Source: a virus (lineage: Duplodnaviria; Caudoviricetes). Taken from it: a stretch of 58,610 nucleotides of DNA. Positions 1 through 58,610 of this stretch are shown here, piece after piece. The notes below the pieces were generated by a model. That model saw only the letters and a program-made list of their open reading frames with translations, was not told the DNA's origin and did not search any database. Made by a program: the position numbers and the translations under genes. How positions within the stretch are numbered: position 1 is the stretch's first letter; every line of letters begins with the position of its first letter. Where the stretch lies: positions 1 through 58,610 of IMG/VR virus record IMGVR_UViG_3300049910_000050, one strand, 5' to 3'.

Positions 1-212
1 AACCGGGCAAGCTGCGGGATGGCGGCGGGCATCATCCCCCGGCTGGCCTGGTAGCCGGTGCGGTAGGGCTGAGTCAATGACTGAAAGCCATGGTTGGCGA
101 GCACCTGATCCGCCGCGTTCGGGGCGATGTTGTGCAGCAAGTCGGAGACCTGCCTGCCCGACATGTTCGCCTCGGTGGTGCCGATGCGTTCCAGCCGCTG
201 CGCCTCGCGCTG
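1..212 (+). repeat. Terminal direct repeat, left copy (assembly overlap)
   Basis: 1..212 equals 58399..58610 except position 90 (A) versus 58488 (G). Confidence 0.97.
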
Positions 213-3200
213 CAGCCGCGAGGTCGCCGCCGTGAACTTGCCCTTGTTGCGCGTCAGCGGGGCCGCATCCCGGAACATTTGTGCTACTCTGGCGTTGGGT
301 ATCCGGTTGTCCAGCACCCCGGGTACCGCCTTCAGGACCGACTGGTCCAGGCCCTGCGTCAGCCCGCGCGTGGCGCGCTGGTACGCGGCGCTGGCAGCCA
401 CCTCACCGGGCTCGCGCAGCTTGGTCAGCACCGCGCTGGCCAACCGGGCCGTGTCGCCTACGGGCGCAAACGGCAGCGCCCGCGCGCCCGCGCGTACCGC
501 GCTGGACACGCCCGAGATCGCGGGGCCGACCGCCGCGCCGATCCCAACGTTGACCGCCTGCTCCGCGACCTTGCTGGGGTCGCCGCTCTGGATCGCACTG
601 ATGATGTCCGGGGCCTGCACGGCGGCGGTCGAGAGTCCGCCGATCAGCGCCGAGCCCGCCACGCCCGAGACACCCAGCGCCTCGGCGGCACCGGGGATCA
701 GCAGGCTGCCCGCGAAGCCCAGCGTTTTCAGGTCCTCCATCTGGGCCTGGTGCATCTCCTCGGGGGTGCGCGGGTCGGTCGGGTGCTGCGCCTGGTGCTC
801 TGCAGCCGGGCCCATGAGCGGGAACTGCGACTGCTGGCCGATCTCCGTGGAGGGGTGCTGCGGCGCGGCCTGCGGCTGGGGCGTGGGCTCAGCGGGCGGC
901 GGGGGCGCGGTCAGGCCCTGGTGCACCGCCGTGCCCAGGTTGCGCGCGCCCTGCGCGATGCCGCCCACCACCGGTAGCTGTTCGGGGTTGACCGGCGGCT
1001 GGGGCGTCACCGGCTTGCCCTGCGCCTGCTGGATGGCGGGTGTGACCGCGCTCTGCGCGGTCTGGCGCAGCGTCTGCGCGGCGGGACCGGCCTGCTGGGC
1101 CACGTTCTGCACAGCCTGGTTCGCGGCCACGGCGGCGGGCTGCCCGCCGGTGAGCTTGTTGATCGCACCCTGTACGGTCTGCTGCGCAGTCTGAATCGCG
1201 CCCTCGCCGCCCTGCACGATGTTTTCCCACCACGGGGTCTCGTCGTCCTGGCCCGCACCCGCAGGCTGCGGCTGGTTCTGGTCGTCCTGGGACTTGGCGT
1301 ACCAGCCCACGACCAGCCCGCCCGCCAGGCCCGGTCCCCAGGCGGTGCCCTTGCCCAGGTAATTCACCATGTCGATGCCGTTACCCTCAGCGACCGGGGA
1401 GCCGACCTCGTTCATGTTGGACACCAGCCAGACGGTCTCGCCCACCTCGGGCCCGATTCCGCCGTTGTAGACCACCAGATAACCCCGGGCGCGCAGCTTG
1501 TCGTACAGGATATCGCCGTAGTCGCCGCCCGTCCGGGCGTACTCCTGATCGGCCTCGTCGTGGACCTGCTGCATGACGGCTTGCGCGTTGGGGTCGTCCT
1601 TCAGGTTCAGGATGCGGTCCTGGGTGACCTTGCTGGGGTCGATCTGCCACGCCTGGCCGTAGAGCCGCTCGGTGCCAGAGAAGCGGTCGGAGGCCGTGTT
1701 GGGGTCGGTGTCGGTGTAAATCCCCGCCGTGTGCACCTCGCCCACGCCCCTGTCGCTGCCCTGCGGCACGCCCTCCAGCTTCCACCTCACCCGGGTGGGA
1801 TAGGGCGAGGTTTTCTTCAGCCCATCGGTGCCCGCCTTGGCGCGCGTGCGGAAGTCCGTGACCCACGGAGCGTCGATGTCCATGCCCTTGAACTGGTGCG
1901 TGACCAGCAGCGGCATCGAGGTGCGCAGCGTCTGGTCGCCCGCTTGCGAGCGCTGGATGGCGTACTGCTGGATGTCCTGAATGCTCGCCGTGCCCAGCCG
2001 GTTGCGCACATCGTCTGCGGTGATGTTGCCCTGCACGTAGTCCCACAGCGTGCTGGCGACGTCGGAATCCGATACGCCAGGCAGCGGGGTCCAGCCCGGC
2101 GCGCCGCCGGGTACGGAGGGCGTGATACCGGTGGGCGCGGGCGCGGGTCCCAGCGGACCCGAGGGGGTTGGGGTGTAGATCAGCCCCTTGTATCCATACC
2201 TGGGCTTGGAGCTTTCGGGGGCGTAGCCCGTGACGCCCGCCATCGGGTCGGTGCCAGTCGGTGGCAGCCCGCTGGGAGGGGCTGCCGAGGTAGTGCCATA
2301 GGTGAAGTTGGAGGCCGGCGTGTTGGCGGGGTTGGGGGCCGCAGGATAGGCGTTGGAGCCCCACGTCTGGCCCATGCTGATCGCGTTCTTGTACGCGTCC
2401 TCCGCGTCACCGTCCGAGGGCGCGCCCGTGCCGTTGTCGAATTGCTTCCACTCCACGAACCCATCCGGATTCACGTACAGGTACTGGTACGCGCCTTCGG
2501 CCTGGTTCCAGTTCTTGACCACGTTGATGTCGTCGCCGTTGGCGTCCTTGAACTGGGCCACGACCGCGTCGTTCGGGTCGCCCGCGTACGCGAACAGGTC
2601 ACCCTGCGCCTGCGGCACGACCAGACTGGCCGCGTCAGGGTACTTCGAGGCAGCGGGGCTGGGAGGACTGGTGTAACCGCCCTGGCCACCAGGGTAAGTA
2701 CCGGGGTCCTCCGGATGGACGCCGGTCAGGCTGACATCCCCGCCAGCGTCGGAGAAGTCAGGCTTCGCGGCGTCCTCCGGAGGGGGTCCGATGCGCGGGT
2801 CCCACACGCCCAGGCCACCCGGACCAAGCACGGGGTACTGGCGCTTGAGCGGGTCAAGCTGGCTGGTCGCCTGGGTGAGCGGGTTGAGCGCCGCCTCGGC
2901 CCCCTGCTTGAGCCCGCTCAGCGCCCCCTGTGCGCCCTGCACAATGCCCTGGATCGGGTTGTCCTGGCCCGCGCCCGCGCCGCCCTGCGGGGCGAGCACA
3001 ACGGTGTCGGCGGGCTGGAAGCCGAGTTGCTGCAGGCGCTGCGGAGTGATCCAGTCCGAGCCGCCCTTCAGGTCCGCGCCCGTCGAGGCCCCACCGTGGT
3101 ACTGGCCGGTGTCCGGGTTGTAGCCATCGAGGAACGCGAAGTGCCCGCCGTGGCCGCTCAGGTTCAGGATGACCGGCCTGCCGGCGGCGATCTCGCTCTG

Positions 3201-4580
3201 TATCTGATTCCAGTCGACGCCCCCGGTCGCGACCGCCTGCACACCCATGCGCTTCAGAAGCTCGACCTCGCCCGACGCGCCCGCGCCCAGCATGCCCACG
3301 GCGGAGTTCCATAGCCCCTGCGCGAAGCCCAGCGCCTGGGTCGGGGACAGGTTGATGCCCTGGGACGCGGCCAGCGCGGCGGCAGCGGTGGGACCGCACG
3401 TGGAGTAGTTGACCGGCATGCCGTTGGCCTGCTCGAAGTCGGCCTCGCTCATCACCGTGGCGCTGGACACGTTGGCTCCGGGGGTGTCGGACTGCGGTGC
3501 GGGGGTCACGGCTGAGGCAGCCTGGGCGAGCGTGCTGGAGACGGTGCCGCCGATGCGGTTGACGATGCCCTGCACGATGCCCAGGTACTCGCCCTCGCCT
3601 GCGGTGAAGTAGCCTCCCGCCTTGAGGCCGTGCACGAAGCTCGCCAGGTCAGGAGCGTTTACCGCGCCGGGGTAGTGGTTCTTTATCAGGTCGATCCACG
3701 CGTTGACGCTATCCAGCGGCGTGGCATAGGCCGCGAACTTCGCCTGCGTCTGCACACCCCCACCTGGCCCCTCGTGGGTTTGCATGACCGTACCCGGCTG
3801 ACCAGGCAGCGCCTTGACCCCAAACAGTTCGTTGCCCGCCGCGTTGCCGTAGTTCGACTCGCTAGCAGCCATAGCCGCCACCCAAGCCGGATCAATACCA
3901 AGCTGCTGTGCCGCGTACTGGGCATACGGAGCAAAGCTCTGGGCAAAGGTCGTCGGGCTGGACGCATCAATCTGGCCGGATGGCTGACCCTGGTCAGAGG
4001 TCGTCGCAGCCGCCGGGGCGGCGGCGGGAGCCGGCGGCGCAGGAGCCGCCGCCGGCTTTGTAGCCGCTGATGCCGGACCGCCTTGAGGAGGAACCCGGCC
4101 AGGCATCACGGGTATCGTGCTCACGGGCGACGTCGACACACCCACAGGTCGAACGGGCGTCGTTTGCACGGGTGGCGGCGTGGATGAAGCCGCTGGCTTA
4201 GGTGTAACAGGAGCGAATGCTCTTGTCAAGTTTTGTGTCGGATCGTTCGACTGTCGAGATTGTGGCTGAGTTGGTTGACTTGCCGGAACCGGAGAAAACG
4301 GGGTGGTGGCAATCTGGGGGGTCGCAAGGGGCGAGCTAGCGGCGGGCGCTGGCCCTGGCGCTGGTCCTGGCAGGGGGAGAATGGGAACGGGCCTGAAGCT
4401 CTGCGGCCCAATGGCCTGCTGCCCGAGGGGGGTCGGCTGGCCCGCCCCGACTTCCGGAGTGTCCCAGCCCGAGGCGAGCTTGACCTTCTTGTTGGGGCGC
4501 GGAGCCCAGCCTGGCTTGGCTCGCGGCGGGTCCTTGCGCGGGATTTCGTCAGTTGAAAGCCAGCCCGGAACGGTAGTCAC
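1..4580 (-). CDS. 5' part of giant (2827 aa) polyvalent internal virion/ejection protein: GH73 glucosaminidase (~3950-3550), C39-like peptidase (~3410-3035), ART-like domain (~1800-1400)
   Basis: GTG at 4580 overlaps the upstream TGA (GTGA); frame is open to position 1 and joins ORF 54495..58562 through the repeat (8484 nt total); motifs AAMAASESNYG-NELFGVKA-FAAY-GGYFT, STCGPT-GRPVIL-GHF, GIYTDTDP-LRARGY-EVGE. Confidence 0.85.
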   Translation of the reverse strand, partial: MTTVPGWLSTDEIPRKDPPRAKPGWAPRPNKKVKLASGWDTPEVGAGQPTPLGQQAIGPQSFRPVPILPLPGPAPGPAPAASSPLATPQIATTPFSPVPASQPTQPQSRQSNDPTQNLTRAFAPVTPKPAASSTPPPVQTTPVRPVGVSTSPVSTIPVMPGRVPPQGGPASAATKPAAAPAPPAPAAAPAAATTSDQGQPSGQIDASSPTTFAQSFAPYAQYAAQQLGIDPAWVAAMAASESNYGNAAGNELFGVKALPGQPGTVMQTHEGPGGGVQTQAKFAAYATPLDSVNAWIDLIKNHYPGAVNAPDLASFVHGLKAGGYFTAGEGEYLGIVQGIVNRIGGTVSSTLAQAASAVTPAPQSDTPGANVSSATVMSEADFEQANGMPVNYSTCGPTAAAALAASQGINLSPTQALGFAQGLWNSAVGMLGAGASGEVELLKRMGVQAVATGGVDWNQIQSEIAAGRPVILNLSGHGGHFAFLDGYNPDTGQYHGGASTGADLKGGSDWITPQRLQQLGFQPADTVVLAPQGGAGAGQDNPIQGIVQGAQGALSGLKQGAEAALNPLTQATSQLDPLKRQYPVLGPGGLGVWDPRIGPPPEDAAKPDFSDAGGDVSLTGVHPEDPGTYPGGQGGYTSPPSPAASKYPDAASLVVPQAQGDLFAYAGDPNDAVVAQFKDANGDDINVVKNWNQAEGAYQYLYVNPDGFVEWKQFDNGTGAPSDGDAEDAYKNAISMGQTWGSNAYPAAPNPANTPASNFTYGTTSAAPPSGLPPTGTDPMAGVTGYAPESSKPRYGYKGLIYTPTPSGPLGPAPAPTGITPSVPGGAPGWTPLPGVSDSDVASTLWDYVQGNITADDVRNRLGTASIQDIQQYAIQRSQAGDQTLRTSMPLLVTHQFKGMDIDAPWVTDFRTRAKAGTDGLKKTSPYPTRVRWKLEGVPQGSDRGVGEVHTAGIYTDTDPNTASDRFSGTERLYGQAWQIDPSKVTQDRILNLKDDPNAQAVMQQVHDEADQEYARTGGDYGDILYDKLRARGYLVVYNGGIGPEVGETVWLVSNMNEVGSPVAEGNGIDMVNYLGKGTAWGPGLAGGLVVGWYAKSQDDQNQPQPAGAGQDDETPWWENIVQGGEGAIQTAQQTVQGAINKLTGGQPAAVAANQAVQNVAQQAGPAAQTLRQTAQSAVTPAIQQAQGKPVTPQPPVNPEQLPVVGGIAQGARNLGTAVHQGLTAPPPPAEPTPQPQAAPQHPSTEIGQQSQFPLMGPAAEHQAQHPTDPRTPEEMHQAQMEDLKTLGFAGSLLIPGAAEALGVSGVAGSALIGGLSTAAVQAPDIISAIQSGDPSKVAEQAVNVGIGAAVGPAISGVSSAVRAGARALPFAPVGDTARLASAVLTKLREPGEVAASAAYQRATRGLTQGLDQSVLKAVPGVLDNRIPNARVAQMFRDAAPLTRNKGKFTAATSRLQREAQRLERIGTTEANMSGRQVSDLLHNIAPNAADQVLANHGFQSLTQPYRTGYQASRGMMPAAIPQLAR
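4201..4229 (-). promoter_or_regulatory. Possible internal sigma70-type promoter inside the giant gene
   Basis: Minus strand TTGACA-N17-TACACC with TGn extension, in a locally AT-richer patch. Confidence 0.35.
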
Positions 4581-7500
4581 GCGGCGATGCCAGGTGCCTG
4601 CTTGACAGCGGGCGCACGCGCCGCGCTCCAGTTTTTGGTCTCCTGCCCCTGCCAGCCCGAGGGCGAGAAGCCCATCACGTTCGCGTTCATCACGTCCCCA
4701 GCGAGTGTCGCCTGATCGGCACTGGCTGCCTGCAGCGGCGTGATGTCAGCGGTCGGGCTCGCACCCTGATCGAGCGCGGAGTAGTGCAAGCGATTCTGCT
4801 CCTGATTCCACTTCGCGGGTCCGTAGGTGTTCTGGAACCATGAACCATATACCGATTTCTGCCACGGTGTCATCGCCTGCCAGTCCTGCCAGGACTGCGG
4901 CTGTTTGCCCCACGACTGGTTGGAGCCGATGGCCCCCGAGGGCATGGGTTGGCCCGACGCGGTGCCGGTGGGGTAGGCAACGTTGTCGGAACCCGCCGGC
5001 TGCATGGTACCCATGAACGTCTGACCTGGCTGGCCCTGGGCCGCTGCCTGCGAGGTCGCCGCGCCTGGACTGCCAGTCGGCGGCGGGGAGGTGGTGCCCT
5101 GCGCGCCCTGTCCACCCGGGGTGCCCTGCTGGGTGTTCCCCCAACCGATGGTTGGCAGGTTGGTGTTCGGGTCGACGCCCACCTGGGGCGTGCCCGCCAC
5201 CCCGTAGTTCGAGGGCGGCGGCGCGTACGGCGAGCCCTTGACCCAGGAGTTCGGGTCCCAGGGGCTGAAGATGTTGTTCAGGCCCCACGGGTCAGAGCCG
5301 CCGACGACGGGCTGGCCCACGGCGGTCGGCAGCGGGTTGATGCCGGACAGCATCCCCATCCACGGCGAGGACAGCGCCGACTGCAACAGTTGCAGCCGGT
5401 CCTGCTGTCTGGTCTGGAAGTCCGAGAACGCCTGCTGGCCCTGCGTCTGCAGGATGCTCTGGCCCGCCGCGTTCATCGCGTTCAGCGCCGACTGCGCCTG
5501 GCCCTGCAGCGTGACCATGGCCTGCAGCAGCGCCTGGAACTGCGCCTCGGCGTTGGACGCCCGCGTGTTGGCGTCCTCGACGTTGGTGGTGCGGTTCTGC
5601 GGGTTGCCGCTCTGGTCGGTCGCCGCCACGCTGGGCGCGCCGCCGGCGGGGCTGCCCATCTGGTGCGCGTAGCGGTTGGCGTCGTCCTGTTCCTGCGGCG
5701 TCATCTGCGCGTAGGGCTTGGAGATGGTGTACGTCTGGCCGCTCTGGGTCAGGCCCTGATGCTGCCCGGAGTCCTGCGCGGGCGCGCCGCCCTGGCCCGC
5801 ACCGGCGTGCGCGCTCCTGCCGTACGGCGGGATCGGCCAGCCCGCTTCGAGGCCCTGGTCGTTGCCCTGTCCCGCGCCCGCCTGGGCCGCTCCCCCCGTC
5901 CCGCCTGGCGGGCCCATCATCTGGGTGCCAGGTACCGGCGGCATGTTCTGCATGCCCGGGGGGAGGGCTTGCGTCGGGTCTGTTGGCACTCCCTGCTGGT
6001 CTTTCACTCCCCAGTGGAGATGCGAGCCCGTGGTGTTGCCTGTTGACCCGACGCTGCCCAGCGTCTGACCCTGAGCGACCTGCATGCCAGGGTAGGCGTC
6101 GGTATGGCTCAGGTGCCCAAGCTGATGCTCCGATCCGTCCTTGCCCTGGATGGTGACCACCAACCCCAGCCCCTGCGGGTTGTGCTCGACGCGCGTCACG
6201 AAGCCGTCGACCGGGCTCTGGGTCGGCACGCCCTCGCTGGCCTGCAGATCGACGCCCTCGTGCTGCGGGGTGCCGACGTTCATCTGCTGGCCGAAGCGGT
6301 GGCCGATGCCCTGCACATCGGGCTGCTGTACCGGCGGCTGCCAGCCGCCCGGGGGCAGGCCCGGAGGCGGCGCATCGCCTGGCGTCGGCGGCGGCGGGGT
6401 GCCACCCTGACCCGCGCCCTGCATCTGCTGCGGCGAGGGCTGCGCGGGGGCGACCATCGGCGGGCGCGGCTGGCTGTGCTCGGGGTCGCTGGCGAAGGGT
6501 ATGGGTTGAGCCAAATACGGCGACAGGATAGCCGGCACGTCTGGAGTCGTACCGGCCATCCCCGGGTTGAGCAGCGCGCCCGCCACGTTGGGGTCCATCA
6601 TGTTGGCCTGCATCTGGCTCTGGGCTGGGTCGGGCACGCCGCCCTGCCCCGCGCCGCCGCCGCCCGACATGCCGCTGCCACCGCGTCCGCCGCCCATGCC
6701 GCTGGAGCGTCCGCCGAGATGCCCCGCGCCGACCTCCCACGGCTCGTCCTGGCCGACGCCCGGCGAGCCCATCGACTGCACACCCAGGCCCGCGCCCAGG
6801 CGGAGGCGGGGTTCCCAGCCCACGCCCGAGGACCCACGCCCCGTTGCGGGGGTCAGTCCTCTGCCCGCAAAAGTCGTGCCCGTGTCGCCAAAGCCCTGAC
6901 CGGCACCCGCTCCTCCGCCACCGGTGGGTAGCTCGGGCACGGGCTGAAACGGCGCGGCGGGCGGGTAGACCTCGCCCCGCTTGTAGCGCTGCGCCTGTTC
7001 CTGCGCGGCCTGTTCCGCGCCGGTGGGCGGCGTGGGGTACGACGAGGGCCCATGCGTGATCGAGCTAGGCTGCGCCGCCTCGATCTGCGCCGTCGTTCCG
7101 TAGGGCGGCAGCGCGGGGTTCGTCGGAGGGGCGGCGGGAGCGGCGGCAGCCGGCGGGTTCTGACCAGGCGGGGGCGTACCCGCAGCGGGCAGGTTCGCGA
7201 GGTTCGCCAGCCGCGTGTCCTGCGCGGCGATGTCCCTGGCCTCCTGCGGCAGCGGTCCGCCCGAAGTGATGTTCGAGACCGTCTTGTTGGGCTGCGTCAG
7301 CGGGCTGGGGTTGTACTGGACGTCGACCGAAGCGCCCGGTGGCACGAGCAGCCCGCCGCCGGTGGACGTCACAGCGGGGTGGGTGAGCGCGTAGCCGCTC
7401 TGCGCCAGCGTGTTGGCTGCCGTTGCATCGGCAAGCTGGCTGGTAGTCTGCGAGCCAGGGATGGCCGAGATGCTACCGTCCGGGCTCACCACCATAAACC

Positions 7501-8791
7501 CGGCTGAGCCGGCGTTGACGATGCTGGTGCCGCCAACCGGCTGCGTACCGGGCAGGTCCCTGACCTCGCCGGTGGCCGTGTTGTACATGATCGAGCCGCG
7601 CGCGCCCGCCGAGACGACGTACCACGGCGCGGAGGAGGCGGCGGAGCCCTTGCCGATGAAGTACGTCGCCTTGCTGGGATTGCCCTGCGGATCGAGGACC
7701 GCGTTGCCGATAATGACCTGGGTGCCGTCGTTCAGCACCGCGACGATGTTGTCGGACAGCGGGTTGCCGTTCTGATCCGTGTCGCCAGACGGGGTGTACT
7801 GAATCGAAACGGTACCCGGGGGTAGCTCAGAGGCAGTCGGCAGGATGCCGTTGCTGGAGGCCACCAGCTTGTTGACCACACTCGGGTCGGTGCCGCCCTG
7901 GGGCTGTCCCTGACCCTGCGCACCGCCCTGGGTTTGACTGCCCTGTGCTCCCCCCTGCGCCTGGTTCTGCGCCGCCTGGTCGGCCTGCTGGTTCTGGGCA
8001 ATCTGCTGCGCCTGCGCGGGGTCGAGCGTGCCCTGCGCTTCGAGCGCGCCCACGTCGGGACCCGCCGCCGACGAGGCGATGTTGGCGTTGCCGGACGTAT
8101 CCGCGCCGACCGCAGTCGGGGTCGCCGTGGCAGTCGGCGCGGTGTCGTTGATGTTCTGCCCACCCGACATGCCCTGGCCCAGCAGCGCGGAGCGCGCGGA
8201 CGTGTCGTCGGGCGTGGGCGTGCCCCCCTGGCCCGCGCCAGGCGCGTTGCCCCAGCCGCGCGTGGTGCCCCACATCGAGGCCCGCGTGCCCTGGCCGACC
8301 GCTTGCGGACCGCTGGTCGCGATGCGCGGGTTGGGTCCGGTGCTGTACGGACCGACGCGCGCGGGGGGCGCACCAGGCGTGACCTGCCCGGAAGCCATGG
8401 AGCCCGGCACGCCGTAGCGGCCTTCGAGCCGCTCCTGGCCTGGCAGCACGGGCGAGCCGCCGCCGCTCTGCAAGATGGGCGGGGTGGGCGCGCCGCCCTG
8501 ACCGGAGCCCATGGGCGAACCGGTGATGCCCGCGCCCTGGGAGAACCCGCCGCCCGCGCCCTGCATGGTGCTGGGCACAGCGTCGTTGGGCAGCAGCGTG
8601 TAGTTCAAATGTTCGGCAGGGGCCATCGCACCCCGCTGGTGCACCTCCTGGGTGGCCGGGGTGTAGTTGATGTGCTGGATCGGGGCCTGTTCTCCCGGGG
8701 GCGAAGCAAGGATGTGGAAGCCGGGCTGCTGCCCACGGATCACCTCGCGGCGACCCGCCTGCCAGGACCCCGGGTCCCTAGCGTTCCACAC
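4577..8791 (-). CDS. Large Gly/Pro/Gln-rich internal virion protein with M23 metallopeptidase domain (~6305-5975)
   Basis: 1404-aa ORF; M23 motifs HEGVD, HL, STGNTTGSHLHW; located between portal and giant protein. Confidence 0.85.
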   Translation of the reverse strand: MWNARDPGSWQAGRREVIRGQQPGFHILASPPGEQAPIQHINYTPATQEVHQRGAMAPAEHLNYTLLPNDAVPSTMQGAGGGFSQGAGITGSPMGSGQGGAPTPPILQSGGGSPVLPGQERLEGRYGVPGSMASGQVTPGAPPARVGPYSTGPNPRIATSGPQAVGQGTRASMWGTTRGWGNAPGAGQGGTPTPDDTSARSALLGQGMSGGQNINDTAPTATATPTAVGADTSGNANIASSAAGPDVGALEAQGTLDPAQAQQIAQNQQADQAAQNQAQGGAQGSQTQGGAQGQGQPQGGTDPSVVNKLVASSNGILPTASELPPGTVSIQYTPSGDTDQNGNPLSDNIVAVLNDGTQVIIGNAVLDPQGNPSKATYFIGKGSAASSAPWYVVSAGARGSIMYNTATGEVRDLPGTQPVGGTSIVNAGSAGFMVVSPDGSISAIPGSQTTSQLADATAANTLAQSGYALTHPAVTSTGGGLLVPPGASVDVQYNPSPLTQPNKTVSNITSGGPLPQEARDIAAQDTRLANLANLPAAGTPPPGQNPPAAAAPAAPPTNPALPPYGTTAQIEAAQPSSITHGPSSYPTPPTGAEQAAQEQAQRYKRGEVYPPAAPFQPVPELPTGGGGAGAGQGFGDTGTTFAGRGLTPATGRGSSGVGWEPRLRLGAGLGVQSMGSPGVGQDEPWEVGAGHLGGRSSGMGGGRGGSGMSGGGGAGQGGVPDPAQSQMQANMMDPNVAGALLNPGMAGTTPDVPAILSPYLAQPIPFASDPEHSQPRPPMVAPAQPSPQQMQGAGQGGTPPPPTPGDAPPPGLPPGGWQPPVQQPDVQGIGHRFGQQMNVGTPQHEGVDLQASEGVPTQSPVDGFVTRVEHNPQGLGLVVTIQGKDGSEHQLGHLSHTDAYPGMQVAQGQTLGSVGSTGNTTGSHLHWGVKDQQGVPTDPTQALPPGMQNMPPVPGTQMMGPPGGTGGAAQAGAGQGNDQGLEAGWPIPPYGRSAHAGAGQGGAPAQDSGQHQGLTQSGQTYTISKPYAQMTPQEQDDANRYAHQMGSPAGGAPSVAATDQSGNPQNRTTNVEDANTRASNAEAQFQALLQAMVTLQGQAQSALNAMNAAGQSILQTQGQQAFSDFQTRQQDRLQLLQSALSSPWMGMLSGINPLPTAVGQPVVGGSDPWGLNNIFSPWDPNSWVKGSPYAPPPSNYGVAGTPQVGVDPNTNLPTIGWGNTQQGTPGGQGAQGTTSPPPTGSPGAATSQAAAQGQPGQTFMGTMQPAGSDNVAYPTGTASGQPMPSGAIGSNQSWGKQPQSWQDWQAMTPWQKSVYGSWFQNTYGPAKWNQEQNRLHYSALDQGASPTADITPLQAASADQATLAGDVMNANVMGFSPSGWQGQETKNWSAARAPAVKQAPGIAA

Positions 8792-9047
8792 GGCGGACGT
8801 GTCTGCCCTGCTTGTCCAGTATCTCGACGGGGCCGAAGTCCTCAGGGCCGGTGGCGTCCCAGCGCTCGATGTACTCCGCGCCAGGCGGGATGTGGATGCG
8901 CGCCCACTCGGCGGTGCCAGGCTGCAGATCGCGGAACATGAACTTCAGCCCCAGGTCGTTACCCGGAGTACGGACTGGCGCGCCTTCCGGCAAAGGGCTG
9001 TGGTAAATCTCGTGCAGCCGGCGCAGCAGGTCCCTACTGTCTTGCAT
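8778..9047 (-). CDS. Hypothetical protein
   Basis: 89 aa, GC3-rich codons, 14-nt overlaps with both neighbours. Confidence 0.65.
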   Translation of the reverse strand: MQDSRDLLRRLHEIYHSPLPEGAPVRTPGNDLGLKFMFRDLQPGTAEWARIHIPPGAEYIERWDATGPEDFGPVEILDKQGRHVRRVER

Positions 9048-9264
9048 GGTGGTTGTCCAGATACTGGCGGATGACCTCAGCGGCCTGCTGGTCCAGCGGG
9101 CTATCCCCGCTTACCACTCCGCCCAGGTAGGCTTGCTGGCGTCGGTTCAACTCCGTTCGGGACACCTTCTGGCGACCCAGCGGTGCCAGGTCCCGGTCGT
9201 CGTGGGCTATCACTTCCATCCCACGCGGGACCTCGCCCATGATCTTGCGCATGTTGGCCGGCAC
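9034..9264 (-). CDS. Hypothetical protein
   Basis: 76 aa, AGGAGG before GTG; overlaps the tail of the upstream ORF. Confidence 0.55.
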   Translation of the reverse strand: MPANMRKIMGEVPRGMEVIAHDDRDLAPLGRQKVSRTELNRRQQAYLGGVVSGDSPLDQQAAEVIRQYLDNHHARQ

Positions 9265-9772
9265 GCTCAGCTTCCTCCTGTTCGAGCATCAGCAGATCGC
9301 CGCCTGTCTTGTCGTAGACCTTCGCGCCCATTGCACGCGCCATACGCACAAGCTGCAGCAGCATGTCGTCGGTGGCCCTGATCGTCTCGATGGTGTCCCA
9401 CTCCGGGGGCGACTCGATGGCCACGATGTACGTGTCGCCGCGTCCGACGTAGACCGCCACGCGATTGTCGATCACAGCTTCTATGGCCTCCCTGGACCGG
9501 AACGATGGGCTGGCAGAGACTGGCTCATCGTGGACAGGGTTGGGCTCAGCCTCCCACGCGTGATCGTAAGACTGGGTAGCCCAGTGGTCCTCCCCGCAGC
9601 GGAAGCAGGGGGGTCGGGGAATACGCTCGTTGTACCCTGGTTGCCCGGGTACCATGGCGAGCCCGTGGAGTTCACGAGAACGATTCGATGACGGCGCGCG
9701 GATGTCCCCCGAAGGCGTCGGTGGGCCCTGCGGGCGAGTCGCGCGAAAAAGGTCAAGAGCGTCACTACTCAT
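9101..9772 (-). CDS. Hypothetical protein with CxxC-H zinc-knuckle-like motif
   Basis: 223 aa directly after portal; CFRCGEDH. Confidence 0.7.
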   Translation of the reverse strand: MSSDALDLFRATRPQGPPTPSGDIRAPSSNRSRELHGLAMVPGQPGYNERIPRPPCFRCGEDHWATQSYDHAWEAEPNPVHDEPVSASPSFRSREAIEAVIDNRVAVYVGRGDTYIVAIESPPEWDTIETIRATDDMLLQLVRMARAMGAKVYDKTGGDLLMLEQEEAERAGQHAQDHGRGPAWDGSDSPRRPGPGTAGSPEGVPNGVEPTPASLPGRSGKRG

Positions 9773-9781
9773 CTCGCATTC

Positions 9782-11737
9782 CTATCCTACGGGTCGAGAA
9801 GGACCTCGTCCAGCAGCCGCGCGACCGCCCGGTCGACCGCCGGGCCCCGCACGCCCGCCGCCCGCCGAGCGAGTCGCTGCCCCCAGCATACTGCCCGCGT
9901 CCTGCGGCGCACGCTGTTGCTGGCCGCGCCCACCCGGCGGCTGCTGCGTTCCGCCCTGCGGAGCCATCGGGCTCTTCTGGGCCTGCTGCTGTTCGAGCAG
10001 CTTCTGGCTCAGGGCGATGAACCGTTCGGAGTCCTCACCGAACCAGTTTTTGATGCGCTCCAGACCGACCTGTTCGATGACGAACGGGAGGGCGTCGACC
10101 GCCTCGCGTACCATCTCATCGAGCCACTCCTGCGGATTGTCCGTCGCCCCCGAAAGCTCGATGCTCTGCCGGTGCGGCATCCACTTGTTGGCCTGCAGCG
10201 CCTGGAGGGCTTTCCATTGTTCAAGTATTGCCGGATCGAGACGCCGACCAAGGGAGACCTCGAAACCGTCCCAGTATCCATCGACATCCTCGGGTTTGAC
10301 CGTGACCTCGCCCAAATCTTCACCATTACGATCTTTGCCGGGTACGGGCAGGGTCAGGCTGTCCTGCAGACAAACCTCCAGTTCCATGGCTGCAAGCTCC
10401 AGCGCGCGACCGATAGCTCGCGTCAGAGCGTCCTTGGCCGATTCGATCTTGAGTGTCCGCATCGACTGAATCGCCCAGAGTTGCTGCGCCGAGCGCGTGC
10501 CTTCAGCACTCCGGGGGCCCTGTGCTACGCCGTTGCGCTGAATGTACTGATCGACCACGCTTGTCGTCTGGAGCAGTTCGTCGGGTACGGGCTGGCCCTC
10601 AAGCATCTGCAAATACTCCCCGATTCGCTGGTCGATGGGGATGTACTGGCCGGGGCGAATCTCGATCTGGCGGCCATCTTTGGTCCAGCCCAGGTAGGTG
10701 CGCCAGGCGTTGATGGCGAGCATCCAGATTTGCATAGTGAGCACGTTCGACTCGATGGGATATAGACCGGCTGCATTGGTCAGCATGCCGCGATAGCGTC
10801 TTTCCATATCGTCAAACGTGAGTTCGCGGAACGGCGCGATGACGTACGGCATCTCAGGGTAGCCGTGCTCCGCCACCCCCCGGTAGGGTCCGTTGCCGCC
10901 GACGTCGAACAGCGGGTAGTCATCCAGCAGCAGGCAGCGGTAGCGCCCGATCCACACGTCGTCCACCCACACCAGTTCGTCGGGCAGCCGAGAGCGGAGT
11001 ATCCACGCGGTATCCTCGTACCGGGCAAAGGCGTGCATCGCTTCAGTCTTGCTGGTCTGATAGTGCTCAACGACGACCAGAAGCTCCCCGTCGTCGGCTT
11101 CGCGCCAGCGGCATACCCGTGGGTCCCGTCGCTGAAATACGATGGGATTTTTGCGACGGTGGCGCACTTCCCAGACTTCCTCTGGGTCAGCGTCCTGCCA
11201 GGCTTCGACCCGTGCTTCGTACGCCTCGTCATCTTCATCTTCGTCCTGAACTGGCGCTGGTCCTCGCGCTTCGAGACCCTCTGGTTTCTTCGCCCATAGG
11301 GTGCGGTCGACCATGATGCGGAACACGCCCACCCGGCGGATGACCATGTCGGTGGGAATCTGCCGCAGCACATCCTTCTGCTTGCGCCAGGAGTAGATCA
11401 GCGCCTTGCCGAAGCGCGTCAGCTTGTCAGCCTGGTTCCGAAACTTCTGACGAGCGCGAGCCGGTCGGACGCGCACCGATATGTCAGGAGGTACGAGCGA
11501 GTCGATTGCGGCATCAGCATCAGACGGTGCCGATCCAGTCTTGACCGCAAGGCGTCCGCCCGGAGACTCCACGTCAAAGGTCTGGAAGTACAGGTCCTCC
11601 TCGTCCTCCATGGAGTTGTCAAGGTTGCCCCACTCCGAGTTCAGGTGGTCGCGCCAGTAGCGCACTTCCTCGTAGGTCGGCTTGTCGTCAATCTCATCGC
11701 GGTACGCGCCCGCGACGTCCGCGTTCTGGTCGGTCAT
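9782..11737 (-). CDS. Portal protein
   Basis: 651 aa directly downstream of TerL; EHGYPEMPYV motif, helical C-terminus with Q/G-rich tail as in podovirus portals. Confidence 0.85.
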   Translation of the reverse strand: MTDQNADVAGAYRDEIDDKPTYEEVRYWRDHLNSEWGNLDNSMEDEEDLYFQTFDVESPGGRLAVKTGSAPSDADAAIDSLVPPDISVRVRPARARQKFRNQADKLTRFGKALIYSWRKQKDVLRQIPTDMVIRRVGVFRIMVDRTLWAKKPEGLEARGPAPVQDEDEDDEAYEARVEAWQDADPEEVWEVRHRRKNPIVFQRRDPRVCRWREADDGELLVVVEHYQTSKTEAMHAFARYEDTAWILRSRLPDELVWVDDVWIGRYRCLLLDDYPLFDVGGNGPYRGVAEHGYPEMPYVIAPFRELTFDDMERRYRGMLTNAAGLYPIESNVLTMQIWMLAINAWRTYLGWTKDGRQIEIRPGQYIPIDQRIGEYLQMLEGQPVPDELLQTTSVVDQYIQRNGVAQGPRSAEGTRSAQQLWAIQSMRTLKIESAKDALTRAIGRALELAAMELEVCLQDSLTLPVPGKDRNGEDLGEVTVKPEDVDGYWDGFEVSLGRRLDPAILEQWKALQALQANKWMPHRQSIELSGATDNPQEWLDEMVREAVDALPFVIEQVGLERIKNWFGEDSERFIALSQKLLEQQQAQKSPMAPQGGTQQPPGGRGQQQRAPQDAGSMLGAATRSAGGGRAGPGGRPGGRAAAGRGPSRPVG

Positions 11738-11855
11738 GCCGACTTGGCCTCACCAGGCATTTGGGGTTAGAGGCTTGCCCGGTGAGCGCCATGCCTGGGC
11801 TGGTGAAGCCGCGCTCCCACTGTCGTCGGCAGTTTGTGGAATGCGAAGGATTGGA

Positions 11856-13841
11856 TCACCGACCCGCGACCTCCAGATACGAGCGTGGTTCCCATTCGCC
11901 TCTCACGTGCGACGTGCGCACATGATCCATGAACGCGCGGCCACGCGAGAGCGGCATGCGCGCGATGACCTCCGGGGGGGTGCGCGGCTGAGAGATGTCC
12001 GGCTCCTCGTCGTCCAGCGGCTCGATGTGCGTTTCCAGATACGAGTAGCTCTCGGGCGCGGCGGGCTCGCCCTCGAAGCGCTTTTTGGCCCACACGTAGT
12101 AGCCCCAGGCGTCCATCGAATGATTCATCCAATCGCGCGGCTTTTCCTGAAAGTTCATGTTCAGGCGTCGGCGCTTTGGATACGTGTAGGTTTTGTACTC
12201 GTTGATCGTACTTGTACAGTGCCGGTCGACGCGGGTTCGCGCGCAGCTTCGCAGATAGGCCAGCGTATCACCCACGAGATTTTCGTCGTTCAGCGATTCC
12301 TCAACCTCAATCGTGAGCGCGCGTTGTTCCTCGACGGGCAAGTCCTTGTCCGAGTCGGGCTCGCAACCCATGCGTTCGAGGATCATGTTGACGCGGTTGC
12401 GGTACAGCCGGTAGAAGCGCACCGGATCGCGAATCTGGTTGCGCATGAACGGGATGCGCTCCCATATCTGGGGCTTGTGATCCACGATGTAGGCAGGGAA
12501 GCCCATGCGCTGCCAGCGCCGCATCTCCTCCGGCTGTGCACTGTCGCATATCATGTCGGAGATGCCCTCGATCTCCCACTGCGGCAACAGGTCGCCGTCC
12601 CTGGATATTCGATCCCCGTTGAACCACGGCTTCGCCGCCAGCAATTCGGCCATCTCCTCGGTGCTACGATGCGTCTCGTATAGCTCATCGAAGATGACCG
12701 TCATGTCGGTGTACTCTTGAATCGCGAGGATGGCGTAGGCGTTCGATCCACCGGACGGGTCGACGGCCAGGATGACCGGAAGATCAGGGTTGTAGGGGCA
12801 GTCGGTGACGTGGACCTTCTCCTTGAACTCGGGGAAAACGCGTTCGCGGGCTGCAGCCGGGATGCCACCGAACTGTTCGAGGAACTCGTAGGGCTCCATC
12901 TCCTTCGCAGCCTGCGCCAGAGCGGGGGTCTGCCGGCCCTGTGGGAAGGCATAGAAGTTGATGTCGTAGCTAGCGTCCTGAAACATCTCCCAGGCAGCCT
13001 CGCCGCCGTGCGCCACCATATCCGAGCGGGCGTCGAGTGCTTTCTGGTGGAAGAAGTCGCCTTCCCCCTCCCAGGAGGATATGAGCAGCGCCTGACCATT
13101 ACGGTCCGTAAGCGGTGGGAGGATCGCACGGGCCCACGCCTCTGGGTAAATCTGCGCTGCTTCGTCTATGATGGCCAGGTCGATAGCCGCGCCGGCGGCT
13201 GACCAGACGTTCTCCAGCGACATCCCTTCGAGGCGACTGCCATTTTCCAGAACGATGAGCTTCTCCTGCGTGGTGTCCCGGAACGTGCGCCACTTCAGGT
13301 CGTTGTCGCGCACACACTCGACCACCTTGTCAAACGCACGCCCGACCAGTTTCATGGTTGGTGCTGCGAGCCAGATCCACGACCGTGGTCGGTACTTTGC
13401 GGCGCAGATAGCCTCCATGGCTGCTTCCGTAGTCTTGCCGCCGCGACGGCCCCACGCCACGATGCGGAAACGCGCGCGCGAGCGAGCGACCGCCTGCTGG
13501 CCAATCCAGTGGCCGGGGATCGCCTGCTGCTCCCAGCGTTCCGTCTCATCCTGCAGGGCGTGATACTCCCGGAGCCGCACATCGGGTACGTCGTAGGTGC
13601 CGATGTGCGTGATGCGACGCATGACCTCGCGCTGGGCGTCCTCGTCGTCTGGGACGAACACGCCGTGTGGCCGGAAGTTCATCTGCGCGAAGCTCTCTAG
13701 CCGCTCCTCCGGGGTGATCGGCGTGAACGGCACTAACCTCGCGGCGGCGCGGTCCTCCCAGTCCTGCAGCCAGTCGGAGCCCGACCGCTTGCCGAACTTG
13801 GCGAAGTCCAGCCCCGTGAAAGCAGCCGGGGCCTGGGTCAC
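11856..13841 (-). CDS. terL: Terminase large subunit
   Basis: Walker A GRRGGKT, Walker B LAIIDEAA, nuclease motifs LAVDP and HSMDA. Confidence 0.95.
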   Translation of the reverse strand: MTQAPAAFTGLDFAKFGKRSGSDWLQDWEDRAAARLVPFTPITPEERLESFAQMNFRPHGVFVPDDEDAQREVMRRITHIGTYDVPDVRLREYHALQDETERWEQQAIPGHWIGQQAVARSRARFRIVAWGRRGGKTTEAAMEAICAAKYRPRSWIWLAAPTMKLVGRAFDKVVECVRDNDLKWRTFRDTTQEKLIVLENGSRLEGMSLENVWSAAGAAIDLAIIDEAAQIYPEAWARAILPPLTDRNGQALLISSWEGEGDFFHQKALDARSDMVAHGGEAAWEMFQDASYDINFYAFPQGRQTPALAQAAKEMEPYEFLEQFGGIPAAARERVFPEFKEKVHVTDCPYNPDLPVILAVDPSGGSNAYAILAIQEYTDMTVIFDELYETHRSTEEMAELLAAKPWFNGDRISRDGDLLPQWEIEGISDMICDSAQPEEMRRWQRMGFPAYIVDHKPQIWERIPFMRNQIRDPVRFYRLYRNRVNMILERMGCEPDSDKDLPVEEQRALTIEVEESLNDENLVGDTLAYLRSCARTRVDRHCTSTINEYKTYTYPKRRRLNMNFQEKPRDWMNHSMDAWGYYVWAKKRFEGEPAAPESYSYLETHIEPLDDEEPDISQPRTPPEVIARMPLSRGRAFMDHVRTSHVRGEWEPRSYLEVAGR

Positions 13842-13972
13842 TTCTTCCCGTGCTTCTTGATCGAGCGCGCGGGGCCCTTGCCTCGGTCACGTGTAAAGAT
13901 GTTCGACGTGCCGACTTTGCCCTTCTTGCCGCCGCTCGAACGACCGGTACGTTTGATCGGTGGTGAGCCCAT
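13838..13972 (-). CDS. Small Lys/Arg/Gly-rich protein (44 aa)
   Basis: MGSPPIKRTGRSSGGKKGK...KKHGKK; TGATG overlap upstream and GTGA overlap with terL. Confidence 0.7.
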   Translation of the reverse strand: MGSPPIKRTGRSSGGKKGKVGTSNIFTRDRGKGPARSIKKHGKK

Positions 13973-14220
13973 CAGGCAACCTTCTTCTTTCTGGTCGTGG
14001 TTTTCCTGGCCGTGGTCTTTGCCTTTGTCACTGCGCCGCCGCCACGCGAGCCGCCCGCCGCCAGCGCAGCTTGCATTCTGGTCCGCGCTCCGCGCGGCGC
14101 GGTACCGCCCATGGAGCCGCGTGTTGGGCGTCGAACGTTGGGAATCTGAAGTGCCCCCGGCATCTTGCCAAGGTTCAGAGCCTGGATTCCTGGGGGTGCT
14201 GCTGCAGCTTTACGGGGCAT
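13972..14220 (-). CDS. Small basic protein
   Basis: 82 aa, GAGGAGG RBS, ends KAKTTARKTTTRKKKVA. Confidence 0.8.
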   Translation of the reverse strand: MPRKAAAAPPGIQALNLGKMPGALQIPNVRRPTRGSMGGTAPRGARTRMQAALAAGGSRGGGAVTKAKTTARKTTTRKKKVA

Positions 14221-14287
14221 CTAGTCCTCCTCGAACCACCAGTAGAACGGGAAGAGCCACCAGCAGCGGAGGCACCTCCAGCACGGC

Positions 14288-14419
14288 CTAGTATTTGTAC
14301 GGGTTCTTGCTCGACGGTACGCCGGCTGGTTTGCCACGCGTCGTCTCAGCCTTGACCAGCGGGATGCAGCGCCCCGCGCTGCCCTGCTTGCTACCTCTTG
14401 GAGCGCCTCGTGTTGCCAC
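14288..14419 (-). CDS. Small basic protein (43 aa)
   Basis: GTG start after GAGG; fills the gap in the operon. Confidence 0.4.
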   Translation of the reverse strand: MATRGAPRGSKQGSAGRCIPLVKAETTRGKPAGVPSSKNPYKY

Positions 14420-14624
14420 TCAGGGGTTTTCCTCTCTGTCCAGGCTTGCGGTGCACACCCTTCTTGTAGCCTTTGGCCAGCGCCGAGTTCGAGATCGCCG
14501 CCGCCGAGGCTTTGGACATTCCGGGATTGTCGCGCCGCAGCGCTTCGTATGTCGCCGGGTTCTTGATGTTACCGCCCTTACCAGGCGCAGCACCGACCTT
14601 CTGACCGGATTTCGTGAAGGGCAT
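14391..14624 (-). CDS. Small basic protein
   Basis: 77 aa, TGATG-coupled; IKNPATYEALRR-GMSKASAAAISN motif recalled from other small basic proteins. Confidence 0.75.
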   Translation of the reverse strand: MPFTKSGQKVGAAPGKGGNIKNPATYEALRRDNPGMSKASAAAISNSALAKGYKKGVHRKPGQRGKPLSGNTRRSKR

Positions 14625-14695
14625 CAGTGCATCCAGACCTTTATACCGATGAAGATAATCGTGCCCAGGATAAACAGGAACACGAGCGCGTACAC
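14624..14695 (-). CDS. Short single-TM peptide, possible holin-like component (start uncertain)
   Basis: VYALVFLFILGTIIFIGIKVW; stop coupled TGATG to next gene; follows the lysins. Confidence 0.35.
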   Translation of the reverse strand: MYALVFLFILGTIIFIGIKVWMH

Positions 14696-14735
14696 GGCGC
14701 ACGTGATGGGTCCGGGCGGATCAGCCTGCCGGTAG

Positions 14736-15257
14736 TCATCTCTCCAGCCATACGATCTGCCACGATCCTGCCCATCGACTGAACTGCTCAGGCGAAATGG
14801 TGTCGTAGATGCCCTGGTAACCCGGGGCCGAGTTGGCGATCCACAACTGTCCATCAGCCGTCATGCCGCGAATCGCGACGAAGTGGTACCACGACGTGCT
14901 ATTCAACACGCCCGTGGTTGAGCTACACAGTTCGACCGCACGATTCCAGTCGACCCATTCCTGATGCGCCTGCGGGCCGTAGGACGAGAGCACGCGCACC
15001 AGGCACTGCGTATCGGCCAGGCCGACCTGGGGGTTGACACAACTGGGATAGCCGATCTCGCCAGCGGTCTGCTCGCGCGTCGAGGTGGGGTCCAGCCAGG
15101 TGGCCAGCAGCACCCAGTCGGTGGCGCAGATCGAGCACGTCCAGTCCTGCGCCTGGGGCGGCATGGCCATGCCCCGGTTCAGGTCGAAGTCGTCCCACCA
15201 GCTATGCCAAGGGGCGGCGGCGGGCCTGCGGTAGGGAGCCAGCACAGCCGGGTTCAT
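14736..15257 (-). CDS. C39-like (papain-fold) cysteine peptidase, putative lysin
   Basis: QAQDWTCS...YHFVAIRG...WIANS; ATGA-coupled to GH25 gene. Confidence 0.75.
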   Translation of the reverse strand: MNPAVLAPYRRPAAAPWHSWWDDFDLNRGMAMPPQAQDWTCSICATDWVLLATWLDPTSTREQTAGEIGYPSCVNPQVGLADTQCLVRVLSSYGPQAHQEWVDWNRAVELCSSTTGVLNSTSWYHFVAIRGMTADGQLWIANSAPGYQGIYDTISPEQFSRWAGSWQIVWLER

Positions 15258-15883
15258 GGTCTGTACCTCGAACAGTCGCAGGCTCCCGCCACGCCAGGCA
15301 CGCTTTCCCGATCCGTGTACTGCCAGAACGTTAGCTCGGGCCAGTTGGCAGGCACCGGCGGCTGCGGGCCGTAGGCCGCGATCCACAGCTTGCCGTCGAA
15401 CGCCACGCACACCGCGTACTGGTCCAGGTTGTGGTCCGCGATGAACGGCCCGCCCGAGTACAGCATGCGGCTGCCGCCGATGTTCGCCGCGAAACGGATG
15501 GCCCAGTCCTGCAGGTCGCCCGATCCGACTTCGAGATCGAGCACCATCAGGTCGTCGGGTCCCGGCTGGACGACGGCCATGAAGTGCGCGGCCTCGGTCT
15601 CGGGGGCATTGGAATCGGGCTGGGCGAAGTGGTACGCGCCGCGCAGCAGCCCCGCGCCCCTGATCGCCTGCCAGTCCTGGGCGAAGTACGGGTTGACGTA
15701 GCTCGTGCCCTCGGTGGCCTTGACGAAGCCGAACTTGTAGCCAGCGGCAGCGACCGCCTGCCAGTCCGTGTTGGGCTGGTAGGAGGAGACGTCGGGGCCC
15801 TCGTCACCGGGCGCGAGAGCGATGCCCGGTGGCGGCGCGGGGGCGACCTTGTGCTGGGGCGGGTAGAAGATCGCGCTGGTCAC
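15254..15883 (-). CDS. GH25 muramidase (endolysin catalytic domain)
   Basis: DVSSYQ, FVKATEG, GAYHF, LDLE, LWIAAY, FWQYT. Confidence 0.93.
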   Translation of the reverse strand: MTSAIFYPPQHKVAPAPPPGIALAPGDEGPDVSSYQPNTDWQAVAAAGYKFGFVKATEGTSYVNPYFAQDWQAIRGAGLLRGAYHFAQPDSNAPETEAAHFMAVVQPGPDDLMVLDLEVGSGDLQDWAIRFAANIGGSRMLYSGGPFIADHNLDQYAVCVAFDGKLWIAAYGPQPPVPANWPELTFWQYTDRESVPGVAGACDCSRYRP

Positions 15884-16110
15884 CCGAAGGTCGTTCCGTT
15901 GGTGCTATCCCACTTGCCGACGACGCCTGAGCTAAACGCCATCTGGATGCCGCCGGTGTCGGGGTCGGGAAGCTCGCCCGAGACCGGGACGCCGAGATAG
16001 TTGCCGGCTGACTTCTGATCGAGCCACAGCTTGCACATCGCCGTGTCGGGGTTCCACACCAGGCCCGTCACGACGGCGGACCAGGCTGCCTGATTGCCTA
16101 CATCGCTCAC
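15880..16110 (-). CDS. Stand-alone LGFP-like repeat protein, putative cell-wall-binding subunit
   Basis: GTGA-coupled on both sides; [21 protein letters not shown] resembles an LGFP repeat. Confidence 0.6.
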
Positions 16111-17687
16111 AAAATACCTACCCACGCATTCGGAGTGCCGGCGACCATCTGGTACAGCCGGTGATTGGCTACGGTACTGTTGGTGAAGTAGAAGTCGCCT
16201 GGGTTGCCCGTGGTCGCGGGCGGCGGATCGGAGCCGCCCCAGATACGGGCGCTTGACAGGCGCACGTCGTTGAACGGTCCGGTCTGGATGTTGTCGCGGC
16301 GCGCGGCGGTGCCGCCACCCTGGTTGGGGTCGGCAAAGAGAGCCGCCTGAACGGACGAGACGTCGAGGCCCGCGACCCACGCGTTGACGTAGGTGGAGGT
16401 GAACTCGGGATCGGTGGCGGTCCACCACTCGCTGGTGTCGATGAAAATGGTGTTGCCGTCGATGGCGTACGGCCAACCGGCGTACTCGGTGGCAATCGCC
16501 TGCAGGATGTTGCCGACCTTGATGAACGCCGTGTAGCCCTTGACCACCCCCGACTGGGTGAGTTGATCGGGCGGGAACGCGCCCTGGGTGACGTACACGT
16601 GGACCTCGTCGTTGTCCACGATGTTCGACAGCCGCAGCCAGGGGCTGTACAGCCCACCAGCAGCGACCGAGAGCGAGTTGATGCCGGGGCCGTTGGCCCC
16701 GCGCGGGCCAGGCGGGCCCTGGATGCCGGGGTTGCCCTGCGGGCCAGTCGGACCGGGGTTGCCCTGGGCCCCCTGGACACCCTGCGCACCCACGGCTCCC
16801 GCCGGTCCGATGGGCCCCTCGGGACCAATGGGTCCCTGCGGGCCAGTCGCGCCCGTCTCGCCCGTCGCGCCCGTCGCGCCAGCAGGGCCGGTGGGACCAA
16901 CCGGTCCCAGGGGTCCGACGTCGCCCTGGGCACCCGGCGCGCCGGTGCCCCCGGACGGGCCGATGGGCCCCTGGATGCCCGCGATACCGGGGTAGCCCTG
17001 CGGGCCCTCGGGGCCAATCGCGCCCTGCGGACCGGTAGGTCCTGGCGGACCGACGACAGGTCCGCCGTCGACCCACGCGGTGCCGCTCCACACGTGGAGG
17101 TGGCCGTTGTCCTGGGTGATCGCGCCGTCGCCAGCAAGCTGGCCGGTGATCGCCGCGAGCCCCGCCGCGTCGGCCACGACGTACTTGACCTGCACCGACT
17201 GGCCTGGCTGGCCCGTGGGACCCTGGATGCCCTGCGGCCCCTGGCCTCCGGGAAAGCCCTGCTGGCCCTGGGGGCCCTGGGCTCCCTGTGGGCCTGTCGG
17301 TCCAGCGGGGCCTGGCGGACCCGCCACGCCTTCCATGCCGCGCGGACCGGTGGGACCCTGCGGGCCGGTGGGTCCGGTCGGCCCCGCGTTGCCGGTCGCA
17401 CCGGCTGGCCCCTGCGCGCCGGTGGGACCCTGGGTACCCTGCGGTCCGACGTGACCCGCAGGACCGGTGGGGCCCGATGGTCCTGGGGGTCCCTGATAGC
17501 CCTGCGGACCGCGCTGTCCTTGCGGACCAACTGGACCCTGGGGACCCGGGGGTCCTTGCGGTCCAGCCGGACCTATCGGCCCTGGTGGTCCGGGAGGGCC
17601 AGGAGTACCGGTAGCCTCGACAACAAGCTCGCCGTACTGCACCGAGCGCGGCGTGGAAATCGGCGGCGGAACGGGCGGGGCGGTCAT
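16107..17687 (-). CDS. Collagen-like fibre protein 1
   Basis: Two long Gly-X-Y tracts separated by a short beta module; globular C-terminus. Confidence 0.9.
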
Positions 17688-18121
17688 GTGGCAGCGACTC
17701 CGAGTTCACCGAACTGCACCGTCTTGGCGCGGCTGACCCCGAACGGATAGGTCAGCACGCCCGACCACTTGCAGTTGACGAAGTATTGAATGTTGGGCCG
17801 GACGCTGAAACACTCGATGGTGATGGGGTCGCCAGCCTTGACCGAGACCGGTCCGGTCTCGCCACCGTACGCCTCCGAGCGCGTGCCCCAGACGACCGAG
17901 ACGATGCCGTCGTGGTTGACCTCGACGGTCGCCAGCAGCATGGCCAGCCCGGAGACCGGGTCCTGCTCGCCCAGCGACACGTGGAAGTCGGTCCATATCT
18001 CAGCCGTCCAGTCGGCGGGCGGCGACCAGACCGCCCACTGGTAGGTGTGCCACGCGTACAGGAAGTACGGGTTGGCCGAGACCCCGGCGGAACGCGCTAC
18101 GCGCTGGACGGTGAGCGTCAC
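17684..18121 (-). CDS. Hypothetical virion-associated protein
   Basis: 145 aa, beta-rich, 4-nt overlaps on both sides. Confidence 0.7.
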
Positions 18122-19059
18122 GAGGGCAGCGCCAGGTACGTGTCGCCCACGCCGGTCAGCCAGTAGTTGGGCCCCATGAACGTTGGAGACGGCTTGCTCG
18201 ACGGGTTCTCGATCAGGCGCGCCACGCGGATCAGCTTGCTGTCTGCGGTGGCGCGGATCAGCGCCTCCACAGCTTCTAGCTCACCGGGCTGCGGCACCTT
18301 CCACGCGAAGCGCTCGCGGATGTAGTGGTTGACCGGGTCGGTGTACACCTCCAGCAGCGCGGTCTGGTTGGGGTCGGGCAGGCTGGGGATGGCGTTGGCC
18401 ACGTCGGGCACAGGTGAAGTCAGCCCGACCGCAACGGTCTGGCCGGTCGAGCCTGGCCAGCGCGCAAAGACGCGCGCGACGGGGAACGTCTCGCGCCCGT
18501 TGGTGCCGTTCAGATCGAGGTACGCGTAGTTCGTGGACGCCCAGGCCAGCCCCGAGGGGTTGTACTGCGCCCAGTCATACGTGTTCCAGAAGCCGTCGTC
18601 GCCGCCCGGTACCGGGGGCGGCTGCCCGCCGAACTGGTAGAAGCGCACCGGGACGAAGTTCCACGGGCGCTGCCTGAGCTTGAGCGTGCCGACGTACGCG
18701 CGGAGATGACGCTGCGTCGTATCGCTGGGCGACAGGTCGATGTAGAAGCGCACCTCCTGCGGCATCTGCTGGCGGCGCTGCTGCGCGATGGTGCCGACCG
18801 GGACCTGCAGCCGATGGAAGATCAGCGGGCCGACGTCCTCGACCGTGCCCCGTAAAGGTTGGGAGCCAGGGTCGGCGGGCGGGTTGGTGCGCTCCCAACT
18901 CAAGCGCAGCATGCAGTAGTAGTCGGTGATGCACGTCACCTCGAACATGTCCGTACCCGGCACGTCGTAGACGTCCGAGAGACGGATGAACTGCGGCAGC
19001 CCCTGAATCCACGATATCTCGGGGACCGGGACGACGAACTGCTCAGGTGCCTGGGTCAT
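18118..19059 (-). CDS. Hypothetical virion-associated protein
   Basis: 313 aa, 4-nt overlaps on both sides. Confidence 0.75.
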   Translation of the reverse strand: MTQAPEQFVVPVPEISWIQGLPQFIRLSDVYDVPGTDMFEVTCITDYYCMLRLSWERTNPPADPGSQPLRGTVEDVGPLIFHRLQVPVGTIAQQRRQQMPQEVRFYIDLSPSDTTQRHLRAYVGTLKLRQRPWNFVPVRFYQFGGQPPPVPGGDDGFWNTYDWAQYNPSGLAWASTNYAYLDLNGTNGRETFPVARVFARWPGSTGQTVAVGLTSPVPDVANAIPSLPDPNQTALLEVYTDPVNHYIRERFAWKVPQPGELEAVEALIRATADSKLIRVARLIENPSSKPSPTFMGPNYWLTGVGDTYLALPS

Positions 19060-19460
19060 GCCACCCCCACAAAGGTCTTGTCAGCGCTGGTGGTCGAGAC
19101 GTCGTTGGGTGCCGAGATGCCGGTGACGGTGAAGCGGTAGTGATACGTGGTGCCGCCAGTGAAGCCGGTAACGGTCACCGTCTGGCGCGTGGTGCCGTTG
19201 CCGGAGCCCATGGTCGAGACCACGTTGGGGTACGTGATGCCGTCCGTGCCCCATTCGAGCACCGCGTTGCAGGGCACATCTTCGGTGACCGCGAAGTCGC
19301 ACGCGCCGCCGCCGGTGCTGGGGTCTGCCGAGTCGCTCAGAATCTGGGGCGGGACCTGCAGCGGGGGCGGGGGCGGCGGGGCCAGGAACGCCTCGTTCCA
19401 CATGCTGGGGTTGGCGGGCGGGATGGGCAGCGTGAACATCGCGAACTGCGCGGCGGTCAT
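19056..19460 (-). CDS. Fibronectin type III-like protein
   Basis: VLEWGT...TVTVTGFTGGTTYHYRFTV; ATGA-coupled start at 19460. Confidence 0.7.
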   Translation of the reverse strand: MTAAQFAMFTLPIPPANPSMWNEAFLAPPPPPPLQVPPQILSDSADPSTGGGACDFAVTEDVPCNAVLEWGTDGITYPNVVSTMGSGNGTTRQTVTVTGFTGGTTYHYRFTVTGISAPNDVSTTSADKTFVGVA

Positions 19461-19660
19461 CGCGACACTCCGGCCAGCGTGCCCATCGTGATCTGGGGCT
19501 GATTCGGGACGATGTCGTCGGCGTTGTTCGAGAACGGGTGGTAGGCGCGCTGGCGGGCCATGAACGCCTCGGCGGTCTCGCGCACAGGCTGGGCGGGCCA
19601 GTTCAGGTCGATGGTCAGGTCGACGCCGGTGGCTGCCGGCGCGGTGGCTGGCTGGGTCAT
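19457..19660 (-). CDS. Hypothetical protein (67 aa)
   Basis: ATGA overlaps at both ends. Confidence 0.65.
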
Positions 19661-20985
19661 ACAGCAGGTGCTCCTCCGAGAACGGCAGCCGCGCGGCCGT
19701 TGGTGTAGCTGGGCTGCAGCAGGGTAGACGGCGTGGTGTAAGAGTACGGGCAGTCCGAGATGAAGTGCCACTGCCCCGCGCCATAGCCGTCGAACACCCG
19801 GTCCTGCAGGAACGGCTGGGGGCTGCCCGGCGTGCCGAGCACGGTCAGCGCCAGGATGTTGTTGTACTCGTCGGGCACCCACAGCACGATGGCGGGCTTG
19901 CAGAAGCCGTAGCGGTCGTGCAGCGTGGGCCACGGACGCCAGTGCACAATCGCTCCGATGGCCAGCAAAGGTGATCCGTACGGATTGCCTGGCGGGCCCT
20001 GCGGGCCGCGCGGACCCTGGGGTCCGATGGGCCCCGGGGGGCCTGGCTCGCCCTGCGTGCCCTGCGCGCCAATGGGCCCCGGGACGCCCGCCGGACCCAT
20101 CGGCCCCACCGGGCCCGTGGCGCCCTCGGGACCCGTTGGTCCGGCGGGTCCCTGGATCGGACCCAGGTCGACCCACGGACCGCTGGTGGTTTCCCAGAAC
20201 CACAGGTGCATGGTGTCGCTGGCGACCCACGCGTCACCCTGCGTGTTGCCCGCAGTCGGCAGTTGCGCGGCGTCCGGCACCGAGCCCTTCAGGTTGATGC
20301 CGGTGCCCGCCGGACCCTGCGCGCCGGTCGCACCCTGCGGGCCCTGGGGGCCCATTGGCCCCGCTGGGCCAGTGTATCCCTGGGCTCCAGGCTGTCCCTG
20401 TGGGCCCGCTGGGCCAGCGGGACCAGGCTGACCCTGCGGTCCGATAGGGCCCTGCGCACCCGGGATGCCCTGTACGCCGGCGGGGCCCTGCGGCCCCACC
20501 GCGCCCTGCTGGCCTTGCGGTCCTGCGGGACCCACGGCACCCAGCGGCCCCTGCGGTCCCTGGGGGCCGACCGGGCCCTGGTCGCCTGGCGGGCCGACCT
20601 CGCCTTGCGGGCCTGGCTGGCCGGTGGCCCCGGTCAGGCCCTGGGGACCCTCGGGGCCCTGCGGGCCGGCCGGTCCCTGCGCGCCCTGGGGCCCGGTGGG
20701 ACCGACGTCGCCAGCCAGCCCGGGAGCGCCCTGCGGACCCTGCGGCCCGGTCGGCCCGGTGGGCCCCTGGGGACCGGTGATGTTGGTGCCGGTGTTGACC
20801 CAGACGCCGTTCTGCTTCTGCCACAGCGAGCCGTCGCTGCCCACCCACTGGTCGCCGTCCTGGCCGACTGCGGGGTCGGGGGGAACGCTCCCGACGTACC
20901 ACATCGAGGGCGGGACCGCGACCTGCATCGTGTCCCAGGTGGTGGTCGAGGTAATCGCGGCTTGGGGGTTAGGCGGCTGTGTCAC
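19657..20985 (-). CDS. Collagen-like fibre protein 2
   Basis: Long Gly-X-Y tracts with the same type of interrupting module as 16107..17687. Confidence 0.9.
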
Positions 20986-20988
20986 GGA

Positions 20989-21129
20989 TTACCTCAGGTG
21001 CCGGATGGTCGTACGGCACCACCTTGAAGCGCAGGCCAGTAACATAATGACGAGTCCACACAAAATACCGGCTATAGAAATCAATGTGCCCCGCACACTG
21101 ACCTCGTAGCGGGGCACCGGTTCTTGCAC
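20989..21129 (-). CDS. Small membrane peptide (46 aa)
   Basis: [18 protein letters not shown] hydrophobic stretch; GGAG upstream; fills operon gap. Confidence 0.45.
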
Positions 21130-21150
21130 AGCGGTTCCAGGCTCCCAGGC

Positions 21151-21333
21151 TCAGCGAGATTTTCTCCGCGCGATCTTGCGCATGTTCTCGGCAAACACGG
21201 CGCGCTTCTTCTGTAGACCACCCTTGCTTTTCGCAGCGGCGATCTTCTTCGGGGTCGCGGCACCGAAGGCTCCCACGGTGCCCTTCTTCTCCATCTTGCG
21301 GGTGGCCGATTGAATCCACTTGCCACCGGCCAT
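21151..21333 (-). CDS. Small Lys-rich protein
   Basis: MAGGKWIQSA...KKIAAAKSKGGLQKKRAVFAENMRK, a type often seen near phage terminase genes. Confidence 0.8.
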   Translation of the reverse strand: MAGGKWIQSATRKMEKKGTVGAFGAATPKKIAAAKSKGGLQKKRAVFAENMRKIARRKSR

Positions 21334-21334
21334 G

Positions 21335-21538
21335 TTACGACTTCCGCTTGGAACGGGAATGCTTGGGGCACTTGCACCCGGGAGGGCAGCGCCGCCGGGA
21401 AGCCAGCACGGCGATGCCGAAGCGCGCCCGCGCGGGCGGCGGTGCAGACCGAGGGACCGCACCCCGGTCGCGCCGCTCCATGGGAGCCTTGAACGCGCCG
21501 CGTCCGCCAGCCTTGGGGGATGGTCCGCGTGGGCTCAT
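21335..21538 (-). CDS. Small Arg-rich protein with CxxxCxC tail
   Basis: 67 aa, ATGA-coupled. Confidence 0.6.
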   Translation of the reverse strand: MSPRGPSPKAGGRGAFKAPMERRDRGAVPRSAPPPARARFGIAVLASRRRCPPGCKCPKHSRSKRKS

Positions 21539-21801
21539 ACGGGGTACCTCCGTCCGTCAAAGGCTATCGCGGCGTTGGCCCACATGCGGGCTTCCTGCAG
21601 CTTGCGGATAGCCAGCGTGCGCTCCGCCGAGGCGGGGCAGTCGTTCAGGATCGCCTCGTAGCAGGCGTAGTGGAGCGCGCTCAGGTGCCGGTAGCGGCCG
21701 ATGACTTCGGGGTCGTCGGTGCCGATGTACTCCATCGGGTTGGAGATGGTCGTCGCGCCGTGCACAGCGGCTACGAGTTCGTCGCGGTCGCCTGTGCTCA
21801 C
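21535..21801 (-). CDS. Acb2/Tad1-like helical hairpin protein, candidate cyclic-nucleotide sponge
   Basis: CPASAERTLAIRKLQEARMWANAAIA fits the S-x-E-x-(S/T)LAI-x-KL(E/Q)EA-x-MWAN-x-x-IA pattern; GTGA-coupled start. Confidence 0.65.
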   Translation of the reverse strand: MSTGDRDELVAAVHGATTISNPMEYIGTDDPEVIGRYRHLSALHYACYEAILNDCPASAERTLAIRKLQEARMWANAAIAFDGRRYPV

Positions 21802-22460
21802 GCGGCGCTCTCCTCCAGGGCGTGGCGCACATCCTTGACGATCACGTGCCAGACCTCCAGATAGGTGGTGCCGAGATGGCGCTCCACGATGCGCAGCACC
21901 TCCTCCACGGCGTCGCGCGTCTCGCGGGAGATGCTTTCCGACTTCATGCTCTCGGTGTACTTCTGCAACTGGTTGATGTAGCCCAGCAACTGGTTGTTCA
22001 GGTTGGAGTGCTCGCTGGGAGTAAAGTCGCGACCCGAAGATTCCATCGCTTTCAGCCGGAGATGCAGGTTGGCCACGCGCTCGCACAGCAGGTCGTAGTG
22101 CGGCCCGCCGCCGTCGAACTGCGCCTTGAGGGCCTCCGTCAGTTCGGCGTTGCTGGCGGGGGTCTCCAGGCGGGCCTTGCGCACAGCCTGTGAGAGGTCC
22201 GACGCCTGGCCGGATATCTCGTACCAGCGGCGGTAGGCGTTGCGGATGTTCTTGCGGGCAAGCTCCACGCCATCGGGGTCGAGCGTCGGGTCGATCTCGG
22301 CTTCGAGGCGGCACGCCTCGTCCCACTCTTCCCTGGCGCGCTCCTCGGCGCGCAGCACGAGGTTCAGCCGGTAGACGGGGTCGACGGCTGCTGAGGAGAG
22401 CACCGGCGGGCCGCCGCCAGGTGTATGGGAGTGTCCGTTGCGCCCAGGGAAGTCGAGCAC
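21798..22460 (-). CDS. Helical protein, candidate terminase small subunit
   Basis: First gene of the late operon, 220 aa, coiled-coil-like; functional call is positional only. Confidence 0.45.
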   Translation of the reverse strand: MLDFPGRNGHSHTPGGGPPVLSSAAVDPVYRLNLVLRAEERAREEWDEACRLEAEIDPTLDPDGVELARKNIRNAYRRWYEISGQASDLSQAVRKARLETPASNAELTEALKAQFDGGGPHYDLLCERVANLHLRLKAMESSGRDFTPSEHSNLNNQLLGYINQLQKYTESMKSESISRETRDAVEEVLRIVERHLGTTYLEVWHVIVKDVRHALEESAA

Positions 22461-22679
22461 ATCAGGAGACTACCACAGCCGTGGCGGGATGGATAGACGC
22501 GCGCGATAGGGCCACCCGGTATGCAACAGCGGGGGGCCCTACCGCATGGGTGTGGTGATCCCCCTGCCAGAGGATCAGGTAAAGGTTAGAGGACGGACGC
22601 GGGAAAGCGAGCCTTGTTGCCGGAAATGTTATGGAAAGGGTAGGCTAGGAGGTACCCCCTGCCGGAGGAGTTGGAGAAC

Positions 22680-22883
22680 ATGATTCGCAAAGGCTCTATC
22701 GACGGCCTCATCGAAGAGGTCGGAGACGCGGAACTGCTGGAACTGGCGCTCGAAGATTACGAGCGCTCGATGCGACGGGAACGGTCATCCCGCAAGGACT
22801 ACGTCCTGGGCTGGCTCGCGGCCTGGCGCAGGGCCGCAGGCGTCCGGAACGCGTCGGAAGTGGATTTGACACTGGCGGTTTAG
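22680..22883 (+). CDS. Hypothetical protein
   Basis: GGAG RBS; ends DYVLGWL, similar to DYAIGWL in the next gene. Confidence 0.7.
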   Translation: MIRKGSIDGLIEEVGDAELLELALEDYERSMRRERSSRKDYVLGWLAAWRRAAGVRNASEVDLTLAV

Positions 22884-22894
22884 TCTGTTATACT
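22866..22894 (+). promoter_or_regulatory. Sigma70/SigA-type promoter
   Basis: TTGACA-N17-TATACT with TGn extension. Confidence 0.85.
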
Positions 22895-22927
22895 GGTCCG
22901 GAAAATCTCGAAAGGGAGGGCCAGTGA

Positions 22928-23668
22928 ATGAGTCCCTTGATGCGCAAGGTCAACGGCGTGCTGCAGGTCCAGCAAGCTGACGGTTCATGGGTGAACAAAG
23001 ACGATGCTCCGGCTCAGCAGGAGCAGGGTACGAGCACTCTCAAAGATGAGCTTGATTCGCTTTTTTCCAAGGATGTAGGCGAAGCAACAGCGCCGGAGCA
23101 CAGCCATGCCAAAACACGGGTTGCTCAAAAACATAGTCACCCTAGCACCCCCACTGACGGTAGTGGTGGTCGGAACGGGAACGAGACGGATGTAGCCGAG
23201 CTTGACATCGGTGAGGTTCCAGGGCTGCTCTCCGACGAGGGTCCGAAGAGCACATCGGGTAAGGGCAGGCTACAGGTGCTCAGGGATCGGGTGAAGGGCA
23301 AGCGTACGGGCTCGCGGGTCACTGGCAGGGTGGCGCGGCCCAGGCTCGTGGTGGTGCCCGAGAAAGATGTGCAGGTCGAAGGCCCGGATGCACAGGGCAG
23401 TAGGTTGTCCAGGGTCGGACCTGGGCGGCGTTCTGTGCCGATCAAGGAAGCGCCGTCGCTGCTGGAGGACCGGCCCCAGTGGGTGAAGGACCTGTTCGAG
23501 GCCCACTTCAGGAGCGAGCTTGCGTACAGGCTCAGGCACCTGCCCTCGGGAACGAGCGGTAAGAACCGGATGAAGCTCAGTCGGGCGGACTACGCCATCG
23601 GCTGGCTGGTGATGTTCGACAAGGCCCGCGAGGACCCGGGCATACTGCGAGTCAAGGGTGGGGTATAG
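22928..23668 (+). CDS. Hypothetical protein
   Basis: 246 aa, GGGAGG RBS, downstream of promoter. Confidence 0.8.
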   Translation: MSPLMRKVNGVLQVQQADGSWVNKDDAPAQQEQGTSTLKDELDSLFSKDVGEATAPEHSHAKTRVAQKHSHPSTPTDGSGGRNGNETDVAELDIGEVPGLLSDEGPKSTSGKGRLQVLRDRVKGKRTGSRVTGRVARPRLVVVPEKDVQVEGPDAQGSRLSRVGPGRRSVPIKEAPSLLEDRPQWVKDLFEAHFRSELAYRLRHLPSGTSGKNRMKLSRADYAIGWLVMFDKAREDPGILRVKGGV

Positions 23669-23930
23669 GTACTTCGCCCTGTGGCTGTCCAGGCGGCTCA
23701 TCAGGTACGGCGTCGGGCTCGCCGTGGCCTGGTGGGTCGGCACAGCCTGGGGCAATGGTAGCTGGGCGTGGGACTGGATCGTGTTCCGGTGCCTCGTGTG
23801 GTGGCTGTGGTTCTGGGTGATCTGCATGGTCGAGCAGTTCCTGTGGATCGGCTGGAAGTGGGCCGACTGGTATCGGCTAGGTTGGGATGGCGATTTGGGG
23901 GTGTTAGGCTCGCTTTTCCAAGAGCACTAA
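23658..23930 (+). CDS. Trp-rich membrane protein
   Basis: 90 aa with 16 Trp and two hydrophobic segments. Confidence 0.6.
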   Translation: MGYRYFALWLSRRLIRYGVGLAVAWWVGTAWGNGSWAWDWIVFRCLVWWLWFWVICMVEQFLWIGWKWADWYRLGWDGDLGVLGSLFQEH

Positions 23931-24078
23931 TCACAACCGGGACCCCCTCATGGAGAAGTGCCCGAATCGCGCCCCAGCGCACTGCCCGGCCCACGCGGGG
24001 GGAGAGCCCCCCCACCCGGGGGCCGGCCGCAGGCCCGCCCCCGGGGGCCGCGCCAGCCGTACAAGCGCCGTGGCGCGG

Positions 24079-24129
24079 AAATGCGAACGTGATTCACCTT
24101 TGTGAAAATGCGAACGCGAGTCGCGTTTG
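24079..24129 (+). repeat. Tandem 24-bp imperfect repeat with internal dyad (27-bp period)
   Basis: aaatgcgaacgtgattcacctttg / aaatgcgaacgcgagtcgcgtttg, 20/24 identical. Confidence 0.8.
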
Positions 24130-24311
24130 GTCTGTGGGGAATATCCCTACACTCCACCCGGCCAAAGGTATCGGCTTCATACGGTACCTGCGTACGGTGT
24201 GACCAGGCGTGCACCGTGGCATTATGTAGTTGTCGAGAGCGACGGGGACCGCCCCCAGGAGACGCGGGAACCGCCACTCGGAACGGACACTTTGAGGAGG
24301 ACGAAGCCGCA

Positions 24312-24749
24312 ATGGCAACGTTCAACACGCCCCGCGCGGACTGGGCAAAAGTCACGCGAATCGCGCTCACCGTCGACGCAGCGGCGTCGACTGGCAAGGA
24401 GCATGTGTACCTCGACATCTTCGAGGGCGACGTCCGCGCCGAGCGGAAGTATCTCTGCCCGTTGCGGCTGGACGCCGTCGACATGCTGGGCAGCAGCATG
24501 GCGGGCATGCTGGCAACGCTCAAAGAACTGCGCGCACGGCTCGCGCAGCCGACCGCCAGCGCCGTGACGCCCGAAGCGCTCATGGCCTTCATCGCGGGCA
24601 TGACGCCCGAGCAACGCGCCGCGCTGGGCATCGCGCCAGCCACGCCTGCGCCGTCCGCGCAGAAACCCAAAGCGACCGCCAAACCCACGGCGACCGCGCC
24701 GAGCGCCAGCGCTGAGGATGCGCTGGCCACGTTGCCCGACTGGGCCTAG
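24312..24749 (+). CDS. Hypothetical early protein
   Basis: CTTTGAGGAGG RBS 11 nt before ATG; Ala/Pro/Thr-rich tail ending LPDWA. Confidence 0.8.
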   Translation: MATFNTPRADWAKVTRIALTVDAAASTGKEHVYLDIFEGDVRAERKYLCPLRLDAVDMLGSSMAGMLATLKELRARLAQPTASAVTPEALMAFIAGMTPEQRAALGIAPATPAPSAQKPKATAKPTATAPSASAEDALATLPDWA

Positions 24750-24753
24750 TCGA

Positions 24754-24773
24754 GCGGGCCCGCAAGGGCCCGC
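24754..24773 (+). other. Intergenic GNRA-capped hairpin
   Basis: gcgggccc-GCAA-gggcccgc, no U tract. Confidence 0.7.
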
Positions 24774-24805
24774 GCCACTCAACGCACACCTTGAGGAGGA
24801 TGCGC

Positions 24806-25294
24806 GTGCAGCTAATCAAACATCGTTCAGGCGGCGTCGACATCGGGTCGGAGCTATGCGAGAAGCTCGCGGAGCTAGAGTCGCGCGTGCGCGAACTGGA
24901 GTCGCGCGAGTACAAACTCATCGAGCGCATCGACGCGCTGCAGCACAACGGTTTAGCTCCGGCGAGCGCGCGCGGGTCGGTCGAGCAAGCGCTCGATAAT
25001 CCCGAGCGCAAGGCGGGCCCGATTCTCGTCGCGCTCTCCGTCGAAATGGGCGGCAGCCCAGCGGAGCGCTCGATTCGCGAGGCGCTCAAGCTCGCGGTAC
25101 ACACTGAGGCGGGGCGCGCCTACGCCGTCTCGATTGGCGTGCTGGGCCCCGAGGAGAGCCCGACCACCAGCTACACGTTCGCGCGCTACGCGGCGGAGGC
25201 GCGCCCAGGCGCGAACCGCTGGGGCGCACCGCTCACCCGACGCGTGCACAGCATGCTCGACGCGGCGGGATTCAATCCGAGCGGGCCACGTTAG
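24806..25294 (+). CDS. Hypothetical early protein with coiled-coil N-terminus
   Basis: CCTTGAGGAGG 6 nt before GTG. Confidence 0.75.
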   Translation: MQLIKHRSGGVDIGSELCEKLAELESRVRELESREYKLIERIDALQHNGLAPASARGSVEQALDNPERKAGPILVALSVEMGGSPAERSIREALKLAVHTEAGRAYAVSIGVLGPEESPTTSYTFARYAAEARPGANRWGAPLTRRVHSMLDAAGFNPSGPR

Positions 25295-25431
25295 TGGCCC
25301 GCGAGGGACGCCTGCAGCGCTCGCGCGAACGCGAGCGGCTGCTGGCCAGGCGCTCCGCACAGCGCAGTAAGGACCAGCGCGAGTACCGCGAGCGCGCGCG
25401 CCGGTTGGTGACGTGGAGCAGGAGCCGCTAG
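25294..25431 (+). CDS. Arg-rich peptide (45 aa)
   Basis: TAGTG overlap; MAREGRLQRSRERERLLARR... Confidence 0.45.
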   Translation: MAREGRLQRSRERERLLARRSAQRSKDQREYRERARRLVTWSRSR

Positions 25432-25813
25432 GCTCCTCGTTCCCCGGGGCACGGCCCCGGGGGTGCGCGCCAAGCTTATCCGCGCTGCGCTGTGGCGCAG
25501 CGTTGCTGCCCGGCTTTTGCCGGGCTGCAGCGCTTCGCTGCGCAGAGCTACGCTGGCTGCCGGCGATAGCCGGCACGCCGTGCGCGCGCGACCGGGCCGG
25601 GCCGGCCGATACGCCGCGCTGTGGTCGCGAGCTTGTAGTACAGGGCACCTGGGCCCGCTTTTGAACTACCGGGCCGATCAGGATGCCCTCTAAGATGGTG
25701 TTATCACCCACTCAACCTTGTGCTAAGCAAGGGCCCTATCCGAGGGCGAACGCCCTTACGGGTGCCCTTGCATAGCACTGCGTGTCGTGCGTGATAACAC
25801 CAGATTTGAGGGC
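25420..25813. ncRNA. Putative structured RNA or ssDNA element (hairpin array plus 129-nt rod)
   Basis: Six back-to-back perfect 6-9 bp hairpins in 25420..25575 and a long imperfect inverted repeat 25685..25813; no convincing ORF. Confidence 0.5.
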
Positions 25814-25843
25814 TTGACAGTAAGGGCACTGTGCCCTTACACT
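25814..25843 (+). promoter_or_regulatory. Promoter with perfect 21-bp palindromic operator in the spacer
   Basis: TTGACA-N18-TACACT; gtaagggcac-t-gtgcccttac at 25820..25840. Confidence 0.75.
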
Positions 25844-25851
25844 CCCTGTCT

Positions 25852-26760
25852 ATGAACTCGATCCCCCTGCCTCCGCCGGTCCCGACTGGACCGGTAGCGC
25901 CCTTAGCTACGATGGTTGGAGATTCCCGCGCTCGCCAGCTTGCTAGCGAGAACCGCACCCTGGCCATCGCTACGCTCCGCATAGCCCAGTACATCCAGCC
26001 GCTTGACGACAACCACGGTCGAGTCCACCTGCTGTGGACCGGGCCGGTCCGTCCCAGGACGGCTCAGCCGATGATTCACCGCTGGCTCGGGCACAAGAAC
26101 GTCTCCGCGCATCGCGCTCTCTGGGAAGCTTGCTACGGCGAGGAGCCGCATGGCTACCCACGCCGGCTAGACGAGTGCGCCTACGAGATGTGCGTGAGCC
26201 CCCGGTGCTTCACCGTGGCCACGCCGCTGGAGCCCGCCAACCTGCCCGAGAGCATGACGCGCGGGCAGCGCATCGACCTCGACGGCGAGCCGATCAAGGA
26301 CTACAAGGTGCAGGCCGGCGCGCTGGTGGGTGCGCCCAACTTTCAGGAGGTCTACATCTTCCGAGCGAACACGCTCAACAACGAGCTTCTCAAGCTTGCC
26401 TGCAAGGATGGCGGGCACCAGATCGTGGTGCCCACGTGCCCCAACGGGCACCCCATCTACCGGTGGATGGACGACTGGGCGCAGCACATCGGGGAGCGCT
26501 TCCGATGCCAGATGTGCTCCCGGATCATGCGCTTCATCAAGAGCGTGCGAGGCTGGCAGCCGCGTCCCAGCTTCCGGCCTATGACCGGCGCGAGGCTGAG
26601 CCTGGCGGCGCAGACGCAGCAGATGATGGACGGCCTGCCGCACGCAAACAAGGACGATCCCTGGGGCGATGAGGAGCTAAGCGACGAGGAGTTCGCGGCG
26701 CAGACGCTGGCTCAGCTTCGAGAGATCGAGGAGAGGCAGGACAACCAGCCGGACGAGTGA
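25852..26760 (+). CDS. Degenerate HNH-like/zinc-finger protein, probably near-leaderless
   Basis: LWTG...SAHRALWEACYG...C...CVSP, CPNGHP, CQMC; ATG 8 nt after the -10 box with no SD. Confidence 0.7.
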   Translation: MNSIPLPPPVPTGPVAPLATMVGDSRARQLASENRTLAIATLRIAQYIQPLDDNHGRVHLLWTGPVRPRTAQPMIHRWLGHKNVSAHRALWEACYGEEPHGYPRRLDECAYEMCVSPRCFTVATPLEPANLPESMTRGQRIDLDGEPIKDYKVQAGALVGAPNFQEVYIFRANTLNNELLKLACKDGGHQIVVPTCPNGHPIYRWMDDWAQHIGERFRCQMCSRIMRFIKSVRGWQPRPSFRPMTGARLSLAAQTQQMMDGLPHANKDDPWGDEELSDEEFAAQTLAQLREIEERQDNQPDE

Positions 26761-26761
26761 C

Positions 26762-26790
26762 TTGACAGTCGACACCTGATCGGATACACT
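26762..26790 (+). promoter_or_regulatory. Sigma70-type promoter
   Basis: TTGACA-N17-TACACT. Confidence 0.85.
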
Positions 26791-26846
26791 GTCCACGTCG
26801 ATCCCAGAGCGGACCGACAATCCCGAACCTTGAGGAGGTAGCAGGG

Positions 26847-27149
26847 ATGGATGAGGGTCCGATGACCCTGAGCGAGGCGCGCGCGCTGGAGCAATCGCTG
26901 CGCGCCAACTTCGAGCCGTGCGACGTCGACTGGGCGTATCGCCAGGCGTACATGGACAGGACGCAGCTTGCTGCGTTCGCAGGCGAGCACATTCCCACGT
27001 GTCCGCTGTGTGCCTACATGAGCCACCTGCACGAACCAGAGCGCTCGCGGCTCGTGTTCTACCGGCGAGACGCCGCGCGTCTCAAATCCGAGGAGCATGG
27101 CCCCGATGGGCCGCCCACTCCGCCAGCCATGACGCGGCTGCCCTACTGA
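26847..27149 (+). CDS. Hypothetical protein
   Basis: CCTTGAGGAGG RBS; H-x-x-x-CPLC motif. Confidence 0.8.
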   Translation: MDEGPMTLSEARALEQSLRANFEPCDVDWAYRQAYMDRTQLAAFAGEHIPTCPLCAYMSHLHEPERSRLVFYRRDAARLKSEEHGPDGPPTPPAMTRLPY

Positions 27150-28048
27150 TGGTCACCAGGGGTAGTTCGTCGCACATCACCTGTGAGTCCTGCCATGCAC
27201 GCAGGATTCACGCCACCTCGCGCTACCGCATGTGCCGGCCCTGTGAGGGTCGCTACAAGCAACGGCTGCGGGACGAGCGGCGCAGGGTAAAAGAGCATCG
27301 TGCAGAGCAGCAGAGGACTCAGGAGGTCCAGGCCGTGGAACCACCCAGGGAGAGCCCGCCGCTCACGGTCGAGCAGGCGATCAGGGAACAGGCAATCGAC
27401 CGGGTCATTGACAGGGCCGCTATGGAAGCTGTGGACGGCAGCGTGGTAAAGGAGGCGCTGGAAGCCACCGTGGCCGAGCGCACCAACGGTCGCAGCCGAC
27501 ATCCCAATCAACCGGCTGACCGAGCAACACCCAACAGCGAGCAGCAGACGCGTGCATCAACACAGATGGTGTACGACTCCAACGTCCGGCTTGCGGCGGA
27601 CATCCCCGACGACCGCAAGCTGGAGATCGGCGCGGCGTACGAGGACATGACGCTGACCACCACCCAGGTGTGCGCACGCTTCGGCATCAACGCGGGGGTG
27701 CTGATGGTCATTGTGCGCGAGCTTGGCATCACGCTGCGCTCGCAGCGCCCCGAGTTCAGGCGGGGCTACACTGCAGCTACCTTGGCAGCACGCTCAGCGC
27801 AGGAGCGCAAGGAACAGGCCGAGCGACGGCAGGCCGAGATGCAAGCCGCCGGGGCTGTGCCTGCCGCTAGTTACACGCCGCTGGATGCCATGCTGGGCGC
27901 GGCTATCGTGGAGGCCACGCCGACGAAGTGGCGCGTGGCGGTCGAGGGCAACCTGTCTCTCGACGGCACGCTGGAGCAGGTCATAGCTGAGGTACGCAGG
28001 CTGCACCCAGGCTTGATGATCGTGGCGGTCGCTCAAGTCCGGCAGTAG
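27149..28048 (+). CDS. Zinc-finger plus HTH-like protein
   Basis: TGATG-coupled; CESC...CRPC and TTQVCARFGINAGVL. Confidence 0.7.
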   Translation: MVTRGSSSHITCESCHARRIHATSRYRMCRPCEGRYKQRLRDERRRVKEHRAEQQRTQEVQAVEPPRESPPLTVEQAIREQAIDRVIDRAAMEAVDGSVVKEALEATVAERTNGRSRHPNQPADRATPNSEQQTRASTQMVYDSNVRLAADIPDDRKLEIGAAYEDMTLTTTQVCARFGINAGVLMVIVRELGITLRSQRPEFRRGYTAATLAARSAQERKEQAERRQAEMQAAGAVPAASYTPLDAMLGAAIVEATPTKWRVAVEGNLSLDGTLEQVIAEVRRLHPGLMIVAVAQVRQ

Positions 28049-28051
28049 GTG

Positions 28052-28080
28052 TTGACAACGTCGACACCGTGTGGTATTCT
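28052..28080 (+). promoter_or_regulatory. Sigma70-type promoter
   Basis: TTGACA-N17-TATTCT with TGn; followed by a 12-bp leader hairpin. Confidence 0.85.
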
Positions 28081-28137
28081 TTTGGGGTCGTCGGGAGTTC
28101 GTCTCGACGGCCCACATCCCACCTTGAGGAGGGCAGG

Positions 28138-28401
28138 ATGATAACCAGGCAACAGGCTCTGATGAGCCAGGAGTTCCACACCAACAAGTGTGCACGCACG
28201 GTTGGGCCGCGTGGTGGCGTGCAGATCGTGCAGGAGCGGGTGCGCCGCAACGGCATGACCCAGACGTGGGTCACCCGGCCCAACGAGTGGCGGCTGCCAG
28301 TCAAGTACGGCATCAGCGCTCGCGGTCAGTTCAGCATCCGCGAGTCGGACGCCGACCAGTGGCACGCGGCAGAGGACTGCCCGCTGCGAGTCCAGCGCTA
28401 A
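28138..28401 (+). CDS. Hypothetical protein
   Basis: CCTTGAGGAGG RBS; RRNG-TQTWVTRPNEWRLPVKYG. Confidence 0.8.
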   Translation: MITRQQALMSQEFHTNKCARTVGPRGGVQIVQERVRRNGMTQTWVTRPNEWRLPVKYGISARGQFSIRESDADQWHAAEDCPLRVQR

Positions 28402-28622
28402 TGCTCACCTCGCCATTCGTGTTCGTGGTGCTGGTCACAAGGCTCAGCGAGCACAGCGTCATCACCGAGACCGCCGGCTGCTACGCCCACATGTACCTGG
28501 CCGCTCGCAAGGTTGCAGACTTGCGCGAGAGCGAGCCGCACGCCAGGCCGGTCATCGTCAAGCACCTGCTGCAGGGTACGTTCGGAAACCTTGAGGAGAC
28601 CCAGCATGCCAGCCATAACTAA
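28401..28622 (+). CDS. Hypothetical protein
   Basis: TAATG-coupled, 73 aa. Confidence 0.6.
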   Translation: MLTSPFVFVVLVTRLSEHSVITETAGCYAHMYLAARKVADLRESEPHARPVIVKHLLQGTFGNLEETQHASHN

Positions 28623-29037
28623 GCTCGTTCACCTTCTCGTGCCGGCCGCGCCGGCACACACCGCGTGCGGCTCGATGCTCGATGATCGCGGCAACGTTCA
28701 GGTCGCCAGCTACGTGGGTGACGCGACGTGCGAGCAGTGCCGCGCCACGCGCTGGCCGAGCCCCGAGGCCAGGGCCGAGACGCTCGACCGGGCCATCAGT
28801 GACTACGTCAACTCGTACTCGAACTACAAGCAGTTGGCCGAGCTTATGGTCCGCGACCACCCCACGCTGCAGCAGCAGAAGATGCGGCTGGTCATGGAGT
28901 TCATCAAGGCCGTGGCTGCCCTTGAGTACACGGACGCCCGCAACGAGGATTCGAGAGCGCTGTGCCGCTTCCTGCTGGGTGCGCTTGAGGATGCGCAGAG
29001 CAAGGGCCGGCGCGTCGGCTACCTGCCGTTCATCTAG
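28606..29037 (+). CDS. Hypothetical protein (H-x-x-C...CxxC)
   Basis: CCTTGAGGAG RBS; D-HPTLQQ...DARNE...LPFI. Confidence 0.8.
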   Translation: MPAITKLVHLLVPAAPAHTACGSMLDDRGNVQVASYVGDATCEQCRATRWPSPEARAETLDRAISDYVNSYSNYKQLAELMVRDHPTLQQQKMRLVMEFIKAVAALEYTDARNEDSRALCRFLLGALEDAQSKGRRVGYLPFI

Positions 29038-29050
29038 CCAGGAGGTACGC

Positions 29051-29440
29051 ATGAGCGTCGAGTTCACCATCGAGAAGGTGCCGGGCGACAACGTTGTCTA
29101 CCGGCTGGGGTTCATCGATCACGACCCCGCCGACCCCGAGCTTGACTCGGAAGAGGAGCAGTTCCTGACGCACACCGAGGTGCGTCAGATGCGCGGCGCG
29201 ATCTACCAGTTCTTCGGACCGGACATTCACGCCGTCCGGTTCCTGCAGGACGCGGCCAACATGCTCAGCTACGACGAGTGGCTGGCCGTCACGCACTTCG
29301 CCCGCGACGCGTACAGCAGCCGCAAGTTCGCTGAGCTTCAGGAAGTGGGCCGGTTGCTCGGGCACTTCGATGACGGCGTGCTGCTGCAGACGCTGCAGGC
29401 GTACCGGCATCAGGTCAGCGAGCGCGCGCGTGGAGCGTAA
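29051..29440 (+). CDS. Hypothetical protein
   Basis: AGGAGGT RBS. Confidence 0.8.
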   Translation: MSVEFTIEKVPGDNVVYRLGFIDHDPADPELDSEEEQFLTHTEVRQMRGAIYQFFGPDIHAVRFLQDAANMLSYDEWLAVTHFARDAYSSRKFAELQEVGRLLGHFDDGVLLQTLQAYRHQVSERARGA

Positions 29441-29633
29441 GGACTACCGGGCTCTGGCTGCGGCGCTCGCCGCAGTCCGGCCCACGCCCAACCAGCACGC
29501 GCAGTACACGCGCTGGGTGCTGTGCCGCAACGCCATCGGTCGTGTGCTCCGGGCTGACAACCCGGCGTTCGAGGAGTGGCGCTTCGATCAGGCGTGCGCC
29601 GCAGAGAGTGCTAGCCAAGCTGTCTCGGGCTAG
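29430..29633 (+). CDS. Small phage protein of the RKDY...DNPxF..RF..AC type
   Basis: ERKDYRALAAAL...ADNPAFEEWRFDQAC. Confidence 0.7.
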   Translation: MERKDYRALAAALAAVRPTPNQHAQYTRWVLCRNAIGRVLRADNPAFEEWRFDQACAAESASQAVSG

Positions 29634-29748
29634 CGCAGTGCTGTGGCTTGAGTGGTGGCAGGCAGCGGCGTTGCTGCTGCTCTGCTGCCTGGTTCTGTGG
29701 CGGCTCAGATAGGCCGGTCGAGAGGGAAACTGGTCGACAAACGTGGGG

Positions 29749-29778
29749 TTGACAGCCCAGAGGATCGTGGTGTATTAT
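29749..29778 (+). promoter_or_regulatory. Sigma70-type promoter
   Basis: TTGACA-N18-TATTAT. Confidence 0.7.
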
Positions 29779-29829
29779 TCCCCCAGTCGGTCGGGATGGC
29801 CGACGAATCCCTTGAGGAGGTCCACTGAA

Positions 29830-30876
29830 GTGGCCGATATGGTTGCGGCGTTCTACGGAGCGCGTGATTTGCCCGCCTGGCATCGCAAAGGCATCGTTGA
29901 CAACCTGCAGCACACCGCGCTGGACGCGTTCGATCTGATCGGGCGCTACGACGTCGACAAGCTGCAGCTTCAGACCATCATCACCAAGCAGGACGGCTCG
30001 CACATCGAGGTACCGGCGTACGGTTTGATCCGCCGCCCGATGGCGGGCGACCCGCACGAGGCGTACTTTGGCACGGTCAGCGACCAGTACCGCCTGGTGA
30101 CGCCGGAGGAGTTCTGCCGCATGTGGGACGAGCGGACCCGCAAAGCGGTCGAGACCATGATCGCGCTCAAGGGCGGGCGGCAGTTCGTCATCACCTCGCG
30201 CCTCGGGGAGTTCGCGGTCAAGGACGACGTGATCGAGAACTACCTGCAAGCCTACATGTACATGGACGGTTCGAGTGCCGCCGGCACGCTGACTTCCAAC
30301 GTCCGGATGGTGTGCGCCAACACCGTGGCCATGGCGATCAGTGCCTCGCACGACCACCAGCGCTTCGTGCACGACGCCTTCATCCTCGACCGCATGAGCC
30401 GCTGGCTGGAGGACGTCATCCAGCGCGCCGAGGCGCATCTGCCCGAGCTTCAGCAGGCGTTCGAGGTGCTCAGCGAGCACCGCCTGGGCCGCAGCAACGC
30501 CAATGCGGCCAAAGAGATTCGGTCGGTGATCCACGCCGCGTACCCGCCGGTGCCGCCGTTCGAGGCCGACCCGCTGCTGACCGACGACATGAACGAGGCG
30601 CGTGCCAAGAAGCAGGCGGCGCAGGTCAAGATTGTCGACAAGCGCCGGGTGCAGGTGCTCGACCTGTTCAAGGGCGAGGGACGCGGTATGCGCAACGACG
30701 CCACCTGGGGCACCATGTGGGGTCTGGTGCAGGCGGTCAACGAGCTTGAGGACTGGAAGGGCGGCTCCGGTGGTGCGGGGCTGGCGCACAGCATCCTGTT
30801 CGGGGAGCGCGCCGAGACCAAGGCGCGGGCCATCACCCAGGCGCTGCACATCGCTACGGGGTCCTCGGTCGACTAA
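29830..30876 (+). CDS. DUF932 family protein
   Basis: PAWHRKG, GTVSDQY, LKGGRQ, VRMVCANT, GTMWGLVQAVNE. Confidence 0.85.
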   Translation: MADMVAAFYGARDLPAWHRKGIVDNLQHTALDAFDLIGRYDVDKLQLQTIITKQDGSHIEVPAYGLIRRPMAGDPHEAYFGTVSDQYRLVTPEEFCRMWDERTRKAVETMIALKGGRQFVITSRLGEFAVKDDVIENYLQAYMYMDGSSAAGTLTSNVRMVCANTVAMAISASHDHQRFVHDAFILDRMSRWLEDVIQRAEAHLPELQQAFEVLSEHRLGRSNANAAKEIRSVIHAAYPPVPPFEADPLLTDDMNEARAKKQAAQVKIVDKRRVQVLDLFKGEGRGMRNDATWGTMWGLVQAVNELEDWKGGSGGAGLAHSILFGERAETKARAITQALHIATGSSVD

Positions 30877-30885
30877 GCTCGACCG

Positions 30886-31236
30886 ATGGCAACGTTACTC
30901 GCACTCGCCATGGTGGTTTCCCAGAGCGCCGGGGATGAGGCGGTCCCCGACGCTCCGCTGCCCACGCCGCACGAGTACCTGTACGCCGCATATCCCGCAC
31001 TCGCCCCGGTGCTCGACTGCATGATCCGCCTGGAGAGCACATGGAATCCCTACGCTCGTGGGGCTGGCGGCAGGTACGTTGGTCTGGCGCAGTTCGACTA
31101 CGCCACGTGGCTGGAGACCCCGCAGGGCCAATCTGGCCTGAGCCGTACCGACCCCTACGCATCTATCGACGCACTGGCCTGGGGTACCGGGCACTTAGGC
31201 TGGGGACGCTGGCCGATAAGCTCGCGGCGCTGCTAG
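30886..31236 (+). CDS. Secreted lysozyme-fold transglycosylase (SLT/Rpf-like)
   Basis: Hydrophobic N-terminus; CMIRLES-WNP, YVGLAQF-TW, GWGRWP...C. Confidence 0.75.
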   Translation: MATLLALAMVVSQSAGDEAVPDAPLPTPHEYLYAAYPALAPVLDCMIRLESTWNPYARGAGGRYVGLAQFDYATWLETPQGQSGLSRTDPYASIDALAWGTGHLGWGRWPISSRRC

Positions 31237-31266
31237 CCGAGCGAGCAATCCTTGAGGAGGAACGCA

Positions 31267-31584
31267 ATGCCCTTGAATGACCATGTGCTGCTGCTGCAGC
31301 TAGAGCGCGCCGAGGAGGCGCTCCGGGACCGGGTGGACATCCTTGACGACGAGGACCGCCACGAGTCATGCGATTGTGATTGCTTTGAGACGGCGGAGGA
31401 CGACCTCCGGCACGACGTGGACCGGCTTGAGGAGCGCTGCGAGCAGCTTGAGGTGCTCATCACCACCAGCCGGGAAGGCTGGGAAGAGGAGCGCGACCGC
31501 CTGGATGCCGAGATCGACTCGATCAAGGAAACGGTGCGCACCATCGTGCGCGCGCTGCGCAACCAGGGCGTGCGCAATGTCTAG
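31267..31584 (+). CDS. Acidic coiled-coil protein
   Basis: CCTTGAGGAGG RBS; very D/E-rich. Confidence 0.75.
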   Translation: MPLNDHVLLLQLERAEEALRDRVDILDDEDRHESCDCDCFETAEDDLRHDVDRLEERCEQLEVLITTSREGWEEERDRLDAEIDSIKETVRTIVRALRNQGVRNV

Positions 31585-33103
31585 GCAGATCAAGCTGTTC
31601 GGCCCGCCAGGCACCGGTAAGACGCGCGAGCTTTCGAGCCTGGCGCTCAAGGCGGTGCAGCACTTCGGCGCGGACCGGGTGATGGCCACGACTTTCACCC
31701 GGGCTGCGGCCAACGAGTTGAAGGAGCGCATCGCGCAGGGGTGCCAGCTCAGCTTGCCCGCTGACAACTGGGCGCGCCGGCGTATGCTGGAGCAGACGTT
31801 CCCGTGGATCGGGACCACGCACTCGCTCGCGCTCAAGCTGATCGGGCGCACCCCGGTGGTCTCCGGCAAGGACCTGACCGAGTTCTCCAAGTCCCTCGGC
31901 GGCAAGGCGCTCGATCTGCCGGACACCGACGATCTGGAGGGCTACGCCTGGTCGGACGCCAGCCTCAGAGACGACATCCAGATCGCGCTCGGGCTGCACG
32001 CCTCGGCCCGCCACCGGCTGGAGCCGCTCAGCGCCGCCTACCTGCGGGTGATGCCGACGCTCGATATCGCGCGCATCGAGCGCATCACCACCGCGTACGA
32101 GGACTACAAGCACCAGATCGGCAAGATCGACTTCGAGGACATGCTCATGCTGGGCAGCCACGAGTACGCCCCGGAGGTGCGCGTGGTGCTGGCCGACGAG
32201 GTGCAGGACAACTCGCCGCTGCTGTGGATGACCGTCGACCAGTGGGCGGGCGGCGAGCGCGACTTCGTGATGGCCGGTGACCCGTACCAGGCCATCTACC
32301 TGTTCTCGGGTGCGCAGCCCGAATTGTTCATAGGGCACCCCGGTGAACTCAAGCGGCTGGGCGATTCGCACCGACTCACCCAGGCCTCCGCCCAGCAGGC
32401 TCAGTCCGTGCTCAAAGCCGCCGGCTACGAGGAGGGCGAGTGGCTGGGCACGTGGTCTGGCGTGGGCTCCGGTGACGGCTACGGGTCCGGTGACGAGTTC
32501 TGGCTGGCGCGCACGGGGCGGCTGTTGCAGGACGTCACCGCACGCTTCGAGGAACAGGGCATCTCTTACGGCTACATCCGGGGCGGCGGGCCGCTGGAGA
32601 CCAAGGCAGCCGACGCGTTCCGCACCTGGGTCAAGCTGCGCTCAGGCACGCCGCAGACCTCCAGCGCGCTGGCACATCTGGCCCAGCAGATCGACCGTGC
32701 CTATCTGGCTCCGGGCACCCCGAAGCGCATGAACAGCATGCCGCCGGAAGCGCTCTGGGACGAGGAGCAGGTTGCCCAGATGTGGCAGATGGACCTCCGC
32801 AAGGTGCCGCACGCCATCAAGAAGGGCGAGTACCTGGCCCGGGTGTTCGGTCGGGAAGGCATCGGCGCGTTCATCTTCGGCGCACCCCGCAGGGTGGGCA
32901 CCATCCACTCGGCCAAGGGCCGCGAGGCAGATACCGTGCACCTCATCACTAGCTGGGGTACGCTGCCGTATCAGGCAACGCTCGAAGCAGCGGGGCGGGC
33001 TGCCGAAGGATGCGTGGCCTACGTGGGCGTCACTCGGCACCGTGCCAGCCTCGCGCTGGAATACGTGTCGGAGGGCACCCCGTATGAGTTCCAATTCCGG
33101 TAA
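31577..33103 (+). CDS. UvrD/Rep-like SF1 helicase
   Basis: FGPPGTGKT, TFTRAAA, DEVQD, GDPYQAIY, TIHSAKGRE, YVGVTR. Confidence 0.92.
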   Translation: MSRQIKLFGPPGTGKTRELSSLALKAVQHFGADRVMATTFTRAAANELKERIAQGCQLSLPADNWARRRMLEQTFPWIGTTHSLALKLIGRTPVVSGKDLTEFSKSLGGKALDLPDTDDLEGYAWSDASLRDDIQIALGLHASARHRLEPLSAAYLRVMPTLDIARIERITTAYEDYKHQIGKIDFEDMLMLGSHEYAPEVRVVLADEVQDNSPLLWMTVDQWAGGERDFVMAGDPYQAIYLFSGAQPELFIGHPGELKRLGDSHRLTQASAQQAQSVLKAAGYEEGEWLGTWSGVGSGDGYGSGDEFWLARTGRLLQDVTARFEEQGISYGYIRGGGPLETKAADAFRTWVKLRSGTPQTSSALAHLAQQIDRAYLAPGTPKRMNSMPPEALWDEEQVAQMWQMDLRKVPHAIKKGEYLARVFGREGIGAFIFGAPRRVGTIHSAKGREADTVHLITSWGTLPYQATLEAAGRAAEGCVAYVGVTRHRASLALEYVSEGTPYEFQFR

Positions 33104-33106
33104 GCG

Positions 33107-33577
33107 GTGACCGGGTTCCACTGGCGTCCCGGCGACGAGGACAAGTTTGACGACCGTGTCCGCCGCACCGAGGACCACTGGATGTGGACGGGCCACGTCA
33201 ACAAGCACGACGGCTACGGTCGCTTCAAGCCCAGGCACGCCGAGTCGCCTGAGCTAGCCCACGTGCTGGCCTACGAGCGCTGGGTGGGGCCGGTGCCTGA
33301 CGGGTGCGTGATCGACCACCTGGGGCACACCTTTCCGCAGCGCCGCTGCGTGCGGCCCGATCATCTCGAAGCCATCACCCACGAGGAGAACACCCGGCGG
33401 GGCAACAGCCCCGCTGGGATCAACTCACGCAAGACGCACTGCGAGGTGTGCGGCCTCGCACTGGACGGCGACAACCTGCATATCAACAAGCAGGGTTGGC
33501 GCGTGTGCCTCAACTGTCGTCGTCGTCGGCATCGTGAGGCGAAGGCTCGTGCTCGTGAACGCCAGGCCGCGAGATAG
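33107..33577 (+). CDS. HNH endonuclease
   Basis: WMWTG...GYG...AH...IDH...CVRPDHL...EN plus C-terminal zinc finger. Confidence 0.88.
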   Translation: MTGFHWRPGDEDKFDDRVRRTEDHWMWTGHVNKHDGYGRFKPRHAESPELAHVLAYERWVGPVPDGCVIDHLGHTFPQRRCVRPDHLEAITHEENTRRGNSPAGINSRKTHCEVCGLALDGDNLHINKQGWRVCLNCRRRRHREAKARARERQAAR

Positions 33578-35108
33578 GCTGCAGGGCGAGCACCTCGGCG
33601 GTCTCGCCGTCCCCGAACGAGTGGTAGATAACCCGGCACTTGCCGATCCCGCTCAGGGTCCCCGTCAACTCCTGCGGCTTGAAGCTGTGATCCTGCGAGC
33701 GCAGCATGTTGATGATGGCGGGCGCGTTCAGGTAGTACACCCCGTTCTCGATCCAGCCGACCGCCAGTTCGCTGCGGCTCTGCGGCGCGCGGTCGGGCAG
33801 CGAGCGCAGCATGCCCAGCACCGTGTTCTCGCGCCAGCCGCGCTCGTTGGCGTAGCTGGAGGACTCCTCGGTGTCCGAGATCATGCGCAGCACAGCCGTT
33901 GTGAAGCGCCGGAAGTCGCGGCCCACCTGGGCGGGCAGGAACGTCGGGATGTCCTCGCACGCCTCGACGCAGCGCTCGACCCACGCCGTCTCGCGCGTCA
34001 TCTCGGGGCCCGTCATCACCACTTCGCCGGGACTGATGGAGCCATCAGGCCGCGTGAACTCAAGCGAGATGCGGTAGCTACTCTGCCTGCGTCCGACGCG
34101 CACCACCCTGGTGACTTTGAAGTTGCCGCCGGTGGCCACCAGGCTGGCGGCTTTGGAGCGCTTCTCCTCGGCCTCGGCGTTGCCCCAGGTGGTGACCCAG
34201 TACGCGCGCCCTCGGCTGCCTTTGCGGTCGCCCCGCGCGTAGCAGCCGTCAGATGCCAGCGACCCGGCAAAGACCCACTCGGCCTCGTCGCGGTCCCAGC
34301 CCTTGCGCACCATGGCGATGCAGATGGCGTAGTCGACTTCGGAGTAGCTGCTGGCACCCACCCAGTTGCCCGCGCCAGGCACCTGCTCTCCCGGCTTGAG
34401 GAGCGCGTCCGCGATCTTGCGCGGGAAGTGCGCGGCTCTCACCCGGGAAGCGGCCTCCGCCTTTTGCTCGGCATCCAGGGAGAGCACCCGATAGCTGCGA
34501 TCACCGGGCGCCCTCGGCGCGGCACCTGGGTTGTCGTGCAGGTACGCGGCGGCGATCTCGGCGGCGAGCGCTTCGACGTTGAACTGGTACTTGAGTTCCT
34601 CGGGGGAGCCCGCCCGCGTGCGGTACGTGCCCCCGGACGGGTGCAGCGACGGGGGAGCCGCAGCGTAGCTCCCCTCGCCGCGCACCTCTCCACAGCGCGC
34701 TCCGTCTGGCCGCAGCTTCCAGGCATGCACCTGGGGCACGTCCATGGAGCGCACCCAGATGTGCGCCTTGCCGGAGCCAGTCTCCACGATCCAGCAACCG
34801 GTGAACATGGGGTGATCGAGGTGTTCGAGTATCCAGGCCGCGAAGTCATCCATGTCCGCGTCCAGGCAGCACAGGTCGCTGATCTTGCCGCAGATCAGGC
34901 CGACCCCCATCCTCGGGTCACCCGCCCGTATCCAGGCAACCGCTTGCGCCTCCGTGACGCGCTCGCGTTGCAGCGGCTTCCAGTGGTCGACCAGCGCCCG
35001 GTAGGGCTCCTTCTGGCCGACGCCCAGCGGGAGGGGATTGATCCCCAGGCGCAGGTAGCGCAGGAGTGGGTGTGTGCCTCCGGCAGAGGCGTCCAGCGCT
35101 GGCTGCAT
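33510..35108 (-). CDS. Bifunctional DNA primase/polymerase (AEP) domain protein
   Basis: GLICG, LDAD, ETGSGKAH, APPSLHPSG-Y; GAGGAG RBS. Confidence 0.88.
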   Translation of the reverse strand: MQPALDASAGGTHPLLRYLRLGINPLPLGVGQKEPYRALVDHWKPLQRERVTEAQAVAWIRAGDPRMGVGLICGKISDLCCLDADMDDFAAWILEHLDHPMFTGCWIVETGSGKAHIWVRSMDVPQVHAWKLRPDGARCGEVRGEGSYAAAPPSLHPSGGTYRTRAGSPEELKYQFNVEALAAEIAAAYLHDNPGAAPRAPGDRSYRVLSLDAEQKAEAASRVRAAHFPRKIADALLKPGEQVPGAGNWVGASSYSEVDYAICIAMVRKGWDRDEAEWVFAGSLASDGCYARGDRKGSRGRAYWVTTWGNAEAEEKRSKAASLVATGGNFKVTRVVRVGRRQSSYRISLEFTRPDGSISPGEVVMTGPEMTRETAWVERCVEACEDIPTFLPAQVGRDFRRFTTAVLRMISDTEESSSYANERGWRENTVLGMLRSLPDRAPQSRSELAVGWIENGVYYLNAPAIINMLRSQDHSFKPQELTGTLSGIGKCRVIYHSFGDGETAEVLALQPISRPGVHEHEPSPHDADDDDS

Positions 35109-35109
35109 A

Positions 35110-35400
35110 CTAGCTCTCCTCTTCGGTGGGGTCCTGCTCACCCGCGTCGGTGGGACTGCGCATCTTACCAAGGTTCGGGTGGCTGTCGCGGTACGCGTCG
35201 AGATCGTCAATGCGGAACATCAGTATCCTCCTGCTCTCTCCAAGCCTGAAGCCGGGCACTCCAGCCCCGCCAGCGTCGTACACGCTCTTCAGGCGGTAGA
35301 TGTAGTCTCTACCCACGCCCAGGTAGTCGGCTGCCTCCTCAGCAGTCAGCCAGCCTTTGACGCGGATTTTGTTCTCGTTCGGAGTCATCTCCACAACCAT
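35110..35400 (-). CDS. Excisionase-like (MerR-type) HTH DNA-binding protein
   Basis: WLTAEEAADYLGVGRDYIY...FRIDDLDAY. Confidence 0.85.
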   Translation of the reverse strand: MVVEMTPNENKIRVKGWLTAEEAADYLGVGRDYIYRLKSVYDAGGAGVPGFRLGESRRILMFRIDDLDAYRDSHPNLGKMRSPTDAGEQDPTEEES

Positions 35401-35431
35401 GTGTCAATCCTTTCTGAGCCGGCCGATCAAC

Positions 35432-35480
35432 TTGACAACCGACTCGGGATAGTGTACTCTTTGTGTCGGTCAGTCGACAA
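35432..35480. promoter_or_regulatory. Divergent overlapping promoters
   Basis: Plus: TTGACA(35432)-N17-TACTCT; minus: TTGTCG(35480)-N18-TACACT; the two -10 boxes overlap. Confidence 0.7.
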
Positions 35481-35540
35481 GTTTGAGGCGGTTCGATCTG
35501 ACCAGACTATCACTGCACCTTGAGGAGGGCAACACCCACC

Positions 35541-36962
35541 ATGCCCCTGTTCCCGTTTCAGATCGACGGCATCAAGGCCGCGTACAGCATGCTGCAGCAA
35601 GCACGCGGCTTCTACGTGCAGCACAAGCCTGGCATGGGCAAGAGCCTGTCAGCGATTGCCCTGCATCACATGCTCAAGAGCCCGCGCACCGTGGTGGTCG
35701 CACCCGTGGTGGCGCAGGGCGTCTGGCTGCGCGAGTTCTCCAAGTGGCTGCCTGGCACAGCGGTGGTGCTGGACACGCCGACCGAGGACTGCGACGTGGT
35801 CATCACCACCTACGACAAGATCAAGGACCCCAAGGCAGCGTCTGGCAACGCCCAGCGCTGGACGGGGCACGACCGCCTCAACCGGTTGCTGGGTTGGCAG
35901 CCCACGCTGCTGATCCTCGATGAGGCGCAATACTTCAAGAGCCCCACCGCGCTGCGGACCAAGAGCATCTGGAAGCTCGCAGCCGGTGCGGAGTACAAGC
36001 TGCTGCTGTCGGGCACACCGGCTCACTCACCGATGGACTGGTGGGCGCAGTTCCGGGTTATCTGCCCGACCGAGCCGATCTTCCGCCAGACCTTCAAAGA
36101 GTTCCGGGCCCAGGTGATGGTGCTCGCGGGGCCCAACGGCAACTGGGCGATGCGCACCCGCAGCGGCGGCTACGCCACGCGTGAGGACGGCTGGAAGAAG
36201 CTGGTCATGGCCATGGCCCCGTACACCCACGCGGTGGCCAAGGACGTGCTGCAGCTTCCCGAGCCGCTGGTCACCGAGGTGCCCGTGACGCTCAGCCCCA
36301 AAGAGAAGAAGGCGTACGACGAGATGCACGACTTCCTGCGCTCCGAGTTGCCGGATGACACCGAGGCCAACGCCAGCATCGTGCTGACCCAGATGCTGCG
36401 GCTGACACAGCTTGCAGCCGGGTTCGTGACCGACACCGAGGGCATGGTCCAGTACACCGGCACATCGAAGCTCGACGCGTGCATGGAACTGGTCGACCAG
36501 CGCGACGAGGAGAAGGTCGTCATCGCCTGCCGCTTCAAACCCGACATCGCCCGGCTCCGGGCGGAACTGGAGAAGCGCGAGCGCCCGTTCCGGATCATCG
36601 ACGGGTCGGTCTCTCAGCACGCCAGGACCGAAGCCGAGAACTGGTTCCAGCACGAGGAGCACAACGGGGTGATGCTGCTGAACTACCAGGCGGGTGGGGT
36701 GGCCATCACGCTGACCGCAGCCTCGACGCTGATCTACTACACGCTGACCCAGAGCGTGATCCAGTGGGAACAGACGGGAGCCCGGGTGCATCGGATCGGC
36801 ACCACGACCAACGTGAACGTCCTGTACCTGCTGGCCGTCGACACGCTGGACGACCAGCAGTTGGCAGGCTTGAAGGGCGGGGCTAGCATGGTCGACATGG
36901 CCCGCCTGCTGCTGCGCTACCTGAAGCGCAGGGACGGCGTGGTCGCGGAGAGGGCGGGCTAA
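35541..36962 (+). CDS. SNF2-like SF2 helicase
   Basis: PGMGKS, ILDEAQ, LSGTP, Q-x-x-ARVHRIG. Confidence 0.92.
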   Translation: MPLFPFQIDGIKAAYSMLQQARGFYVQHKPGMGKSLSAIALHHMLKSPRTVVVAPVVAQGVWLREFSKWLPGTAVVLDTPTEDCDVVITTYDKIKDPKAASGNAQRWTGHDRLNRLLGWQPTLLILDEAQYFKSPTALRTKSIWKLAAGAEYKLLLSGTPAHSPMDWWAQFRVICPTEPIFRQTFKEFRAQVMVLAGPNGNWAMRTRSGGYATREDGWKKLVMAMAPYTHAVAKDVLQLPEPLVTEVPVTLSPKEKKAYDEMHDFLRSELPDDTEANASIVLTQMLRLTQLAAGFVTDTEGMVQYTGTSKLDACMELVDQRDEEKVVIACRFKPDIARLRAELEKRERPFRIIDGSVSQHARTEAENWFQHEEHNGVMLLNYQAGGVAITLTAASTLIYYTLTQSVIQWEQTGARVHRIGTTTNVNVLYLLAVDTLDDQQLAGLKGGASMVDMARLLLRYLKRRDGVVAERAG

Positions 36963-37369
36963 TGTACGCTCGCCCCGACCCCTGCGAGTTCTGCCCCTAC
37001 CGCAGGGATGTGCCCAGTGGCGTGTGGAGCAAGGAAGAGTACGACAAGCTGGAGCAGTACGACCGGCCCACACCTGAGCAGCCGTTTTCGTGGTTCGGCT
37101 GCCACGCGCAGCCCAGCTTCGCCTGCCACGGCTGGGCCGTGGTGCACGGCAAGCAGCAGGGCCCGTACGCGCTGCTGGCGCGGCGCATGTTCCCGTTCGA
37201 TATCCCCGAGCCCGTCGTGGCGCTGTTCGCCTCGGGCCACCAGGCCGCGAAGCACGGCAGGCATCGCATGGCCAACCCTGGCCGCGCCGCCAGGGCGGCC
37301 GTGGCCAGGCTGATGCAGTACCGGCGCATCAGGGAGAATCCCTACAACGAGGTCCTGCGGGATGCGTAA
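36962..37369 (+). CDS. DUF6283-like Cys/His-rich protein
   Basis: PCEFCPYRRDVPSGVW..EYDKL..YD, F.CH, CHGW. Confidence 0.7.
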   Translation: MYARPDPCEFCPYRRDVPSGVWSKEEYDKLEQYDRPTPEQPFSWFGCHAQPSFACHGWAVVHGKQQGPYALLARRMFPFDIPEPVVALFASGHQAAKHGRHRMANPGRAARAAVARLMQYRRIRENPYNEVLRDA

Positions 37370-39725
37370 CCCCAGTTGCGACCTCTGCCCGCTGGGCGCA
37401 CACGCTCTCAACGTGTGCGTGTGGGGCGAGTGGTGGGGCGATCCCGAGTACCGTGGGCCGGTTGTCATGGTCGTCGGCATGAACCCCGGGGCTCAGGAGG
37501 ATCAGGCTGGCCGACCCTTCATCGGCCCCAGCGGCGCGCTGCTGAAGTCAGGGCTTGAGGCAGCCGGTGTCAGGCGCGCGTACCTGACCAACGCGGCGAA
37601 GTGCGTGGGCGAGGTCGACATGGATCACGCCCGGGCTTGCAAGGATTACCTTGAGGAGGAGATCGAGCATGTGGCTCCGGCTTATATTCTGGCGCTGGGA
37701 AATGTCGCTGTCCAGCGGCTACTGGGCAAGGGAACAGTCGGCCAGGTCTCTGGAAAAGAGATATGGTCGGCTCGTTACCAGGCTTGGGTTCTACCCGCCT
37801 TCCACCCGGCTGCTATCCTTCGCAATCGAGGTCGAGAGAACGCCTGGCGGGCCGATATCATTCGATTTGGCCGTCTCGTCCGGGGAGACTTGGTCCCACC
37901 CCCCAGTACGCCGCCTGTCCGTGTGGACCTCGTGGAGTCTGGGCGAGCGCTACGGTCACTGGAGCAAACGCTGGCGACTGAGCCGTCGTGGAGCTACGAC
38001 TTCGAGACCAACACCCTCCCGTGGTGGCACCGGGGCTTCCGAGTCTACTCGGTCGCCTTCAGCTTCACCGGCCAGGAAGCAGTCGTACTCCCGATTGCAC
38101 ACCCGGACTGCGACGAGCGTTGGACTCGGGGTGTGCTGGCATGGGCGCGAACGCGGGCTGTGCCCCTCCTGCGCGAGCCCGGCACGAAGCGGATAGTCCA
38201 CAACGGGATGTTCGACGATCTCGTCTGGTTCAGGGTGCTTGGCCAGCTTTCCCGTTCCAGCTTCGACACGATGCTGGCTCTACAGCTTCTTGACGAGAAC
38301 GCGCCCAAGAGCTTGAAGTGGGCCGGCCGGGCGCACCTGGGCTGGCCGGACTGGGACATTGATGCTCGCAAGTATCATGCGCTGGATGCGCTCGCTCCTT
38401 ACAACGGATATGACGCTGCCGCTACCGTCCTGCTGCAGGGCATCCTCGCGGACCGCCTCAACGAGGAGCCTCTGCTCCGGCGGTACTTTCAAGGCCTGGA
38501 GATGCCCAAGCTGCGAGCACTGGAACGTCTGGTCGCGCGCGGCATTTGGGTCAACCGTCAGAGAGCGGCTACTCTCTTTCGATCCGCCCGAGACGAATGG
38601 CGGGCTGCCGACGAGAAGGTCCCGGTAGACAACCCGGCCTCAGCCCGCGAGGTCGCGCGGTGGCTGTACGACACGCTCAAGCTGCCCGTAATAAAACCTG
38701 GGAAGAAGCACCCCTCGACAGATGAGGCAACTGTAAAGGCCCTCGGCCTGCGTTATCCGGACGCGCGCCTGATACTCGCCTGCCGGGCTCCACGTAAGAA
38801 GATCAGCACGTACTTCCGGCCCATCAACCACGCAACGAAGCTGAGCTTCGACGGGCGCTTCCATCCCGAGATGCGCACAACGTCGGTCGAGACGGGGCGG
38901 CTCTCTAGCTTCTTCCATACGATCCCGCGTGATCTTAGCGTACGGCCCATCTTTTCTGCCCCGGAAGGCTACGTGCTGATGCAGGCCGACTACCGTCAGA
39001 TCGAGGCCCGGCTGTGCGCCTGGATGGCAGCCGGCAGGCCCGATAGCTGGGACGGCGTGGACATCTCCAGCATGCTGTGGGCGTTCCACACGGGTCTCGA
39101 CGTGTACAGCGACTTCGCCGGAAGGTACCTGCGCAAGCACATTTCTCAGGTCACCAAGGCCGAGCGGCAGGACCTGGGCAAGGTGCCGGTACTGGCCCAG
39201 CTATACGGCATGGGCTGGATGGGGCTCAAGGAATACGCCTGGAAGGTATTCGAACTACTGTGGACCGACGCCCAGGCGCAGGCGCTGTGGCGACTGTTCC
39301 GCACGCGCTACCCCGAGTTCCCGCGCTGGCATGCCTTCACCACCTCGCGGCTTGAGCGACGGGGCTACACGGTCACCCCGCTGGGCCGCGTGCGCCGGCT
39401 ACCAGACGCGCAGTACGGGCAGCAGGACGCCATACGTGCGGGGATCAACGCGGAGCCCCAGTCGCTCGCCTCAGATATTACCCAGGCGGCGATGATCGCG
39501 CTCGATGGGGCCGGCATGCGCGTGGTCGGCAACGTCCACGACGCGCTGCTGTTCGAGGTGCCCGTGCAGGACGCGAAGGCCCAGGCGCGCAGGATCAAGA
39601 AGGGCATGCTGGCCGCGCCAGTCATGCTCCAGAAGATGGGCCTGTTCTTGCCCGAGGGGCTCATCGAGGTCGAGATTTCGGCCGGCCCATGGGGTTTGGG
39701 AAGGGACTTGACAAAGTCGATTTAG
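37362..39725 (+). CDS. Family A DNA polymerase with N-terminal family-4 uracil-DNA-glycosylase-like domain and 3'-5' exonuclease
   Basis: CDLCPL, GMNPG-ED-GRPFIG-SG, TNAAKC, HPAA; exo DFET, HN-FD, YNGYD; pol ADYRQIE, K-x7-YG, VHD. Confidence 0.93.
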   Translation: MRNPSCDLCPLGAHALNVCVWGEWWGDPEYRGPVVMVVGMNPGAQEDQAGRPFIGPSGALLKSGLEAAGVRRAYLTNAAKCVGEVDMDHARACKDYLEEEIEHVAPAYILALGNVAVQRLLGKGTVGQVSGKEIWSARYQAWVLPAFHPAAILRNRGRENAWRADIIRFGRLVRGDLVPPPSTPPVRVDLVESGRALRSLEQTLATEPSWSYDFETNTLPWWHRGFRVYSVAFSFTGQEAVVLPIAHPDCDERWTRGVLAWARTRAVPLLREPGTKRIVHNGMFDDLVWFRVLGQLSRSSFDTMLALQLLDENAPKSLKWAGRAHLGWPDWDIDARKYHALDALAPYNGYDAAATVLLQGILADRLNEEPLLRRYFQGLEMPKLRALERLVARGIWVNRQRAATLFRSARDEWRAADEKVPVDNPASAREVARWLYDTLKLPVIKPGKKHPSTDEATVKALGLRYPDARLILACRAPRKKISTYFRPINHATKLSFDGRFHPEMRTTSVETGRLSSFFHTIPRDLSVRPIFSAPEGYVLMQADYRQIEARLCAWMAAGRPDSWDGVDISSMLWAFHTGLDVYSDFAGRYLRKHISQVTKAERQDLGKVPVLAQLYGMGWMGLKEYAWKVFELLWTDAQAQALWRLFRTRYPEFPRWHAFTTSRLERRGYTVTPLGRVRRLPDAQYGQQDAIRAGINAEPQSLASDITQAAMIALDGAGMRVVGNVHDALLFEVPVQDAKAQARRIKKGMLAAPVMLQKMGLFLPEGLIEVEISAGPWGLGRDLTKSI

Positions 39726-39736
39726 GGTGGTAAAGT
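39708..39736 (+). promoter_or_regulatory. Sigma70-type promoter
   Basis: TTGACA-N17-TAAAGT with TGn. Confidence 0.75.
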
Positions 39737-39788
39737 CTGTCCCGACGTTGTCACCGAGTCCGTTTGAGGGGTGACACCGAGGAGGTAT

Positions 39789-40808
39789 ATGGAACGCATT
39801 GCTCTGGGTACGAGCGGCTTCAATGACGCCGCGCGGTGCTTGAAGCGGTACGAGTACCGCTGGGAGCTTGGTCTGGTCCCCCCGCCACGGGACGTTCGCC
39901 CGACGCTGCGCCGGGGTGTGTGGCTGCATCGCTGCCTGCAGCTTGCCGACGAGGGCGAGCCGTGGGAGACCGAGCTAGGCAGCATGGGCCAGTGGGCCGT
40001 CGACCACGGCGTCGAGCACGACAAGATCGAGCCCGCGATGGTCGAGGTGCAGACGCTGGTCGAGGACTACCTGGCGTACTGGGCTGGCCACGAGGACTTG
40101 CTGGGCGTCCCGGGTCCGTGGACGACGGTGGAAAGCGAGTATCAGGTGTGCTGGTCGCCTCGCCCGGACCTCGACCTGACCGCCACCATCGACATCCTGA
40201 AGCGTGACGGTAATGGCCGGCTGTGGATTTGGGAGCGCAAGAGCACCCAGGACATCCCCGATTCCAACTGGCGCACGGTCGACCCGCAGACCATGCTGCA
40301 GTTCACCCTGGCCCGCAAGCAGGGCCTGGAAGTCTCCGGCATCATCTTCGATTACATCTGCACGCGTCCCGCCAGGGTGCCGCGTGTCACCCAGCAGGGC
40401 CGGCTGCACAAGAGCGACGAGGAGATGCACACGCGGGCCAGGCAGTTCGCGGAGGCCGAGCAGCAGATGCGCCGCAACCGCCAGCCCGAGAGCTATATCA
40501 ACGAGTGGCGCTCACGGCTGGTCTCGGACGGCGGCGAGTGGTTCCAGCGCTACCCGACACTGCGCCCGGATGCCAACGCGCAGCTTACGCTGCGGGACGT
40601 GGCAGCCACGCTGCGCAACATCATCGAGGCCAAGAAGGCAGGCTACTGGCCGCGCTCCGTGAACCTGCTGGACTGCCGGCTGTTCTGCCCGTACGGCAAG
40701 CTGTGCATGCACGAGTACCAGTTGGGCCATGACTCGCCCGCCATGCGCGAGGAGTACATGATCCAGCAGAGCGACGACAACTACGCCATGGGCCGGAGTG
40801 ACTGGTAA
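39789..40808 (+). CDS. PD-(D/E)XK exonuclease, Cas4/AddB-like with Fe-S cysteines
   Basis: N-terminal C, G..LH, ID, ERKS, Q; C-terminal CRLFCPYGKLC. Confidence 0.85.
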   Translation: MERIALGTSGFNDAARCLKRYEYRWELGLVPPPRDVRPTLRRGVWLHRCLQLADEGEPWETELGSMGQWAVDHGVEHDKIEPAMVEVQTLVEDYLAYWAGHEDLLGVPGPWTTVESEYQVCWSPRPDLDLTATIDILKRDGNGRLWIWERKSTQDIPDSNWRTVDPQTMLQFTLARKQGLEVSGIIFDYICTRPARVPRVTQQGRLHKSDEEMHTRARQFAEAEQQMRRNRQPESYINEWRSRLVSDGGEWFQRYPTLRPDANAQLTLRDVAATLRNIIEAKKAGYWPRSVNLLDCRLFCPYGKLCMHEYQLGHDSPAMREEYMIQQSDDNYAMGRSDW

Positions 40809-41623
40809 TGAGCTTCTCCGACCTGTGGGTCCCTGCCGAGCACATGCCCTCGCTGACCCACGTCCGCATGGGCATCTACGGCCCGAACGGGGCGGGCAAG
40901 ACCACCTTTGCCAGCACCATCCCCGAGAGCGAGCGGGTGCTATACGTCAGCATTGACGACGAGAACCTTCGCCCGGTCTCCAAGCTCAAGCACTACCGCG
41001 TGGTGCGCATCAGGGACTGGAAGCACATCTGGACGGTGTACGACTGGCTGCGCAGCCAGAAGCAGGTCACCACCGTGGTGTGGGACACGTGGAGCCGCGT
41101 TCAGGACCTGGCGGTCGGGCAGGTATGCAACTACCACCCTGCCGATCCGGCCCTTTTGGCCCGATATGTTGACAATATTCCCAAAAACCCGCATGATTGG
41201 AGGGGTTGGGGCCAGGTCGGGGCCCTGTGTTCCGAGTGGCAGCGGAACTTCAACGTCCTGCCCGTCAACATCCTGTACCTGATGCAGGAGCAAGACAGAC
41301 AGAGCGAGACGGAGTTCGGTGCCGTGACCAAGACAGGACCCCGGCTTACCCCAGAAGCGCTCAAGGGTATCCGCGATAGCCTGGAAGTGCTTGGGCGGCT
41401 GTACGTCAGCCTCTCAAGCGATGATCCGGCAGCGGTGACGCTGGAGCGCGGCGACGGCATAGACCCCAACGTGAAAGAGACGAGGAGGCTCTTCATCGGT
41501 CAGCATGAGCGGTACATCGCCAAGGGACCCACCCACATCCTCGATAGGGTCATCACCGACCCGACGTGGGAGCGGGTCGTCCCCCCCATCCTCAGCGGAG
41601 CAGAGCGTAATGGTCAAGCTTGA
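40808..41623 (+). CDS. Sak4-like P-loop ATPase (AAA_24), putative recombinase
   Basis: IYGPNGAGKTTFA, VVWDT; between exonuclease and SSB-like gene. Confidence 0.8.
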   Translation: MSFSDLWVPAEHMPSLTHVRMGIYGPNGAGKTTFASTIPESERVLYVSIDDENLRPVSKLKHYRVVRIRDWKHIWTVYDWLRSQKQVTTVVWDTWSRVQDLAVGQVCNYHPADPALLARYVDNIPKNPHDWRGWGQVGALCSEWQRNFNVLPVNILYLMQEQDRQSETEFGAVTKTGPRLTPEALKGIRDSLEVLGRLYVSLSSDDPAAVTLERGDGIDPNVKETRRLFIGQHERYIAKGPTHILDRVITDPTWERVVPPILSGAERNGQA

Positions 41624-41786
41624 GGCGCACACCTCTAGCGGCACCATGGCGCTGCACGTCGAGGTGGACTTCTACGCTCCCGATCTGGAGACCGCGCTCC
41701 TCCGGATCAGACAGGCAGTTGGGGACGCGGCCCCGATTTTCGTGGACCCCAGCGCGGGTACAAACACCTTGAGGAGGGACGGATAA
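41610..41786 (+). CDS. Hypothetical protein (58 aa)
   Basis: GGAG RBS; stop coupled TAATG to next gene. Confidence 0.55.
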   Translation: MVKLEAHTSSGTMALHVEVDFYAPDLETALLRIRQAVGDAAPIFVDPSAGTNTLRRDG

Positions 41787-42367
41787 TGCCGTTCGAGGCG
41801 TTTTCCTTTGACGACTCCGTAGGTCGTACGGAGCAGGCCCGGGCTCGCGTGCCCGAGGGCTACTACCTTGTTGAGGCCGAGAAGGTCGACCCCACCCCCG
41901 CCGACTACGAGCGCACCACGGGTGTGTTCGTGACCTGGCGCATCTGTGAGGGCCCGCGCAGCAACCCCGGCGTTGGTAAGGGCGGCAAGCTGCGCGACTA
42001 CAACACCATGAAGAAGGACGCCCAGTTCGGGCTGGGCATGACGCTGGGAGCCATCGGTATGGAGCAGTTGGCCAAGGGGCTGGCGGGTCGCAGCATCGCC
42101 AACTACCAGGCGTTCCAGGCGCTGTGTGGTCAGCTTGAGAGCCGCATGAAGGGCAAGCGTGCCGTGGCGCTCATCGCGGACCAGCCCGGTAACAACGGTC
42201 GCCCCTTCTCGGGCATCGAGAGCCTGTTCCCCGTCAGCCAGTGGGACGAGCTTTCGGGGGCCATGGTGGTCGCCAGCAACGGCCCGCTGCCCACCAACAG
42301 CACGGGTGCTGCCGTCCGTCCGCCTGCGGACGACGACAACATCTTCGCGGAGTTGGACTCCCGCTAG
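41786..42367 (+). CDS. Putative single-stranded DNA-binding protein (DUF669-like)
   Basis: VPEGYYLV motif, acidic aromatic tail DDDNIF; follows Sak4-like gene. Confidence 0.65.
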   Translation: MPFEAFSFDDSVGRTEQARARVPEGYYLVEAEKVDPTPADYERTTGVFVTWRICEGPRSNPGVGKGGKLRDYNTMKKDAQFGLGMTLGAIGMEQLAKGLAGRSIANYQAFQALCGQLESRMKGKRAVALIADQPGNNGRPFSGIESLFPVSQWDELSGAMVVASNGPLPTNSTGAAVRPPADDDNIFAELDSR

Positions 42368-43233
42368 TGGGCCCCGAGGCTGGCCTCCGCGCCCGAGTGC
42401 TGCGCGCCATCCGTCATCTGCACGGCTCGCAGTGCTGGGGTTGGCCGGCCTCAGCCTTCACGGGCTCCGGCCACCCCGACCTGTTCGGGTGCTACCGGGG
42501 CTCGTTCTTCGGTCTCGAATTGAAAACCGCCACTGGGCGTTTGACCCAGCGTCAGAAGCTGGCGCTCATCGGTATCCGCAAAGCCGGTGGATACGCCTGG
42601 GTCATACGCACCGTTGAACAGGCCCTGATCGCCATGGCCTACATAGAATGTGGAGCACACCCACCCATGCCTGACCAACCTCTGGACATTGACGATTTCT
42701 TCGCCTCGCTCGACAACCCGACGCCTACTGCCCCGGCTCAGGTCGATGAGCCCGACATGACCTGGGACTTACCGCCCCCCCCGACACCCGAGACCGGCGT
42801 GCTCGATGCCGTCGAGGAGATTGCCCCTGAGGGGCCCAGTCACGAGGAGGTGCTGGCCGATCTGGACGCGCGCGGCGATGCGCTGGACGGTAAGCTGCCC
42901 ACGGTGGACGACATTCAGGCCGCGCGCGACGCGGGCTTGCTGGGCGCCGATGCGCCCGACCCGATGACCGACGTCGCGGCGTTCAAGGCGCTGGTGTTCA
43001 AGATCAGCCAAGATGTGCGCGCCGCCGGCGACCGCACCACCATGGTCTATGAGGAGCTTCACAGCCTCCGCATCGAGTTGACCGTCACCCGCAACATCGT
43101 GCAGGCCCTGGAGCGCGCCACCCGCCAGCTTATCGCCCTCATCTCGGACGGCGAGGAGCTTCCCGAGGTGCCCGTGATGCCCGAGCCTGAGGCTGCTCCC
43201 GAGCCCCCCAAGCGCCGCACCCGGCGCTCCTAG
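42367..43233 (+). CDS. VRR-NUC nuclease fused to an acidic Pro-rich/coiled-coil extension
   Basis: TAGTG start; E...GHPDL...GLELK...GRLT..Q...GG. Confidence 0.8.
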   Translation: MGPEAGLRARVLRAIRHLHGSQCWGWPASAFTGSGHPDLFGCYRGSFFGLELKTATGRLTQRQKLALIGIRKAGGYAWVIRTVEQALIAMAYIECGAHPPMPDQPLDIDDFFASLDNPTPTAPAQVDEPDMTWDLPPPPTPETGVLDAVEEIAPEGPSHEEVLADLDARGDALDGKLPTVDDIQAARDAGLLGADAPDPMTDVAAFKALVFKISQDVRAAGDRTTMVYEELHSLRIELTVTRNIVQALERATRQLIALISDGEELPEVPVMPEPEAAPEPPKRRTRRS

Positions 43234-43296
43234 TGCCGCAGTGGGGCTGGCTGCTGGGTATCTGGCTGATACTCGGCGGCCTCCTCACCTGGGGCT

Positions 43297-43461
43297 TCAG
43301 TCGCTGGAAGCGCTACCAGAAGCGCCTGGACGCGGAGGAGCAGGCGGCGAGGGATGCTGCCCGCTGGGATCGGGGAGATAGCGGTCAATGAGACGCCACA
43401 GTACGGTGACGAGAATGCCCACCAGCGCCGCGCCAAGCTGTGCCTCAACCCCTGCGTCCAC
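43297..43461 (-). CDS. Small single-TM protein (holin-like candidate)
   Basis: LGAALVGILVTVLW; last gene of late operon. Confidence 0.5.
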   Translation of the reverse strand: MDAGVEAQLGAALVGILVTVLWRLIDRYLPDPSGQHPSPPAPPRPGASGSASSD

Positions 43462-43903
43462 GGATGTTCCCCTTGTTGATCCAGCGCCAGGAGGATAGCG
43501 CCAGCACCGCGAAGCCGCCATAGATAAAGCCGTGGCCCAGCCGCCACTCCCACGTCGCCGGGCTGGGGACGATCACCTCGTAGAACGCTGACGCGCTCCA
43601 CAGGAAGCCGACCATCATCTCCGCGACGGCGCTACGCCATAGCCGGGAACGCCATGGATGAAAGAAGTCCAGCAGCAGGCCCGCTACCCCGATCAGCGCC
43701 AGCGCCGAGATGACCCACTCCAGCGGGTCGATGGTGTCCACGAATGGCCCGGTTGCCGAGCCGAAGGGCACGGCCAGTCCGAACGTGCCCCACGCCAGCG
43801 ACAGCGTAATCAGCGCCCGCCCGACCTGCTCGCGCTGGTCAGGCGAGGCTGTTGGCGCGGGTGAGGTCGGGGACGGCGTCGGTGGCTCCGGTGATGTCGT
43901 CAT
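43445..43903 (-). CDS. Four-TM membrane protein (holin candidate)
   Basis: Four hydrophobic segments and a basic C-terminus. Confidence 0.65.
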   Translation of the reverse strand: MTTSPEPPTPSPTSPAPTASPDQREQVGRALITLSLAWGTFGLAVPFGSATGPFVDTIDPLEWVISALALIGVAGLLLDFFHPWRSRLWRSAVAEMMVGFLWSASAFYEVIVPSPATWEWRLGHGFIYGGFAVLALSSWRWINKGNIRGRRG

Positions 43904-44249
43904 AGAACTGTACGAAGCGGCGGTCGGTCATCGACCACGGCATTTTCTCGACCTTCTGTTTCAGGAACTCCCAGTCGGCGTCCTCAAGTTCGAGCACATC
44001 GTCTGGGTGCGCCACGGGCTTGCCGTTGCGGCCTGGCTCGATAGTCCCCGTTGTGCCCACCCGGTCGAGCGCGTCCAGCACGCGAATGCCCTTGCGCATC
44101 TCGTCAATGCTCGCGCCCTTCTCGCGGTCGAGCGGCACCCGGATGCACTGCTCGATGACCACGCGGTAGTCCACCCGGTTGGCCTCGTATTCGGGCGTGC
44201 CGTACGCGAAGCGTGGGTCCTCCAGGCTGAGCAATCGGATGCGCTTCAT
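43839..44249 (-). CDS. Hypothetical protein
   Basis: ATGA-coupled; follows fibre genes. Confidence 0.75.
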   Translation of the reverse strand: MKRIRLLSLEDPRFAYGTPEYEANRVDYRVVIEQCIRVPLDREKGASIDEMRKGIRVLDALDRVGTTGTIEPGRNGKPVAHPDDVLELEDADWEFLKQKVEKMPWSMTDRRFVQFYDDITGATDAVPDLTRANSLA

Positions 44250-44551
44250 ACCGCAGGCACCCCGGCCATGGTGTCCCACACGGCAGAGATCATGTTCGAG
44301 ATGTCCGTGTCCGACGACAGCGAGGTGATGCCCTGGGCGCAGATCATGCCCGTGAACGGCACGACCAGCATCTGTGGCGAGTTGGCAACCCGCGTGGCCA
44401 GGGAAACGCGCATGGCGTGGTTGGGCGTCGAGGCGTTTTCCGAGGCGACGTCCTGGGCGGTCTTGGACATCGACATCGACACCCGGGCCTGCGTGGCCGG
44501 GTTCTGCGACTCAGAGAACTGGCTGGCGAGAGATGGAGGGGTAGTGGTCAT
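44246..44551 (-). CDS. Hypothetical fibre-associated protein
   Basis: ATGA-coupled to tail fibre. Confidence 0.75.
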   Translation of the reverse strand: MTTTPPSLASQFSESQNPATQARVSMSMSKTAQDVASENASTPNHAMRVSLATRVANSPQMLVVPFTGMICAQGITSLSSDTDISNMISAVWDTMAGVPAV

Positions 44552-46884
44552 ACGATCTCCTCGATGTGCTCAGTGTGCACCACGCCGTTGACCCCAGCAA
44601 GCGCCAGCCGGCGTTCCAGATCAGCGATGCGGGCGTCGGTTGTCTGTACGTACTGCTTCATGGCCTCCCACAACACCGCGCCGACTCGGCTGTAGTCCAT
44701 GTACTCAGCGTTGCCTTCGACGTCCGTGCCCACAAGCTCCGGTACGCGCTCCAGCCAGTCGTCGGCCACGAAGCCGATGCTGGGCGTGGTCAGCGGGATC
44801 GAGGCGTCCTTCTCATCGGTGTACAGGATATCGTCGGGGGCCAGCCGGGCATTGACGTTGTCGTACAGCACGCCGTGGAGCAAGTCGTCGCGCAGCAGAT
44901 CGAGTGCACCCGGAATCGCGCGCACGTTGCGCTTGTGCCGCCTGGTACTCCACGTGCCCCAGCTTTGTGCCAGCGCCTGACCCCGGGCGTCACCGATATT
45001 GGGCGCGACGAAGCAGTTGGAGTTGCCCTGCTGGTCGGCCCAGTCGCGCATCGAGTGGTAGCCGCGCTGCGCCGAGCACGAGACGTTGCCACCGGAGCCG
45101 CCGCCGCCCCCGAAGTTGTTGGGCATGCTGACGTTCCAGTTCATGCTGACCAGCGATCCGTTGGCGTACAGGATGCCCAGCGTCTGGAAGTTGTTCTGAC
45201 ACTGGATGTACGAACCGTTCCACACGAAGCCGATGCCGCCGTTGGCAGCCATCATCAGCGAGGTGCCACTGATAATCAGGTTGCCGCCCAGCGAGTTGGA
45301 CCACCCGCTGTCGTAGTTGTTCGAGATCAACCGGCCCACGGCAAGGACGTAACCGGCCGCCTGGATGTTTCCGGCGCTACGAAACGACTGGGAGGCAACC
45401 TGCCAGACTCCATCCCAGGAGAAGTTGATCGCTGAGTTGCCGTTGAACCCCACCCAGCCCCACGACAGGACGTTCATGTTGACGACTTGCAGTACGGCCC
45501 CGTTGGTGTTCAGGTAATACGACCCGCCGCTCGCGCCGAAGCGGAACGTTGAAGCCCATACCGAGTTGTTCGGGGCGCTGGTTGGTCCGGCGTAGATGTT
45601 GGTGAGGCAGACAACGTTGCCGCTCACGTTGGCGTCTCCGGTGACTGACAGCGTGCCGCCCGAGGTGAGCGCCATGAGTTGCACCGTGTTGCCCTGGTTG
45701 ACCCAGCGAAAGCCACCGGCCATCGCGTCCCAGTGCAACTGCTCGCCGCCAAAGGTCAGGTAGTTATGCACCGCGCCGCCTGAGTCAAGCGCTTGAATCG
45801 CACCCGCGTTAGCCAGAATCGCATGTCCGGTCGCTACGTTCGCGGCATAGACGAAGTTGGGTCGTCCTACCGTCCAACTCGTGCCAATGTTGTAGGTATC
45901 GGTTGTCGAGGCGATGAAGTTACCGGCCGTGCTGATGCACCAGAAGATCGAGCCGCCCGAGCCCAGGCACATCTGGGTGGCGCTGGGCGAGGTGAACTGC
46001 GCCGCTGTGACCGTGCCCGTGGCGCTGATGTTGGCCGGCTCGAAACCAGCGGGGCCGATGTTGTACGTGCCGTTCGGGGAGAACGTCAAATCCTGGGTGA
46101 GCGGCAGCCCCAGCCCGCCGCCGCCCGCCGCTGGGGCCCAGTGCAGGTCGAAGTCGGTCGCGCTGTTCTTGGTCAGCACGTCGCCCACCGCACCCCCAGC
46201 CGGGACCGCGCCGTTGCCCAGGAACGTGCCGCTGGTCGAGACGTTGCCCGTCGCGGCCACCGTGGTGGCAAACGTCGCCGCGCCGGTGACGCCCAGCGTG
46301 CCGCCCAGCGTGGTCGCGCCGGTCACCCCCAGCGTGCCCGCTACCGTCGCGTTGCCCTGCGCGGCTAGCGTGAAGGTCGGACCCACCGTCAACTGGTTGG
46401 CCACCGGTGAGACACCCACACCCACACCGCTGTTGAAGGTGCCCAGCCCGCTGACCAGTAGCGTCGTGCCGACGTTGACGTTGGCTGCCGAGGAGAAGCC
46501 GACGCCCATCGTCGCGACGCCCCCCGCGCCAACCTGCAGCACCTGGGTGCCGTTGGCCGAGAAGCCCATGACGTTGTTGCCCTGCCGGAACATGCCCATG
46601 CCGGGCTGGCTGGTGAAGCTGTAGCTGGGCGCGGCAGCCGTGCCGTCTGGGCCAAGCAGCGGCCAACTCAGCGCCGAGACGTGCGCGTCCACGTACTGCT
46701 TCGTGGCAGCTTCCATCGTGGCCTGCGGGTCGCGGCTCAGGATCACCGGTTGGGTCAGGTTCGAGCCGCCCGCGAAGGTGACGACCTGATCGGTCATCAC
46801 CCCGGTGAACAGGTCCACGAACTGGCGGATGTCCGCCGAGCGCGCCTGCAGCGTCGGTTGGAAGCGTGTTGCGTCAAGCGGCAC
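44548..46884 (-). CDS. Tail fibre/spike with C-terminal Peptidase S74 intramolecular chaperone
   Basis: Beta-repeat body; WSTRRHKRNV (S...K dyad), GFVADD-VPELV, DYSRVGAVLWEAMK, coiled-coil end. Confidence 0.88.
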   Translation of the reverse strand: MPLDATRFQPTLQARSADIRQFVDLFTGVMTDQVVTFAGGSNLTQPVILSRDPQATMEAATKQYVDAHVSALSWPLLGPDGTAAAPSYSFTSQPGMGMFRQGNNVMGFSANGTQVLQVGAGGVATMGVGFSSAANVNVGTTLLVSGLGTFNSGVGVGVSPVANQLTVGPTFTLAAQGNATVAGTLGVTGATTLGGTLGVTGAATFATTVAATGNVSTSGTFLGNGAVPAGGAVGDVLTKNSATDFDLHWAPAAGGGGLGLPLTQDLTFSPNGTYNIGPAGFEPANISATGTVTAAQFTSPSATQMCLGSGGSIFWCISTAGNFIASTTDTYNIGTSWTVGRPNFVYAANVATGHAILANAGAIQALDSGGAVHNYLTFGGEQLHWDAMAGGFRWVNQGNTVQLMALTSGGTLSVTGDANVSGNVVCLTNIYAGPTSAPNNSVWASTFRFGASGGSYYLNTNGAVLQVVNMNVLSWGWVGFNGNSAINFSWDGVWQVASQSFRSAGNIQAAGYVLAVGRLISNNYDSGWSNSLGGNLIISGTSLMMAANGGIGFVWNGSYIQCQNNFQTLGILYANGSLVSMNWNVSMPNNFGGGGGSGGNVSCSAQRGYHSMRDWADQQGNSNCFVAPNIGDARGQALAQSWGTWSTRRHKRNVRAIPGALDLLRDDLLHGVLYDNVNARLAPDDILYTDEKDASIPLTTPSIGFVADDWLERVPELVGTDVEGNAEYMDYSRVGAVLWEAMKQYVQTTDARIADLERRLALAGVNGVVHTEHIEEIV

Positions 46885-47636
46885 TAGAGTCCCAGCCTCC
46901 GTTGGATTGCGAGGATCGCGCCCTCAATATCCGGCACCTGGCCGATGCCCACCTTTCCGTTCTGCATCCTGATCCTACCCGCTGTGCCTGGCGTGAGCGT
47001 GTCCGCGTCGAAGTCCAGCGTCAGCATCTTGGAGGGCCAACCCTGCGCGGGGTCGGTGTCCCAGAAGCGCACGTTGAACTGCAGCCAGTTGCTGGCCCAG
47101 CACAGCAGGCTGAGCGCCGACGACGAGCCCGCCCGGGGCAGATCGGGAGCCCGCACCACAAGCTCCGCCTGGGCACTGGTCAGCCCTGCTTGCCACGGGT
47201 CCACGTTGCCGATCACCAGGCTATTGGGCATCGTGATCGTCCCGGGATGCAGATCGCGCAAGTAGGTCGAGAAGAACTGGTCCCACGGCAGGTTGCCCTG
47301 GATCGTACCGCTTACCGACAGGTCCCCGATCACCTCCAGGCGTGGCCCGACGCGCAGGCCCCCCGCCGGTGAGGGCGCGAACACCAGGCCGCTCCACACG
47401 AAGCCGCCTGGCCCAACGCTGAAGCCGGGTGTGGCGTCCGAGGGCGTGGCGTACAGGTCGATGCCGCCGTAGACCCGCAACGCCGTTGCGGGTGTGCCCT
47501 GCCAGCCGCCCACGCTGAGCACATTCGCCAGCGTCACCGGCTGGTCCTTCGTGGCTCCCGTGAGCAGGGAGTACAACTGCGACATGGCAGTCGCGATGCC
47601 CCCCTGGGGCATGAACAGCGTGGCGTCGAGCGGCAT
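46884..47636 (-). CDS. Short fibre/adaptor paralogue
   Basis: N-terminus MPLDAT.F.P...L.TG...DQ.VT.A shared with 44548..46884. Confidence 0.75.
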   Translation of the reverse strand: MPLDATLFMPQGGIATAMSQLYSLLTGATKDQPVTLANVLSVGGWQGTPATALRVYGGIDLYATPSDATPGFSVGPGGFVWSGLVFAPSPAGGLRVGPRLEVIGDLSVSGTIQGNLPWDQFFSTYLRDLHPGTITMPNSLVIGNVDPWQAGLTSAQAELVVRAPDLPRAGSSSALSLLCWASNWLQFNVRFWDTDPAQGWPSKMLTLDFDADTLTPGTAGRIRMQNGKVGIGQVPDIEGAILAIQRRLGL

Positions 47637-47637
47637 C

Positions 47638-49845
47638 TCAGACCCCTACCGGCAGCGCGTCGTTGACCGACGCGGGATTGCCGTCGAGCACAAGCATCGT
47701 GGGCGACGGTCGGTGATCCGTGTAGAACTCCAGCAGCGTGAAGTCTACGACCCACTCGGGCGTCTTGTCGGGCTCCCGGAGCGCTTGCTGCTGCTGCATC
47801 TTGATGATGCGCACAAGGTAGTGATCGTTCCAGGGGTCCGTGTAGGGTATTGGAAAGCCTCGCCGGCGTCGGAACCAGAAGGCGTTGACCAGCATATAGG
47901 GATTCTGCAGGTCGTCTGCCAGCGTGGTGAACGAGTCAGCCGGCATTCTAACCTGAAGTACGAAGAGTCGATAGACCTTCGTGTTCAGCGCTACGCGCAG
48001 GCTGAAGCCCCACAACTGGGGGGACTGTGTTGGATCGTCGGTGTAAAACCAGATGCGCAGCGAGATGCGTTTGGCGACGTTCTGCAGCGGAAAGTCAACT
48101 TCTCCCCCGGGGCTTACGTTTACGGGGTTGAAGTTCAGATCGGTATAGCCACCGATGCCATCCTCAATGTACTGCACCCGGTGGTAGCGATGACCGGGGG
48201 ACAGGTTGTCGGAGATGACGCGCACCGTGAACCCGATCTTGTCCTCATCGGGGAACCCCAGGTCGATGTCGGGGATGTCTATGTACCCTTGCAACTGGTA
48301 CCGGCAGGCGGGGTCATCGACCTCGCTATCGCCATCGAGCGGTAGCAGGATGTTGGCCACCTGATTGCCCGCCGAGAAGAACAGCAGCGGGTGGGAGCCG
48401 AAGATGGTCGAGGTCGCCATGGCTCGCACATCGGTTGACTGGTTGTTTGCATCGCCCGGGGGATCGAGGTCAAGGTACGTGTGCGGCGCACCGGTCGTCT
48501 GGTCGTTACGATAAATCCATGTGTGTCCCGGTCCGTTCTGCACAGCGTAATACAGCCACCTGGCCGTGCCCTGGATGGCCGTCACCAGACCCCTGGCGTG
48601 GGGTGGCCTGCGGTAGCCAATGGCCCACGGTGAGATGTTGGTGGCCGTCCCCGAGAACTGATCCGCCGGCGCGTACTCCCACAGCGCGTGCTCGCGCGGG
48701 AACACCAGCGTCAGGCTGCCGCGCTGCTGATCCGCGCCGCTCGCCAGCAGCCACTTCATCGGCAGACAGTTGGTGTTGAAGTTCGAGTCGAACGGGATCA
48801 GGCTGTGGTACACGCCTCCGGCGAAGGTGCCTGGCGGGGTGCCGGTCGGGAAGTTCTGCGGCTGGCCCAGGTCGACCATGCCAAGCTCATTCGTCTTGCC
48901 GACGTAGACCGCCACCAGCCCGCCACCCGGAGCCAGCGAGTTGATGCGCGTATCTCCCGTGTCGACGCCCATCGCGATGCCCGTCTGCAGCCCCACGAAG
49001 TCCGGGTTCCACGTCATCGAGAAGTCGTGGTCGGGGAAGATCGAGCTTGTGATGTAGTGCCAGTCGGTGTTCTGCGAGCCCCCCGCCAGCACCACCTCGG
49101 CCTTGTCGGCGGTCGCGGCCCACACGTACATCGGCACGGGCGCGTCGATCACCGCCTCGGGGATGGTGGCAGGCGGCGGGGTCGGGTTGGTGACCTGAGT
49201 GATGTGCGCCGCGTTCTGCATGATTTGCGTCTGCGCGCCGGTCTCAAGGTTGTAGCCAACCGCCAGGCGCTGCATCCCGAAGCCCAGGATCAGCACATTC
49301 TTGTAGACGGTGATCGCGCCCTCCAGCGCGGTGCCGTTGGGGATCACCACCCGCTGCTGCCAGTTGTTGGTGCCCTGCCGCTGCCACACCCCGGTTTGGT
49401 TGTCGACCGGGCCCACGGCGATGAACTGGTGGTCGATGGAGCCGCCGCTGGATGTCAGCCACGCCTCGCCTAGCCACACGCAGGCCCCCGTGCAGCCGGG
49501 CAGACTCTCGTACAGAATCTCCGGACTCAGCACGGCGGGGGCGAAGCAACAGTTGACGTTGGACGATTCCTTGTACAGCGTGGCAACCTTGGTGGGGTCG
49601 TCGCCCGCGTCGGAGTATCTGCGCAGACCTGATCCTCCGGTAAAGGCGGCGACCGCGTGCGCGCTCTCGTACGGGTTGAAGTCCGCGTACTTCAGGGTTC
49701 CCTGTGAAACCTTTTCCCCGAAGCGGTCGGCCTCCTCGATGGAATACTTCCCGGGCACAAGCTGCATCGGGAACGAGTCCAGTATGATCTGGTCCGGCTG
49801 GCCCGGCGTGGGGAAGAACTTGCCGAACGGGGGCGGGAGGGTCAT
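47638..49845 (-). CDS. Putative podovirus tail nozzle/stabilisation protein
   Basis: 735 aa, beta-rich, between adaptor and fibres. Confidence 0.65.
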   Translation of the reverse strand: MTLPPPFGKFFPTPGQPDQIILDSFPMQLVPGKYSIEEADRFGEKVSQGTLKYADFNPYESAHAVAAFTGGSGLRRYSDAGDDPTKVATLYKESSNVNCCFAPAVLSPEILYESLPGCTGACVWLGEAWLTSSGGSIDHQFIAVGPVDNQTGVWQRQGTNNWQQRVVIPNGTALEGAITVYKNVLILGFGMQRLAVGYNLETGAQTQIMQNAAHITQVTNPTPPPATIPEAVIDAPVPMYVWAATADKAEVVLAGGSQNTDWHYITSSIFPDHDFSMTWNPDFVGLQTGIAMGVDTGDTRINSLAPGGGLVAVYVGKTNELGMVDLGQPQNFPTGTPPGTFAGGVYHSLIPFDSNFNTNCLPMKWLLASGADQQRGSLTLVFPREHALWEYAPADQFSGTATNISPWAIGYRRPPHARGLVTAIQGTARWLYYAVQNGPGHTWIYRNDQTTGAPHTYLDLDPPGDANNQSTDVRAMATSTIFGSHPLLFFSAGNQVANILLPLDGDSEVDDPACRYQLQGYIDIPDIDLGFPDEDKIGFTVRVISDNLSPGHRYHRVQYIEDGIGGYTDLNFNPVNVSPGGEVDFPLQNVAKRISLRIWFYTDDPTQSPQLWGFSLRVALNTKVYRLFVLQVRMPADSFTTLADDLQNPYMLVNAFWFRRRRGFPIPYTDPWNDHYLVRIIKMQQQQALREPDKTPEWVVDFTLLEFYTDHRPSPTMLVLDGNPASVNDALPVGV

Positions 49846-50801
49846 CCGCCTCGGATGAAGCTCGCGCTCCGGAACGCGCCCAGGTAGCGCCAGTCCTCGG
49901 GGCTCGGGAACGCCATCGCATCACCATGCCCGGGGGTAACGATCCGACCCGGAAGATGCGATGGCGCGGCGTTCAGGATATCGTTCTTCTGCCGCTCCAG
50001 TCGATCCAGCGCCTGCTGCCTGATCTTCTCCGCCTCACCGGTCGGGATGCGGTTGGAGAACTGGTCGTTCAGCCTGAACTCCGCCCAGTCCCATATCCAC
50101 TCCAGCGCGCCGCCCTCCCACTTGCCAGCGATGGCCAGCACGTCGAGGTCGTTGTGCAGCGCGGGGTAGAAGCCCTCCCCGAAGATGCGCAGCTTGCGGT
50201 CGATGGGCGGCAGGATGCCAAACTCGATCAGCCAGTGCTCCATGCCCAGCGCGTCGACAAAGCGCCGGGGTCGCCAGTTCAGGTACTCGGCGTCCGCGTA
50301 CGGGTAGCCGATCTGCGTCTCGGCCAGGTTGATCTGGATTTCGATGCGGTAGATGTTGGCCCAGTTGGCCAGCGAGGTGACGTCGTACTGCCAGGTCGCC
50401 TGCTCGGTGACGATGCTCTCGTCCACGATCTGCCGGTACCACGTCAGCCCGAGTTGCGACACAGCGCTGTTGATCGCCGCGATTTTCCTGGCGTGCGGGA
50501 AGCGCATGTGAAGCTCGTAGTCGCCGCTGGTGATCGGCGCGGGGAAGCCGGTGTAAAGCTGCAGCGAGGAGGTGCCGTCCCAGTTCATCGCGCGCCGCTC
50601 CAGGCCCCGGTTGGCCGCGTCGGGCGAGTTCGCGTTGCAGTACACCCAGCCGTTGAACTGCTGCAGCGGGATGGGGAAATACTGGATCAGCGAGGCGTCG
50701 ACCAGCGTGTTGGTGCCGCCCGCCGAGGTGGGGTCGGCCAGCACGAAGTCGCCCATCCGCTCGCCAAGCTCGCGGACCAGGCTAAGCGCTGTCTGGGCCA
50801 C
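49842..50801 (-). CDS. Putative head-tail adaptor protein
   Basis: 319 aa after the capsid cluster; helical ends around a beta core. Confidence 0.6.
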   Translation of the reverse strand: MAQTALSLVRELGERMGDFVLADPTSAGGTNTLVDASLIQYFPIPLQQFNGWVYCNANSPDAANRGLERRAMNWDGTSSLQLYTGFPAPITSGDYELHMRFPHARKIAAINSAVSQLGLTWYRQIVDESIVTEQATWQYDVTSLANWANIYRIEIQINLAETQIGYPYADAEYLNWRPRRFVDALGMEHWLIEFGILPPIDRKLRIFGEGFYPALHNDLDVLAIAGKWEGGALEWIWDWAEFRLNDQFSNRIPTGEAEKIRQQALDRLERQKNDILNAAPSHLPGRIVTPGHGDAMAFPSPEDWRYLGAFRSASFIRGG

Positions 50802-51057
50802 TGTCCTCGTCCGGCAGGTAGACCTGGGCCTTGACGTCCTTCGCGGCTCTGACCCACTGCTCCAGCCAGTTCATGGCGTAGGGCGTGACGAACAGCCGGA
50901 CATCCTTGTTGCGCAGCAGCGCAACCATGTCGCGCCCGTCCTTGACCGTGGCGTGCCCGCCCATGAAGCGCACCGCCCGACCCGGTGAGGACGGCAGCAT
51001 GATGCTGCGGGCGGGCGAGACGTACGCCTCAGCTACGGCCTGGGGGAACGTAATCAC
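50782..51057 (-). CDS. Hypothetical protein
   Basis: 91 aa in head-tail region. Confidence 0.65.
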   Translation of the reverse strand: MITFPQAVAEAYVSPARSIMLPSSPGRAVRFMGGHATVKDGRDMVALLRNKDVRLFVTPYAMNWLEQWVRAAKDVKAQVYLPDEDSGPDSA

Positions 51058-51224
51058 GGGCAGGCAGTTGGCTCGGAGCGGGGGTGAGGGTACGCGGGCC
51101 CCTGCGGCTCAGGTACGCCACCGCTTCGGCACAGGACATGGTAGGCGGGTGGCTGACGCACGGCCAGCGCGTGTGCGAAACGTTCACATCCTGGGTGCTC
51201 AGGCCGATGTGCCCGGGGTACGCG

Positions 51225-51530
51225 TTATGAATGTCCAAAGATGGCCTCGTAGTTGTCCCGATACTGCTCAGAGGGTAGCGAAAAGGATCGCTGTGCGCCT
51301 GCCGTCAGGTTCAGGCTCTTGACCCCGCGCGCCGCGTCCCTGGCCTGACCGGTGCGCGTGGTTCGGGTCCACGTCGCGCCGCAGCCACCTTGCCTCGGGT
51401 CGGCCTGGAAGATGGACCAGTCGTGGACTGACTCCCTGGCACCAGCGGCGAGACCCTCGGAACGGTGTGATGCGTCCACCTCCAGACACCCGTCATGCGG
51501 GCACCGGTCGTAGTAGTCGCCGTCTTTCAC
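51225..51530 (-). CDS. Hypothetical protein
   Basis: GTGA-coupled; ends SEQYRDNYEAIF. Confidence 0.65.
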   Translation of the reverse strand: MKDGDYYDRCPHDGCLEVDASHRSEGLAAGARESVHDWSIFQADPRQGGCGATWTRTTRTGQARDAARGVKSLNLTAGAQRSFSLPSEQYRDNYEAIFGHS

Positions 51531-51691
51531 TTGCCTGTCCTCGTACGGTTGGATGCGCGGCTGCGCATACCGCTGGTCGGAAAGGTCCGACCGGCGGCAC
51601 GCGCCTTCCCCACCGCGCGGGCAGCGGCGCGGGGGTTCATCTTGGCCAGGTCTGCCTGGGCAGCCTTGACGCGGCTTGCTCGCTTGGCCAT
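51527..51691 (-). CDS. Small Arg/Ala-rich basic protein (54 aa)
   Basis: TAATG-coupled to capsid gene. Confidence 0.7.
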   Translation of the reverse strand: MAKRASRVKAAQADLAKMNPRAAARAVGKARAAGRTFPTSGMRSRASNRTRTGK

Positions 51692-52923
51692 TAGCTCTGC
51701 GAACTCCCTACTTCTCCTCGGAAGAGCCACGCGTTCCGGGTACGCGCCCAACCCTCGATGGCGTACCAGCCGAAGGTGAGGAACCGGCCCAGACGGTCGA
51801 AGGGGCCAGTGACAACCGTCTCGCCGTATGGACCGGTCCAGTCGGAGCTAGCCTTCGTGACCGAGTTAGGCCCGAATACAACCACAGGGAATACCGAGTT
51901 GTTGTTGTTGATGACGGTCCCAACCGCGTGTGCGAAACGCAGACCGGCATTGTCGCCAGGACCCGGGTCCAGTGCAAAGCCCGTGACCACGTTGCCGCTA
52001 ACGGAGGTGACCATGAAGAGTTCATTGCTGTCTGACCACGTGTTGCCAGGCTCGGGCGCGTCCTGAATCGCCAGCCAGCTACCAGGCGTCACACCGGTAC
52101 CGAGGGTCAGCGTGATCTGGGTGTCGCCAGGGTTGGCCGCATCGGCCAGCGTGGTGTTGACCACACCGGCGGTCTGCGCCGCGCCCGCGCCCCAGAAGCC
52201 CTTGGCGTTGGCCGAGACGATGATCCGCAGCCCCGCCCAGTAGGCAAGCTCGCCGTTGAACAGCAACTCCGGATGGCTGTAGACGGACATGCCACGCGCG
52301 CCCAGGCCGTTGTTGTTGGCGTCCTGAATCAGGTCGTAGAACACGAACGGGTGGATGCACGTAGCGACAGCACCATCTTCGTACAGCGGCATCTTGGCCG
52401 AACGCGCCACGACCAGCGTGAGCAGTTCGAGGAAGCGGATGTTCAGCGTGTCCTGGGATACCGTCTGGCCGGCGATCTGGTTGCGTGCCGTGTGGCGGTT
52501 GATGAACCACACCCGGGAGCCCTGACCGAACACCGCGCGGGCGATGTAGTCGAAGCTCTCGGCCAGGTTGTAGCCGTTGATGTAGGCCGCTTGCTTGTAC
52601 ACGTCGGCGTACGCGGTGGCGACCAGAAACTTGGTGACCTCGATGCAGTTGCCGTACTCACTGAGCGTGATGATGACCTCGGCACCGCGCATCTGCTGCG
52701 GCGCAACGTCGATCAATTCATCGAGCACCGTGGGGTTTGGCTGCAGGCTTTCAATGATCGGAAAGTTCTGAGAAATACCACGCTGGCCATTCATAATCGG
52801 GCCCTTGAGATCAGCGAACTGATCCCAGTACAGGACCGATTGACCCTGAATGTAAAAGTCAGCGTCGTACATCGCCTTGACTTCCGGGGCGAGCGCTACT
52901 GTGCCAGTTGTACCCTGGGCCAT
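51691..52923 (-). CDS. Major capsid protein, N4-gp56-like, with inserted beta domain
   Basis: QFA, ITLSEYG, IHP...DL, LFNGEL, D-LGR...GW motifs; follows scaffold. Confidence 0.88.
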   Translation of the reverse strand: MAQGTTGTVALAPEVKAMYDADFYIQGQSVLYWDQFADLKGPIMNGQRGISQNFPIIESLQPNPTVLDELIDVAPQQMRGAEVIITLSEYGNCIEVTKFLVATAYADVYKQAAYINGYNLAESFDYIARAVFGQGSRVWFINRHTARNQIAGQTVSQDTLNIRFLELLTLVVARSAKMPLYEDGAVATCIHPFVFYDLIQDANNNGLGARGMSVYSHPELLFNGELAYWAGLRIIVSANAKGFWGAGAAQTAGVVNTTLADAANPGDTQITLTLGTGVTPGSWLAIQDAPEPGNTWSDSNELFMVTSVSGNVVTGFALDPGPGDNAGLRFAHAVGTVINNNNSVFPVVVFGPNSVTKASSDWTGPYGETVVTGPFDRLGRFLTFGWYAIEGWARTRNAWLFRGEVGSSQS

Positions 52924-53010
52924 TTACTTCTTCCTCTTCGGCTTTTTCTTTTTGGGGTACAGCGGTTTGACCTGAACAGCGACGGCTTTCGTCCCGGTGG
53001 TGCCGGTCAT
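52924..53010 (-). CDS. 28-aa basic peptide
   Basis: MTGTTGTKAVAVQVKPLYPKKKKPKRKK; ATGA overlap with scaffold, stop abuts capsid ATG. Confidence 0.65.
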   Translation of the reverse strand: MTGTTGTKAVAVQVKPLYPKKKKPKRKK

Positions 53011-53894
53011 GTGTTCATCGAGTCTCGCAGTTCCTTGAGCTTCTGGACGTTGGCCTTGGGGCCAAGCGAGGAGTTGTAGGTCTGCACCGACGAGCGCACA
53101 TCGTCTCCGGTCGGGGACTTCTTGCGACCGGCGGGCTGGGCACGTGGCGCGGCGGGCGAGTTGACGCCCAGCCTCTCGCGTTCCTCCTGCCGGATGCGGT
53201 CGCGCAGTTGCTCCTGGGTCTCCGCCTTGGGTTTGCTGGGCATGTCGCCTCCGTTGCGGCTCTTGGTCGCCGCCGCTTTCATCACCGACTTGTAGAAGGC
53301 ATCCTCGGAGTTCCACGCATCATCCGGAACCTCGTCCGTGGTGACGAGCACACCGAACTCGTCCTGCGCCTCCTGCTGTATCTCGCGCACCCGGCGCGTC
53401 ATGTAGTCCGCCGGGTCCTCGGCCTGTGTCTGCTGACCAGCGCCCTGCTGCTGTGGCTGCGGCGGCTGGGGAGGCGTGGGCTGCGCCGGTTGCGCCTGCG
53501 GCGCAGCGGTCCGTATCTCACGAATCTCGTCCTGCAGCATTCCTATCTTGCGCTCAAGTCGGTCCTCGGGAGGGAGGCTCGCCAACTCTGCGTCGATCTG
53601 GGCCTGCCGGGCCTGAGCTTGCTGCCGCTGCTGCTCGTTCAGGTGCTCGGACAGTAGCCGGATGTTCGCTTCGAGGTTACCGATCTGTGCCGCCTGCGCA
53701 GACGCTACCGCCTGGGCAGCGTCCGCACGACGTCGAGCATCGGCTAGCTCGCGGCCTTGTTGACTGAGGTGCCGCTGTATTTCGCGCTCACGCTCCGCCG
53801 CTACCGTCTCCGGGCTGGGGGTCTCGGGCGAGGACGGCGCTTGGTCCTCGGGGAGTTGCTGTTCCTCCAGCGCGTTGTCTGCGGTTTCGGTCAT
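53007..53894 (-). CDS. Putative scaffolding protein
   Basis: Acidic N-terminus, coiled coil, upstream of capsid. Confidence 0.7.
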   Translation of the reverse strand: MTETADNALEEQQLPEDQAPSSPETPSPETVAAEREREIQRHLSQQGRELADARRRADAAQAVASAQAAQIGNLEANIRLLSEHLNEQQRQQAQARQAQIDAELASLPPEDRLERKIGMLQDEIREIRTAAPQAQPAQPTPPQPPQPQQQGAGQQTQAEDPADYMTRRVREIQQEAQDEFGVLVTTDEVPDDAWNSEDAFYKSVMKAAATKSRNGGDMPSKPKAETQEQLRDRIRQEERERLGVNSPAAPRAQPAGRKKSPTGDDVRSSVQTYNSSLGPKANVQKLKELRDSMNT

Positions 53895-54082
53895 CAGCCG
53901 TTATGTGTGCCCTGGGCCGTGTCCGGACCAGAGTAGCCGACGTGGTTTGTCAAGCCTTCCTTGGTGCCAATCATCGACTTCGGCACCGGGCCACGGGCAT
54001 ACCCGTCCCGCTTGAAGTCGTAGTTGGTACCGGTCGACTTGCCAGTGACCTTCTGGTGCTTGCTGTTGATGTTGACTGGCAT
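53894..54082 (-). CDS. Small basic protein (62 aa)
   Basis: AGGAG RBS; TGATG-coupled to scaffold. Confidence 0.7.
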   Translation of the reverse strand: MPVNINSKHQKVTGKSTGTNYDFKRDGYARGPVPKSMIGTKEGLTNHVGYSGPDTAQGTHNG

Positions 54083-54142
54083 CAAAGTCTCCTACGGGAG
54101 AAGTGCCGGACGAGTATGGGAGGCTCGTCCGGCGCTACGGAA

Positions 54143-54184
54143 TCAGCGCTTGCGGCGACCACCGCGATGACGACGCTCGTACAT
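54143..54184 (-). CDS. 13-aa protamine-like peptide MYERRHRGGRRKR
   Basis: AGGAGGT RBS 6 nt before ATG; followed by a 10-bp hairpin. Confidence 0.55.
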   Translation of the reverse strand: MYERRHRGGRRKR

Positions 54185-54195
54185 CGGAGTACCTC

Positions 54196-54480
54196 CTACT
54201 TTTTCTTGGTGTTGGAGCGGTAGCGGTTCCCATCCCCGCCACCGGGCTTGAACCCCCGGTTGAACTGTTCGCCCACCCGGGTGTGGGGCGGCGGCTCGGT
54301 CTGGTGCTCACGCCGTTCCGGGCGGAGGTCGACCCCCTCCGCGCCAAAGGGACGGTCCCGCTCGGCGCGCGTGTAGGGCTTCTGCCAGCGGGTGATGGGC
54401 ACCGGGCCGCTGTCGATCTTGACCTGGCCCACGTACTTCTGCGCGGGGCCCGAGAAATCCTTGCCGCTTCCTCTTGCCAT
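54196..54480 (-). CDS. Small basic protein
   Basis: 94 aa, GGAG RBS. Confidence 0.75.
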   Translation of the reverse strand: MARGSGKDFSGPAQKYVGQVKIDSGPVPITRWQKPYTRAERDRPFGAEGVDLRPERREHQTEPPPHTRVGEQFNRGFKPGGGDGNRYRSNTKKK

Positions 54481-54494
54481 GACTTGCTCCGATT

Positions 54495-57400
54495 CTAAGG
54501 TGTGTTCCCGGAAGTGTCCACACCGACCTGTGACAGGTCGGCACCCGGCGGTGCGTCGGCGTTGGTGATGTTCTGATCCAGGCCCAGTCCCGCGCCGGGG
54601 TTGTTGGTCTGGTCGGGCGTTGCCTTCCAGGCGTTGGACTTGAGCTTGTTGAACTGCTGGATGGCCGAGGCCAGCGTCAGCACACGCGAGGTCCGGTTGT
54701 AGAAGGTCACCTTGACGCTGGTGTTCATGGCCAGCGTGCGGTGCGGGTTCTTGGGGTCAGGGGTATTCAGCGCCTTGTACAGCCCGATCAGCGTGTTGCG
54801 GTTCTGCGCCTCCTGCGGGCTGGGGTTGTCGGCCCACATCGGTAGCGTGCCCGCCATGTACTGCTGCCACTGGGCGTCGGTCATCGTCCGGCCTGTACCG
54901 AACCAGCGTTCGTAGTCCCAGTAGCCAGGGCTCTTGAACGCCTGCTGGGCTGCCGCCGCCGTACCGCGCGCCTTGGCCAGTGCCTTGGCTTCGAGGTCCT
55001 TGTTGATGTACATGCCCTTGTACTTGTCGAACTTGTCGGTCGCGGCAAGCTGCGTGTCGTACTGCGCCCACTGGTCCGGACCGTTCATCGGGCTGCCGTC
55101 CGCGTTCATGTACTTGGGCGCGGTGGTGATGTTGTGCGTGTTCTCCAGCACCGTGACCGCCCGGTTGTACTGCTGGTCGATGGCGGTCTGCTCGCGGGGA
55201 GCCGTGGTGCGCAGGTACACCCGCCGCTCCAGCGCACCGGCGTCGACGCCGAACGCCTGGGCGTACTGTCCGATGACCTGCTGCTCGGCGGCGCGCGCGG
55301 TGGTGATGTCGTTGGGGCTCTTGGCGGCGGCTGCTTCGTACGCGTCTCGCACCACGTTCAGGTTGGCGCTGGACATGCCTGGCAGTGGATCGAGGTCCTC
55401 ACCGAACAGCCTGGCCTTGACGAAGTCCTCCAGCACATCGTGGTCGATGCCGTGGTTGTCAGCGGTCTGCGTCAGCCACTGTCTGCGCAGCGCGCTCTTG
55501 TCCGCATCGGTCCTGGCCTGCGCAAGCTGGCTGGCATCCCGGTTCCAGGCTTCGTTGAACAGCGCGGACTGATCCAGGCCGGAGCCAGGCGAGGAGATGT
55601 AGTCGGCCTGCTGCTGGCCCGAGGCGTTGCCACGAATGGCGTCCAGCGCCACCATGTCCGCCTTGAACTGCTTGATGACATCCGGGTGCTGGCCGTCCTG
55701 AATCTCGGGCGGGATCAGCGACTCCTCGAACTGGCCCAGCGTCTCGAACTGCAGCTTGGCCATTTGCGTCGACTTCTGAGCCGGGGTCAGGCTGGGGTCG
55801 GCTTTGATCGCCTCGCGCTGGTCCGCGATGGCAGCGTTGTGCGCCACGTACTCGGCGTGCGCCTGCTGCTGGTCGGCCAGGCTCTTGCCGGTCCACGGGG
55901 CGCTGGCGGGACCGTGCTCAATCTCGTACTCACGCTTGGTCTGCGCCTGGGCGTAGTCGGTCACGCTGCGGGTGCGCAGGCCGCTCAGCGTCTGCGCCGC
56001 CGCGACGGGACCCGGGGTGCCGCGCTCCAGGCTGGTCATACCCGCCGTGACGCCCGCCGGAGCCAGCCGCGAGGCGGCGCGCAGGATGCCGTTGCCCGCG
56101 ATCTGCCACCACTGGTCGTCGGCCTTGTTGAGCGGTCTGCCGGCGAAATCGTTGACCGACAGGAAGTCCGCCGCGAGCGACGGGAAGATACCCCCGCGCG
56201 CCTGCAGGTAACTGCCCCAGGCGGCGGCGGGGTCGGGTCGACCGGGGTCGCCTGGCCGCAGCCCGCCGGTGATGGCGGGGTTGCCCAGGCCCATCTGCTG
56301 GCCCTGCGGGGTGCCCGCGAAGGCTGCCAGGCCCCAGCGCGCGCTCTCCTTCCAGGGCTCGATCAGCCCGCGCCAGGCGGGCACGACGTCCACGTACACC
56401 CCGGCGGGCTCACCCGAGGAGGGCGAGTCGTGCTTCCAGCCCATGCGGTCGAAGAACGGCGTCAGGTCGACGGTGCCCTCCTGGCCAGGCGGGTTCTGCC
56501 AGGATGGGTGGCCCGCCAGGAGCATGTTCAGGCCCTCGACCATGACCACCGAGTTGAGCGCCGCGCTGGCCCAGAAGCCCCGGTTGAGCGAGCCCTTGGA
56601 GCCGTGGTCGAGCAGCGCCCCGCCGATCTGGCGCACGAACGAACCGGTCCAGTCGGGAGCCAGGATGGTCAGTCGCATCAGGTCGGAGATGTCCCGCGAG
56701 CGCAGCATCATGGCCAGGTTCTCGCCGCCGAAGCTCTCGTTGACCCACTGCGCGGCTGCCGCGCTCTTGCCGTTCATCTGGTAGGTCATCAGCTTCATCA
56801 TCGGGATGATGCGCGTGAACAGCGTGTCCGAGAACATGGTGGACAGCGACGTCCACTCGCCCGTCTTGAAGTAGCCAACCGGCGCGTTGATGCCGGCTGC
56901 CAGCACGCTGGCGACCGCCGCGTACTTGCGCGCGTCCTCGTCGTTCTTGCCGGTGGCCTTGGCCCCCGCGTACGCGGCGGCTCCCGCGCCGAACGTCGAG
57001 GCCCCGAAGGTGAGCCCGCGCGTGAGCGTCATCGGGCGTATCTCGGGCAGGATGTTCCACGTCATACCCTGCCGCACAGCCTGTCGGATGTCCGCCTCGT
57101 TGGCGGCGACGAACTTGTTGAAGGCCCCCGGTGTGAACGCCATGCCCATGATCTTGGCCAGCCGGGGCAGAGAGGACACGCCGTTGGAGGCCAGGAAGGT
57201 GTTGATCTCGTTCCACAGGTGGAAGCCCGAGCCGCCCAGCACGAACTCTTTGCCCTGCGTGTTCATCTCCAACGCCTTGCGCACGATGGCGCGCATGTGC
57301 GGGTTGTTCTCGAACAAACCGCTTTCCTTGAATGCCGCGTTCAGCGTGTGCGCCAGCGGGTCGGAGACGTACAGGTCGAAGTTGTGGCCAGCAGGACCCA

Positions 57401-58610
57401 GCAGGCTGCCGAAGCCCAGCGGCCCTGCTAGCTGGAAGCCGGTCATGCCCTCGGGCGGGGTGCCCGCAATGGTGGCCACGTTCTTGGGTACCTGTATCAG
57501 GTCGTGGTCTAGAATAGATGTTCCAGCCGGTAGCTTGTTCGAGTTCACGATCAGGCCGCGCAGGGCGCTGCCGAACTTCTGGTTGGCCATGGCCTGCTTC
57601 TGCGACCAGTATTGATCGGTCAGCAGCCGGGGCAGGTTCGAGAAGTCGTACTTGACCCCCTGCGCCATGCCCTCCTCGAAGTTAGCGTAGGTGCGCTCCT
57701 TGAATATCTGGCTGAGCGTGTTGAAGTGCGAGACCTGGCCCTTGATGACCTGGGGGATACCCGCGACTGCTTCCTGCATCGCCTTCGGCGTGACGCCGTG
57801 GTTCGCCGCCGCGACGGCCTTCAACCAGTCCGCCTGCGGCACGTGGTGAATCGCGAACTGGGCCGGGTAGCTGGCCTGGCCGTTGGGCAGCACGCGCAGC
57901 GTGGGCTTCTTCTTGAGCACGTCGTCCGCGACCCCCGCCTTGACCGCCTGATCCCAGGTGTCTTTGAGCAGTTGCCAGGTCTGCACGGCCTCCTTGTTGC
58001 CCTGCAGCCAGGTGGGCAGGGAGCCCGTTTTTTCCAGCGTTGTTGCTATTTCCTGATACTTGCTGGGGTCACCCCACGTGCGCTGCAGGCTATCCAGTAT
58101 GTTGGCCCGGTCGACCATGCTCAGTTCGGCCTGGTCGCTCAGCCACGCCTGGAGCTTCGACGTGGTCGAGCCCGCGTTCAGGTTGCGCATCGGGTTGCCA
58201 AAGCTGTGCCAGGCAGCCAGCGTGGCGGGCAGCACATCGCGTGATATCCAGCCGCCCAGGTACGCGTTGCCGAGCATCAGCGCCGCGCCGGTCGCCGCCC
58301 CGTTGGCCACCTTCTGGTAGTAGTTCGGGTCGTTCGGGCTGGTGTTGACGACCGCCGCCGTGGCCCCGCCCGCCGCGCCCAGCGCCGCGTTGGTGCCAAA
58401 CCGGGCAAGCTGCGGGATGGCGGCGGGCATCATCCCCCGGCTGGCCTGGTAGCCGGTGCGGTAGGGCTGAGTCAATGACTGAAAGCCGTGGTTGGCGAGC
58501 ACCTGATCCGCCGCGTTCGGGGCGATGTTGTGCAGCAAGTCGGAGACCTGCCTGCCCGACATGTTCGCCTCGGTGGTGCCGATGCGTTCCAGCCGCTGCG
58601 CCTCGCGCTG
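54495..58610 (-). CDS. 3' part of the giant 2827-aa internal virion protein
   Basis: In frame with 1..4580 through the terminal repeat; DFAGRPL motif reminiscent of large polyvalent protein domains. Confidence 0.85.
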   Translation of the reverse strand, partial: QREAQRLERIGTTEANMSGRQVSDLLHNIAPNAADQVLANHGFQSLTQPYRTGYQASRGMMPAAIPQLARFGTNAALGAAGGATAAVVNTSPNDPNYYQKVANGAATGAALMLGNAYLGGWISRDVLPATLAAWHSFGNPMRNLNAGSTTSKLQAWLSDQAELSMVDRANILDSLQRTWGDPSKYQEIATTLEKTGSLPTWLQGNKEAVQTWQLLKDTWDQAVKAGVADDVLKKKPTLRVLPNGQASYPAQFAIHHVPQADWLKAVAAANHGVTPKAMQEAVAGIPQVIKGQVSHFNTLSQIFKERTYANFEEGMAQGVKYDFSNLPRLLTDQYWSQKQAMANQKFGSALRGLIVNSNKLPAGTSILDHDLIQVPKNVATIAGTPPEGMTGFQLAGPLGFGSLLGPAGHNFDLYVSDPLAHTLNAAFKESGLFENNPHMRAIVRKALEMNTQGKEFVLGGSGFHLWNEINTFLASNGVSSLPRLAKIMGMAFTPGAFNKFVAANEADIRQAVRQGMTWNILPEIRPMTLTRGLTFGASTFGAGAAAYAGAKATGKNDEDARKYAAVASVLAAGINAPVGYFKTGEWTSLSTMFSDTLFTRIIPMMKLMTYQMNGKSAAAAQWVNESFGGENLAMMLRSRDISDLMRLTILAPDWTGSFVRQIGGALLDHGSKGSLNRGFWASAALNSVVMVEGLNMLLAGHPSWQNPPGQEGTVDLTPFFDRMGWKHDSPSSGEPAGVYVDVVPAWRGLIEPWKESARWGLAAFAGTPQGQQMGLGNPAITGGLRPGDPGRPDPAAAWGSYLQARGGIFPSLAADFLSVNDFAGRPLNKADDQWWQIAGNGILRAASRLAPAGVTAGMTSLERGTPGPVAAAQTLSGLRTRSVTDYAQAQTKREYEIEHGPASAPWTGKSLADQQQAHAEYVAHNAAIADQREAIKADPSLTPAQKSTQMAKLQFETLGQFEESLIPPEIQDGQHPDVIKQFKADMVALDAIRGNASGQQQADYISSPGSGLDQSALFNEAWNRDASQLAQARTDADKSALRRQWLTQTADNHGIDHDVLEDFVKARLFGEDLDPLPGMSSANLNVVRDAYEAAAAKSPNDITTARAAEQQVIGQYAQAFGVDAGALERRVYLRTTAPREQTAIDQQYNRAVTVLENTHNITTAPKYMNADGSPMNGPDQWAQYDTQLAATDKFDKYKGMYINKDLEAKALAKARGTAAAAQQAFKSPGYWDYERWFGTGRTMTDAQWQQYMAGTLPMWADNPSPQEAQNRNTLIGLYKALNTPDPKNPHRTLAMNTSVKVTFYNRTSRVLTLASAIQQFNKLKSNAWKATPDQTNNPGAGLGLDQNITNADAPPGADLSQVGVDTSGNTP
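58399..58610 (+). repeat. Terminal direct repeat, right copy (assembly overlap)
   Basis: Matches 1..212 with one mismatch. Confidence 0.97.

Follow-up and report, generated by a model that had tools for sequence, protein, structure and literature searches.

The question raised by this locus is why one short glycine-rich motif, GAGQ and its variants, recurs through two giant phage proteins that also carry wall hydrolase domains, and whether the proteins are cut there. The first-pass annotation had proposed a polyprotein system, with C39 peptidases cutting at the motif. Of that idea, a conserved junction signal at module borders is upheld by comparison with relatives, whereas C39 as the enzyme is not. 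Judging from sequence comparison, we put the probability that the motif copies, or tags, are proteolytic processing sites cut at all at about one half; the leading candidate for the enzyme is the M23 metallopeptidase of one of the two giants.

A closed record with two giant proteins

The window, meaning the whole stretch of DNA analysed, comprises the 58,610 nucleotides of a Caudoviricetes record (IMGVR_UViG_3300049910_000050), and all features given below lie on its minus strand. Comparison of the window ends finds bases 1-212 repeated at 58399-58610. The record therefore closes on itself, so that the 2827-aa protein B is a single ORF running from 4580 through 1/58610 to 54495. Its N-terminal 1526 codons occupy 3..4580 (the ORF crosses the window ends), and its C-terminal part occupies 54495..58610 (58399-58610 repeating 1-212), with neither a motif copy nor a family match. 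The GTG start of B overlaps the stop of protein A (4577..8791), which by ORF, translation and Pfam has 1404 aa, one M23 domain and no cysteine. Both genes sit between those for portal and scaffold; A appears to be a giant head-internal or ejection-type protein, and A and B are probably packed into the head of this uncultured, high-GC phage. A has 24 full homologues at 30-64% identity; no cultured relative of the phage was found.

A motif in excess of chance

The motif coordinates first reported all proved correct when the translations were re-checked. A carries GSGQG at aa 95 (8495..8509), GVGQD at aa 678 (6746..6760) and six copies of GAGQG, at aa 185 (8225..8239), 629 (6893..6907), 713 (6641..6655), 792 (6404..6418), 972 (5864..5878) and 997 (5789..5803). 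B carries GAGQP at aa 45 (4434..4448, with GAGQ at 4437-4448) and GAGQD at aa 536 (2961..2975) and aa 1108 (1245..1259). The scaffold protein has, as described, a further GAGQ in its P/Q-rich linker (53433..53444), but this copy is not conserved, being found in 3 of 19 aligned scaffolds, and so probably falls outside the system.

The motif could in principle have no function, arising as a by-product of low-complexity G/A/Q-rich linkers or of short DNA repeats. G, A, P and Q do abound in the linkers, the scaffold copy resembles chance, and half of A's eight sites show poor positional conservation. The counts speak against such an origin. Six GAGQG in A compare with 0.065-0.164 expected from shuffles, and no shuffle matched this number, whether global (0 of 2000), local-composition in blocks of 50, 30, 20 or 12 residues (0 of 2000 at each size) or dipeptide-preserving (0 of 500); six copies of any 5-mer whatever arose in 0-16 of 2000. 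In B, three GAGQ stand against 0.23-0.32 expected, a count reached in 0-11 of 2000 shuffles. Copies use differing codons, as had been noted, and the DNA repeats among them are only 15-33 nt long and imperfect (73-90% identity).

The pattern G.G[QA][DEG] occurs 7.8 times per 1000 aa in A, 2.5 times in residues 1-1200 of B, not at all in B 1201-2827 and 0.15 times in the other 41 ORFs. Among 26 A-family proteins, G.GQ[DEG] was observed 115 times (21.9 expected), [ML]G.GQ 70 times (7.1 expected) and GMGAG 27 times (0.8 expected); more distant B-like proteins have a weak excess (12 vs 3.9 expected), none being individually significant. At the level of the family, the 24 homologues define the motif as hydrophobic (M/L/F/V/W)-G-x-G-(Q/A)-(D/E/G), from which A has drifted here to GAGQG and B to GAGQ(D/P). 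Among 198 distinct contexts, Met occupies position -1 in 33%, 11.5x background, and position +4 is D/E/G, with Gly in 42% of copies. The motif is thus a specific signature, beyond mere glycine richness. Shuffles, family excess and the positional conservation described below already contradict a lack of function, to which we give next to no credence.

Conservation at module junctions

Place conservation can be read against random positions, which are kept on average in 3.2 of the 24 homologues (95th percentile 12). Four of the eight sites in A, at aa 95, 185, 792 and 972, keep their place in 21, 18, 19 and 13 homologues, far exceeding random positions; the other four do so in only 6-9 (six for aa 629 and for aa 713, nine for aa 678, eight for aa 997). 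Motif places are retained while neighbouring linkers diverge.

The first site closes the conserved N-terminal domain of A (aa 1-94, 8510..8791; family consensus PHILASPPG..INYTP..LNYSL). That the M23 domain (aa 843-939, 5975..6265; Pfam E 6.1e-20) lies between two copies is confirmed by Pfam and translation, the copy at aa 792 standing ~50 aa ahead of it and that at aa 972 shortly past it; the copy at aa 997 is ahead of the conserved C-terminal module. Immediately past M23 follows the tail PPVPGTQMMGPPGG (aa 951-964, 5900..5941), with 10 of 14 residues invariant in the family (columns P935-G948 of alignment A1). In B, the GH73 glucosaminidase domain (aa 217-326, 3603..3932; Pfam E 2.4e-12) and the Peptidase_C39_2 domain (aa 388-491, 3108..3419; Pfam E 2.2e-9) likewise lie, as first described, between the copies at aa 45 and aa 536, the latter 45 aa past C39_2, and the copy at aa 1108 is ahead of a motif-free C-terminal body of 1717 aa. 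Such a hydrolase cassette is motif-bracketed in 7/7 B proteins, whether composed of GH73+C39_2, GH73+NlpC/P60 or M23+GH73.

The segment between the last two copies in B (aa 839-1098, 1287..2066), previously called ART-like, did not keep that name: it has no Pfam, NCBIfam or PDB-sequence match, PF18760 is absent at E<=10, a language model gives only a weak lead (score 0.79, family on 17% of one cluster), and the single-sequence fold has a mean pLDDT of 44.

The leader of B (aa 1-44, 4449..4580; ..GWAPRP..K.KL..GW..PEV) terminates in G-x-G in all eight aligned phages, with R20, G24, W25, P27, W39, G45 and G47 invariant, and conservation ceases after G-x-G-Q. Of 22 boundaries of lineage-specific insertions, 9 fall within 15 aa of a tag, vs 13% of random positions. 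Two independent gene splits coincide with motif sites. In relative G001, the downstream product A2 begins MSMSADTLWDLY where unsplit homologues read ..MGGGQD-NADS-RWDLY; in G005, A1 stops 9 aa past MGGGQE and A2 begins with its own short leader and RMGAGEG. Stand-alone A2-like proteins carry the tag at their extreme N-terminus (residues 4-9 in P0053, 9-14 in P0047, 12-17 in P0049) or seven residues past Met (P0050), a place where one would hardly expect a simple spacer between domains. Together these patterns suggest that in both giants the motif serves as a conserved signal at junctions.

Processing site, or a tag that is never cut?

A junction signal need not be a cleavage signal. The tag may instead be a short linear docking motif, a handle by which a module or leader binds a partner in the prohead (a neighbouring module, the scaffold, the portal or the capsid wall), or else a hinge, a defined flexible joint allowing the strung modules to unfold and pass, one after another, through portal and tail. 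An uncut docking or hinge tag is compatible with all of the comparative facts as well: conservation at joints, tags that start stand-alone proteins, and predicted disorder, the tags flanking M23 lying in AlphaFold segments with pLDDT <50 beside a domain core at 80-96. A recognisable prohead protease is missing, as had been observed, from the 45 non-A/B ORFs compared with PHROGs, 26 of them also compared with Pfam. There is precedent in the cargo proteins of crAss001, which are packaged and extruded partly unfolded in a paper whose text has 0 occurrences of "cleav" or "proteoly"; cyanopodophage A4 gp28 combines LT and M23 in one ejection protein, with processing not described in the portions of its source drawn on; and spider dragline silk, in the portion of the silk literature drawn on, likewise has GAGQG as a unit in its flexible, glycine-rich part.

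Against this, the hydrophobic residue at -1, the Q/A at +3 and the acid at +4 would be superfluous in a hinge, and a hinge at residue 4-9 of a stand-alone protein would join nothing. The G001 module that elsewhere lies past a tag starts as a free N-terminus, which suggests that the free end is the working state; and recurrent short leader-end motifs of phage internal proteins turned out, in the portions of the sources drawn on, to be cleavage sites (PMC9026906, PMC10052503). We regard the uncut tag as a tentative reading, less probable than processing and still a serious competitor to it.

If the tags are processing sites, they would act as the maturation signal of A and B, on a unit plan of leader or preceding module, tag and cargo module, with the cut at or beside G-x-G. 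Cutting would remove N-terminal leaders, which may be targeting peptides as in T4. A would then yield a 97-aa N-domain, a 444-aa module, a 180-aa M23 enzyme, a 405-aa C-terminal module and short linker peptides; B would yield a 47-aa leader, a 491-aa GH73+C39_2 wall-hydrolase cassette, a 572-aa module and the 1717-aa body. From sequence we infer cutting itself as well as its position in the tag, its timing and its enzyme. Five tag-like copies lie within 90 aa of A (aa 629-717), where cutting would give very small peptides, a point against it. Also counting against cutting are the four A sites of low positional conservation, the weak excess in distant B-like proteins, the unconserved scaffold copy, and the M, T or V found at -2, counted from the G at -1, in ~35% of copies, which known double-glycine sites do not usually have.

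Which enzyme?

Given cutting, M23 takes about half of the odds and an unrecognised phage or host protease most of the rest, with little left for the C39-like domain. M23 leads as a candidate because such enzymes prefer glycine-rich bonds and because no other peptidase family is shared by every relative examined. It is present in 8/8 of their records (G001, G002, G005-G009 and L041), a link that is partly circular since five of the eight (G005-G009) were retrieved by M23-pattern searching. Lysostaphin-type M23 enzymes cut Gly-Gly, and LasA cuts Gly-Gly/Tyr/Leu/Phe, according to the part of the source drawn on (PMC9662197, Table 1). The domain in A is intact: its catalytic HxxxD and HxH, here HEGVD at 844-848 and HLH at 924-926, are invariant across 25 sequences, and the top Foldseek matches of its model are all M23 enzymes, D-Ala-X endopeptidases (ShyA, EnpA) as close as the Gly-Gly enzymes. 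M23 is needed for wall attack in any case, which weakens its link to the tag.

The proposal that a C39-like cysteine peptidase cuts the tags as double-glycine sites now looks very unlikely. The tags do resemble double-glycine leaders: when G is counted as -1, position -2 is small in about half of the copies and position -4 is hydrophobic. The C39-like domain of B is genuine and retains its cysteine (C395), the sole one in 2827 aa. Pfam nevertheless finds a single such domain where two had been claimed, and it matches PF13529, with no PF03412 match at E<=0.01. Its position holds NlpC/P60 in G001, G002, G006 and G008 and M23 in G005, as expected of interchangeable wall hydrolases. Distant B-like proteins with C39_2 have few tags. 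G005 keeps 13 although its A1, A2 and B are cysteine-free and its 46-kb record (72% complete) has no PF13529 or PF00877 match.

Comparison with known systems

The comparisons that follow draw on portions of the sources cited. Processing of the M23 tail lysin Tal was reportedly found by Kenny et al. in 2004 to be self-mediated. Tal of TP901-1 and Tuc2009 is processed at the glycine-rich NGGGNSGGGD just ahead of its catalytic domain (PMC11409707, PMC6115969); it is, as A probably is too, a virion protein with an M23 wall peptidase and a glycine-rich motif beside the catalytic domain. It differs in being a tail-tip protein with one site and a gp27-like N-terminus, whereas here 8+3 sites, in tags with a defined flank, occur in two head-module giants with leaders. 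T5 pb2, cut between body and metallopeptidase domain, and T4 gp5, cut beside its lysozyme domain, are likewise cut between carrier and wall-hydrolase domain, pb2 however after Arg and not at a glycine motif (PMC10038345).

In the gp21 system of T4 (IPI-III, Alt), the gp175 system of phiKZ and the gp245 system of SPN3US, head-packed injected proteins have leaders that end in a very short recurrent motif, and long proteins are cut at several motif copies (PMC9026906, PMC10052503). In T4, a 3-residue motif marks where internal proteins lose N-terminal targeting peptides (PMC9026906), and Alt, an enzyme that is injected, has propeptides (PMC9026906, PMC10052503); in SPN3US, the cut in ejection proteins follows A-X-E (PMC10052503). 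Their motifs end in Glu (L/I-X-E, A-X-E), whereas the core here is G-x-G; their cutter is a recognisable gp21-type serine protease, none being recognisable here by PHROGs or Pfam; and unlike in T4-type processing, the capsid protein here has no propeptide (its PHROG match covers aa 4-409) and only some scaffolds carry the tag.

As multidomain effector strings probably delivered with DNA, A and B resemble the polyvalent proteins of phages and conjugative elements (Iyer et al. 2017, PMC5512222), for which processing by embedded peptidases is predicted, and Pfam assigns LPD38, a "large polyvalent protein associated domain," to the B-like relative P0038. The cutters predicted for polyvalent proteins are zincin-like or assemblin-like, whereas A and B lack HExxH; the text has 0 occurrences of "M23," and the portions drawn on describe no junction motif (PMC5512222). 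Adenovirus, African swine fever virus (Gly-Gly-|-Xaa) and vaccinia virus (Ala-Gly-|-Xaa) make maturation cuts after Gly in virion precursors (PMC1198262). Their cutters are clan CE cysteine proteases, whereas G005, with cysteine-free giants, keeps its tags; MGGG-Q and GAG-Q would fit the small-residue/Gly rules of these eukaryotic viruses, by analogy only.

Ejection proteins with wall-hydrolase domains are known from A4 (gp28, LT + M23) and T7 (gp16). Gene order and size differ from those here, where the giants lie between portal and scaffold, and the portions of the gp28 source drawn on describe neither junction tags nor processing (PMC12002296). As A appears to be, gp28 is an internal head protein that carries M23 and opens the wall once ejected (PMC12002296), and the A4 pre-ejectosome chain 9k2v_A ranks tenth among Foldseek matches of the M23 model (E 7.4e-9).

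Genomic setting and relatives

The window of 58,610 nt is one entire virus record. Its last 212 nt (window 58399-58610) repeat its first 212 (1-212) exactly and in direct orientation, so the record, despite its 'linear' classification, closes on itself into a 58,398-bp circle. Because the gene for the 2827-aa protein B crosses this junction, it is split or shortened by gene callers (database entry P0031 has 2591 aa). Read along the minus strand, on which all of the following lie, the large terminase (11856-13841) is succeeded by a portal-sized protein of 651 aa (9782-11737), two small conserved ORFs, the 1404-aa protein A (ORF 4577-8791), protein B (ORF from 4580 across the junction to 54495), two more small ORFs, a coiled-coil scaffold-like protein (53007-53894), the major capsid protein (51691-52923) and then the tail genes. 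A tape measure was not found among the 45 ORFs scanned outside A and B.

Small neighbors of the giants are also retained among relatives. Lying between B and the gene for the scaffold, an ORF of 63 aa (53894-54085) keeps 71-98% identity across 24 related loci, far above its neighbors, and a 223-aa ORF adjoining the portal gene (9101-9772), which has a C-x2-C..H stretch, is present in all relatives covering that place (39-61% identity). A collagen-repeat tail fiber protein is encoded at 19657-20985 (Pfam Collagen, E 9.6e-34), and a GH25 endolysin at 15254-15883; together with the M23, GH73, and papain-like enzymes of the ejection proteins, these suggest a host with a thick wall. The only host links are two short MAG contigs with discordant labels.

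No cultured relatives were found (best capsid identity 27-29%, to uncultured records and the Streptomyces phages Dennebes and Stella). Capsid-protein searches returned 23 related viral contigs at 80-98% identity; two of them, the complete or almost complete G001 and G002, carry homologs of both A and B. A protein search yielded an A family of 26, the window's own member included, and an alignment-based scan added 10 loci with A and B; a viral-contig search with protein A alone gave no match, and it was the capsid protein and the alignment that led to the relatives.

A recurrent tag concentrated in two giant proteins

The first-pass annotation had drawn attention to a recurrent GAGQ motif as a possible cut site, and its positions, including the copy in the scaffold, all proved right on rechecking, as did its remark that codon usage varies between copies. 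GAGQG occurs six times in A where 0.065-0.164 are expected, a count never attained in 2000 global shuffles, 2000 block shuffles at each of 50, 30, 20, and 12 residues, or 500 dipeptide-preserving shuffles; six copies of any 5-mer whatever arose in only 0-16 of 2000. For B, three copies of GAGQ stand against 0.23-0.32 expected (attained in 0-11 of 2000 shuffles). Motif density per 1000 aa is 7.8 for A, 2.5 over B residues 1-1200, 0 over the remainder of B, and 0.15 across 41 other ORFs: the motif is concentrated in the two giants. DNA-level repeats were rejected as its origin, the only ones present being families of 15-33 nt at 73-90% identity that merely mirror the tag peptide.

GAGQG itself is rare in relatives, where the motif takes the form hydrophobic-G-x-G-(Q/A)-(D/E/G), as in MGGGQD, GTGQE, GAGAD, and GMGAG. 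Across the 26 A-family proteins, block-30 shuffles predict 21.9 copies of G.GQ[DEG], 7.1 of [ML]G.GQ, and 0.8 of GMGAG, and 115, 70, and 27 are observed. MGGGQ (28 occurrences) matches the invariant catalytic word GHRFG (25) in family frequency. In 33% of 198 distinct contexts, Met stands immediately ahead of the first G (11.5 times background), and F, L, and W are enriched there too. Internal translation starts at the tag Met were considered and rejected: a Shine-Dalgarno-like sequence lies 5-16 nt upstream of 1 of 29 tag-Met ATGs, compared with 94 of the 860 remaining ATGs inside these ORFs.

The signal fades elsewhere. Eleven B-like proteins fetched by sequence, mostly of a more distant lineage, show a weak excess (12 tags, 3.9 expected), and with GAGQ in 3 of 19 scaffolds, the scaffold copy was dropped as a substrate and as part of the motif system. 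Searching the literature for five forms of the motif gave, among the matches listed, spider silk, peptides, and abbreviations, and no phages.

Conserved leaders, junctions, and exchangeable cassettes

Conservation of position among homologs, the further expectation for a working signal, held at half of the sites in A. Counting a site as kept when G.G[QA] lies at most 8 residues away in a 25-sequence alignment (random positions: mean 3.2, 95th percentile 12), those at aa 95, 185, 792, and 972 are kept in 21, 18, 19, and 13 of 24 homologs; conservation is low at aa 629, 678, 713, and 997, with only 6, 9, 6, and 8 of 24. The site at aa 95 is the one that closes the N-domain of A. Protein B opens with a conserved leader (residues 1 to 45-55; ..GW.P[RK]..K.KL..GW..P..) in which the G-x-G of a tag forms the final conserved positions, and in all eight phages compared, similarity ends right after this G-x-G. 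Lineage-specific insertions of at least 40 residues have a boundary within 15 residues of a tag in 9 of 22 cases, against 13% at random, in a small sample of related sequences. As judged from sequence, the motif is real and non-random, and in a clade of uncultured phages it is a conserved signal at junctions and leader ends.

Between the leader tag and a second tag, every one of the seven B proteins with Pfam-annotated enzymes holds a two-enzyme cassette, and the second tag lies 43-110 residues past the second enzyme. The pair is GH73 and C39_2 in the window (B aa 217-326 and 388-491 by Pfam, minus strand) and at relative locus L041, GH73 and NlpC/P60 in G001, G002, and loci L042 and L045, and M23 and GH73 at L047. 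This position between two tags, cut or not, accounts for the swapping of wall hydrolases between relatives.

Farther along B, both GAGQD sites precede the same short helix-like stretch (..IVQG[AG][QE]GA..; window 1197-1221 and 2922-2946), found past the tag in close relatives too (..QQAWQAVQGA), and the modules downstream of the two sites may be paralogous. A segment once labeled ART-like (B aa 839-1098) could not be confirmed as such: Pfam at E<=5, PDB sequences, PF18760 in its own genome at E<=10, NCBIfam, and a homolog search among 456-2000-aa proteins were all empty, the Atlas gave a weak lead only, and a single-sequence AlphaFold model reached a mean pLDDT of 44. The final 1371 residues of B had no Pfam match, and a profile of its last 600 aa against PDB sequences found noise only (E>=0.74).

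Split genes and stand-alone modules

Natural gene splits fall close to the tags. In G001, gene A is two genes with overlapping stop and start; the downstream half, A2, begins MSMSADTLWDLY, and its module stands 4-13 residues past a tag in unsplit homologs (..MGGGQD-NADS-RWDLY). In G005 (locus L047), the upstream half, A1, ends 9 residues past the tag that follows M23, and A2 opens with its own short leader and tag (..AGWAPRKRQRMGAGEG), resembling the leader of B. The near-identical contigs L046 (5377-10080) and L047 (9812-14374) differ by a frameshift just past the M23 tail, where L047 reaches a tag and then a stop and L046 runs out of frame into arginine-rich sequence; the difference is either genuine or an artifact of sequencing.

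When 1.84 billion representative proteins were searched with A's C-terminal module, 31 matched at E<=0.001. Among 10 that were fetched, four have a Met start and a tag within the first 20 residues (database proteins P0053, P0047, P0049, and P0050), and two more (P0052 and P0045) have it slightly later. P0054 has nothing ahead of the module, P0046 and P0048 are apparent fragments starting inside or just past M23, and P0051 has a long N-terminus of a different kind. When a protein stands on its own and has the tag at residue 4-9, that tag cannot be an interdomain spacer; it must be recognized by something.

That something would be a protease if the tags are processing sites, a reading suggested by their place at leader ends and module junctions, to which we give about even odds (about 0.5). 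A strong rival, and a serious possibility, is that the tag stays uncut and works as a docking or hinge element; it too would be recognized at the start of a free-standing module, and cassette exchange between tags fits it equally.

Candidate enzymes for the proposed tag processing

Taking the tags as processing sites, the leading candidate for the enzyme is the M23 domain of A itself (aa 843-939 by Pfam, minus strand). Its match to PF01551 (71.7 bits, cut-off 28.7, E 6.1e-20), its catalytic motifs, and its predicted fold assign it to the M23 family. The defining motifs H(x)nD and HxH (PMC9662197) are present as HEGVD (aa 844-848) and HLH (aa 924-926), and the corresponding H828, D832, H908, and H910 of database protein P0003 are invariant in 25 sequences. 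The AlphaFold core is confident (pLDDT 80-96), with disordered flanking tags (<50), and the top Foldseek matches, at probability 1.00, are ShyA, StM23, EnpA, LytM, and lysostaphin, with an M23-bearing ejection protein of cyanophage A4 also among the neighbors. Self-processing would call for Gly-Gly specificity, which family membership does not require; Gly-Gly and D-Ala-X endopeptidases alike appear among the structural neighbors with similar scores. M23 is found in each relative's record examined (G001, G002, G005-G009, and L041), a presence that is partly circular because five of those records were found via M23 patterns. A predicted complex of M23 (with Zn) and the B leader scored 0.00 against a mark of 0.32, which counts neither way. 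In 10 unrelated phages (L051-L060), small M23 proteins that stand alone contain no tags, which is uninformative.

Tags lie close to this domain. The one at aa 792, kept in 19 of 24, stands 50 aa ahead of the Pfam start. Directly past the core, PPVPGTQMMGPPGG (A aa 951-964; window 5900-5941) has 10 of 14 residues invariant in all 25 family members, making it more conserved than much of the enzyme. It is tag-like itself (M-G-P-P-G-G) and mostly of low confidence in the model, and could be a cis substrate or a segment occluding the active site.

The first-pass annotation had pointed to two C39-like domains as the possible protease. There is just one: A has no cysteine, and the sole Cys of B is C395, in NYSTCGP. 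This domain does score above threshold as a C39_2 peptidase (PF13529, 38.5 bits, cut-off 24). The rule for double-glycine cleavage sites has G at -1, G/A/S at -2, and a hydrophobic residue at -4. Placing the cut behind the second G of the tag makes -1 a G by definition (100%); residue -2 is A in 27%, G in 23%, and S in 4%, but M in 19%, T in 11%, and V in 5%, and -4 is M in 33%, L in 8%, and F in 6%. A bacteriocin-processing assignment, PF03412 with an ABC exporter, finds no sequence support: at E<=0.01 this domain matched PF13529 only and not PF03412, and the 45 ORFs scanned include no transporter. PDB sequence searches with the segment gave only spurious summed matches to designed TIM barrels. 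In relatives, the place of C39_2 is held by NlpC/P60 or M23, and the coding parts of A1, A2, and B in G005 lack any cysteine and keep 13 tags; throughout its record (46 kb, 72% complete), neither PF13529 nor PF00877 gave a match, and two M23 domains are present. Cutting of the tags by the cysteine peptidase of B is thus highly improbable.

Cysteine avoidance in these proteins is extreme: A, at 1404 aa, has none, and B, at 2827 aa, has only the catalytic one. It extends to relatives, bar occasional C-x2-C-x7/8-C-x12-C mini-domains with a tag directly after (L041 aa 594-627; L042 aa 581-605; L045 aa 1175-1210).

An unrecognized protease is a possible alternative. M23 and C39_2 are the only two peptidase domains in A and B, and HExxH is absent from both and from their G001 and G002 homologs. 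The earlier observation that no prohead protease is recognizable agrees with the 45 ORFs outside A and B, in which PHROGs, and Pfam on 26 of them, found no protease family; NCBIfam had no match for six segments. For the conserved 223-aa ORF beside the portal gene, the ESM Atlas gave no lead (best score 0.78).

Implications

To our knowledge, how phages without a tape measure load large enzymes and effectors into the head and pass them through a narrow tail is poorly understood beyond T4, T7, P22, and the giant phages. One conceivable, rather unlikely, solution is maturation without a dedicated prohead protease: a portable leader with its hydrophobic-G-x-G-(Q/A) tag would send modules into the head, the M23 wall peptidase within the cargo would then cut that same tag, and the wall hydrolases, effectors, and channel parts encoded by the two giant genes would form a kit that takes itself apart.

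If the tags are cut, they would supply a compact sequence rule by which, for metagenomic phages, the mature pieces of giant ejection proteins could be predicted, and maturation protease might be a second job for a wall-lysing M23 enzyme. The short leader and tag could then also be tested for loading foreign proteins into capsids, a use to which the T4 targeting sequence has already been put. If they are uncut, the tags would represent a new kind of docking or joint signal.

Comparison with known systems

In the portions of the literature consulted, head-internal proteins form one set of parallels. In T4, gp21 cuts after L/I-X-E to remove the N-terminal targeting peptides of the internal proteins and of Alt, an ADP-ribosyltransferase that is injected (PMC9026906), and phiKZ-like phages cut ejection proteins after A-X-E, often at several sites (PMC10052503). 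As in T4, phiKZ, and SPN3US, so far as those sources describe them, a short recurrent motif here closes N-terminal leaders (the B leader in 8 of 8, the A N-domain in 21 of 24). Unlike them, this phage has no recognizable gp21- or HK97-type prohead protease gene, and whereas they are cut C-terminal to Glu, the acidic position here is G in 42% of family copies and in 7 of 8 A sites of the window.

Tail-associated enzymes offer a second comparison. In TP901-1 and Tuc2009, the M23 tail lysins (Tal) undergo processing at NGGGNSGGGD, immediately ahead of the catalytic domain (PMC11409707, PMC6115969), and T5 pb2 and T4 gp5 are cut between carrier and wall-hydrolase domain (PMC10038345). Like Tal in these accounts, A is a candidate virion protein whose M23 domain is closely preceded by a glycine-rich motif, here the aa 792 tag; unlike the tail-tip Tal, it sits in the head module, in the portal-scaffold interval, and Pfam and PHROG gave no match in A to a gp27-like N-terminal tail-tip domain.

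For polyvalent proteins, which string several unrelated effector or enzyme domains along one packaged polypeptide, often with LPD domains, processing by embedded peptidases has been predicted (PMC5512222, as far as consulted). B combines GH73, C39_2, and further modules, and gene position suggests that this multidomain polypeptide would be packaged; ART-PolyVal was not found in it, and LPD38 occurs in the relative P0038 only. P0038 is B-like but belongs to a more distant lineage, and its Pfam LPD38 match ('large polyvalent protein associated domain 38'; aa 1585-1765) ties the B family to the polyvalent proteins described by Iyer et al. 2017. Among eukaryotic viruses, the virion precursors of adenovirus, ASFV, and vaccinia are cut on the C-terminal side of the Gly in GG-X or AG-X (PMC1198262).

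With all of these cases, as the consulted portions present them, the system described here would share an overall logic. What sets it apart from them is the tag, the lack of any dedicated protease found, and a putative glycine-directed wall peptidase lying inside the substrate.
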